From Utricularia gibba (lineage: Eukaryota; Plantae; Magnoliophyta): 64,000 bases of DNA. A program made the position numbers and the translations under genes. The notes under the pieces were generated by a model. The model saw only the letters and a list, made by a program, of their open reading frames with translations. It did not search any database and was not told the DNA's origin. The stretch lies in NCBI GenBank assembly GCA_002189035.1, contig NEEC01000136.1, forward strand, positions 25,330 to 89,329, in the 5' to 3' direction. This document shows, piece by piece, positions 1-64,000 of the stretch. How positions within the stretch are numbered: the stretch's first letter is position 1; each line of letters begins with the position of its first letter.

Positions 1-3000
1 GTTGTCGGCGGCTGCCCACATGGTTTTTCAAGCAACAGCTTGCCGTTTTAAGGCGGGTGCTGTCGTTGACAGCTTTGTAAGGGCCCAAGGTTTGGTCTGG
101 CTCCTGAGCCCAATCGGGTCCTACTCGATGAAAATCGTGATGCATTTAATGAAGTTAGGATGTCATGAGCGCCCCAAATGGTTTTCTCAAAACCTGATTT
201 ATATTTGACGAGGTGCTCTAGGCTGGCACTAGTATCGAGCAATGGTCGAGTCGCGCTCTGGCCATAGTCATTTGTAGCCTGGTCAAAAAAGCGATGCATT
301 TATTAACGTTGGGTTTTCGGCGGCTGCCTACATGCTTTTTGAAGCAAAAGTTGTCGTTTTTTGGCGGGTGCTGTTGTTGGGAACTTCGTCCGGACCCAAG
401 GTTCGGTCTGACTTCACAGCACAATAAGGTCCCATTCGACGAAAATCGTGATACCTTTATTGAAGTTAGGATCTCATGACCGCCCAAATGCTTTTTTCAA
501 CAGCATGCTTTAAACTTGAGAAGGCGCTTTTGTGGGTCACCGAGATCGGGCCGGAATTCAGGTCGGGCTTGGGGGACAAAGTCAGCTGTAGCCCGTCAAA
601 AGAAGTGATGCATTTATTAACGTTGGCTTGTCGGCGGCTGCCCACATGGTTTTTAAAGCAACAGCTTGCCGTTTTAAGGCGGGTGCTGTCGTTGGCAGCT
701 TTGTAAGGGCCCAAGGTTCGGTCTGGCTCCTGAGCCCAATCGGGTCCTACTCGATGAAAATCGTGATGCATTTGCTTTTGTTAGGATGTCATGAGAACCC
801 AATGGGTTTTCTCCACACTCTACTTTATATTTGAGAAGGCGCTCTCGGGGGGTTTAGGGATTGGGCCAGAGGTCGGGTCGGGCTCACGCCCATAGTCAGT
901 TGTAGCCCGGAAAATAAGTCATGCATTTATCAACGTTGGGTTTTCGGCGGCTGCCTAAATGGTTTTTCAAGCAACAGCTTGCCGTTTTAAGGCGGGTGCT
1001 GTCGTTGGCAGCTTTGTACGGGCCCAAGGTTTGGTCTGGCTCCTGAGCCCAATCGGGTCCTACTCGATGAAAATCGTGATGCATTTAATGAAGTTAGGAT
1101 GTCATGAGCGCCCCAAATGGTTTTCTCAACAACCTGATTTATATTTGACGAGGTGCTCTAGGCTGGCACTAGTATCGAGCAAATGGTCGAGTCGCGCTCT
1201 GGCCCATAGTCATTTGTAGCCCGGCCAAAAAAGTGATGCATTTATTAACGTTGGGTTTTCGGCGGCTGCCTACATGCTTTTTGAAGCAAAAGTTGTCGTT
1301 TTTTGGCGGGTGCTGTTGTTGGGAACTTCGTCCGGACCCAAGGTTCGGTCTGACTTCACAGCACAATAAGGTCCCATTCGACGAAAATCGTGATACCTTT
1401 ATTGCTGTTAGGATCTCATGATTACCCCAAATGCTTTTTTCAACAGCATGCTATACACTTGAGAAGGCGCTTTTGTGGGTCACCGAGATCGGCCCGGAAT
1501 TCGGGTCGAGCTCGGGCCCAAAGTCAGCTGTAGCCCGATAAAAGAAGTGATGCATTTATTAACGTTGGGTTGTCGGCGGCTGCCCACATGGTTTTTCAAG
1601 CAACAGCTTGCCGTTTTAAGGCGGGTGCTGTCGTTGACAGCTTTGTAAGGGCCCAAGGTTTGGTCTGGCTCCTGAGCCCAATCGGGTCCTACTCGATGAA
1701 AATCGTGATGCATTTAATGAAGTTAGGATGTCATGAGCGCCCAAATGGTTTTCTCAACAACCTGATTTATATTTGACGAGGTGCTCTAGGCTGGCACTAG
1801 TATCGAGCAAATGGTCGAGTCGCGCTCTGGCCCATAGTCATTTGTAGCCTGGTCAAAAAAGCGATGCATTTATTAACGTTGGGTTTTCGGCGGCTGCCTA
1901 CATGCTTTTTGAAGCAAAAGTTGTCGTTTTTTGGCGGGTGCTGTTGTTGGAACTTCGTCCGGACCCAAGGTTCGGTCTGACTTCACAGCACAATAAGGTC
2001 CCATTCGACGAAAATCGTGATACCTTTATTGAAGTTAGGATCTCATGACCGCCCCAAATGCTTTTTTCAACAGCATGCTTTAAACTTGAGAAGGCGCTTT
2101 TGTGGGTCACCGAGATCGGCCGGAATTCAGGTCGGGCTTGGGGACAAAGTCAGCTGTAGCCCGTCAAAAGAAGTGATGCATTTATTAACGTTGGCTTGTC
2201 GGCGGCCCCACATGGTTTTAAAGCACAGCTTGCCGTTTTAGGCGGTGCTGTCGTTGGCAGCTTTGTAAGGGCCCAAGGTTCGGTCTGGCTCCTGAGCCCA
2301 ATCGGGTCCTACTCGATGAAAATCGTGATGCATTTGCTTTTGTTAGGATGTCATGAGAACCCCAATGGGTTTTCTCCACACTCTACTTTATATTTGAGAA
2401 GGCGCTCTCGGGGGTTTAGGGATTGGGCCAGAGGTCGGGTCGGGCTCACGCCCATAGTCAGTTGTAGCCCGGAAAATAAGTCATGCATTTATCAACGTTG
2501 GGTTTTCGGCGGCTGCCTAAATGGTTTTTCAAGCAACAGCTTGCCGTTTTAAGGCGGGTGCTGTCGTTGGCAGCTTTGTACGGGCCCAAGGTTTGGTCTG
2601 GCTCCTGAGCCCAATCGGGTCCTACTCGATGAAAATCGTGATGCATTTAATGAAGTTAGGATGTCATGAGCGCCCCAAATGGTTTTCTCAACAACCTGAT
2701 TTATATTTGACGAGGTGCTCTAGGCTGGCACTAGTATCGAGCAAATGGTCGAGTCGCGCTCTGGCCCATAGTCATTTGTAGCCCGGCCAAAAAAGTGATG
2801 CATTTATTAACGTTGGTTTTCGGCGGCTGCCTACATGCTTTTTGAGGCAAAAGTTGTCGTTTTTTGGCGGGTGCTGTTGTTGGGAACTTCGTCCGGACCC
2901 AAGGTTCGGTCTGACTTCACAGCACAATAAGGTCCCATTCGACGAAAATCGTGATACCTTTATTGCTGTTAGGATCTCATGATTACCCCAAATGCTTTTT

Positions 3001-6000
3001 TCAACAGCATGCTATACACTTGAGAAGGCGCTTTTTGTGGTCACCGAGATCGGCCCGGAATTCGGGTCGAGCTCGGGCCCAAAGTCAGCTGTAGCCCGAT
3101 AAAAGAAGTGATGCATTTATTAACGTTGGGTTGTCGGCGGCTGCCCACATGGTTTTTCAAGCAACAGCTTGCCGTTTTAAGGCGGGTGCTGTCGTTGACA
3201 GCTTTGTAAGGGCCCAAGGTTTGGTCTGGCTCCTGAGCCCAATCGGGTCCTACTCGATGAAAATCGTGATGCATTTAATGAAGTTAGGATGTCATGAGCG
3301 CCCCAAATGGTTTTCTCAACAACCTGATTTATATTTGACGAGGTGCTCTAGGCTGGCACTAGTATCGAGCAAATGGTCGAGTCGCGCTCTGGCCCATAGT
3401 CATTTGTAGCCTGGTCAAAAAAGCGATGCATTTAACGTTGGGTTTTCGGCGGCTGCCTACATGCTTTTTGAAGCAAAAGTTGTCGTTTTTTGGCGGTGCT
3501 GTTGTTGGAAACTTCGTCCGGACCCAAGGTTCGGTCTGACTTCACAGCACAATAAGGTCCCATTCGACGAAAATCGTGATACTTTAGGATCTCATGACCG
3601 CCCAAATGCTTTTTTCAACAGCATGCTTTAAACTTGAGAAGGCGCTTTTGTGGGTCACCGAGATCGGGCCGGAATTCAGGTCGGGCTTGGGGGACAAAGT
3701 CAGCTGTAGCCCGTCAAAAGAAGTGATGCATTTATTAACGTTGGCTGTCGGCGGCTGCCCACATGGTTTTTAAAGCAACAGCTTGCCGTTTTAAGGCGGG
3801 TGCTGTCGTTGGCAGCTTTGTAAGGGCCCAAGGTTCGGTCTGGCTCCTGAGCCCAATCGGGTCCTACTCGATGAAAATCGTGATGCATTTGCTTTTGTTA
3901 GGATGTCATGAGAACCCCAATGGGTTTTCTCCACACACTCTACTTTATATTTGAGAAGGCGCTCTCGGGGGTTTAGGGATTGGGCCAGAGGTCGGGTCGG
4001 GCTCACGCCCATAGTCAGTTGTAGCCCGAAAATAAGTCATGCATTTATCAACGTTGGGTTTTCGGCGGCTGCCTAAATGGTTTTTCAAGCAACAGCTTGC
4101 CGTTTTAAGCGGGTGCTGTGTTGGCAGCTTTGTACGGGCCCAAGGTTTGGTCTGGCTCCTGAGCCCAATCGGGTCCTACTCGATGAAAATCGTGATGCAT
4201 TTAATGAAGTTAGGATGTCATGAGCGCCCCAAATGGTTTTCTCAACAACCTGATTTATATTGACGAGGTGCTCTAGGCTGGCACTAGTATCGAGCAATGG
4301 TCGAGTCGCGCTCTGGCCATAGTCATTAGCCGGCCAAAAAAGTGATGCATTTATTAACGTTGGGTTTTCGGCGGCTGCCTACATGCTTTTTGAGGCAAAA
4401 GTTGTCGTTTTTTGGCGGGTGCTGTTGTTGGGAACTTCGTCCGGACCCAAGGTTCGGTCTGACTTCACACAAATAAGGTCCCATTCGACGAAAATCGTGA
4501 TACCTTTATTGCTGTTAGGATCTCATGATTACCCAAATGCTTTTTTCAACAGCATGCTATACACTTGAGAAGGCGCTTTTGTGGGTCACCGAGATCGGCC
4601 CGGAATTCGGGTCGAGCTCGGGCCCAAAGTCAGCTGTAGCCCGATAAAAGAAGTGATGCATTTATTAACGTTGGGTTGTCGGCGGCTGCCCACATGGTTT
4701 TTCAAGCAACAGCTTGCCGTTTTAAGGCGGGTGCTGTCGTTGACAGCTTTGTAAGGGCCCAAGGTTTGGTCTGGCTCCTGAGCCCAATCGGGTCCTACTC
4801 GATGAAAATCGTGATGCATTTAATGAAGTTAGGATGTCATGAGCGCCCCAAATGGTTTTCTCAACAACCTGATTTATATTTGACGAGGTGCTCTAGGCTG
4901 GCACTAGTATCGAGCAAATGGTCGAGTCGCGCTCTGGCCCATAGTCATTTGTAGCCTGGTCAAAAAAGCGATGCATTTATTAACGTTGGGTTTTCGGCGG
5001 CTGCCTACATGCTTTTTGAAGCAAAAGTTGTCGTTTTTTGGCGGGTGCTGTTGTTGGGAACTTCGTCCGGACCCAAGGTTCGGTCTGACTTCACAGCACA
5101 ATAAGGTCCCATTCGACGAAAATCGTGATACCTTTATTGAAGTTAGGATCTCATGACCGCCCAAATGCTTTTTTCAACAGCATGCTTTAAACTTGAGAAG
5201 GCGCTTTTGTGGGTCACCGAGATCGGGCCGGAATTCAGGTCGGGCTTGGGGACAAAGTCAGCTGTAGCCCGTCAAAAGAAGTGATGCATTTATTAACGTT
5301 GGCTTGTCGGCGGCTGCCCACATGGTTTTTAAAGCAACAGCTTGCCGTTTTAAGGCGGGTGCTGTCGTTGGCAGCTTTGTAAGGGCCCAAGGTTCGGTCT
5401 GGCTCCTGAGCCCAATCGGGTCCTACTCGATGAAAATCGTGATGCATTTGCTTTTGTTAGGATGTCATGAGAACCCCAATGGGTTTTTCTCACACTCTAC
5501 TTATATTTGAGAAGGCGCTCTCGGGGGGTTTAGGGATTGGGCCACGGGTCGGGCTCACGCCCATCAGTTGTAGCCCGGAAATAAGTCATGCATTTATCAA
5601 CGTTGGGTTTCGGCGGCTGCCTAAATGGTTTTTCAAGCAACAGCTTGCCGTTTTAAGGCGGGTGCTGTCGTTGGCAGCTTTGTACGGGCCCAAGGTTTGG
5701 TCTGGCTCCTGAGCCCAATCGGGTCCTACTCGATGAAAATCGTGATGCATTTAATGAAGTTAGGATGTCATGAGCGCCCCAAATGGTTTTCTCAACAACC
5801 TGATTTATATTTGACGAGGTGCTCTAGGCTGGCACTAGTATCGAGCAAATGGTCGAGTCGCGCTCTGGCCCATAGTCATTTGTAGCCCGGCCAAAAAAGT
5901 GATGCATTTATTAACGTTGGGTTTTCGGCGGCTGCCTACATGCTTTTTGAGGCAAAAGTTGTCGTTTTTTGGCGGGTGCTGTTGTTGGGAACTTCGTCCG

Positions 6001-9000
6001 GACCCAAGGTTCGGTCTGACTTCACAGCACAATAAGGTCCCATTCGACGAAAATCGTGATACCTTTATTGCTGTTAGGATCTCATGATTACCCCAAATGC
6101 TTTTTTCAACAGCATGCTATACACTTGAGAAGGCGCTTTTGTGGGTCACCGAGATCGGCCCGGAATTCGGGTCGAGCTCGGGCCCAAAGTCAGCTGTAGC
6201 CCGATAAAAGAAGTGATGCATTTATTAACGTTGGGTTGTCGGCGGCTGCCCACATGGTTTTTCAAGCAACAGCTTGCCGTTTTAAGGCGGGTGCTGTCGT
6301 TGACAGCTTTGTAAGGGCCCAAGGTTTGGTCTGGCTCCTGAGCCCAATCGGGTCCTACTCGATGAAAATCGTGATGCATTTAATGAAGTTAGGATGTCAT
6401 GAGCGCCCCAAATGGTTTTCTCAACAACCTGATTTATATTTGACGAGGTGCTCTAGGCTGGCACTAGTATCGAGCAAATGGTCGAGTCGCGCTCTGGCCC
6501 ATAGTCATTTGTAGCCTGGTCAAAAAAGCGATGCATTTATTAACGTTGGGTTTTCGGCGGCTGCCTACATGCTTTTTGAAGCAAAAGTTGTCGTTTTTTG
6601 GCGGGTGCTGTTGTTGGGAACTTCGTCCGGACCCAAGGTTCGGTCTGACTTCACAGCACAATAAGTCCCATTCGACGAAATCGTGATACCTTTATTGAAG
6701 TTAGATCTCATGACCGCCCAAATGCTTTTTTCAACAGCATGCTTTAAACTTGAGAAGGCGCTTTTGTGGGTCACCGAGATCGGCCGGAATTCAGGTCGGG
6801 CTTGGGACAAAGTCAGCTGTAGCCCGTCAAAAGAAGTGATGCATTTATTAACGTTGGCTTGTCGGCGGCTGCCCACATGGTTTTTAAAAGCAACAGCTTG
6901 CCGTTTTAAGGCGGGTGCTGTCGTTGGCAGCTTTGTAAGGGCCCAAGGTTCGGTCTGGCTCCTGAGCCAATCGGGTCCTACTCGATGAAAATCGTGATGC
7001 ATTTGCTTTTGTTAGGATGTCATGAGAACCCAATGGTTTTCTCCACACTCTACTTTATTTAGAAGGCGCTCTCGGGGGGAGGGCCAGAGGTCGGGTCGGG
7101 CTCACGCCCATAGTCATTGTAGCCCGGAAAATAAGTCATGCATTTATCAACGTTGGGTTTTCGGCGGCTGCCTAAATGGTTTTTCAAGCAACAGCTTGCC
7201 GTTTTAAGGCGGGTGCTGTCGTTGGCAGCTTTGTACGGGCCCAAGGTTTGGTCTGGCTCCTGAGCCAATCGGGTCCTACTCGATGAAAATCGTGATGCAT
7301 TTAATGAAGTTAGGATGTCATGAGCGCCCCAAATGGTTTTCTCAACAACCTGATTTATATTTGACGAGGTGCTCTAGGCTGGCACTAGTATCGAGCAAAT
7401 GGTCGAGTCGCGCTCTGGCCCATAGTCATTTGTAGCCCGGCCAAAAAAGTGATGCATTTATTAACGTTGGGTTTTCGGCGGCTGCCTACATGCTTTTTGA
7501 GGCAAAAGTTGTCGTTTTTTGGCGGGCTGTTGTTGGGAACTTCGTCCGGACCCAAGGTTCGGTCTGACTTCACAGCACAATAAGGTCCCATTCGACGAAA
7601 ATCGTGATACCTTTATTGCTTAGGATCTCATGATTACCCAAATGCTTTTTCAACAGCATGCTATACACTTGAGAAGGCGCTTTTGTGGGTCACCGAGATC
7701 GGCCCGGGAATTCGGGTCGAGGCCCAAAGTCAGCTGTAGCCCGATAAAAGAAGTGATGCATTTATTAACGTTGGGTTGTCGGCGGCTGCCCACATGGTTT
7801 TTCAAGCAACAGCTTGCCGTTTTAAGGCGGGTGCTGTCGTTGACAGCTTTGTAAGGGCCCAAGGTTTGGTCTGGCTCCTGAGCCCAATCGGGTCCTACTC
7901 GATGAAAATCGTGATGCATTTAATGAAGTTAGGATGTCATGAGCGCCCCAAATGGTTTTCTCAACAACCTGATTTATATTTGACGAGGTGCTCTAGGCTG
8001 GCACTAGTATCGAGCAAATGGTCGAGTCGCGCTCTGGCCCATAGTCATTTGTAGCCTGGTCAAAAAAGCGATGCATTTATTAACGTTGGGTTTTCGGCGG
8101 CTGCCTACATGCTTTTTGAAGCAAAAGTTGTCGTTTTTTGGCGGGCTGTTGTTGGGAACTTCGTCCGGACCCAAGGTTCGGTCTGACTTCACAGCACAAT
8201 AAGGTCCCATTCGACGAAAATCGTGATACCTTTATTGAAGTTAGGATCTCATGACCGCCCCAAATGCTTTTTTCAACAGCATGCTTTAAACTTGAGAAGG
8301 CGCTTTTGTGGGTCACCGAGATCGGGCCGGAATTCAGGTCGGGCTTGGGGACAAAGTCAGCTGTAGCCCGTCAAAAGAAGTGATGCATTTATTAACGTTG
8401 GCTTGTCGGCGGCTGCCCACATGGTTTTTAAAGCAACAGCTTGCCGTTTTAAGGCGGGTGCTGTCGTTGGCAGCTTTGTAAGGGCCCAAGGTTCGGTCTG
8501 GCTCCTGAGCCCAATCGGGTCCTACTCGATGAAAATCGTGATGCATTTGCTTTTGTTAGGATGTCATGAGAACCCCAATGGGTTTTCTCCACACTCTACT
8601 TTATATTTGAGAAGGCGCTCTCGGGGGGTTTAGGGATTGGGCCAGAGGTCGGGTCGGGCTCACGCCCATAGTCAGTTGTAGCCCGGAAAATAAGTCATGC
8701 ATTTATCAACGTTGGGTTTTCGGCGGCTGCCTAAATGGTTTTTCAAGCAACAGCTTGCCGTTTTAAGGCGGGTGCTGTCGTTGGCAGCTTTGTACGGGCC
8801 CAAGGTTTGGTCTGGCTCCTGAGCCCAATCGGGTCCTACTCGATGAAAATCGTGATGCATTTAATGAAGTTAGGATGTCATGAGCGCCCCAAATGGTTTT
8901 CTCAACAACCTGATTTATATTTGACGAGGTGCTCTAGGCTGGCACTAGTATCGAGCAAATGGTCGAGTCGCGCTCTGGCCATAGTCATTTGTAGCCCGGC

Positions 9001-11082
9001 CAAAAAAGTGATGCATTTATTAACGTTGGGTTTTCGGCGGCTGCCTACATGCTTTTTGAAGCAAAAGTTGTCGTTTTTTGGCGGGTGCTGTTGTTGGGAA
9101 CTTCGTCCGGACCCAAGGTTCGGTCTGACTTCACAGCACAATAAGGTCCCATTCGACGAAAATCGTGATACCTTTATTGCTGTTAGGATCTCATGATTAC
9201 CCCAAATGCTTTTTTCAACAGCATGCTATACACTTGAGAAGGCGCTTTTGTGGGTCACCGAGATCGGCCCGGAATTCGGGTCGAGCTCGGGCCCAAAGTC
9301 AGCTGTAGCCCGATAAAAGAAGTGATGCATTTATTAACGTTGGGTTGTCGGCGGCTGCCCACATGGTTTTTCAAGCAACAGCTTGCCGTTTTAAGGCGGG
9401 TGCTGTCGTTGACAGCTTTGTAAGGGCCCAAGGTTTGGTCTGGCTCCTGAGCCCAATCGGGTCCTACTCGATGAAAATCGTGATGCATTTAATGAAGTTA
9501 GGATGTCATGAGCGCCCCAAATGGTTTTCTCAACAACCTGATTTATATTTGACGAGGTGCTCTAGGCTGGCACTAGTATCGAGCAAATGGTCGAGTCGCG
9601 CTCTGGCCCATAGTCATTTGTAGCCTGGTCAAAAAAGCGATGCATTTATTAACGTTGGGTTTTCGGCGGCTGCCTACATGCTTTTTGAAGCAAAAGTTGT
9701 CGTTTTTTGGCGGGTGCTGTTGTTGGGAACTTCGTCCGGACCCAAGGTTCGGTCTGACTTCACAGCACAATAAGGTCCCATTCGACGAAAATCGTGATAC
9801 CTTTATTGAAGTTAGGATCTCATGACCGCCCCAAATGCTTTTTTCAACAGCATGCTTTAAACTTGAGAAGGCGCTTTTGTGGGTCACCGAGATCGGGCCG
9901 GAATTCAGGTCGGGCTTGGGGGACAAAGTCAGCTGTAGCCCGTCAAAAGAAGTGATGCATTTATTAACGTTGGCTTGTCGGCGGCTGCCCACATGGTTTT
10001 TAAAGCAACAGCTTGCCGTTTTAAGGCGGGTGCTGTCGTTGGCAGCTTTGTAAGGCCCAAGGTTCGGTCTGGCTCCTGAGCCCAATCGGGTCCTACTCGA
10101 TGAAAATCGTGATGCATTTGCTTTTGTTAGGATGTCATGAGAACCCCAATGGGTTTTCTCCACACTCTACTTTATATTTGAGAAGGCGCTCTCGGGGGGT
10201 TTAGGGATTGGGCCAGAGGTCGGGTCGGGCTCACGCCCATAGTCAGTTGTAGCCCGGAAAATAAGTCATGCATTTATCAACGTTGGGTTTTCGGCGGCTG
10301 CCTAAATGGTTTTTCAAGCAACAGCTTGCCGTTTTAAGGCGGGTGCTGTCGTTGGCAGCTTTGTACGGGCCCAAGGTTTGGTCTGGCTCCTGAGCCCAAT
10401 CGGGTCCTACTCGATGAAAATCGTGATGCATTTAATGAAGTTAGGATGTCATGAGCGCCCCAAATGGTTTTCTCAACAACCTGATTTATATTTGACGAGG
10501 TGCTCTAGGCTGGCACTAGTATCGAGCAAATGGTCGAGTCGCGCTCTGGCCCATAGTCATTTGTAGCCCGGCCAAAAAAGTGATGCATTTATTAACGTTG
10601 GGTTTTCGGCGGCTGCCTACATGCTTTTTGAGGCAAAAGTTGTCGTTTTTTGGCGGGTGCTGTTGTTGGGATTCGTCCGGACCCAAGGTTCGGTCTGACT
10701 TCACAGCACAATAAGGTCCCATTCGACGAAAATCGTGATACCTTTATTGCTGTTAGGATCTCATGATTACCCCAAATGCTTTTTTCAACAGCATGCTATA
10801 CACTTGAGAAGGCGCTTTTGTGGGTCACCGAGATCGGCCCGGAATTCGGGTCGAGCTCGGGCCCAAAGTCAGCTGTAGCCCGATAAAAGAAGTGATGCAT
10901 TTATTAACGTTGGGTTGTCGGCGGCTGCCCACATGGTTTTTCAAGCAACAGCTTGCCGTTTTAAGGCGGGTGCTGTCGTTGACAGCTTTGTAAGGGCCCA
11001 AGGTTTGGTCTGGCTCCTGAGCCCAATCGGGTCCTACTCGATGAAAATCGTGATGCATTTAATGAAGTTAGGATGTCATGAG
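1..11082 (+). repeat. Domain 1: 10-monomer (5-dimer) higher-order repeat, ~1,570 bp, ~7 copies; order A1B1-A2B2b-A1'B3-A3B1-A2B2a
   Basis: The marker GTTGACAGC (ORF ...VVDSF...) recurs in ORFs starting at 2, 1570, 3131, 4676, 6236, 7776, 9345 and 10915, a spacing of 1,540-1,570 bp. The same five dimer types recur in the same order. Confidence 0.96.
9322..10891 (+). repeat. Representative intact 10-mer HOR unit (1,570 bp)
   Basis: Dimer starts at 9322 (A1B1), 9637 (A2B2b), 9952 (A1'B3), 10265 (A3B1) and 10580 (A2B2a), with the next unit at 10892. Dimer lengths are 315, 315, 313, 315 and 312 bp. Confidence 0.93.
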
Positions 11083-11495
11083 AACCCCAATGGGTTTTCT
11101 CACACTCTACTTTATATTTGAGAAGGCGCTCTCGGGGGTTTGGGAGTGGGCCAGAGGTCGGGTCGGGCTCACGCCCATAGTCAGTTGTAGCCCGGAAAAT
11201 AAGTGATGCATTTATCAACGTTGGGTTTTCGGCGGCTGCCAAATGGTTTTTCAAGCAACAGCTTGCCGTTTTAAGGCGGGTGCTGTCGTTGGCATTTGTA
11301 AGGGCCCAAGGTTCGGTCTGGCTCCTGAGCCCAATCGGGTCCTACTCGATGAAAATCGTGATGCATTTGCTTTTGTTAGGATCATGAGAACCCCAATGGT
11401 TTTTCCACACTCTACTTTATATTGAGAAGGCGCTCTCGATTGGGCCAGAGGTCGGTCGGGCTCACGCCCATAGTCAGTTGTAGCCCGGAAAATAA
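11067..11495 (+). repeat. Domain 1/2 junction: chimeric B1/B3 monomer followed by a non-canonical A3+B3 dimer
   Basis: A B1 head (ATGCATTTAATGAAGTTAGG) continues into a B3 tail (GAGAACCCCAATGGG) at ~11082. An A3 head at 11203 then leads to B3 rather than B1. Confidence 0.8.
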
Positions 11496-14400
11496 GTGAT
11501 GCATTTATCAACGTTGGGTTTTCGGCGGCTGCCTAAATGGTTTTTCAAGAACAGCTTGCCGTTTTAAGGCGGGTGGTGTCGTTGGCAGCTTTGTAAGGGC
11601 CCAAGGTTTGGTCTGGCTCCTGAGCCCAATCGGGTCCTACTCGATGAAAATCGTGATGCATTTAATGAAGTTAGGATGTCATGAGCGCCCCAAATGGTTT
11701 TCTCAACAACCTGATTTATATTTGACGAGGTGCTCTAGGCTGGCACTAGTATCGAGCAAATGGTCGAGTCGCGCTCTGGCCCATAGTCATTGTAGCCCGG
11801 CCAAAAAAGTGATGCATTTATTAACGTTGGGTTTTCGGCGGCTGCCTACATGCTTTTTCAAGGAAAAGTTGTCGTTTTTTGGCGGGTGCTGTTGTTGGGA
11901 ACTTCGTCCGGACCCAAGGTTCGGTCTGACTTCACAGCACAATAAGGTCCCATTCGACGAAAATCGTGATACCTTTATTGAAGTTAGGATCTCGTGACCA
12001 CCCCAAATGCTTTTTTCAACAGCATGCTATACACTGAGAGGGCGCTTTTGTGGGTCACCGAGATCGGGCCGGAATTCGGGTCGAGCTCGGGCCCAAAGTC
12101 AGCTGTAGCCCGACAAAAGAAGTGATGCATTTATTAACGTTGGGTTGTCGGCGGCTGCCCACATGGTTTTTCAAGCAACAGCTTGCCGTTTTAAGGCGGG
12201 TGCTGTCGTTGGCAGCTTTGTAAGGGCCCAAGGTTCGGTCAGGCTCCTGAGCCAATCGGGTCCTACTCGATGAAAATCGTGATGCATTTGCTTTTGTTAG
12301 GATGTCATGAGAACCCCAATGGGTTTTCTCCACACTCTACTTTATATTTGAGAAGGCGCTCTCGGGGGGTTTTGGGATTGGGCCTGAGGTCGGGTCGGGC
12401 TCACGCCCATAGTCAGTTGTAGCCCGGAAAATAAGTGATGCATTTATCAACGTTGGGTTTTCGGCGGCTGCCTAAATGGTTTTTCAAGCAACAGCTTGCC
12501 GTTTTAAGGCGGGTGCTGTCGTTGGCAGCTTTGTAAGGGCCCAAGGTTTGGTCTGGCTCCTGAGCCCAATCGGGTCCTACTCGATGAAAATCGTGATGCA
12601 TTTAATGAGTTAGGATGTCATGAGCGCCCCAAATGGTTTTCTCAACAACCTGATTTATATTTGACGAGGTGCTCTAGGCTGGCACTAGTATCGAGCAAAT
12701 GGTCGAGTCGCGCTCTGGCCCATAGTCATTTGTAGCCCGGCCAAAAAAGTGATGCATTTATTAACGTTGGGTTTTCGGCGGCTGCCTACATGCTTTTTCA
12801 AGGAAAAGTTGTCGTTTTTTGGCGGGTGCTGTTGTTGGGAACTTCGTCCGGACCCAAGGTTCGGTCTGACTTCACAGCACAATAAGGTCCCATTCGACGA
12901 AAATCGTGATACCTTTATTGAAGTTAGGATCTCATGACCACCCCAAATGCTTTTTTCAACAGCATGCTTTAACTTGAGAAGGCGCTTTTGTGGGTCACCA
13001 GATCGGGCCGGAATTCGGGTCGGGCTTGGGACAAAGTCAGCTGTAGCCCGTCAAAAGAAGTGATGCATTTATTAACGTTGGGTTGTCGGCGGCTGCCCAC
13101 ATGGTTTTTCAAGCAACAGCTTGCCGTTTTAAGGCGGGTGCTGTCGTTGGCAGCTTTGTAAGGCCCAAGGTTCGGTCAGGCTCCTGAGCCCAATCGGGTC
13201 CTACTCGATGAAAATCGTGATGCATTTGCTTTGTTAGGATGTCATGAGAACCCCAATGGGTTTTCTCCACACTCTACTTTATATTTGAGAAGGCGCTCTC
13301 GGGGTTTTGGGATTGGGCCAGAGGTCGGGTCGGGCTCACGCCCATAGTCAGTTGTAGCCCGGAAAATAAGTGATGCATTTATCAACGTTGGGTTTTCGGC
13401 GGCTGCCTAAATGGTTTTTCAAGCAACAGCTTGCCGTTTTAAGGCGGGTGCTGTCGTTGGCAGCTTTGTAAGGGCCCAAGGTTTGGTCTGGCTCCTGAGC
13501 CCAATCGGGTCCTACTCGATGAAAATCGTGATGCATTTAATGAAGTTAGGATGTCATGAGCGCCCCAAATGGTTTTCTCAACAACCTGATTTATATTTGA
13601 CGAGGTGCTCTAGGCTGGCACTAGTATCGAGCAAATGGTCGAGTCGCGCTCTGGCCCATAGTCATTTGTAGCCCGGCCAAAAAAGTGATGCATTTATTAA
13701 CGTTGGGTTTTCGGCGGCTGCCTACATGCTTTTTCAAGGAAAAGTTGTCGTTTTTTGGCGGGTGCTGTTGTTGGGAACTTCGTCCGGACCCAAGGTTCGG
13801 TCTGACTTCACAGCACAATAAGGTCCCATTCGACGAAAATCGTGATACCTTTATTGAAGTTAGGATCTCATGACCACCCAAATGCTTTTTCAACAGCATG
13901 CTTTAAACTTGAGAAGGCGCTTTTGTGGGTCACCCAGATCGGGCCGGAATTCGGGTCGGCTCTGGGGACAAAGTCAGCTGTAGCCGTCAAAAGAAGTGAT
14001 GCATTTATTAACGTTGGGTTGTCGGCGGCTGCCCACATGGTTTTTCAAGCAACAGCTTGCCGTTTTAAGGCGGGTGCTGTCGTTGGCAGCTTTGTAAGGG
14101 CCCAAGGTTCGGTCAGGCTCCTGAGCCAATCGGGTCCTACTCGATGAAAATCGTGATGCATTTGCTTTTGTTAGGATGTCATGAGACCCCAATGGGTTTT
14201 CTCCACACTCTACTTTATATTTGAGAAGGCGCTCTCGGGGGTTTTGGATTGGGCCAGAGGTCGGGTCGGGCTCACGCCCATAGTCAGTTGTAGCCCGGAA
14301 AATAAGTGATGCATTTATCAACGTTGGGTTTTCGGCGGCTGCCTAAATGGTTTTTCAAGCAACAGCTTGCCGTTTTAAGGCGGGTGCTGTCGTTGGCAGC

Positions 14401-17400
14401 TTTGTAAGGGCCCAAGGTTTGGTCTGGCTCCTGAGCCCAATCGGGTCCTACTCGATGAAAATCGTGATGCATTTAATGAAGTTAGGATGTCATGAGCGCC
14501 CCAAATGGTTTTCTCAACAACCTGATTTATATTTGACGAGGTGCTCTAGGCTGGCACTAGTATCGAGCAAATGGTCGAGTCGCGCTCTGGCCCATAGTCA
14601 TTTGTAGCCCGGCCAAAAAAGTGATGCATTTATTAACGTTGGGTTTTCGGCGGCTGCCTACATGCTTTTTCAAGGAAAAGTTGTCGTTTTTTGGCGGGTG
14701 CTGTTGTTGGGAACTTCGTCCGGACCCAAGGTTCGGTCTGACTTCACAGCACAATAAGGTCCCATTCGACGAAAATCGTGATACCTTTATTGAAGTTAGG
14801 ATCTCATGACCACCCCAAATGCTTTTTTCAACAGCATGCTATACACTGAGAAGGCGCTTTTGTGGGTCACCGAGATCGGGCCGGAATTCGGGTCGGCTCG
14901 GGCCCAAAGTCAGCTGTAGCCCGACAAAAGAAGTGATGCATTTATTAACGTTGGGTTGTCGGCGCTGCCCACATGGTTTTTCAAGCAACAGCTTGCCGTT
15001 TTAAGGCGGGTGCTGTCGTTGGCAGCTTTGTAAGGCCCAAGGTTCGGTCAGGCTCCTGAGCCCAATCGGGTCCTACTCGATGAAAATCGTGATGCATTTG
15101 CTTTTGTTAGGATGTCATGAGAACCCCAATGGGTTTTCTCAACACTCTACTTTATATTTGAGAAGGCGCTCTCGGGCCTCGGGTCGGGCTTTAGTCAGTG
15201 TAGCCCGGAAAATAAGTGATGCATTTATCAACGTTGGGTTTTCGGCGGCTGCCGTTTTTCAAGCAACATTAAGGCGGGTGCTGTCGTTGGCCCCAATGAG
15301 CCCAATCGGGTCCTACTCGATGAAAATCGTGATGCATAGGATGTCATGAGAACCCAATGGGTTGAGAAGGCGCTCTCGATTGTCGGGCTCATGCCCATAG
15401 TCAGTTGTACCGGAAAATAAGTGATGCATTTATCAACGTTGGGTTTTCGGCGGCTGCCTAAATGGTTTTTCAAGCAACAGCTTGCCGTTTTAAGGCGGGT
15501 GCTGTCGTTGGCAGCTTTGTAAGGGCCCAAGGTTTGGTCTGGCTCCTGAGCCCAATCGGGTCCTACTCGATGAAAATCGTGATGCATTTAATGAGTTAGG
15601 ATGTCATGCGCCCAAATGGTTTTCTCAACAACCTGATTTATATTTGACGAGGTGCTCTAGGCTGGCACTAGTATCGAGCAAATGGTCGAGTCGCGCTCTG
15701 GCCCATAGTCATTTGTAGCCCGGCCAAAAAAGTGATGCATTTATTAACGTTGGGTTTTCGGCGGCTGCCTACATGCTTTTTCAAGGAAAAGTTGTCGTTT
15801 TTTGGCGGGTGCTGTTGTTGGGAACTTCGTCCGGACCCAAGGTTCGGTCTGACTTCACAGCACAATAAGGTCCCATTCGACGAAAATCGTGATACCTTTA
15901 TTGAAGTTAGGATCTCATGACCACCCAAATGCTTTTTTCAACAGCATGCTATACACTGAGAAGGCGCTTTTGTGGGTCACCGAGATCGGGCCGGAATTCG
16001 GGTCGAGCTCGGGCCCAAAGTCAGCTGTAGCCCGACAAAAGAAGTGATGCATTTATTAACGTTGGGTTGCGGCGGCTGCCCACATGGTTTTTCAAGCAAC
16101 AGCTTGCCGTTTTAAGGCGGGTGCTGTCGTTGGCAGCTTTGTAAGGCCCAAGGTTCGGTCAGGCTCCTGAGCCTAATCGGGTCCTACTCGATGAAAATCG
16201 TGATGCATTTGCTTTTGTTAGGATGTCATGAGAACCCCAATGGGTTTTCTCCACACTCTACTTTATATTTGAGAAGGCGCTCTCGGGGGGTTTGGGATTG
16301 GGCCTGAGGTCGGGTCGGGCTCACGCCCATAGTCAGTTGTAGCCCGGAAAATAAGTGATGCATTTATCAACGTTGGGTTTTCGCGGCTGCCTAAATGGTT
16401 TTTCAAGCAACAGCTTGCCGTTTTAAGGCGGGTGCTGTCGTTGGCAGCTTTGTAAGGGCCCAAGGTTTGGTCTGGCTCCTGAGCCCAATCGGGTCCTACT
16501 CGATGAAAATCGTGATGCATTTAATGATGTTAGGATGTCATGAGCGCCCCAAATGGTTTTCTCAACAACCTGATTTATATTTGACGAGGTGCTCTAGGCT
16601 GGCACTAGTATCGAGCAAATGGTCGAGTCGCGCTCTGGCCCATAGTCATTTGTAGCCCGGCCAAAAAAGTGATGCATTTATTAACGTTGGGTTTTCGGCG
16701 GCTGCCTACATGCTTTTTCAAGGAAAAGTTGTCGTTTTTTGGCGGGTGCTGTTGTTGGGAACTTCGTCCGGACCCAAGGTTCGGTCTGACTTCACAGCAC
16801 AATAAGGTCCCATTCGACGAAAATCGTGATACCTTTATTGAAGTTAGGATCTCATGACCACCCCAAATGCTTTTTTCAACAGCATGCTTTAAACTTGAGA
16901 AGGCGCTTTTGTGGGTCACCCAGATCGGGCCGGAATTCGGGTCGGGCTCGGGGACAAAGTCAGCTGTAGCCCGTCAAAAGAAGTGATGCATTTATTAACG
17001 TTGGGTTGTCGGCGGCTGCCCACATGGTTTTTCAAGCAACAGCTTGCCGTTTTAAGGCGGGTGCTGTCGTTGGCAGCTTTGTAAGGGCCCAAGGTTCGGT
17101 CAGGCTCCTGAGCCTAATCGGGTCCTACTCGATGAAAATCGTGATGCATTTGCTTTTGTTAGGATGTCATGAGAACCCCAATGGGTTTTCTCCACACTCT
17201 ACTTTATATTTGAGAAGGCGCTCTCGGGGGTTTGGGATTGGGCCAGAGGTCGGGTCGGGCTCACGCCCATAGTCAGTTGTAGCCCGGAAAATAAGTGATG
17301 CATTTATCAACGTTGGGTTTTCGGCGGCTGCCTAAATGGTTTTTCAAGCAACAGCTTGCCGTTTTAAGGCGGGTGCTGTCGTTGGCAGCTTTGTAAGGGC

Positions 17401-20400
17401 CCAAGGTTTGGTCTGGCTCCTGAGCCCAATCGGGTCCTACTCGATGAAAATCGTGATGCATTTAATGAAGTTAGGATGTCATGAGCGCCCCAAATGGTTT
17501 TCTCAACAACCTGATTTATATTTGACGAGGTGCTCTAGGCTGGCACTAGTATCGAGCAAATGGTCGAGTCGCGCTCTGGCCCATAGTCATTTGTAGCCCG
17601 GCCAAAAAAGTGATGCATTTATTAACGTTGGGTTTTCGGCGGCTGCCTACATGCTTTTTCAAGGAAAAGTTGTCGTTTTTTGGCGGGGCTGTTGTTGGGA
17701 ACTTCGTCCGGACCCAAGGTTCGTCTGACTTCACAGCACAATAAGGTCCCATTCGACGAAAATCGTGATACCTTTATTGAAGTTAGGATCTCATGACCAC
17801 CCCAAATGCTTTTTTCAACAGCATGCTATACACTTGAGAAGGCGCTTTTGTGGGTCACCGAGATCGGGCCGGAATTCGGGTCGGGCTCTGGGGACAAAGT
17901 CAGCTGTAGCCCGTCAAAAGAAGTGATGCATTTATTAACGTTGGGTTGTCGGCGCTGCCCACATGGTTTTTCAAGCAACAGCTTGCCGTTTTAAGGCGGG
18001 TGCTGTCGTTGGGCTTTGTAAGGCCCAAGGTTCGGTCAGGCTCCTGAGCCCAATCGGGTCCTACTCGATGAAAATCGTGATGCATTTGCTTTTGTTAGGA
18101 TGTCATGAGAACCCCAATGGGTTTTCTCCACACTCTACTTTATATTTGAGAAGGCGCTCTCGGGGGGTTGGGATTGGGCCAGAGGTCGGGTCGGGCTCAT
18201 GCCCATAGTCAGTTGTAGCCCGGAAAATAAGTGATGCATTTATCAACGTTGGGTTTTCGGCGGCTGCCTAAATGGTTTTTCAAGCAACAGCTTGCCGTTT
18301 TAAGGCGGGTGCTGTCGTTGGCAGCTTTGTAAGGGCCCAAGGTTTGGTCTGGCTCCTGAGCCCAATCGGGTCCTACTCGATGAAAATCGTGATGCATTTA
18401 ATGAAGTTAGGATGTCATGAGCGCCCCAAATGGTTTTCTCAACAACCTGATTTATATTTGACGAGGTGCTCTAGGCTGGCACTAGTATCGAGCAAATGGT
18501 CGAGTCGCGCTCTGGCCCATAGTCATTTGTAGCCCGGCCAAAAAAGTGATGCATTTATTAACGTTGGGTTTTCGGCGGCTGCCTACATGCTTTTTCAAGG
18601 AAAAGTTGTCGTTTTTTGGCGGGTGCTGTTGTTGGGAACTTCGTCCGGACCCAAGGTTCGGTCTGACTTCACAGCACAATAAGGTCCCATTCGACGAAAA
18701 TCGTGATACCTTTATTGAAGTTAGGATCTCATGACCACCCCAAATGCTTTTTTCAACAGCATGCTATACACTTGAGAGGCGCTTTTGTGGGTCACCGAGA
18801 TCGGGCCGGAATTCGGGTCGAGCTCGGGCCCAAAGTCAGCTGTAGCCCGACAAAAGAAGTGATGCATTTATTAACGTTGGGTTGTCGGCGGCTGCCCACA
18901 TGGTTTTTCAAGCAACAGCTTGCCGTTTTAAGGCGGGTGCTGTCGTTGGCAGCTTTGTAAGGGCCCAAGGTTCGGTCAGGCTCCTGAGCCAATCGGGTCC
19001 TACTCGATGAAAATCGTGATGCATTTGCTTTTGTTAGGATGTCATGAGAACCCCAATGGGTTTTCTCCACACTCTACTTTATATTTGAGAAGGCGCTCTC
19101 GGGGGGTTTTGGGATTGGGCCAGGTCGGGTCGGGCTCACGCCCATAGTCAGTTGTAGCCCGGAAAATAAGTGATGCATTTATCAACGTTGGGTTTTCGGC
19201 GGCTGCCTAAATGGTTTTTCAAGCAACAGCTTGCCGTTTTAAGGCGGGTGCTGTCGTTGGCAGCTTTGTAAGGGCCCAAGGTTTGGTCTGGCTCCTGAGC
19301 CCAATCGGGTCCTACTCGATGAAAATCGTGATGCATTTAATGAAGTTAGGATGTCATGAGCGCCCCAAATGGTTTTCTCAACAACCTGATTTATATTTGA
19401 CGAGGTGCTCTAGGCTGGCACTAGTATCGAGCAAATGGTCGAGTCGCGCTCTGGCCCATAGTCATTTGTAGCCCGGCCAAAAAAGTGATGCATTTATTAA
19501 CGTTGGGTTTTCGGCGGCTGCCTACATGCTTTTTCAAGGAAAAGTTGTCGTTTTTTGGCGGGTGCTGTTGTTGGGAACTTCGTCCGGACCCAAGGTTCGG
19601 TCTGACTTCACAGCACAATAAGGTCCCATTCGACGAAAATCGTGATACCTTTATTGAAGTTAGGATCTCATGACCACCCCAAATGCTTTTTTCAACAGCA
19701 TGCTTTAAACTTGAGAAGGCGCTTTTGTGGGTCACCGAGATCGGGCCGGAATTCGGGTCGGGCGGGGACAAAGTCAGCTGTAGCCCGACAAAAGAAGTGA
19801 TGCATTTATTAACGTTGGGTTGTCGGCGGCTGCCCACATGGTTTTTCAAGCAACAGCTTGCCGTTTTAAGGCGGGTGCTGTCGTTGGCAGCTTTGTAACC
19901 CAAGGTTCGGTCAGGCTCCTGAGCCCAATCGGGTCCTACTCAAATCGTGATGCATTTGCTTTTGTTAGGATGTCATGAGAACCCCAATGGGTTTTCTCCA
20001 CACTCTACTTTATTTGAGAAGGCGCTCTCGGGGTTTGGGATTGGGCCAGAGGTCGGGTCGGGCTCATGCCCATAGTCAGTTGTAGCCCGGAAAATAAGTG
20101 ATGCATTTATCAACGTTGGGTTTTCGGCGGCTGCCTAAATGGTTTTTCAAGCAACAGCTTGCCGTTTTAAGGCGGGTGCTGTCGTTGGCAGCTTTGTAAG
20201 GGCCCAAGTTTGGTCTGGCTCCTGAGCCCAATCGGGTCCTACTCGATGAAAATCGTGATGCATTTAATGAAGTTAGGATGTCATGAGCGCCCCAAATGGT
20301 TTTCTCAACAACCTGATTTATATTTGACGAGGTGCTCTAGGCTGGCACTAGTATCGAGCAAATGGTCGAGTCGCGCTCTGGCCCATAGTCATTGTAGCCC

Positions 20401-23400
20401 GGCCAAAAAAGTGATGCATTTATTAACGTTGGGTTTTCGGCGGCTGCCTACATGCTTTTTCAAGGAAAAGTTGTCGTTTTTTGGCGGGTGCTGTTGTTGG
20501 GAACTTCGTCCGGACCCAAGGTTCGGTCTGACTTCACAGCACAATAAGGTCCCATTCGACGAAAATCGTGATACCTTTATTGAAGTTAGGATCTCATGAC
20601 CACCCCAAATGCTTTTTTCAACAGCATGCTTTAAACTTGAGAAGGCGCTTTTGTGGGTCACCCAGATCGGGCCGGAATTCGGGTCGGGCTTGGGGACAAA
20701 GTCAGCTGTAGCCCGTCAAAAGAAGTGATGCATTTATTAACGTTGGGTTGTCGGCGGCTGCCCACATGGTTTTTCAAGCAACAGCTTGCCGTTTTAAGGC
20801 GGGTGCTGTCGTTGGCAGCTTTGTAAGGGCCCAAGGTTCGGTCAGGCTCCTGAGCCCAATCGGTCCTACTCGATGAAAATCGTGATGCATTTGCTTTTGT
20901 TAGGATGTCATGAGAACCCCAATGGGTTTTCTCCACACTCTACTTTATATTTGAGAAGGCGCTCTCGGGGGTTGGGATTGGGCCAGAGGTCGGGTCGGGC
21001 TCATGCCCATAGTCAGTTGTAGCCCGGAAAATAAGTGATGCATTTATCAACGTTGGGTTTTCGGCGGCTGCCTAAATGGTTTTTCAAGCAACAGCTTGCC
21101 GTTTTAAGGCGGGTGCTGTCGTTGGCAGCTTTGTAAGGGCCCAAGGTTTGGTCTGGCTCCTGAGCCCAATCGGGTCCTACTCGATGAAAATCGTGATGCA
21201 TTTAATGAGTTAGGATGTCATGAGCGCCCCAAATGGTTTTCTCAACAACCTGATTTATATTTGACGAGGTGCTCTAGGCTGGCACTAGTATCGAGCAAAT
21301 GGTCGAGTCGCGCTCTGGCCCATAGTCATTTGTAGCCCGGCCAAAAAAGTGATGCATTTATTAACGTTGGGTTTTCGGCGGCTGCCTACATGCTTTTTCA
21401 AGGAAAAGTTGTCGTTTTTTGGCGGGTGCTGTTGTTGGGAACTTCGTCCGGACCCAAGGTTCGGTCTGACTTCACAGCACAATAAGGTCCCATTCGACGA
21501 AAATCGTGATACCTTTATTGAAGTTAGGATCTCATGACCACCCCAAATGCTTTTTTCAACAGCATGCTATACACTTGAAGGGCGCTTTTGTGGGTCACCG
21601 AGATCGGGCCGGAATTCGGGTCGAGCTCGGGCCCAAAGTCAGCTGTAGCCCGTCAAAAGAAGTGATGCATTTATTAACGTTGGGTTGTCGGCGGCTGCCC
21701 ACATGGTTTTTCAAGCAACAGCTTGCCGTTTTAAGGCGGGTGCTGTCGTTGGCAGCTTTGTAAGGGCCCAAGGTTCGGTCAGGCTCCTGAGCCAATCGGG
21801 TCCTACTCGATGAAAATCGTGATGCATTTGCTTTTGTTAGGATGTCATGAGAACCCCAATGGGTTTTCTCCACACTCTACTTTATATTTGAGAAGGCGCT
21901 CTCGGGGGTTTTGGATTGGGCCTCGGGTCGGGCTCACGCCCATAGTCAGTTGTAGCCCGGAAAATAAGTGATGCATTTATCAACGTTGGGTTTTCGGCGG
22001 CTGCCTAAATGGTTTTTCAAGCAACAGCTTGCCGTTTTAAGGCGGGTGCTGTCGTTGGCAGCTTTGTAAGGGCCCAAGGTTTGGTCTGGCTCCTGAGCCC
22101 AATCGGGTCCTACTCGATGAAAATCGTGATGCATTTAATGAAGTTAGGATGTCATGAGCGCCCCAAATGGTTTTCTCAACAACCTGATTTATATTTGACG
22201 AGGTGCTCTAGGCTGGCACTAGTATCGAGCAAATGGTCGAGTCGCGCTCTGGCCCATAGTCATTTGTAGCCCGGCCAAAAAAGTGATGCATTTATTAACG
22301 TTGGGTTTTCGGCGGCTGCCTACATGCTTTTTCAAGGAAAAGTTGTCGTTTTTTGGCGGGTGCTGTTGTTGGGAACTTCGTCCGGACCCAAGGTTCGGTC
22401 TGACTTCACAGCACAATAAGGTCCCATTCGACGAAAATCGTGATACCTTTATTGAAGTTAGGATCTCATGACCACCCCAAATGCTTTTTTCAACAGCATG
22501 CTTTAAACTTGAGAAGGCGCTTTTGTGGGTCACCGAGATCGGGCCGGAATTCGGGTCGGGCTGGGACAAAGTCAGCTGTAGCCCGTCAAAAGAAGTGATG
22601 CATTTATTAACGTTGGGTTGTCGGCGGCTGCCCACATGGTTTTTCAAGCAACAGCTTGCCGTTTTAAGGCGGGTGCTGTCGTGGCAGCTTTGTAAGGCCC
22701 AAGGTTCGGTCAGGCTCCTGAGCCAATCGGGTCCTACTCGATGAAAATCGTGATGCATTTGCTTTTGTTAGGATGTCATGAGAACCCCAATGGGTTTTCT
22801 CCACACTCTACTTTATATTTGAGAAGGCGCTCTCGGGGGGTTTTTGGATTGGGCCAGAGGTCGGGTCGGGCTCACGCCCATAGTCAGTTGTAGCCCGGAA
22901 AATAAGTGATGCATTTATCAACGTTGGGTTTCGGCGGCTGCCTAAATGGTTTTTCAAGCAACAGCTTGCCGTTTTAAGGCGGGTGCTGTCGTTGGCAGCT
23001 TTGTAAGGGCCCAAGGTTTGGTCTGGCTCCTGAGCCCAATCGGGTCCTACTCGATGAAAATCGTGATGCATTTAATGAAGTTAGGATGTCATGAGCGCCC
23101 CAAATGGTTTTCTCAACAACCTGATTTATATTTGACGAGGTGCTCTAGGCTGGCACTAGTATCGAGCAAATGGTCGAGTCGCGCTCTGGCCCATAGTCAT
23201 TTGTAGCCCGGCCAAAAAAGTGATGCATTTATTAACGTTGGGTTTTCGGCGGCTGCCTACATGCTTTTTCAAGGAAAAGTTGTCGTTTTTTGGCGGGTGC
23301 TGTTGTTGGGAACTTCGTCCGGACCCAAGGTTCGGTCTGACTTCACAGCACAATAAGGTCCCATTCGACGAAAATCGTGATACCTTTATTGAAGTTAGGA

Positions 23401-23532
23401 TCTCATGACCACCCCAAATGCTTTTTTCAACAGCATGCTATACACTTGAGAAGGCGCTTTTGTGGGTCACCGAGATCGGGCCGGAATTCGGGTCGAGCTC
23501 TGGCCCAAAGTCAGCTGTAGCCCGACAAAGAA
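11496..23532 (+). repeat. Domain 2: 6-monomer (3-dimer) higher-order repeat, ~937-943 bp, ~12 copies; order A2B2-A1'B3-A3B1
   Basis: A2 heads fall at 12749, 13685, 14621, 15732, 16669, ~17607, 18546, 19485, ~20411, 21349, 22283 and 23220, mostly 934-939 bp apart. B3 (ATGCATTTGCTTTTGTTAGG) occurs once per period. The domain marker is GGTTCGGTCAGGCTCC. Confidence 0.95.
18546..19484 (+). repeat. Representative 6-mer HOR unit (939 bp)
   Basis: A2 starts at 18546, B2 at 18703, A1' at 18859, B3 at 19016, A3 at 19170 and B1 at 19328. The next A2 is at 19485. Confidence 0.92.
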
Positions 23533-23749
23533 GTGATGCATTTATTAACGTTGGTTGTCGGCGGCTGCCCACATGGTTTTTCAAGCAACAGCTTGCCGTT
23601 TTAAGGCGGGTGCTGTCGTTGGCAGCTTTGTAAGGGCCCAAGGTTTGGTCTGGCTCCTGAGCCCAATCGGGTCCTACTCGATGAAAATCGTGATGCATTT
23701 AATGAAGTTAGGATGTCATGAGCGCCCCAAATGGTTTTCTCAACAACCT

Positions 23750-24480
23750 GATTTTTATTCGACGAGGTGCTTTAAGCTGGCTCTAGTATCGAGCAAATGG
23801 TCGAGTCGCGCTCTGGCCCACAGTCATTTTGGCCCGGCCAAAAAAGTGATGCATTTATTAACGTTGGGTTTTCGGCGGCTGCCTACATGCTTTTTCAAGG
23901 AAAAGTTGTCGTTTTTTGGCGGGTGCTGTTGTTGGGAACTTCGTCCGGACCCAAGGTTCGGTCTGACTTCACAGCACAATAAGGTCCCATTCGACGAAAA
24001 TCGTGATACCTTTATTGAAGTTAGGATCTCATGACCACCCCAAATGCTTTTTTCAATAGCATGCTATACACTTGAGAAAGCGCTTTTCTGGGTCACCGAG
24101 ATCGGGCCAGAGGTCGGGTCGGGCTCTTGCCCATAGTCAGTTGTAGCCCGGAAAATAAGTCATGCATTTATCAATGTTGGGTTTCCGGCGGCTGCCTAAA
24201 TGGTTTTTCAAGCAATAGCTTGCCGTTCTAAGCGGGTGCTGTCGTTGGCAGCTTTGTAAGGGCCCAAGGTTTGGTCTGGCTCCTGAGCCCAATCGGTCCT
24301 ACTCGATGAAAATCGTGATGCATTTAATGAAGTTAGGATGTCATGAGCGCCCCAAATGGTTTTCTCAACAACCTGATTTATATTTGACGAGTGCTCTAGG
24401 CTGGCACTAGTATCGAACAAATGGTCGAGTCGCGCTCTGGCCCATAGTCATTTGTAGCCCGGCCAAAAAAGTTATGCATT
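23750..24480 (+). repeat. Divergent boundary monomers between the 6-mer and 4-mer domains, including a chimeric B2/B3 monomer
   Basis: There is a cluster of substitutions not seen in the consensus units, such as TTTTATTCGAC, CTTTAAG, CAATAGC, GAGAAAGCG, TCAATGTTGGGTTTCC and TATCGAAC. The B2 head switches to a B3 tail at GGGCC (24104-24108). Confidence 0.85.
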
Positions 24481-27400
24481 TATTAACGTTGGGTTTTCGG
24501 CGGCTGCCTACATGCTTTTTCAAGGAAAAGTTGTCGTTTTTTGGCGGTGCTGTTGTTGGGAACTTCGTCCGGACCCAAGGTTCGGTCTGACTTCACAGCA
24601 CAATAAGGTCCCATTCGACGAAAATCGTGATACCTTTATTGAAGTTAGGATCTCATGACCACCCCAAATGCTTTTTTCAACAGCATGCTATACACTTGAG
24701 AAGGCGCTTTTGTGGGTCACCGAGATCGGGCCGGAATTCGGGTCGAGCTCGGGCCCAAAGTCAGCTGTAGCCCGACAAAAGAAGTGATGCATTTATTAAC
24801 GTTGGTTGTCGGCGGCTGCCCACATGGTTTTTCAAGCAACAGCTTGCCGTTTTAAGGCGGGTGCTGTCGTTGGCAGCTTTGTAAGGGCCCAAGGTTTGGT
24901 CTGGCTCCTGAGCCCAATCGGGTCCTACTCGATGAAAATCGTGATGCATTTAATGAAGTTAGGATGTCATGAGCGCCCCAAATGGTTTTCTCAACAACCT
25001 GATTTATATTTGACGAGTGCTCTAGGCTGGCACTAGTATCGAACAAATGGTCGAGTCGCGCTCTGGCCCATAGTCATTTGTAGCCGGCCAAAAAAGTGAT
25101 GCATTTATTAACGTTGGGTTTTCGGCGGCTGCCTACATGCTTTTTCAAGGAAAAGTTGTCGTTTTTGGCGCGGTGCTGTTGTTGGGAACTTCGTCCGACC
25201 CAAGGTTCGGTCTGACTTCACAGCACAATAAGGTCCCATTCGACGAAAATCGTGATACCTTTATTGAAGTTAGGATCTCATGACCACCCCAAATGCTTTT
25301 TTCAACAGCATGCTATACACTTGAGAAGGCGCTTTTGTGGGTCACCGAGATCGGGCCGGATTCGGGTCGGCTCGGGCCCAAAGTCAGCTGTAGCCCGACA
25401 AAAGAAGTGATGCATTTATTAACGTTGGGTTGTCGGCGGCTGCCCACATGGTTTTTCAAGCAACAGCTTGCCGTTTTAAGGCGGGTGCTGTCGTTGGCAG
25501 CTTTGTAAGGCCCAAATGAGCCCAATCGGGTCCTACTCGATGAAAATCGTGATGCATTTGCATGTCATGATGGGCTACTTTATATTTGAGAAGGCGCTCT
25601 CGGGGGTCGGGTCGGGCTCACCCATAGTCAGTTGTAGCCCGGAAAAAAGTGATGCCAACGTTGGGTTTTCGGCGGCTGCCTAAATGGTTTTTCAAGCAAC
25701 AGCTTGCCGTTTTAAGGCGGGTGCTGTCGTTGGCAGCTTTGTAAGGGCCCAAGGTTTGGTCTGGCTCCTGAGCCAATCGGGTCCTACTCGATGAAAATCG
25801 TGATGCATTTAATGAAGTTAGGATGTCATGAGCGCCCCAAATGGTTTTCTCAACAACCTGATTTTATTGACGAGGTGCTTTAGCTGGCTCTAGTATCGAG
25901 CAAATGGTCGAGTCGCGCTCTGGCCCATAGTCATTGTAGCCCGGCAAAAAAGTGATGCATTTATTAACGTTGGGTTTTCGGCGGCTGCCTACATGCTTTT
26001 TTCAAGAAAAGTTGTCGTTTTTTGGCGGGTGCTGTTGTTGGGAACTTCGTCCGGACCCAAGGTTCGGTCTGACTTCACAGCACAATAAGGTCCCATTCGA
26101 CGAAAATCGTGATACCTTTATTGAAGTTAGGATCTCATGACCCCCCAAATGCTTTTTTCAACAGCATGCTATACACTTGAGAAGGCGCTTTTGTGGGTCA
26201 CCGAGATCGGGCCGGAATTCGGTCGAGCTCGGGCCCAAAGTCAGCTGTAGCCCGACAAAAGAAGTGATGCATTTATTAACGTTGGGTTGTCGGCGGCTGC
26301 CCACATGGTTTTTCAAGCAACAGCTTGCCGTTTTAAAGCTTTGTAAATAAATGAAAATCGTGATGCATAGGATGTCATTGGGTTGAGAAATTTCGGGTCG
26401 GGCTCACATAGTCAGTTGTAGCCCTGATGCATTTATAACGTTGGGTTTTCGGCGGCTGCCATGGTTTTTCAAGCAACAGCTTGCCGTTTTAAGGCGGTGC
26501 TGTCGTTGGCAGCTTTGTAAGGGCCCAAGGTTTGGTCTGGCTCCTGAGCCCAATCGGGTCCTACTCGATGAAAATCGTGATGCATTTAATGAAGTTAGGA
26601 TGTCATGAGCGCCCCAAATGGTTTTCTCAACAACCTGATTTATATTTGACGAGGTGCTCTAGGCTGGCACTAGTATCGAGCAAATGGTCGAGTCGCGCTC
26701 TGGCCCATAGTCATTTGTAGCCCGGCCAAAAAAGTGATGCATTTATTAACGTTGGGTTTTCGGCGGCTGCCTACATGCTTTTTCAAGGAAAAGTTGTCGT
26801 TTTTTGGCGGGTGCTGTTGTTGGGAACTTCGTCCGGACCCAAGGTTCGGTCTGACTTCACAGCACAATAAGGTCCCATTCGACGAAAATCGTGATACCTT
26901 TATTGAAGTTAGGATCTCATGACCCCCAAATGCTTTTTTCAACAGCATGCTTTAAACTTGAGAAGGCGCTTTTGTGGGTCACCGAGATCGGGCCGGAATT
27001 CGGGTCGAGCTCGGGCCCAAAGTCAGCTGTAGCCCGACAAAAGAAGTGATGCATTTATTAACGTTGGGTTGTCGGCGGCTGCCCACATGGTTTTTCAAGC
27101 AACAGCTTGCCGTTTTAAGGCGGGTGCTGTCGTTGGCAGCTTTGTAAGGGCCCAAGGTTTGGTCTGGCTCCTGAGCCCAATCGGGTCCTACTCGATGAAA
27201 ATCGTGATGCATTTAATGAAGTTAGGATGTCATGAGCGCCCCAAATGGTTTTCTCAACAACCTGATTTTATTTGACGAGGTGCTCTAAGCTGGCTCTAGT
27301 ATCGAGCAAATGGTCGAGTCGCGCTCTGGCCCATAGTCATTGTAGCCCGGCCAAAAAAGTGATGCATTATTAACGTTGGGTTTTCGGCGGCTGCCTACAT

Positions 27401-30400
27401 GCTTTTTCAAGAAAAGTTGTCGTTTTTTGGCGGGTGCTGTTGTTGGGAACTTCGTCCGGACCCAAGGTTCGGTCTGACTTCACAGCACAATAAGGTCCCA
27501 TTCGACGAAAATCGTGATACCTTTATTGAAGTTAGGATCTCATGACCCCCAAATGCTTTTTTCAACAGCATGCTATACACTTGAGAAGGCGCTTTTGGGT
27601 CACCGAGATCGGGCCGGAATTCGGGTCGAGCTCGGGCCCAAAGTCAGCTGTAGCCCGACAAAAGAAGTGATGCATTTATTAACGTTGGGTTGTCGGCGGC
27701 TGCCCACATGGTTTTTCAAGCAACAGCTTGCCGTTTTAAGGCGGGTGCTGTCGTTGGCAGCTTTGTAAGGGCCCAAGTTTGGTCTGGCTCCTGAGCCCAA
27801 TCGGGTCCTACTCGATGAAAATCGTGATGCATTTAATGAAGTTAGGATGTCATGAGCGCCCCAAATGGTTTTCTCAACAACCTGATTTATATTTGACGAG
27901 GTGCTCTAGGCTGGCACTAGTATCGAGCAAATGGTCGAGTCGCGCTCTGGCCCATAGTCATTTGTAGCCCGGCCAAAAAAGTGATGCATTTATTAACGTT
28001 GGGTTTTCGGCGGCTGCCTACATGCTTTTTCAAGGAAAAGTTGTCGTTTTTTGGCGGGTGCTTGGGAACTTCGTCCGGACCCAAGGTTCGGTCTGACTTC
28101 ACAGCACAATAAGGTCCCATTCGACGAAAATCGTGATACCTTTATTGAAGTTAGGATCTCATGACCACCCCAAATGCTTTTTTCAACAGCATGCTATACA
28201 CTTGAGAAGGCGCTTTTGTGGGTCACCGAGATCGGGCCGGAATTCGGGTCGAGCTCGGGCCCAAAGTCAGCTGTAGCCCGACAAAAGAAGTGATGCATTT
28301 ATTAACGTTGGGTTGTCGGCGGCTGCCCACATGGTTTTTCAAGCAACAGCTTGCCGTTTTAAGGCGGGTGCTGTCGTTGGCAGCTTTGTAAGGGCCCAAG
28401 GTTTGGTCTGGCTCCTGAGCCCAATCGGGTCCTACTCGATGAAAATCGTGATGCATTTAATGAAGTTAGGATGTCATGAGCGCCCCAAATGGTTTTCTCA
28501 ACAACCTGATTTATATTTGACGAGGTGCTCTAAGCTGGCACTAGTATCGAGCAAATGGTCGAGTCGCGCTCTGGCCCATAGTCATTTGTAGCCCGGCCAA
28601 AAAAGTGATGCATTTATTAACGTTGGGTTTTCGGCGGCTGCCTACATGCTTTTTCAAGGAAAAGTTGTCGTTTTTGGCGGGTGCTGTTGTTGGGAACTTC
28701 GTCCGGACCCAAGGTTCGGTCTGACTTCACAGCACAATAAGGTCCCATTCGACGAAAATCGTGATACCTTTATTGAAGTTAGGATCTCATGACCACCCCA
28801 AATGCTTTTTTCAACAGCATGCTATACACTTGAGAAGGCGCTTTTGTGGGTCACCGAGATCGGCCGGAATTCGGGTCGGCTCGGGCCCAAAGTCAGCTGT
28901 AGCCCGACAAAAGAAGTGATGCATTTATTAACGTTGGGTTGTCGGCGGCTGCCCACATGGTTTTTCAAGCAACAGCTTGCCGTTTTAAGGCGGGTGCTGT
29001 CGTTGGCAGCTTTGTAAGGGCCCAAGGTTTGGTCTGGCTCCTGAGCCCAATCGGGTCCTACTCGATGAAAATCGTGATGCATTTAATGAAGTTAGGATGT
29101 CATGAGCGCCCCAAATGGTTTTCTCAACAACCTGATTTATATTTGACGAGGTGCTCTAGGCTGGCACTAGTATCGAGCAAATGGTCGAGTCGCGCTCTGG
29201 CCCATAGTCATTTGTAGCCCGGCCAAAAAAGTGATGCATTTATTAACGTTGGGTTTTCGGCGGCTGCCTACATGCTTTTTCAAGGAAAAGTTGTCGTTTT
29301 TTGGCGGGTGCTGTTGTTGGGAACTTCGTCCGGACCCAAGGTTCGGTCTGACTTCACAGCACAATAAGGTCCCATTCGACGAAAATCGTGATACCTTTAT
29401 TGAAGTTAGGATCTCATGACCACCCCAAATGCTTTTTTCAACAGCATGCTTTAAACTTGAGAAGGCGCTTTTGTGGGTCACCGAGATCGGGCCGGAATTC
29501 GGGTCGAGCTCGGGCCCAAAGTCAGCTGTAGCCCGACAAAAGAAGTGATGCATTTATTAACGTTGGGTTGTCGGCGGCTGCCCACATGGTTTTTCAAGCA
29601 ACAGCTTGCCGTTTTAAGGCGGGTGCTGTCGTTGGCAGCTTTGTAAGGGCCCAAGGTTTGGTCTGGCTCCTGAGCCAATCGGGTCCTACTCGATGAAAAT
29701 CGTGATGCATTTAATGAAGTTAGGATGTCATGAGCGCCCCAAATGGTTTTCTCAACAACCTGATTTATATTTGACGAGGTGCTCTAGGCTGGCACTAGTA
29801 TCGAGCAAATGGTCGAGTCGCGCTCTGGCCCATAGTCATTTGTAGCCCGGCCAAAAAAGTGATGCATTTATTAACGTTGGGTTTTCGGCGGCTGCCTACA
29901 TGCTTTTTCAAGGAAAAGTTGTCGTTTTTTGGCGGGTGCTGTTGTTGGGAACTTCGTCCGGACCCAAGGTTCGGTCTGACTTCACAGCACAATAAGGTCC
30001 CATTCGACGAAAATCGTGATACCTTTATTGAAGTTAGGATCTCATGACCACCCCAAATGCTTTTTTCAACAGCATGCTTTAAACTTGAGAAGGCGCTTTT
30101 GTGGGTCACCCGAGATCGGGCCGGAATTCGGGTCGGGCGAAAGTCAGCTGTAGCCCGTCAAAAGAAGTGATGCATTTATTAACGTTGGGTTGTCGGCGGC
30201 TGCCCACATGGTTTTTCAAGCAACATTAAAGCTTTGTAACAAATTCGGGGATGAAAATCGTGATGGTTAGGATGTCATAATGGGTTGAGAACCCAAAGTC
30301 AGTTGTCTGCATTTATAAGCTGCCATGGTTTTTCAAGCAACAGCTTGCCGTTTTAAGGCGGGTGCTGTCGTTGGCAGCTTTGTAAGGGCCCAAGGTTTGG

Positions 30401-33400
30401 TCTGGCTCCTGAGCCCAATCGGGTCCTACTCGATGAAAATCGTGATGCATTTAATGAAGTTAGGATGTCATGAGCGCCCCAAATGGTTTTCTCAACAACC
30501 TGATTTATATTTGACGAGGTGCTCTAGGCTGGCACTAGTATCGAGCAAATGGTCGAGTCGCGCTCTGGCCCATAGTCATTTGTAGCCCGGCCAAAAAAGT
30601 GATGCATTTATTAACGTTGGGTTTTCGGCGGCTGCCTACATGCTTTTTCAAGGAAAAGTTGTCGTTTTTTGGCGGGTGCTGTTGTTGGGAACTTCGTCCG
30701 GACCCAAGGTTCGGTCTGACTTCACAGCACAATAAGGTCCCATTCGACGAAAATCGTGATACCTTTATTGAAGTTAGGATCTCATGACCACCCCAAATGC
30801 TTTTTTCAACAGCATGCTATACACTTGAGAAGGCGCTTTTGTGGGTCACCGAGATCGGGCCGGAATTCGGGTCGAGCTCGGGCCAAAGTCAGCTGTAGCC
30901 CGACAAAAGAAGTGATGCATTTATTAACGTTGGGTTGTCGGCGGCTGCCCACATGGTTTTTCAAGCAACAGCTTGCCGTTTTAAGGCGGGTGCTGTCGTT
31001 GGCAGCTTTGTAAGGGCCCAAGGTTTGGTCTGGCTCCTGAGCCCAATCGGGTCCTACTCGATGAAAATCGTGATGCATTTAATGAAGTTAGGATGTCATG
31101 AGCGCCCCAAATGGTTTTCTCAACAACCTGATTTATTGACGAGGTGCGCTGGCACTAGTATCGAGCAAATGGTCGAGTCGCGCTCTGGCCCATAATTTGT
31201 AGCCCGGCCAAAAAAGTGATGCATTTATTAACGTTGGGTTTTCGGCGGCTGCCTACATGCTTTTTCAAGGAAAAGTTGTCGTTTTTTGGCGGGTGCTGTT
31301 GTTGGGAACTTCGTCCGGACCCAAGGTTCGGTCTGACTTCACAGCACAATAAGGTCCCATTCGACGAAAATCGTGATACCTTTATTGAAGTTAGGATCTC
31401 ATGACCACCCCAAATGCTTTTTTCAACAGCATGCTATACACTTGAGAAGGCGCTTTTGTGGGTCACCGAGATCGGGCCTCGGGTCGGGCTCGGCCCAAAG
31501 TCAGCTGTAGCCCGACAAAAGAAGTGATGCATTTATTAACGTTGGGTTGTCGGCGGCTGCCCACATGGTTTTTCAAGCAACAGCTTGCCGTTTTAAGGCG
31601 GGTGCTGTCGTTGGCAGCTTTGTAAGGGCCCAAGGTTTGGTCTGGCTCCTGAGCCAATCGGGTCCTACTCGATGAAAATCGTGATGCATTTAATGAAGTT
31701 AGGATGTCATGAGCGCCCCAAATGGTTTTCTCAACAACCTGATTTTATTTGACGAGGTGCTCTAAGCTGGCACTAGTATCGAGCAAATGGTCGAGTCGCG
31801 CTCTGGCCCATAGTCATTGTAGCCCGGCCAAAAAAGTGATGCATTTATTAACGTTGGGTTTTCGCGGCTGCCTACATGCTTTTTTCAAGAAAAGTTGTCG
31901 TTTTTTGGCGGGTGCTGTTGTTGGGAACTTCGTCCGGACCCAAGGTTCGGTCTGACTTCACAGCACAATAAGGTCCATTCGACGAAAATCGTGATACCTT
32001 TATTGAAGTTAGGATCTCATGACCACCCCAAATGCTTTTTTCAACAGCATGCTATACACTTGAGAAGGCGCTTTTGTGGGTCACCGAGATCGGGCCGGAA
32101 TTCGGGTCGAGCTCGGGCCAAAGTCAGCTGTAGCCCGACAAAAGAAGTGATGCATTTATTAACGTTGGTTGTCGGCGGCTGCCCACATGGTTTTTCAAGC
32201 AACAGCTTGCCGTTTTAAGGCGGGTGCTGTCGTTGGCAGCTTTGTAAGGGCCCAAGGTTTGGTCTGGCTCCTGAGCCCAATCGGGTCCTACTCGATGAAA
32301 ATCGTGATGCATTTAATGAAGTTAGGATGTCATGAGCGCCCCAAATGGTTTTCTCAACAACCTGATTTATATTTGACGAGGTGCTCTAGGCTGGCACTAG
32401 TATCGAGCAAATGGTCGAGTCGCGCTCTGGCCCATAGTCATTTGTAGCCCGGCCAAAAAAGTGATGCATTTATTAACGTTGGGTTTTCGGCGGCTGCCTA
32501 CATGCTTTTTCAAGGAAAAGTTGTCGTTTTTTGGCGGGTGCTGTTGTTGGGAACTTCGTCCGGACCCAAGGTTCGGTCTGACTTCACAGCACAATAAGGT
32601 CCCATTCGACGAAAATCGTGATACCTTTATTGAAGTTAGGATCTCATGACACCCCAAATGCTTTTTTCAACAGCATGCTATACACTTGAGAAGGCGCTTT
32701 TGTGGGTCACCGAGATCGGGCCGGAATTCGGGTCGAGCTCGGGCCCAAAGTCAGCTGTAGCCCGACAAAAGAAGTGATGCATTTATTAACGTTGGGTTGT
32801 CGGCGGCTGCCCACATGGTTTTTCAAGCAACAGCTTGCCGTTTTAAGGCGGGTGCTGTCGTTGGCAGCTTTGTAAGGGCCCAAGGTTTGGTCTGGCTCCT
32901 GAGCCCAATCGGGTCCTACTCGATGAAAATCGTGATGCATTTAATGAAGTTAGGATGTCATGAGCGCCCCAAATGGTTTTCTCAACAACCTGATTTATAT
33001 TGACGAGGTGCTTAGGCTGGCACTAGTATCGAGCAAATGGTCGAGTCGCGCTCTGGCCCATAGTCATTTGTAGCCCGGCCAAAAAAGTGATGCATTTATT
33101 AACGTTGGGTTTTCGGCGGCTGCCTACATGCTTTTTAAAAGTTGTCGTTTTTTGGCGGGTGCTGTTGTTGGGAACTTCGTCCGGACCCAAGGTTCGGTCT
33201 GACTTCACAGCACAATAAGGTCCCATTCGACGAAAATCGTGATACCTTTATTGAAGTTAGGATCTCATGACCACCCCAAATGCTTTTTTCAACAGCATGC
33301 TATACACTTGAAGGCGCTTTTGTGGGTCACCGAGATCGGGCCGGAATTCGGGTCGGGCTCGGGCCCAAAGTCAGCTGTAGCCCGAAAAGAAGTGATGCAT

Positions 33401-34329
33401 TTATTAACGTTGGGTTGTCGGCGGCTGCCCACATGGTTTTTCAAGCAACAGCTTGCCGTTTTAAGGCGGGTGCTGTCGTTGGCAGCTTTGTAAGGGCCCA
33501 AGGTTTGGTCTGGCTCCTGAGCCAATCGGGTCCTACTCGATGAAAATCGTGATGCATTTAATGAAGTTAGGATGTCATGAGCGCCCCAAATGGTTTTCTC
33601 AACAACCTGATTTATATTTGACGAGGTGCTCTAGGCTGGCACTAGTATCGAGCAAATGGTCGAGTCGCGCTCTGGCCCATAGTCATTTGTAGCCCGGCCA
33701 AAAAAGTGATGCATTTATTAACGTTGGGTTTTCGGCGGCTGCCTACATGCTTTTTCAAGGAAAAGTTGTCGTTTTTTGGCGGGTGCTGTTGTTGGGAACT
33801 TCGTCCGGACCCAAGGTTCGGTCTGACTTCACAGCACAATAAGGTCCCATTCGACGAAAATCGTGATACCTTTATTGAAGTTAGGATCTCATGACCACCC
33901 CAAATGCTTTTTTCAACAGCATGCTTTAAACTTGAGAAGGCGCTTTTGTGGGTCACCGAGATCGGGCCGGAATTCGGGTCGAGCTCGGGCCCAAAGTCAG
34001 CTGTAGCCCGACAAAAGAAGTGATGCATTTATTAACGTTGGTTGTCGGCGGCTGCCCACATGGTTTTTCAAGCAACAGCTTGCCGTTTTAAGGCGGGTGC
34101 TGTCGTTGGCAGCTTTGTAAGGGCCCAAGGTTTGGTCTGGCTCCTGAGCCCAATCGGGTCCTACTCGATGAAAATCGTGATGCATTTAATGAAGTTAGGA
34201 TGTCATGAGCGCCCCAAATGGTTTTCTCAACAACCTGATTTATATTTGACGAGGTGCTCTAGGCTGGCACTAGTATCGAGCAAATGGTCGAGTCGCGCTC
34301 TGGCCCATAGTCATTTGTAGCCCGGCCAA

Positions 34330-35235
34330 AAAAGTGATGCATTTATTAACGTTGGGTTTTCGGCGGCTGCCTACATGCTTTTTGAAGAAAAGTTGTCGTT
34401 TTTTGGCGGGTGCTGTTGTTGGAACTTCGTCCGGACCCAAGGTTCGGTCTGACTTCACAGCACAATAAGGTCCATTCGACGAAAATCGTGATACCTTTAT
34501 TGAAGTTAGGATCTCATGACCGCCCCAAATGCTTTTTTCAACAGCATGCTTTAAACTTGAGAAGGCGCTTTTGTGGGTCACCGAGATCGGGCCGGAATTC
34601 GGTCGGGCTGGGCCAAAGTCAGCTGTAGCCCGTCAAAAGAAGTGATGCATTTATTAACGTTGGTGTCGGCGGCTGCCCACATGGTTTTTCAAGCAACAGT
34701 TGCCGTTTTAAGGCGGGTGCTGTCGTTGGCAGCTTTGTAAGGGCCAAGGTTCGGTCTGGCTCCTGAGCCCAATCGGGTCCTACTCGATGAAAATCGTGAT
34801 GCATTTGCTTTTGTTAGGATGTCATGAGAACCCCAATGGGTTTTCTCCACACTCTACTTTATATTGAGAAGGCGCTCATTGGGCTCGGGTCGGGCTCCCC
34901 ATAGTCAGTTGTAGCCCGGAAAATAAGTGATGCATTTATCAACGTTGGGTTTTCGGCGGCTGCCTAAATGGTTTTTCAAGCAACAGCTTGCCGTTTAAGG
35001 CGGTGCTGTCGTTGGCAGCTTTGTAAGGGCCCAAGGTTTGGTCTGGCTCCTGAGCCCAATCGGTCCTACTCGATGAAAATCGTGATGCATTTAATGAAGT
35101 TAGGATGTCATGAGCGCCCCAAATGGTTTTCTCAACAACCTGATTTATATTTGACGAGGTGCTCTAGGCTGGCACTAGTATCGAGCAAATGGTCGAGTCG
35201 CGCTCTGGCCCATAGTCATTTGTAGCCCGGCCAAA
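34330..35235 (+). repeat. Near-complete 6-mer unit embedded in the 4-mer domain
   Basis: A2B2b is followed by A1', then B3 (GCATTTGCTTTTGTTAGG at ~34801), then A3 (AAATAAGTGATGCATTTATCAAC at ~34921) and B1. Confidence 0.8.
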
Positions 35236-38200
35236 AAAGTGATGCATTTATTAACGTTGGGTTTTCGGCGGCTGCCTACATGCTTTTTCAAGGAAAAGTT
35301 GTCGTTTTTTGGCGGGTGCTGTTGTTGGGAACTTCGTCCGGACCCAAGGTTCGGTCTGACTTCACAGCACAATAAGGTCCCATTCGACGAAAATCGTGAT
35401 ACCTTTATTGAAGTTAGGATCTCATGACCACCCCAAATGCTTTTTTCAACAGCATGCTATACACTTGAGAAGGCGCTTTTGTGGGTCACCGAGATCGGGC
35501 CGGAATTCGGGTCGAGCTCGGCCCAAAGTCAGCTGTAGCCCGACAAAAGAAGTGATGCATTTATTAACGTTGGTTGTCGGCGGCTGCCCACATGGTTTTT
35601 CAAGCAACAGCTTGCCGTTTTAAGGCGGGTGCTGTCGTTGGCAGCTTTGTAAGGGCCCAAGGTTTGGTCTGGCTCCTGAGCCCAATCGGGTCCTACTCGA
35701 TGAAAATCGTGATGCATTTAATGAAGTTAGGATGTCATGAGCGCCCCAAATGGTTTTCTCAACAACCTGATTTATATTTGACGAGGTGCTCTAGGCTGGC
35801 TCTAGTATCGAGCAAATGGTCGAGTCGCGCTCTGGCCCATAGTCATTTTAGCCCGGCCAAAAAAGTGATGCATTTATTAACGTTGGGTTTTCGGCGGCTG
35901 CCTACATGCTTTTTCAAGGAAAAGTTGTCGTTTTTTGGCGGGTGCTGTTGTTGGGAACTTCGTCCGGACCCAAGGTTCGGTCTGACTTCACAGCACAATA
36001 AGGTCCCATTCGACGAAAATCGTGATACCTTTATTGAAGTTAGGATCTCATGACCACCCCAAATGCTTTTTTCAGCATGCTATACACTTGAGAAGGCGCT
36101 TTTGTGGGTCACCGAGATCGGGCCAATCGGGTCGGGCTCCCCAAAGTCAGCTGTAGCCCGAAAAAGTGATGCATTTATTAACGTTGGGTTGTCGGCGGCT
36201 GCCCAGGTTTTTCAAGCAACAGCTTGCCGTTTTAAGGCGGGTGCTGTCGTTGGCAGCTTTGTAAGGGCCCAAGGTTTGGTCTGGCTCCTGAGCCCAATCG
36301 GGTCCTACTCGATGAAAATCGTGATGCATTTAATGAAGTTAGGATGTCATGAGCGCCCCAAATGGTTTTCTCAACAACCTGATTTATATTTGACGAGGTG
36401 CTCTAGGCTGGCACTAGTATCGAGCAAATGGTCGAGTCGCGCTCTGGCCCATAGTCATTTGTAGCCCGGCCAAAAAAGTGATGCATTTATTAACGTTGGG
36501 TTTTCGGCGGCTGCCTACATGCTTTTTCAAGGAAAAGTTGTCGTTTTTTGGCGGGTGCTGTTGTTGGGAACTTCGTCCGGACCCAAGGTTCGGTCTGACT
36601 TCACAGCACAATAAGGTCCCATTCGACGAAAATCGTGATACCTTTATTGAAGTTAGGATCTCATGACCACCCCAAATGCTTTTTTCAACAGCATGCTATA
36701 CACTTGAGAAGGCGCTTTTGTGGGTCACCGAGATCGGGCCGGAATTCGGGTCGAGCTCGGGCCCAAAGTCAGCTGTAGCCCGACAAAAGAAGTGATGCAT
36801 TTATTAACGTTGGGTTGTCGGCGGCTGCCCACATGGTTTTTCAAGCAACAGCTTGCCGTTTTAAGGCGGGTGCTGTCGTTGGCAGCTTTGTAAGGGCCCA
36901 AGGTTTGGTCTGGCTCCTGAGCCCAATCGGGTCCTACTCGATGAAAATCGTGATGCATTTAATGAAGTTAGGATGTCATGAGCGCCCCAAATGGTTTTCT
37001 CAACAACCTGATTTTTATTTGACGAGGTGCTCTAGCTGGCACTAGTATCGAGCAAATGGTCGAGTCGCGCTCTGGCCCATAGTCATTTGTAGCCCGGCCA
37101 AAAAAGTGATGCATTTATTAACGTTGGGTTTTCGGCGGCTGCCTACATGCTTTTTCAAGGAAAAGTTGTCGTTTTTTGGCGGGTGCTGTTGTTGGGAACT
37201 TCGTCCGGACCAAGGTTCGGTCTGACTTCACAGCACAATAAGGTCCCATTCGACGAAAATCGTGATACCTTTATTGAAGTTAGGATCTCATGACCACCCC
37301 AAATGCTTTTTTCAACAGCATGCTTTAAACTTGAGAAGGCGCTTTTGTGGGTCACCGAGATCGGGCCGGAATTCGGGTCGGGCTTGGGGGACAAAGTCAG
37401 CTGTAGCCCGAAAAGAAGTGATGCATTTATTAACGTTGGGTTGTCGGCGGCTGCCCACATGGTTTTTCAAGCAACAGCTTGCCGTTTTAAGGCGGGTGCT
37501 GTCGTTGGCAGCTTTGTAAGGGCCCAAGGTTCGGTCTGGCTCCTGAGCCCAATCGGGTCCTACTCGATGAAAATCGTGATGCATTTAGGATGTCATGAGA
37601 TGGGTTTTGAGAAGGCGCTCTATTTCGGGTCGGGCTCCCCATAGTCAGTTGTAGCCCGGAAAATAAGTGATGCATTTATCAACGTTGGGTTTCGGCGGCT
37701 GCCTAAATGGTTTTTCAAGCAACAGCTTGCCGTTTTAAGGCGGGTGCTGTCGTTGGCAGCTTTGTAAGGGCCCAAGGTTTGGTCTGGCTCCTGAGCCCAA
37801 TCGGTCCTACTCGATGAAAATCGTGATGCATTTAATGAAGTTAGGATGTCATGAGCGCCCCAAATGTTTTTCTCAACAACCTGATTTATATTTGACGAGG
37901 TGCTCTAGGCTGGCACTAGTATCGAGCAAATGGTCGAGTCGCGCTCTGGCCCATAGTCATTTGTAGCCCGGCCAAAAAAGTGATGCATTTATTAACGTTG
38001 GGTTTTCGGCGGCTGCCTACATGCTTTTTCAAGGAAAAGTTGTCGTTTTTTGGCGGTGCTGTTGTTGGGAACTTCGTCCGGACCCAAGGTTCGGTCTGAC
38101 TTCACAGCACAATAAGGTCCCATTCGACGAAAATCGTGATACCTTTATTGAAGTTAGGATCTCATGACCACCCCAAATGCTTTTTTCAACAGCATGCTAT

Positions 38201-41200
38201 ACACTTGAGAAGGCGCTTTTGTGGGTCACCGAGATCGGGCCGGAATTCGGGTCGAGCTCGGGCCCAAAGTCAGCTGTAGCCCGACAAAAGAAGTGATGCA
38301 TTTATTAACGTTGGGTTGTCGGCGGCTGCCCACATGGTTTTTCAAGCAACAGCTTGCCGTTTTAAGGCGGGTGCTGTCGTTGGCAGCTTTGTAAGGGCCC
38401 AAGGTTTGGTCTGGCTCCTGAGCCCAATCGGGTCCTACTCGATGAAAATCGTGATGCATTTAATGAAGTTAGGATGTCATGAGCGCCCCAAATGGTTTTC
38501 TCAACAACCTGATTTATATTTGACGAGGTGCTCTAGGCTGGCACTAGTATCGAGCAAATGGTCGAGTCGCGCTCTGGCCCATAGTCATTTTAGCCCGGCC
38601 AAAAAAGTGATGCATTTATTAACGTTGGGTTTTCGGCGGCTGCCTACATGCTTTTTCAAGGAAAAGTTGTCGTTTTTTGGCGGGTGCTGTTGTTGGGAAC
38701 TTCGTCCGGACCCAAGGTTCGGTCTGACTTCACAGCACAATAAGGTCCCATTCGACGAAAATCGTGATACCTTTATTGAAGTTAGGATCTCATGACCACC
38801 CAAATGCTTTTTTCAACAGCATGCTAACTTGAGAAGGCGCTTTTGTGGGTCACCGAGATCGGGCCGGAATTCGGGTCGGCTCGGGCCAAAGTCAGCTGTA
38901 GCCCGAAAAAAGTGATGCATTTATTAACGTTGGTTGTCGGCGGCTGCCCAATGGTTTTTCAAGCAACAGCTTGCCGTTTTAAGGCGGGTGCTGTCGTTGG
39001 CAGCTTTGTAAGGGCCCAAGGTTTGGTCTGGCTCCTGAGCCCAATCGGGTCCTACTCGATGAAAATCGTGATGCATTTAATGAAGTTAGGATGTCATGAG
39101 CGCCCCAAATGGTTTTCTCAACAACCTGATTTATATTTGACGAGGTGCTCTAGGCTGGCACTAGTATCGAGCAAATGGTCGAGTCGCGCTCTGGCCCATA
39201 GTCATTTGTAGCCCGGCCAAAAAAGTGATGCATTTATTAACGTTGGGTTTTCGGCGGCTGCCTACATGCTTTTTCAAGGAAAAGTTGTCGTTTTTTGGCG
39301 GGTGCTGTTGTTGGGAACTTCGTCCGGACCCAAGGTTCGGTCTGACTTCACAGCACAATAAGGTCCCATTCGACGAAAATCGTGATACCTTTATTGAAGT
39401 TAGGATCTCATGACCACCCCAAATGCTTTTTTCAACAGCATGCTATACACTTGAGAAGGCGCTTTTGTGGGTCACCGAGATCGGGCCGGAATTCGGGTCG
39501 GCTCGGGCCCAAAGTCAGCTGTAGCCCGACAAAAGAAGTGATGCATTTATTAACGTTGGTTGTCGGCGGCTGCCCACATGGTTTTTCAAGCAACAGCTTG
39601 CCGTTTTAAGGCGGGTGCTGTCGTTGGCAGCTTTGTAAGGGCCCAAGGTTTGGTCTGGCTCCTGAGCCCAATCGGGTCCTACTCGATGAAAATCGTGATG
39701 CATTTAATGAAGTTAGGATGTCATGAGCGCCCCAAATGGTTTTCTCAACAACCTGATTTATATTTGACGAGGTGCTCTAGCTGGCACTAGTATCGAGCAA
39801 ATGGTCGAGTCGCGCTCTGGCCCATAGTCATTTGGCCCGGCCAAAAAAGTGATGCATTTATTAACGTTGGGTTTTCGGCGGCTGCCTACATGCTTTTTCA
39901 AGGAAAAGTTGTCGTTTTTTGGCGGGTGCTGTTGTTGGGAACTTCGTCCGGACCCAAGGTTCGGTCTGACTTCACAGCACAATAAGGTCCCATTCGACGA
40001 AAATCGTGATACCTTTATTGAAGTTAGGATCTCATGACCACCCCAAATGCTTTTTTCAACAGCATGCTTACACTTGAGAAGGCGCTTTTGTGGGTCACCG
40101 AGATCGGGCCGGAATTCGGGTCGGCTTGGGGACAAAGTCAGCTGTAGCCCGTCAAAAGAAGTGATGCATTTATTAACGTTGGGTTGTCGGCGGCTGCCCA
40201 CATGGTTTTTCAAGCAACAGCTTGCCGTTTTAAGGCGGGTGCTGTCGTTGGCAGCTTTGTAAGGAAGCCAATCGGGTCCTACTCGATGAAAATCGTGATG
40301 CATTTCCATGAGTTTGGTCTCCTCGATAGTCCCCCCAAACAAGGAAAAATTAGGAGCATCATGAGCGCCCCAAATGGTTTTCTCAACAACCTGATTTATA
40401 TTTGACGAGGTGCTCTAGGCTGGCACTAGTATCGAGCAAATGGTCGAGTCGCGCTCTGGCCCATAGTCATTTGTAGCCCGGCCAAAAAAGTGATGCATTT
40501 ATTAACGTTGGGTTTTCGGCGGCTGCCTACATGCTTTTTCAAGGAAAAGTTGTCGTTTTTTGGCGGGTGCTGTTGTTGGGAACTTCGTCCGGACCCAAGG
40601 TTCGGTCTGACTTCACAGCACAATAAGGTCCATTCGACGAAAATCGTGATACCTTTATTGAAGTTAGGATCTCATGACCACCCCAAATGCTTTTTTCAAC
40701 AGCATGCTATACACTTGAGAAGGCGCTTTTGTGGGTCACCGAGATCGGGCCGGAATTCGGGTCGAGCTCGGGCCAAAGTCAGCTGTAGCCCGACAAAAGA
40801 AGTGATGCATTTATTAACGTTGGTTGTCGGCGGCTGCCCACATGGTTTTTCAAGCAACAGCTTGCCGTTTTAAGGCGGGTGCTGTCGTTGGCAGCTTTGT
40901 AAGGGCCCAAGGTTTGGTCTGGCTCCTGAGCCCAATCGGGTCCTACTCGATGAAAATCGTGATGCATTTAATGAAGTTAGGATGTCATGAGCGCCCCAAA
41001 TGGTTTTCTCAACAACCTGATTTATATTGACGAGGTGCTCTAGGCTGGCACTAGTATCGAGCAATGGTCGAGTCGCGCTCTGGCCCATAGTCATTTGTAG
41101 CCCGGCCAAAAAAGTGATGCATTTATTAACGTTGGGTTTTCGGCGGCTGCCTACATGCTTTTTCAAGGAAAAGTTGTCGTTTTTTGGCGGGTGCTGTTGT

Positions 41201-44200
41201 TGGGAACTTCGTCCGGACCCAAGGTTCGGTCTGACTTCACAGCACAATAAGGTCCCATTCGACGAAAATCGTGATACCTTTATTGAAGTTAGGATCTCAT
41301 GACCACCCCAAATGCTTTTTTCAACAGCATGCTTTAAACTTGAGAAGGCGCTTTTGTGGGTCACCGATCGGGCCGGAATTCGGGTCGAGCTCGGGCCAAA
41401 GTCAGCTGTAGCCCGACAAAAGAAGTGATGCATTTATTAACGTTGGGTTGTCGGCGGCTGCCCACATGGTTTTTCAAGCAACAGCTTGCCGTTTTAAGGC
41501 GGGTGCTGTCGTTGGCAGCTTTGTAAGGGCCCAAGGTTTGGTCTGGCTCCTGAGCCCAATCGGGTCCTACTCGATGAAAATCGTGATGCATTTAATGAAG
41601 TTAGGATGTCATGAGCGCCCCAAATGGTTTTCTCAACAACCTGATTTATATTTGACGAGGTGCTCTAGGCTGGCACTAGTATCGAGCAAATGGTCGAGTC
41701 GCGCTCTGGCCCATAGTCATTTGTAGCCCGGCCAAAAAAGTGATGCATTTATTAACGTTGGGTTTTCGGCGGCTGCCTACATGCTTTTTCAAGGAAAAGT
41801 TGTCGTTTTTTGGCGGGTGCTGTTGTTGGGAACTTCGTCCGGACCCAAGGTTCGGTCTGACTTCACAGCACAATAAGGTCCCATTCGACGAAAATCGTGA
41901 TACCTTTATTGAAGTTAGGATCTCATGACCACCCCAAATGCTTTTTTCAACAGCATGCTATACACTTGAGAAGGCGCTTTTGTGGGTCACCGAGATCGGG
42001 CCGGAATTCGGGTCGGCTCGGGCCAAAGTCAGCTGTAGCCCGAAAAGAAGTGATGCATTTATTAACGTTGGGTTGTCGGCGGCTGCCCACATGGTTTTTC
42101 AAGCAACAGCTTGCCGTTTTAAGGCGGGTGCTGTCGTTGGCAGCTTTGTAAGGGCCCAAGGTTTGGTCTGGCTCCTGAGCCCAATCGGGTCCTACTCGAT
42201 GAAAATCGTGATGCATTTAATGAAGTTAGGATGTCATGAGCGCCCCAAATGGTTTTCTCAACAACCTGATTTATATTGACGAGGTGCTCTAGGCTGGCAC
42301 TAGTATCGAGCAAATGGTCGAGTCGCGCTCTGGCCCATAGTCATTTGTAGCCCGGCCAAAAAAGTGATGCATTTATTAACGTTGGGTTTTCGGCGGCTGC
42401 CTACATGCTTTTTCAAGGAAAAGTTGTCGTTTTTTGGCGGGTGCTGTTGTTGGGAACTTCGTCCGGACCCAAGGGTTCGGTCTGACTTCACAGCACAATA
42501 AGGTCCCATTCGACGAAAATCGTGATACCTTTATTGAAGTTAGGATCTCATGACCACCCCAAATGCTTTTTTCAACAGCATGCTATACACTTGAGAAGGC
42601 GCTTTTGTGGGTCACCGATCGGGCCGGAATTCGGGTCGAGCTCGGGCCCAAAGTCAGCTGTAGCCCGACAAAAGAAGTGATGCATTTATTAACGTTGGGT
42701 TGTCGGCGGCTGCCCACATGGTTTTTCAAGCAACAGCTTGCCGTTTTAAGGCGGGTGCTGTCGTTGGCAGCTTTGTAAGGGCCCAAGGTTTGGTCTGGCT
42801 CCTGAGCCCAATCGGGTCCTACTCGATGAAAATCGTGATGCATTTAATGAAGTTAGGATGTCATGAGCGCCCCAAATGGTTTTCTCAACAACCTGATTTA
42901 TATTTGACGAGGTGCTCTAGGCTGGCACTAGTATCGAGCAAATGGTCGAGTCGCGCTCTGGCCCATAGTCATTTGTAGCCCGGCCAAAAAAGTGATGCAT
43001 TTATTAACGTTGGGTTTTCGGCGGCTGCCTACATGCTTTTTCAAGGAAAAGTTGTCGTTTTTTGGCGGGTGCTGTTGTTGGGAACTTCGTCCGGACCCAA
43101 GGTTCGGTCTGACTTCACAGCACAATAAGGTCCCATTCGACGAAAATCGTGATACCTTTATTGAAGTTAGGATCTCATGACCACCCAAAATGCTTTTTTC
43201 AACAGCATGCTATACACTTGAGAAGGCGCTTTTGTGGGTCACCGATCGGGCCGGAATTCGGGTCGAGCTCGGGCCCAAAGTCAGCTGTAGCCCGACAAAA
43301 GAAGTGATGCATTTATTAACGTTGGGTTGTCGGCGGCTGCCCACATGGTTTTTCAAGCAACAGCTTGCCGTTTTAAGGCGGGTGCTGTCGTTGGCAGCTT
43401 TGTAAGGGCCCAAGGTTTGGTCTGGCTCCTGAGCCCAATCGGGTCCTACTCGATGAAAATCGTGATGCATTTAATGAAGTTAGGATGTCATGAGCGCCCC
43501 AAATGGTTTTCTCAACAACCTGATTTATATTTGACGAGGTGCTCTAGGCTGGCTAGTATCGAGCAAATGGTCGAGTCGCGCTCTGGCCCATAGTCATTTG
43601 TAGCCCGGCCAAAAAAGTGATGCATTTATTAACGTTGGGTTTTCGGCGGCTGCCTACATGCTTTTTCAAGGAAAAGTTGTCGTTTTTTGGCGGTGCTGTT
43701 GTTGGGAACTTCGTCCGGACCCAAGGTTCGGTCTGACTTCACAGCACAATAAGGTCCCATTCGACGAAAATCGTGATACCTTTATTGAAGTTAGGATCTC
43801 ATGACCACCCCAAATGCTTTTTTCAACAGCATGCTTTACACTTGAGAAGGCGCTTTTGTGGGTCACCGAGATCGGGCCGGAATTCGGGTCGAGCTCGGGC
43901 CCAAAGTCAGCTGTAGCCCGACAAAAGAAGTGATGCATTTATTAACGTTGGGTTGTCGGCGGCTGCCCACATGGTTTTTCAAGCAACAGCTTGCCGTTTT
44001 AAGGCGGGTGCTGTCGTTGGCAGCTTTGTAAGGGCCCAAGGTTTGTCTGGCTCCTGAGCCCAATCGGGTCCTACTCGATGAAAATCGTGATGCATTTAAT
44101 GAAGTTAGGATGTCATGAGCGCCCCAAATGGTTTTCTCAACAACCTGATTTATATTTGACGAGGTGCTCTAGGCTGGCACTAGTATCGAGCAAATGGTCG

Positions 44201-47200
44201 AGTCGCGCTCTGGCCCATAGTCATTTGTAGCCCGGCCAAAAAAGATGCATTTATTAACGTTGGGTTTTCGGCGGCTGCCTACATGCTTTTCAAGGAAAAG
44301 TTGTCGTTTTTTGGCGGGTGCTGTTGTTGGGAACTTCGTCCGGACCCAAGGTTCGGTCTGACTTCACAGCACAATAAGGTCCCATTCGACGAAAATCGTG
44401 ATACCTTTATTGAAGTTAGGATCTCATGACCACCCAAATGCTTTTTTCAACAGCATGCTAACACTTGAGAAGGCGCTTTTGTGGGTCACCGAGATCGGGG
44501 AATTCGGGTCGGGCTCGGGCCCAAAGTCAGCTGTAGCCCGAAAAGAAGTGATGCATTTATTAACGTTGGGTTGTCGCGGCGCTGCCCACATGGTTTTTCA
44601 AGCAACAGCTTGCCGTTTTAAGGCGGGTGCTGTCGTTGGCAGCTTTGTAAGGGCCCAAGGTTTGGTCTGGCTCCTGAGCCCAATCGGGTCCTACTCGATG
44701 AAAATCGTGATGCATTTAATGAAGTTAGGATGTCATGAGCGCCCCAAATGGTTTTCTCAACAACCTGATTTATATTTGACGAGGTGCTCTAGGCTGGCAC
44801 TAGTATCGAGCAAATGGTCGAGTCGCGCTCTGGCCCATAGTCATTTGTAGCCCGGCCAAAAAAGTGATGCATTTATTAACGTTGGGTTTTCGGCGGCTGC
44901 CTACATGCTTTTTCAAGGAAAAGTTGTCGTTTTTTGGCGGGTGCTGTTGTTGGGAACTTCGTCCGGACCCAAGGTTCGGTCTGACTTCACAGCACAATAA
45001 GGTCCCATTCGACGAAAATCGTGATACCTTTATTGAAGTTAGGATCTCATGACCCCCAAATGCTTTTTTCAACAGCATGCTATACACTTGAGAAGGCGCT
45101 TTTGTGGGTCACCGAGATCGGGCCGGAATTCGGGTCGAGCTCGGCCCAAAGTCAGCTGTAGCCCGAAAAAGAAGTGATGCATTTATTAACGTTGGGTTGT
45201 CGGCGGCTGCCCACATGGTTTTTCAAGCAACAGCTTGCCGTTTTAAGGCGGGTGCTGTCGTTGGCAGCTTTGTAAGGGCCCAAGGTTTGGTCTGGCTCCT
45301 GAGCCCAATCGGGTCCTACTCGATGAAAATCGTGATGCATTTAATGAAGTTAGGATGTCATGAGCGCCCCAAATGGTTTTCTCAACAACCTGATTTTTAT
45401 TGACGAGGTGCTCTAGCTGGCACTAGTATCGAGCAAATGGTCGAGTCGCGCTCTGGCCCATAGTCATTTGTAGCCCGGCCAAAAAAGTGATGCATTTATT
45501 AACGTTGGGTTTTCGGCGGCTGCCTACATGCTTTTTCAAGGAAAAGTTGTCGTTTTTTGGCGGGTGCTGTTGTTGGGAACTTCGTCCGGACCCAAGGTTC
45601 GGTCTGACTTCACAGCACAATAAGGTCCCATTCGACGAAAATCGTGATACCTTTATTGAAGTTAGGATCTCATGACCACCCCAAATGCTTTTTTCAACAG
45701 CATGCTATACACTTGAGAAGGCGCTTTTGTGGGTCACCGAGATCGGGCCGGAATTCGGGTCGAGCTCGGGCCCAAAGTCAGCTGTAGCCCGACAAAGAAG
45801 TGATGCATTTATTAACGTTGGGTTGTCGGCGGCTGCCCACATGGTTTTTCAAGCAACAGCTTGCCGTTTTAAGGCGGGTGCTGTCGTTGGCAGCTTTGTA
45901 AGGGCCCAGGTTCGGTCTGGAGCCCAATCGGGTCCTCGATGAAAATCGTGATGCATTTGGTTAGGATGTCATGAGCCCAATGGTTTTCTCACAACTTTAT
46001 ATTTGAGAAGGCGCCAAGAGCTCGCCCATAGTCAGTAGGGAAAATAAGTGATGCATTTATAACGTTGGGTTTTCGGCGGCTGCCTAAATGGTTTTCAAGC
46101 AACAGCTTGCCGTTTTAAGGCGGTGCTGTCGTTGGCAGCTTTGTAAGGGCCCAAGGTTTGGTCTGGCTCCTGAGCCCAATCGGGTCCTACTCGATGAAAA
46201 TCGTGATGCATTTAATGAAGTTAGGATGTCATGAGCGCCCCAAATGGTTTTCTCAACAACCTGATTTTTATTGACGAGGTGCTTTAGGCTGGCACTAGTA
46301 TCGAGCAAATGGTCGAGTCGCGCTCTGGCCCATAGTCATTTGTAGCCCGGCCAAAAAAGTGATGCATTTATTAACGTTGGGTTTTCGGCGGCTGCCTACA
46401 TGCTTTTTCAAGGAAAAGTTGTCGTTTTTTGGCGGGTGCTGTTGTTGGGAACTTCGTCCGGACCCAAGGTTCGGTCTGACTTCACAGCACAATAAGGTCC
46501 CATTCGACGAAAATCGTGATACCTTTATTGAAGTTAGGATCTCATGACCACCCCAAATGCTTTTTTCAACAGCATGCTATACACTTGAGAAGGCGCTTTT
46601 GTGGGTCACCGAGATCGGGCCCGGAATTCGGGTCGAGCTCGGGCCCAAAGTCAGCTGTAGCCCGACAAAAGAAGTGATGCATTTATTAACGTTGGGTTGT
46701 CGGCGGCTGCCCACATGGTTTTTCAAGCAACAGCTTGCCGTTTTAAGGCGGGTGCTGTCGTTGGCAGCTTTGTAAGGGCCCAAGGTTTGGTCTGGCTCCT
46801 GAGCCCAATCGGGTCCTACTCGATGAAAATCGTGATGCATTTAATGAAGTTAGGATGTCATGAGCGCCCCAAATGGTTTTCTCAACAACCTGATTTATAT
46901 TTGACGAGGTGCTCTAGGCTGGCACTAGTATCGAGCAAATGGTCGAGTCGCGCTCTGGCCCATAGTCATTTGTAGCCCGGCCAAAAAAGTGATGCATTTA
47001 TTAACGTTGGGTTTTCGGCGGCTGCCTACATGCTTTTTCAAGGAAAAGTTGTCGTTTTTTGGCGGGTGCTGTTGTTGGGAACTTCGTCCGGACCCAAGGT
47101 TCGGTCTGACTTCACAGCACAATAAGGTCCCATTCGACGAAAATCGTGATACCTTTATTGAAGTTAGGATCTCATGACCACCCCAAATGCTTTTTTCAAC

Positions 47201-49185
47201 AGCATGCTTTACACTTGAGAAGGCGCTTTTGTGGGTCACCGATCGGGCCGGAATTCGGGTCGGCTCGGGCCCAAAGTCAGCTGTAGCCCGACAAAAGAAG
47301 TGATGCATTTATTAACGTTGGGTTGTCGGCGGCTGCCCACATGGTTTTTCAAGCAACAGCTTGCCGTTTTAAGGCGGGTGCTGTCGTTGGCAGCTTTGTA
47401 AGGGCCCAAGGTTTGGTCTGGCTCCTGAGCCCAATCGGGTCCTACTCGATGAAAATCGTGATGCATTTAATGAAGTTAGGATGTCATGAGCGCCCCAAAT
47501 GGTTTTCTCAACAACCTGATTTATATTTGACGAGGTGCTCTAGGCTGGCACTAGTATCGAGCAAATGGTCGAGTCGCGCTCTGGCCCATAGTCATTTGTA
47601 GCCCGGCCAAAAAAGTGATGCATTTATTAACGTTGGGTTTTCGGCGGCTGCCTACATGCTTTTTCAAGGAAAAGTTGTCGTTTTTTGGCGGGTGCTGTTG
47701 TTGGGAACTTCGTCCGGACCCAAGGTTCGGTCTGACTTCACAGCACAATAAGGTCCCATTCGACGAAAATCGTGATACCTTTATTGAAGTTAGGATCTCA
47801 TGACCACCCCAAATGCTTTTTTCAACAGCATGCTATACACTTGAGAAGGCGCTTTTGTGGGTCACCGAGATCGGGCCGGAATTCGGGTCGAGCTCGGGCC
47901 CAAAGTCAGCTGTAGCCCGACAAAAGAAGTGATGCATTTATTAACGTTGGGTTGTCGGCGGCTGCCCACATGGTTTTTCAAGCAACAGCTTGCCGTTTTA
48001 AGGCGGGTGCTGTCGTTGGCAGCTTTGTAAGGGCCCAAGGTTTGGTCTGGCTCCTGAGCCCAATCGGGTCCTACTCGATGAAAATCGTGATGCATTTAAT
48101 GAAGTTAGGATGTCATGAGCGCCCCAAATGGTTTTCTCAACAACCTGATTTATATTTGACGAGGTGCTCTAGGCTGGCACTAGTATCGAGCAAATGGTCG
48201 AGTCGCGCTCTGGCCCATAGTCATTTGTAGCCCGGCCAAAAAAGTGATGCATTTATTAACGTTGGGTTTTCGGCGGCTGCCTACATGCTTTTTCAAGGAA
48301 AAGTTGTCGTTTTTTGGCGGGTGCTGTTGTTGGGAACTTCGTCCGGACCCAAGGTTCGGTCTGACTTCACAGCACAATAAGGTCCCATTCGACGAAAATC
48401 GTGATACCTTTATTGAAGTTAGGATCTCATGACCACCCCAAATGCTTTTTTCAACAGCATGCTATACACTTGAGAAGGCGCTTTTGTGGGTCACCGAGAT
48501 CGGGCCGGAATTCGGGTCGGCTCGGGCCCAAAGTCAGCTGTAGCCCGACAAAAGAAGTGATGCATTTATTAACGTTGGGTTGTCGGCGGCTGCCCACATG
48601 GTTTTTCAAGCAACAGCTTGCCGTTTTAAGGCGGGTGCTGTCGTTGGCAGCTTTGTAAGGGCCCAAGGTTTGGTCTGGCTCCTGAGCCCAATCGGGTCCT
48701 ACTCGATGAAAATCGTGATGCATTTAATGAAGTTAGGATGTCATGAGCGCCCCAAATGGTTTTCTCAACAACCTGATTTATATTTGACGAGGTGCTCTAG
48801 GCTGGCACTAGTATCGAGCAAATGGTCGAGTCGCGCTCTGGCCCATAGTCATTTGTAGCCCGGCCAAAAAAGTGATGCATTTATTAACGTTGGGTTTTCG
48901 GCGGCTGCCTACATGCTTTTTCAAGGAAAAGTTGTCGTTTTTTGGCGGGTGCTGTTGTTGGGAACTTCGTCCGGACCCAAGGTTCGGTCTGACTTCACAG
49001 CACAATAAGGTCCCATTCGACGAAAATCGTGATACCTTTATTGAAGTTAGGATCTCATGACCACCCCAAATGCTTTTTTCAACAGCATGCTATACACTTG
49101 AGAAGGCGCTTTTGTGGGTCACCGAGATCGGGCCGGAATTCGGGTCGAGCTCGGGCCCAAAGTCAGCTGTAGCCCGACAAAAGAA

Positions 49186-49814
49186 GTGATGCATTTATTA
49201 ACGTTGGGTTGTCGGCGGCTGCCCACATGGTTTTTCAAGCAACAGCTTGCCGTTTTAAGGCGGGTGCTGTCGTTGGCAGCTTTGTAAGGGCCCAAGGTTT
49301 GGTCTGGCTCCTGAGCCCAATCGGGTCCTACTCGATGAAAATCGTGATGCATTTAATGAAGTTAGGATGTCATGAGCGCCCCAAATGGTTTTCTCAACAA
49401 CCTGATTTATATTTGACGAGGTGCTCTAGGCTGGCACTAGTATCGAGCAAATGGTCGAGTCGCGCTCTGGCCCATAGTCATTTGTAGCCCGGCCAAAAAA
49501 GTGATGCATTTATTAACGTTGGGTTTTCGGCGGCTGCCTACATGCTTTTTCAAGGAAAAGTTGTCGTTTTTTGGCGGGTGCTGTTGTTGGGAACTTCGTC
49601 CGGACCCAAGGTTCGGTCTGACTTCACAGCACAATAAGGTCCCATTCGACGAAAATCGTGATACCTTTATTGAAGTTAGGATCTCATGACCACCCCAAAT
49701 GCTTTTTTCAACAGCATGCTATACACTTGAGAAGGCGCTTTTGTGGGTCACCGAGATCGGGCCGGAATTCGGGTCGAGCTCGGGCCCAAAGTCAGCTGTA
49801 GCCCGACAAAAGAA
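49186..49814 (+). repeat. Representative consensus-like 4-mer HOR unit (629 bp = 158+157+157+157)
   Basis: A1 49186-49343, B1 49344-49500, A2 49501-49657, B2a 49658-49814, next A1 at 49815. Lengths were counted by hand. Confidence 0.95.
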
Positions 49815-52800
49815 GTGATGCATTTATTAACGTTGGGTTGTCGGCGGCTGCCCACATGGTTTTTCAAGCAACAGCTTGCCGTTTTAAGGCGGGTGCTGTC
49901 GTTGGCAGCTTTGTAAGGGCCCAAGGTTTGGTCTGGCTCCTGAGCCAATCGGGTCCTACTCGATGAAAATCGTGATGCATTTAATGAAGTTAGGATGTCA
50001 TGAGCGCCCCAAATGGTTTTCTCAACAACCTGATTTTTATTGACGAGGTGCTTTAGGCTGGCACTAGTATCGAGCAAATGGTCGAGTCGCGCTCTGGCCC
50101 ATAGTCATTTTAGCCCGGCCAAAAAAGTGATGCATTTATTAACGTTGGGTTTTCGGCGGCTGCCTACATGCTTTTTCAAGGAAAAGTTGTCGTTTTTTGG
50201 CGGGTGCTGTTGTTGGGAACTTCGTCCGGACCCAAGGTTCGGTCTGACTTCACAGCACAATAAGGTCCCATTCGACGAAAATCGTGATACCTTTATTGAA
50301 GTTAGGATCTCATGACCACCCCAAATGCTTTTTTCAACAGCATGCTTACACTTGAGAAGGCGCTTTTGTGGGTCACCGAGATCGGGCCGGAATTCGGGTC
50401 GAGCTCGGGCCCAAAGTCAGCTGTAGCCCGACAAAAGAAGTGATGCATTTATTAACGTTGGGTTGTCGGCGGCTGCCCACATGGTTTTTCAAGCAACAGC
50501 TTGCCGTTTTAAGGCGGGTGCTGTCGTTGGCAGCTTTGTAAGGGCCCAAGGTTTGGTCTGGCTCCTGAGCCCAATCGGGTCCTACTCGATGAAAATCGTG
50601 ATGCATTTAATGAAGTTAGGATGTCATGAGCGCCCCAAATGGTTTCTCAACAACCTGATTTTATTTGACGAGGTGCTCTAGGCTGGCACTAGTATCGCAA
50701 ATGGTCGAGTCGCGCTCTGGCCCATAGTCATTTGTAGCCCGGCCAAAAAAGTGATGCATTTATTAACGTTGGGTTTTCGGCGGCTGCCTACATGCTTTTT
50801 CAAGGAAAAGTTGTCGTTTTTTGGCGGGTGCTGTTGTTGGGAACTTCGTCCGGACCCAAGGTTCGGTCTGACTTCACAGCACAATAAGGTCCCATTCGAC
50901 GAAAATCGTGATACCTTTATTGAAGTTAGGATCTCATGACCACCCCAAATGCTTTTTTCAACAGCATGCTATACACTTGAGAAGGCGCTTTTGTGGTCAC
51001 CGAGATCGGGCCGGAATTCGGGTCGAGCTCGGGCCCAAAGTCAGCTGTAGCCCGACAAAAGAAGTGATGCATTTATTAACGTTGGGTTGTCGGCGGCTGC
51101 CCACATGGTTTTTCAAGCAACAGCTTGCCGTTTTAAGGCGGGTGCTGTCGTTGGCAGCTTTGTAAGGGCCCAAGGTTTGGTCTGGCTCCTGAGCCCAATC
51201 GGGTCCTACTCGATGAAAATCGTGATGCATTTAATGAAGTTAGGATGTCATGAGCGCCCCAAATGGTTTTCTCAACAACCTGATTTATATTTGACGAGGT
51301 GCTCTAGGCTGGCACTAGTATCGAGCAAATGGTCGAGTCGCGCTCTGGCCCATAGTCATTTGTAGCCCGGCCAAAAAAGTGATGCATTTATTAACGTTGG
51401 GTTTTCGGCGGCTGCCTACATGCTTTTTCAAGGAAAAGTTGTCGTTTTTTGGCGGGTGCTGTTGTTGGAACTTCGTCCGGACCCAAGGTTCGGTCTGACT
51501 TCACAGCACAATAAGGTCCCATTCGACGAAAATCGTGATACCTTTATTGAAGTTAGGATCTCATGACCACCCCAAATGCTTTTTTCAACAGCATGCTATA
51601 CACTTGAGAAGGCGCTTTTGTGGGTCACCGAGATCGGCCGGAATTCGGGTCGAGCTCGGGCCCAAAGTCAGCTGTAGCCCGACAAAAGAAGTGATGCATT
51701 TATTAACGTTGGGTTGTCGGCGGCTGCCCACATGGTTTTTCAAGCAACAGCTTGCCGTTTTAAGGCGGGTGCTGTCGTTGGCAGCTTTGTAAGGGCCCAA
51801 GGTTTGGTCTGGCTCCTGAGCCCAATCGGGTCCTACTCGATGAAAATCGTGATGCATTTAATGAAGTTAGGATGTCATGAGCGCCCCAAATGGTTTTCTC
51901 AACAACCTGATTTATATTTGACGAGGTGCTCTAGGCTGGCACTAGTATCGAGCAAATGGTCGAGTCGCGCTCTGGCCCATAGTCATTTGTAGCCCGGCCA
52001 AAAAAGTGATGCATTTATTAACGTTGGGTTTTCGGCGGCTGCCTACATGCTTTTTCAAGGAAAAGTTGTCGTTTTTTGGCGGGTGCTGTTGTTGGGAACT
52101 TCGTCCGGACCCAAGGTTCGGTCTGACTTCACAGCACAATAAGGTCCCATTCGACGAAAATCGTGATACCTTTATTGAAGTTAGGATCTCATGACCACCC
52201 CAAATGCTTTTTTCAACAGCATGCTATACACTTGAGAAGGCGCTTTTGTGGGTCACCGAGATCGGGCCGGAATTCGGGTCGAGCTCGGGCCAAAGTCAGC
52301 TGTAGCCCGACAAAAGAAGTGATGCATTTATTAACGTTGGGTTGTCGGCGGCTGCCCACATGGTTTTTCAAGCAACAGCTTGCCGTTTTAAGGGGTGCTG
52401 TCGTTGGCAGCTTTGTAAGGGCCCAAGGTTTGGTCTGGCTCCTGAGCCCAATCGGGTCCTACTCGATGAAAATCGTGATGCATTTAATGAAGTTAGGATG
52501 TCATGAGCGCCCCAAATGGTTTTCTCAACAACCTGATTTATATTTGACGAGGTGCTCTAGGCTGGCACTAGTATCGAGCAAATGGTCGAGTCGCGCTCTG
52601 GCCCATAGTCATTTGTAGCCCGGCCAAAAAAGTGATGCATTTATTAACGTTGGGTTTTCGGCGGCTGCCTACATGCTTTTTCAAGGAAAAGTTGTCGTTT
52701 TTTGGCGGGTGCTGTTGTTGGGAACTTCGTCCGGACCCAAGGTTCGGTCTGACTTCACAGCACAATAAGGTCCCATTCGACGAAAATCGTGATACCTTTA

Positions 52801-55800
52801 TTGAAGTTAGGATCTCATGACCACCCCAAATGCTTTTTTCAACAGCATGCTATACACTTGAGAAGGCGCTTTTGTGGGTCACCGAGATCGGGCCGGAATT
52901 CGGGTCGAGCTCGGGCCCAAAGTCAGCTGTAGCCCGACAAAAGAAGTGATGCATTTATTAACGTTGGGTTGTCGGCGGCTGCCCACATGGTTTTTCAAGC
53001 AACAGCTTGCCGTTTTAAGGCGGGTGCTGTCGTTGGCAGCTTTGTAAGGGCCCAAGGTTTGGTCTGGCTCCTGAGCCCAATCGGGTCCTACTCGATGAAA
53101 ATCGTGATGCATTTAATGAAGTTAGGATGTCATGAGCGCCCCAAATGGTTTTCTCAACAACCTGATTTATATTTGACGAGGTGCTCTAGGCTGGCACTAG
53201 TATCGAGCAAATGGTCGAGTCGCGCTCTGGCCCATAGTCATTTGTAGCCCGGCCAAAAAAGTGATGCATTTATTAACGTTGGGTTTTCGGCGGCTGCCTA
53301 CATGCTTTTTCAAGGAAAAGTTGTCGTTTTTTGGCGGGTGCTGTTGTTGGGAACTTCGTCCGGACCCAAGGTTCGGTCTGACTTCACAGCACAATAAGGT
53401 CCCATTCGACGAAAATCGTGATACCTTTATTGAAGTTAGGATCTCATGACCACCCCAAATGCTTTTTTCAACAGCATGCTTAACTTGAGAAGGCGCTTTT
53501 GTGGGTCACCGAGATCGGGCCGGAATTCGGGTCGAGCTCGGGCCCAAAGTCAGCTGTAGCCCGAAAAAGAAGTGATGCATTTATTAACGTTGGGTTGTCG
53601 GCGGCTGCCCACATGGTTTTTCAAGCAACAGCTTGCCGTTTTAAGGCGGGTGCTGTCGTTGGCAGCTTTGTAAGGGCCCAAGGTTTGGTCTGGCTCCTGA
53701 GCCCAATCGGGTCCTACTCGATGAAAATCGATGCATTTAATGAAGTTAGGATGTCATGAGCGCCCCAAATGGTTTTCTCAACAACCTGATTTATATTTGA
53801 CGAGGTGCTCTAGGCTGGCACTAGTATCGAGCAAATGGTCGAGTCGCGCTCTGGCCCATAGTCATTTGTAGCCCGGCCAAAAAAGTGATGCATTTATTAA
53901 CGTTGGGTTTTCGGCGGCTGCCTACATGCTTTTTCAAGGAAAAGTTGTCGTTTTTTGGCGGGTGCTGTTGTTGGGAACTTCGTCCGGACCCAAGGTTCGG
54001 TCTGACTTCACAGCACAATAAGGTCCCATTCGACGAAAATCGTGATACCTTTATTGAAGTTAGGATCTCATGACCACCCCAAATGCTTTTTTCAACAGCA
54101 TGCTATACACTTGAGAAGGCGCTTTTGTGGGTCACCGAGATCGGGCCGGAATTCGGGTCGAGCTCGGGCCCAAAGTCAGCTGTAGCCCGACAAAAGAAGT
54201 GATGCATTTATTAACGTTGGGTTGTCGGCGGCTGCCCACATGGTTTTTCAAGCAACAGCTTGCCGTTTTAAGGCGGGTGCTGTCGTTGGCAGCTTTGTAA
54301 GGGCCCAAGGTTTGGTCTGGCTCCTGAGCCCAATCGGGTCCTACTCGATGAAAATCGTGATGCATTTAATGAAGTTAGGATGTCATGAGCGCCCCAAATG
54401 GTTTTCTCAACAACCTGATTTTATTTGACGAGGTGCTCTAAGCTGGCACTAGTATCGAGCAAATGGTCGAGTCGCGCTCTGGCCCATAGTCATTTTAGCC
54501 CGGCCAAAAAAGTGATGCATTTATTAACGTTGGGTTTTCGGCGGCTGCCTACATGCTTTTTCAAGGAAAAGTTGTCGTTTTTTGGCGGGTGCTGTTGTTG
54601 GGAACTTCGTCGGACCCAAGGTTCGGTCTGACTTCACAGCACAATAAGGTCCCATTCGACGAAAATCGTGATACCTTTATTGAAGTTAGGATCTCATGAC
54701 CCCCAAATGCTTTTTTCAACAGCATGCTATACACTTGAGAAGGCGCTTTTGTGGGTCACCGAGATCGGCCGGAATTCGGGTCGAGCTCGGGCCCAAAGTC
54801 AGCTGTAGCCCGACAAAAGAAGTGATGCATTTATTAACGTTGGGTTGTCGGCGGCTGCCCACATGGTTTTTCAAGCAACAGCTTGCCGTTTTAAGGCGGG
54901 TGCTGTCGTTGGCAGCTTTGTAAGGGCCCAAGGTTTGGTCTGGCTCCTGAGCCCAATCGGGTCCTACTCGATGAAAATCGTGATGCATTTAATGAAGTTA
55001 GGATGTCATGAGCGCCCCAAATGGTTTTCTCAACAACCTGATTTTATTTGACGAGGTGCTCTAGGCTGGCACTAGTATCGAGCAAATGGTCGAGTCGCGC
55101 TCTGGCCCATAGTCATTTGTAGCCCGGCCAAAAAAGTGATGCATTTATTAACGTTGGGTTTTCGGCGGCTGCCTACATGCTTTTTCAAGGAAAAGTTGTC
55201 GTTTTTTGGCGGGTGCTGTTGTTGGGAACTTCGTCCGGACCCAAGGTTCGGTCTGACTTCACAGCACAATAAGGTCCCATTCGACGAAAATCGTGATACC
55301 TTTATTGAAGTTAGGATCTCATGACCACCCAAATGCTTTTTTCAACAGCATGCTATAACTTGAGAAGGCGCTTTTGTGGGTCACCGAGATCGGGCCGGAA
55401 TTCGGGTCGAGCTCGGGCCCAAAGTCAGCTGTAGCCCGACAAAAGAAGTGATGCATTTATTAACGTTGGGTTGTCGGCGGCTGCCCACATGGTTTTTCAA
55501 GCAACAGCTTGCCGTTTTAAGGCGGGTGCTGTCGTTGGCAGCTTTGTAAGGGCCCAAGGTTTGGTCTGGCTCCTGAGCCCAATCGGGTCCTACTCGATGA
55601 AAATCGTGATGCATTTAATGAAGTTAGGATGTCATGAGCGCCCCAAATGGTTTTCTCAACAACCTGATTTTATTGACGAGGTGCTCTAGCTGGCACTAGT
55701 ATCGAGCAAATGGTCGAGTCGCGCTCTGGCCCATAGTCATTTAGCCCGGCCAAAAAAGTGATGCATTTATTAACGTTGGGTTTTCGGCGGCTGCCTACAT

Positions 55801-58800
55801 GCTTTTTCAAGGAAAAGTTGTCGTTTTTTGGCGGGTGCTGTTGTTGGGAACTTCGTCGGACCCAAGGTTCGTCTGACTTCACAGCACAATAAGGTCCCAT
55901 TCGACGAAAATCGTGATACCTTTATTGAAGTTAGGATCTCATGACCACCCAAATGCTTTTTTCAACAGCATGCTATACACTTGAGAAGGCGCTTTTGTGG
56001 GTCACCGAGATCGGGCCGGAATTCGGGTCGAGCTCGGGCCCAAAGTCAGCTGTAGCCCGACAAAAGAAGTGATGCATTTATTAACGTTGGGTTGTCGGCG
56101 GCTGCCCACATGGTTTTTCAAGCAACAGCTTGCCGTTTTAAGGCGGGTGCTGTCGTTGGCAGCTTTGTAAGGGCCCAAGGTTTGGTCTGGCTCCTGAGCC
56201 CAATCGGGTCCTACTCGATGAAAATCGTGATGCATTTAATGAAGTTAGGATGTCATGAGCGCCCCAAATGGTTTTCTCAACAACCTGATTTATATTTGAC
56301 GAGGTGCTCTAGCTGGCACTAGTATCGAGCAAATGGTCGAGTCGCGCTCTGGCCCATAGTCATTTGTAGCCCGGCCAAAAAAGTGATGCATTTATTAACG
56401 TTGGGTTTTCGGGCTGCCTACATGCTTTTTCAAGGAAAAGTTGTCGTTTTTGGCGGGTGCTGTTGTTGGGAACTTCGTCCGGACCCAAGGTTCGTCTGAC
56501 TTCACAGCACAATAAGGTCCCATTCGACGAAAATCGTGATACCTTTATTGAAGTTAGGATCTCATGACCACCCCAAATGCTTTTTTCAACAGCATGCTAT
56601 ACACTTGAGAAGGCGCTTTTGTGGGTCACCGAGATCGGGCCGGAATTCGGGTCGGCTCGGGCCCAAAGTCAGCTGTAGCCCGACAAAAGAAGTGATGCAT
56701 TTATTAACGTTGGGTTGTCGGCGGCTGCCCACATGGTTTTTCAAGCAACAGCTTGCCGTTTTAAGGCGGGTGCTGTCGTTGGCAGCTTTGTAAGGGCCCA
56801 AGGTTTGGTCTGGCTCCTGAGCCCAATCGGGTCCTACTCGATGAAAATCGTGATGCATTTAATGAAGTTAGGATGTCATGAGCGCCCCAAATGGTTTTCT
56901 CAACAACCTGATTTATATTTGACGAGGTGCTCTAGGCTGGCACTAGTATCGAGCAAATGGTCGAGTCGCGCTCTGGCCCATAGTCATTTGTAGCCCGGCC
57001 AAAAAAGTGATGCATTTATTAACGTTGGGTTTTCGGCGGCTGCCTACATGCTTTTTCAAGGAAAAGTTGTCGTTTTTTGGCGGTGCTGTTGTTGGGAACG
57101 TCCGGACCCAAGGTTCGGTCTGACTTCACAGCACAATAAGGTCCCATTCGACGAAAATCGTGATACCTTTATTGAAGTTAGGATCTCATGACCACCCCAA
57201 ATGCTTTTTTCAACAGCATGCTTTAAACTTGAGAAGGCGCTTTTGTGGGTCACCGATCGGGCCGGAATTCGGGTCGGGCTCGGGAAAAGTCAGCTGTAGC
57301 CCGTCAAAAGAAGTGATGCATTTATTAACGTTGGGTTGTCGGCGGCTGCCCACATGGTTTTTCAAGCAACAGCTTGCCGTTTTAAGGCGGGTGCTGTCGT
57401 TGGCAGCTTTGTAAGGGCCCAAGGTTCGGTCTGAGCCCAATCGGGTCCTACTCGATGAAAATCGTGATGCATTTAGGATGAAGTTAGGATGTCATGAGCG
57501 CCCCAAATGGTTTTCTCAACAACCTGATTTATATTTGACGAGGTGCTCTAGGCTGGCACTAGTATCGAGCAAATGGTCGAGTCGCGCTCTGGCCCATAGT
57601 CATTTGTAGCCCGGCCAAAAAAGTGATGCATTTATTAACGTTGGGTTTTCGGCGGCTGCCTACATGCTTTTTCAAGGAAAAGTTGTCGTTTTTTGGCGGG
57701 TGCTGTTGTTGGGAACTTCGTCCGGACCCAAGGTTCGGTCTGACTTCACAGCACAATAAGGTCCCATTCGACGAAAATCGTGATACCTTTATTGAAGTTA
57801 GGATCTCATGACCACCCCAAATGCTTTTTTCAACAGCATGCTATACACTTGAGAAGGCGCTTTTGTGGGTCACCGAGATCGGGCCGGAATTCGGGTCGGC
57901 TCGGGCCCAAAGTCAGCTGTAGCCCGACAAAAGAAGTGATGCATTTATTAACGTTGGGTTGTCGGCGGCTGCCCACATGGTTTTTCAAGCAACAGCTTGC
58001 CGTTTTAAGGCGGGTGCTGTCGTTGGCAGCTTTGTAAGGGCCCAAGGTTTGGTCTGGCTCCTGAGCCCAATCGGGTCCTACTCGATGAAAATCGTGATGC
58101 ATTTAATGAAGTTAGGATGTCATGAGCGCCCCAAATGGTTTTCTCAACAACCTGATTTATATTTGACGAGGTGCTCTAGGCTGGCACTAGTATCGAGCAA
58201 ATGGTCGAGTCGCGCTCTGGCCCATAGTCATTTGTAGCCCGGCCAAAAAAGTGATGCATTTATTAACGTTGGGTTTTCGGCGGCTGCCTACATGCTTTTT
58301 CAAGGAAAAGTTGTCGTTTTTTGGCGGTGCTGTTGTTGGGAACTTCGTCCGGACCCAAGGTTCGGTCTGACTTCACAGCACAATAAGGTCCCATTCGACG
58401 AAAATCGTGATACCTTTATTGAAGTTAGGATCTCATGACCACCCCAAATGCTTTTTTCAACAGCATGCTATACACTTGAGAAGGCGCTTTTGTGGGTCAC
58501 CGAGATCGGGCCGGAATTCGGGTCGGCTCGGGCCCAAAGTCAGCTGTAGCCCGACAAAAGAAGTGATGCATTTATTAACGTTGGGTTGTCGGCGGCTGCC
58601 CACATGGTTTTTCAAGCAACAGCTTGCCGTTTTAAGGCGGGTGCTGTCGTTGGCAGCTTTGTAAGGGCCCAAGGTTTGGTCTGGCTCCTGAGCCCAATCG
58701 GGTCCTACTCGATGAAAATCGTGATGCATTTAATGAAGTTAGGATGTCATGAGCGCCCCAAATGGTTTTCTCAACAACCTGATTTATATTTGACGAGGTG

Positions 58801-61800
58801 CTCTAGGCTGGCACTAGTATCGAGCAAATGGTCGAGTCGCGCTCTGGCCCATAGTCATTTGTAGCCCGGCCAAAAAAGTGATGCATTTATTAACGTTGGG
58901 TTTTCGGCGGCTGCCTACATGCTTTTTCAAGGAAAAGTTGTCGTTTTTTGGCGGGTGCTGTTGTTGGGAACTTCGTCCGGACCCAAGGTTCGGTCTGACT
59001 TCACAGCACAATAAGGTCCCATTCGACGAAAATCGTGATACCTTTATTGAAGTTAGGATCTCATGACCACCCCAAATGCTTTTTTCAACAGCATGCTATA
59101 CACTTGAGAAGGCGCTTTTGTGGTCACCGAGATCGGGCCGGAATTCGGGTCGAGCTCGGGCCCAAAGTCAGCTGTAGCCCGACAAAAGAAGTGATGCATT
59201 TATTAACGTTGGGTTGTCGGCGGCTGCCCACATGGTTTTTCAAGCAACAGCTTGCCGTTTTAAGGCGGGTGCTGTCGTTGGCAGCTTTGTAAGGGCCCAA
59301 GGTTTGGTCTGGCTCCTGAGCCCAATCGGGTCCTACTCGATGAAAATCGTGATGCATTTAATGAAGTTAGGATGTCATGAGCGCCCCAAATGGTTTTCTC
59401 AACAACCTGATTTATATTTGACGAGGTGCTCTAGGCTGGCACTAGTATCGAGCAAATGGTCGAGTCGCGCTCTGGCCCATAGTCATTTGTAGCCCGGCCA
59501 AAAAAGTGATGCATTTATTAACGTTGGGTTTTCGGCGGCTGCCTACATGCTTTTTCAAGGAAAAGTTGTCGTTTTTTGGCGGGTGCTGTTGTTGGGAACT
59601 TCGTCCGGACCCAAGGTTCGGTCTGACTTCACAGCACAATAAGGTCCCATTCGACGAAAATCGTGATACCTTTATTGAAGTTAGGATCTCATGACCACCC
59701 CAAATGCTTTTTTCAACAGCATGCTATACACTTGAGAAGGCGCTTTTGTGGGTCACCGAGATCGGGCCGGAATTCGGGTCGGCTCGGGCCAAAGTCAGCT
59801 GTAGCCCGACAAAAGAAGTGATGCATTTATTAACGTTGGTTGTCGGCGGCTGCCCACATGGTTTTTCAAGCAACAGCTTGCCGTTTTAAGGCGGGTGCTG
59901 TCGTTGGCAGCTTTGTAAGGGCCCAAGGTTTGGTCTGGCTCCTGAGCCCAATCGGGTCCTACTCGATGAAAATCGTGATGCATTTAATGAAGTTAGGATG
60001 TCATGAGCGCCCCAAATGGTTTTCTCAACAACCTGATTTATATTTGACGAGGTGCTCTAGGCTGGCACTAGTATCGAGCAAATGGTCGAGTCGCGCTCTG
60101 GCCCATAGTCATTTTAGCCCGGCCAAAAAAGTGATGCATTTATTAACGTTGGGTTTTCGGCGGCTGCCTACATGCTTTTTCAAGGAAAAGTTGTCGTTTT
60201 TTGGCGGGTGCTGTTGTTGGGAACTTCGTCCGGACCCAAGGTTCGGTCTGACTTCACAGCACAATAAGGTCCCATTCGACGAAAATCGTGATACCTTTAT
60301 TGAAGTTAGGATCTCATGACCACCCCAAATGCTTTTTTCAACAGCATGCTATACACTTGAGAAGGCGCTTTTGTGGGTCACCGAGATCGGGCCGGAATTC
60401 GGGTCGGCTCGGGCCAAAGTCAGCTGTAGCCCGTAAAAGAAGTGATGCATTTATTAACGTTGGGTTGTCGGCGGCTGCCCACATGGTTTTTCAAGCAACA
60501 GCTTGCCGTTTTAAGGCGGGTGCTGTCGTTGGCAGCTTTGTAAGGGCCCAAGGTTTGGTCTGGCTCCTGAGCCCAATCGGGTCCTACTCGATGAAAATCG
60601 TGATGCATTTAATGAAGTTAGGATGTCATGAGCGCCCCAAATGGTTTTCTCAACAACCTGATTTATATTTGACGAGGTGCTCTAGGCTGGCACTAGTATC
60701 GAGCAAATGGTCGAGTCGCGCTCTGGCCCATAGTCATTTGTAGCCCGGCCAAAAAAGTGATGCATTTATTAACGTTGGGTTTTCGGCGGCTGCCTACATG
60801 CTTTTTCAAGGAAAAGTTGTCGTTTTTTGGCGGGTGCTGTTGTTGGGAACTTCGTCCGGACCCAAGGTTCGGTCTGACTTCACAGCACAATAAGGTCCCA
60901 TTCGACGAAAATCGTGATACCTTTATTGAAGTTAGGATCTCATGACCACCCCAAATGCTTTTTCAACAGCATGCTATACACTTGAGAAGGCGCTTTTGTG
61001 GGTCACCGAGATCGGGCCGGAATTCGGGTCGGCTCGGGCCCAAAGTCAGCTGTAGCCCAAAAGAAGTGATGCATTTATTAACGTTGGGTTGTCGGCGGCT
61101 GCCCACATGGTTTTTCAAGCAACAGCTTGCCGTTTTAAGGCGGGTGCTGTCGTTGGCAGCTTTGTAAGGGCCCAAGGTTTGGTCTGGCTCCTGAGCCCAA
61201 TCGGGTCCTACTCGATGAAAATCGTGATGCATTTAATGAAGTTAGGATGTCATGAGCGCCCCAAATGGTTTTCTCAACAACCTGATTTATATTTGACGAG
61301 GTGCTCTAGGCTGGCACTAGTATCGAGCAAATGGTCGAGTCGCGCTCTGGCCCATAGTCATTTGTAGCCCGGCCAAAAAAGTGATGCATTTATTAACGTT
61401 GGGTTTTCGGCGGCTGCCTACATGCTTTTTCAAGGAAAAGTTGTCGTTTTTTGGCGGGTGCTGTTGTTGGGAACTTCGTCCGGACCCAAGGTTCGGTCTG
61501 ACTTCACAGCACAATAAGGTCCCATTCGACGAAAATCGTGATACCTTTATTGAAGTTAGGATCTCATGACCACCCCAAATGCTTTTTTCAACAGCATGCT
61601 TTAAACTTGAGAAGGCGCTTTTGTGGGTCACCGAGATCGGGCCGGAATTCGGGTCGAGCTTGGGGACAAAGTCAGCTGTAGCCCGTCAAAAGAAGTGATG
61701 CATTTATTAACGTTGGTTGTCGGCGGCTGCCCACATGGTTTTTCAAGCAACAGCTTGCCGTTTTAAGGCGGGTGCTGTCGTTGGCAGCTTTGTAAGGCCC

Positions 61801-64000
61801 AAGGTTCGGTCTGGCTCCTGAGCCCAATCGGTCCTACTCGATGAAAATCGTGATGCATTTGCCATTTTGGAGAACCGATAGTCAGTTGTAGCCCGCATTT
61901 GTTAAATGGTTTTTTGCCGTTTTAAAGCTTTGTAAGGGCCCAAGGTTTGGTCTGGCTCCTGAGCCAATCGGGTCCTACTCGATGAAAATCGTGATGCATT
62001 TAATGAAGTTAGGATGTCATGAGCGCCCCAAATGGTTTTCTCAACAACCTGATTTTATTGACGAGGTGCTGCTGGCACTAGTATCGAGCAAATGGTCGAG
62101 TCGCGCTCTGGCCCATAGTCATTTGTAGCCCGGCCAAAAAAGTGATGCATTTATTAACGTTGGGTTTTCGGCGGCTGCCTACATGCTTTTTCAAGGAAAA
62201 GTTGTCGTTTTTTGGCGGGTGCTGTTGTTGGGAACTTCGTCCGGACCCAAGGTTCGGTCTGACTTCACAGCACAATAAGGTCCCATTCGACGAAAATCGT
62301 GATACCTTTATTGAAGTTAGGATCTCATGACCACCCCAAATGCTTTTTTCAACAGCATGCTATACACTTGAGAAGGCGCTTTTGTGGGTCACCGAGATCG
62401 GGCCGGAATTCGGGTCGAGCTCGGGCCCAAAGTCAGCTGTAGCCCGACAAAAGAAGTGATGCATTTATTAACGTTGGGTTGTCGGCGGCTGCCCACATGG
62501 TTTTTCAAGCAACAGCTTGCCGTTTTAAGGCGGGTGCTGTCGTTGGCAGCTTTGTAAGGGCCCAAAGCCAATCGGGTCCCGAAAAATCGTGATGCATTTG
62601 GTTAGGATGTCATGAGCCCCAATGGTTTTGAGAAGGACTCAATAGTCAGGTAGCCCGGGTGATGCATTTATTAACGTTGGGTTTTCGGCGGCTGCCTAAA
62701 TGGTTTTCAAGCAACAGCTTGCCGTTTTAAGGCGGTGCTGTCGTTGGCAGCTTTGTAAGGGCCAAGGTTTGGTCTGGCTCCTGAGCCCAATCGGTCCTAC
62801 TCGATGAAAATCGTGATGCATTTAATGAAGTTAGGATGTCATGAGCGCCCCAAATGGTTTTCTCAACAACCTGATTTATATTTGACGAGGTGCTCTAGGC
62901 TGGCACTAGTATCGAGCAAATGGTCGAGTCGCGCTCTGGCCCATAGTCATTTGTAGCCCGGCCAAAAAAGTGATGCATTTATTAACGTTGGGTTTTCGGC
63001 GGCTGCCTACATGCTTTTTCAAGGAAAAGTTGTCGTTTTTTGGCGGGTGCTGTTGTTGGGAACTTCGTCCGGACCCAAGGTTCGGTCTGACTTCACAGCA
63101 CAATAAGGTCCCATTCGACGAAAATCGTGATACCTTTATTGAAGTTAGGATCTCATGACCACCCCAAATGCTTTTTTCAACAGCATGCTTTAAACTTGAG
63201 AAGGCGCTTTTGTGGGTCACCGAGATCGGGCCGGAATTCGGGTCGAGCTCGGGCCCAAAGTCAGCTGTAGCCCGACAAAAGAAGTGATGCATTTATTAAC
63301 GTTGGGTTGTCGGCGGCTGCCCACATGGTTTTTCAAGCAACAGCTTGCCGTTTTAAGGCGGGTGCTGTCGTTGGCAGCTTTGTAAGGGCCCAAGGTTTGG
63401 TCTGGCTCCTGAGCCCAATCGGGTCCTACTCGATGAAAATCGTGATGCATTTAATGAAGTTAGGATGTCATGAGCGCCCCAAATGGTTTTCTCAACAACC
63501 TGATTTTATTCGACGAGGTGCTTTAGGCTGGCTCTAGTATCGAGCAAATGGTCGAGTCGCGCTCTGGCCCATAGTCATTGTAGCCCGGCCAAAAAAGTGA
63601 TGCATTTATTAACGTTGGGTTTTCGGCGGCTGCCTACATGCTTTTTCAAGGAAAAGTTGTCGTTTTTTGGCGGGTGCTGTTGTTGGGAACTTCGTCCGGA
63701 CCCAAGGTTCGGTCTGACTTCACAGCACAATAAGGTCCCATTCGACGAAAATCGTGATACCTTTATTGAAGTTAGGATCTCATGACCACCCAAATGCTTT
63801 TTTCAACAGCATGCTATACACTTGAGAAGGCGCTTTTGTGGGTCACCGAGATCGGGCCGGAATTCGGGTCGAGCTCGGGCCCAAAGTCAGCTGTAGCCCG
63901 ACAAAAGAAGTGATGCATTTATTAACGTTGGGTTGTCGGCGGCTGCCCACATGGTTTTTCAAGCAACAGCTTGCCGTTTTAAGGCGGGTGCTGTCGTTGG

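Follow-up and report, generated by a model that had tools for sequence, protein, structure and literature searches.

In the unequal-crossover model of satellite evolution, reportedly formulated by Smith in 1976, out-of-register exchange between similar monomers yields deletion and duplication products, and exchange in a longer register amplifies the new units. In human alpha-satellite arrays, complete and partial HORs occur either in blocks or in alternation (HORmon, PMC9248890), and the toy cases ABCABC...ABAB and ABCABABCAB are said to resemble cen13 and cen18 (PMC9248890). Cascading HORs have been described for human chromosome 15 and others (Gluncic et al. 2024, PMC11050224). Here we analyze a window of 64,000 nt from Utricularia gibba (the whole stretch of DNA under study), in which a full unit, a shortened unit and their strict alternation are found within a single satellite array.

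Results

Decomposition of the window with nhmmer yielded 413 monomers of ~157 bp each, which form A/B pairs (314-bp dimers) and fill the entire window. Clustering of the monomers gave types a, b, c, e, d/f and g: there are five coarse clusters (a, b, c+e, B2 and g), six when e is set apart and seven when B2 is split into d and f, and the types differ by 6% to more than 30%. The ungapped lag-identity profile was blurred by many 1-bp indels, and alignment-based comparisons were used instead. In the phase of the initial annotation, the array consists of two modules: Q, a 6-mer of ~940 bp (a-B2-e-g-c-b), and P, a 4-mer of ~627 bp (a-B2-c*-b). These are ordered as (QP)n up to 11063, then as Q units up to ~23236, and then as P units to the end, a module string that matches the succession of (PQ)n, Qn and Pn previously proposed for this array. 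EcoRI sites (GAATTC) are spaced alternately by ~935 and ~625 bp up to 10842, by ~937 bp up to 23484, and by ~626 bp from 26996; the sites reported at 554, 1497 and 2123, with intervals of 943 and 626 bp, are indeed present. The three domains exist as laid out below, with all coordinates given on the forward (+) strand.

The window begins within a P module, of which only the tail (c* and b at 1–307, assigned from monomer types) lies inside the window edge; the 10-mer domain continues leftward. Domain 1 (308–11063), delimited by EcoRI spacing, monomer types and module order, is a 10-mer HOR of ~1.57 kb with Q units starting at 308, 1878, 3437, 4985, 6545, 8085 and 9654, P units starting at 1250, 2812, 4359, 5916, 7466 and 9025, and a final partial P (a-d-c*) at 10597–11063. 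Its joint with domain 2, located by direct reading and by private sites, lies at 11064–11079: a c* bearing a base private to domain 1 precedes g where b is expected, and the switch falls within 16 bases common to the starts of b and g, in line with the domain end earlier placed at 11082. Domain 2 (11826–23236), recognized from module order and subtypes, is a 6-mer HOR of ~938 bp with 11 intact Q units, interrupted at 14638–15748; the B2 subtypes of its Q units follow the order d f f ... d f f d f f d f. Domain 3 (23237–64000), recognized from module order, is a 4-mer HOR of ~626 bp with 54 intact P units, mostly 0–2 substitutions apart, and is broken up by several patchy segments and by one Q (34351–35255, identified from module types and private sites). 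This lone Q has 3 of the 10 private states of domain 1 Q.

The seven Q and six complete P modules of domain 1 alternate strictly, for which simple arithmetic gives a chance of 1 in 1716, and the order a-B2-e-g-c-b-a-B2-c*-b recurs 6.5 times. Each 10-mer contains two monomers each of types a, B2, c and b, and the homologous monomers of its two halves show 23 fixed differences that recur in every copy. The copies themselves are 96–99.6% identical counting gaps, with ~1 substitution per 1560 bp. When tested as an HOR, the 10-mer shows distinct monomer types in a fixed cyclic order and units far more alike than the monomers inside one unit; its repeated types and HOR-like sub-fragments, which are the units of domains 2 and 3, make it a compound or cascading HOR as defined in PMC11050224. 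The 10-mer was amplified as a single 1.57-kb unit. It had been described as a strict alternation of the 4-mer and the 6-mer, and on this point monomer types, module order and EcoRI spacing agree. The claimed identity of its modules with those of the pure domains holds for monomer types and order but not for the sequences, which in domain 1 carry ~11 (P) and ~10 (Q) fixed private substitutions, ~21 in total, relative to domains 2 and 3.

The initial annotation left open the direction in which these units evolved. A hybrid monomer now partly settles this: it points from Q to P, a result that is new relative to the earlier description. The e-g-c segment of Q, from which the exchange that creates P takes out 314 bp, is exemplified at 622–1092 (e, 622–779; g, 780–934; c after g, 935–1092), and the corresponding c* monomer of the 4-mer at 1564–1721, where the e state (GCC) is seen at the 5′ sites and the c state at the 3′ sites. 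With a 5′ block of three sites and a 3′ block of six, e, c-after-g and c* represent three of the four combinations. The e 5′ part joined to the c 3′ part fits c* in 58–59 of 60 copies, and the c* consensus has no mismatch to an e/c hybrid and three mismatches to pure c. Because c* is an e/c hybrid, P is Q minus 314 bp, lost through unequal crossover. In the clustering comparison, monomer g differs by more than 20% from both b and B2; as a B type of its own, it cannot come from duplication within P. As read from the sequence, these site states show the 4-mer to derive from the 6-mer by exchange between e and c, and the 6-mer Q (a-B2-e-g-c-b) is the oldest unit that can be recovered. The 10-mer therefore cannot be ancestral and must be younger than P.

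The derivation of P by unequal exchange is supported by two further monomers. At 24020–24175, alignment reveals a B2/g hybrid that has no EcoRI site and is followed by an after-g type c; it shows 7 mismatches as a d/g hybrid versus 17 for the best pure type. Both this monomer and c*, when tested, are hybrid monomers in the HORmon sense. The alignment identifies the monomer at 24020–24175 as a second, independent 314-bp deletion of Q, in another register. At 11220–11374, in a single case, the site states are c-type in the 5′ part and e-type in the 3′ part, with g on both sides, as one would expect if e and c had exchanged and this monomer were the reciprocal (duplication) product.

In a tree of modules, the Q cores of domain 1 group as a clade with an SH-aLRT of 93, placed inside the f-type Q of domain 2 (SH-aLRT 86–93), and the P cores of domain 1 form a clade (99) arising from a d-type comb that holds the P of domain 3. 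The pairing that had been predicted for a monomer tree, of domain 1 modules with their counterparts in domain 2 (f-type Q) and domain 3 (d-type P), is thus borne out, and a tree without such pairing is not seen. The B2 subtypes d and f, earlier named B2a and B2b and used as module markers, mark modules in domain 1 only: both occur intermingled in domain 2, and d makes up ~80% in domain 3. At two adjacent sites of monomer a, the grouping is by domain and not by module: both halves of domain 1 share a state that sets them apart from domains 2 and 3, and the lone Q at 34351 carries the domain 1 state at one of the two. All three domains are very uniform, and the data are compatible with more than one order of amplification of the arrays.

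Among the Q copies of domain 1 we counted 70 deleted versus 9 inserted bases, and 15 substitutions. Alignment and direct reading revealed a patchy, repeatedly deleted e-g-like segment at 15233–15437, and similar segments lie at 25424–25656, 26281–26439, 30184–30297, 37594–37683, 40270–40360, 45817–46063, 61712–62007 and 62473–62675; these are probably consensus artefacts. The breaks in domains 2 and 3 were also considered as simple deletions of Q, and this was rejected, since the alignments are fragmented and the loss is patchy. The bias of 1-bp indels towards deletion, together with the patchy e-g segments, suggests that the long-read assembly is noisy and partly collapsed, so copy numbers and long-range order are not secure.

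A comparison of the first 3.2 kb with Rfam, made with an RNA-gene-derived repeat in mind, gave a single chance-level match (E = 0.91). Reading frames are irregular and are not repeated from copy to copy, as they would be in a coding repeat, and the array is non-coding. In a full-text literature search, none of four 18–22-base monomer words was found printed in papers, and no description of this satellite family was found in the literature on 157/314-bp satellites and on Utricularia satellite DNA. The 157-bp monomer and the size of the array are compatible with a centromeric satellite but are not diagnostic.

Discussion

We propose, with a probability of about 75%, that Q is ancestral, that P arose from it by deletion, and that a QP pair diverged and was then amplified. 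The hybrid monomer shows that e and c, two A-type monomers of similar sequence, underwent an unequal homologous exchange that removed 314 bp and left c*, giving the 4-mer P (a-B2-c*-b). The 10-mer would be one Q adjoining one P, a pair present wherever P borders Q. This pair would have gained ~21 substitutions of its own and then multiplied as a 1.57-kb unit by unequal exchange in the longer register, and P alone and Q alone would have multiplied in adjoining stretches.

How many times P was formed is a separate question. The P modules of domain 1 and domain 3 could come from separate exchanges between e and c, that of domain 1 having occurred inside a Q_f Q_d pair of its own lineage; we consider this unlikely, though worth weighing seriously. 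The two-site state common to the a monomers of both domain 1 halves, and absent from domains 2 and 3, needs either gene conversion or just such a separate origin of domain 1 P; Q_f Q_d neighbours do occur in domain 2, and deletions of this kind recur, as the B2/g hybrid illustrates. However, a single short conversion tract would account for both sites just as well, the occurrence of the domain 1 state at one of them in the lone Q at 34351 makes it an older polymorphism, and, with the same hybrid structure in both sets of P, one event is simpler. The interval in which e and c crossed over is wide (alignment columns 32–138), so single and repeated origins of P are indistinguishable by the position of the crossover, and the window has no finer breakpoint markers.

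The opposite history, in which the 10-mer is older and the pure 6-mer and 4-mer domains arose through unequal exchange that dropped one module, is quite improbable. Topology alone is compatible with it; the P set of domain 3, being the most uniform, could have expanded last; and exchange between c* and e could yield a Q that carries d-type B2. Three observations point the other way: P itself is a deletion of Q, so that a Q-only state came first; domains 2 and 3 lack the ~21 private substitutions of domain 1 (three of the ten Q states are shared by the lone Q at 34351); and in the tree the Q of domain 1 falls inside the f-type units of domain 2, not the reverse (SH-aLRT 86–93). There is very little chance that the alternating and pure domains were produced by misassembly or collapse of noisy long reads: although the deletion-biased indels are concentrated in the copies at 1878–7151, the patchy e-g segments resemble a consensus of reads with and without the 314-bp piece, and domains 1 and 2, at ~11–12 kb each, come near the mean read length of 10 kb reported for the assembly, a period of 1.57 kb is a small fraction of a read, the joints have unique sequence, and both halves of domain 1 carry fixed variants found in neither domain 2 nor domain 3, so that domain 1 is not interleaved reads of the other two.

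The window offers a clean, readable plant example of longer repeat units being built from shorter ones. Thanks to the hybrid monomer, the direction can be fixed as 6-mer to 4-mer, something that seldom succeeds. At somewhat less than even odds, all stages of HOR turnover are present in this one short stretch (the 6-mer as ancestor, a pair of deletion forms that arose independently and have different hybrids, a reciprocal duplication-type monomer, and a diverged, re-expanded compound 10-mer), which, if the assembly is faithful, would make it an unusually complete natural record of unequal exchange; the array may also be a satellite overlooked in a genome whose centromeres are reportedly without satellite arrays. 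The array is poorly polished, and we caution that copy numbers should not be taken from the assembly.

It is instructive to compare this locus with the known systems. Relative to the unequal-crossover model of Smith (1976) there is no difference in principle: the window is an example of it, and appears to hold both a deletion product (c*) and a product of the reciprocal type (11220–11374). As in the cascading HORs of PMC11050224, the same monomer type is repeated within a unit, and the unit breaks into sub-fragments; here ten monomers fall into five coarse clusters (six types), with sub-fragments of six and four monomers. Unlike in those HORs, each shared type is present in two copies with fixed differences between them, and a hybrid monomer reveals how the shorter sub-fragment originated. 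There is also a parallel with the human cases analyzed by HORmon (PMC9248890), where the full and the shortened unit likewise occur in separate runs and in strict alternation, and where hybrid monomers, with a prefix from one monomer and a suffix from another, are found in the shortened forms. Since a full unit, a shortened unit and their alternation are already known from human centromeres, the general picture is unchanged. In contrast to human alpha-satellite, the present array is a plant satellite of unrelated sequence, with a 157-bp monomer in A/B dimers, and all three states are found within one 64-kb stretch.

Array structure and module layout

The window is a single tandem array across all 64 kb, with uniform composition (49% G+C) and a period of 313-314 bp in Tandem Repeats Finder. 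Searching the window with a profile derived from its initial monomers gave 413 head-to-tail monomers of ~157 bp; the 314-bp period thus corresponds to a dimer, made of one monomer from each of two distantly related classes, A and B. The array is not of human origin. Its first 3.2 kb matched no RNA family in an Rfam search, and the reading frames of the array are irregular, without recurrence between copies. Average-linkage clustering of the 405 full monomers gave two super-classes and five coarse types, and seven types at 6% distance: class A comprises a, c and e (a variant of c), and class B comprises b, g and B2, the last of which contains the EcoRI site and has sub-variants d and f.

In the phase used by the initial annotation, the 6-mer module (Q, ~940 bp) is a-B2-e-g-c-b and the 4-mer module (P, ~627 bp) is a-B2-c-b. 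That annotation described the 10-mer higher-order repeat (HOR) as an alternation of the two modules, followed by a run of Q and then a run of P, and both the EcoRI spacing and the module string confirm this layout. The GAATTC sites it had placed at 554, 1497 and 2123 are present and give 943 + 626 bp; the spacing alternates at ~935/625 bp to position 10842, is ~937 bp to 23484, and is ~626 bp from 26996 onward. The module string begins with 7 Q and 6 complete P in strict alternation (domain 1), passes through an irregular joint to 11 intact Q with one break (domain 2), and ends with 54 intact P, interrupted by a lone Q and at several short breaks (domain 3). The annotated end of domain 1 is also good: domain 1-type sequence stops at 11063, and the switch to domain 2 lies within 16 bases common to b and g. 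The ten-monomer unit is a genuine amplification unit. Its copies are 96-99.6% identical including gaps, with ~1 substitution per 1560 bp, and 23 fixed sites distinguish homologous monomers of its two halves.

Within domain 2 (11826-23236), successive Q units carry B2 subtypes in the series d f f (d, break) d f f d f f d f. This series hints at an 18-monomer (~2.8 kb) super-unit; by our own count its chance probability is roughly 1%, and no other variants have the same period.

Relationship of the modules across domains

The modules correspond across domains in monomer types and order, as initially proposed, but their sequences are not the same: domain 1 carries private fixed substitutions, ~11 in P (shared monomers) and 10 in Q. 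The domain 2 and domain 3 consensus sequences differ only at three sites where c begins and in how often d and f occur; these two variants are set apart by a block of 6-7 linked sites inside B2. The proposed use of these B2 subtypes as module markers holds in domain 1, where P has d and Q has f, but not in domain 2, which is mixed, or in domain 3, which is ~80% d.

A maximum-likelihood tree was built from the four monomers that all 79 modules share. Q cores from domain 1 make up one clade (SH-aLRT 93), nested among domain 2 Q units of the f type, and P cores from domain 1 make up another (SH-aLRT 99), on a long branch that arises from an unresolved comb of domain 3 P units and d-type Q units. 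With this placement, domain 1 monomers do pair with the domain 2 and domain 3 subtypes. One signal conflicts with the module tree: two sites in monomer a, four bases apart, have one state in both domain 1 copies of a and another in domains 2 and 3 (GAAGC, e.g. 337-345, versus CAAGG, e.g. 11855-11863), tracking domain and not module. A short gene conversion tract, an old polymorphism or a separate origin could explain this state.

The lone Q inside the 4-mer domain (34351-35255) agrees with domain 1 Q at 3 of the 10 sites where the latter has private states, and is a relative of the lineage that yielded the 10-mer.

Derivation of the 4-mer from the 6-mer

Monomers of the family comprising c and e are distinguished by three sites in a 5′ block and six in a 3′ block. 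Monomer e has GCC in the 5′ block and the e state in the 3′ block, c after g has TTA and the c state, and the c-type monomer of the 4-mer (c*) has GCC and the c state; this rule is obeyed in 20/21 e, 20/20 c after g and 58/60 c* copies. The c* consensus has 0 mismatches to an e/c hybrid versus three to pure c, and the hybrid is the best fit for 59/60 c* copies. An exchange between e and c in the order e-g-c would remove exactly one dimer (314 bp) and leave such a hybrid. The reverse path, from P to Q, cannot produce g, a distinct B type >20% from b and B2. The 4-mer thus arose from the 6-mer by deletion.

Exchanges of this kind recur in the array. A single 4-mer at 23863-24487 includes a B2/g hybrid that lacks the EcoRI site, and the next monomer is c of the after-g type; a single monomer at 11220-11374, with g on either side, joins a 5′ part of c to a 3′ part of e, the form predicted for the reciprocal duplication product.

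Sequence quality

In the interval 1878-7770, 1-bp deletions between otherwise identical copies strongly outnumber insertions and substitutions. Relative to their own consensus, the domain 1 Q copies (n = 7) have 70 deleted against 9 inserted bases, plus 15 substitutions, clustered in the copies that begin at 1878, 3437, 4985 and 6545; runs of at least 2 account for 69% of the deleted bases (expected, 53%). The deletion excess indicates that the long-read consensus was poorly polished; according to a review, the U. gibba assembly was made from noisy 10-kb reads with HGAP.

Where domains 2 and 3 are broken, e-g segments full of small deletions lie between perfect flanking monomers (15233-15437, 25424-25656, 26281-26439, 30184-30297, 37594-37683, 40270-40360, 45817-46063, 61712-62007 and 62473-62675). 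Such a pattern would be expected if reads carrying the 314-bp piece and reads lacking it had been merged into one consensus, and the segments are probably artefacts of Q reads piled with P reads, so that domain 3 of the real array may hold more Q units than were assembled. The local HOR pattern is safe, since its period is far below the read length and the private variants occur only in domain 1. It is not safe to rely on copy numbers, on domain lengths or on how pure domain 3 is.

Origin of the 10-mer

Because the 10-mer includes P, P must have originated before it. The earliest copy of P necessarily had Q neighbours, so a QP pair is as old as P. The present 10-mer array would have grown from one such pair already bearing ~21 substitutions of its own. 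We favour the building of the 10-mer from smaller modules over an ancestral 10-mer that was resolved into them. The feature is genuine and its initial interpretation is supported, while the choice between fusion and fission, which the initial annotation did not settle, is partly resolved: the hybrid c* fixes the direction from 6-mer to 4-mer, but the order of the three array expansions is not fixed, since all three arrays are very uniform.

Comparison with known systems

Compound HOR architecture is already known from human centromeres. HORmon describes hybrid monomers and partial HORs there, and contrasts full and partial units arranged in blocks with those that alternate, citing cen13 and cen18. 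In the cascading HORs of human chromosome 15, the same monomer type occurs more than once per unit, and the unit splits into sub-fragments. Our literature search found no published description of the present 157/314-bp satellite family. The putative centromeres of U. gibba have been stated to be without satellite arrays (PMC8333044), a published lack with which an array of at least 64 kb in this species conflicts, and the reported absence merits a second look.
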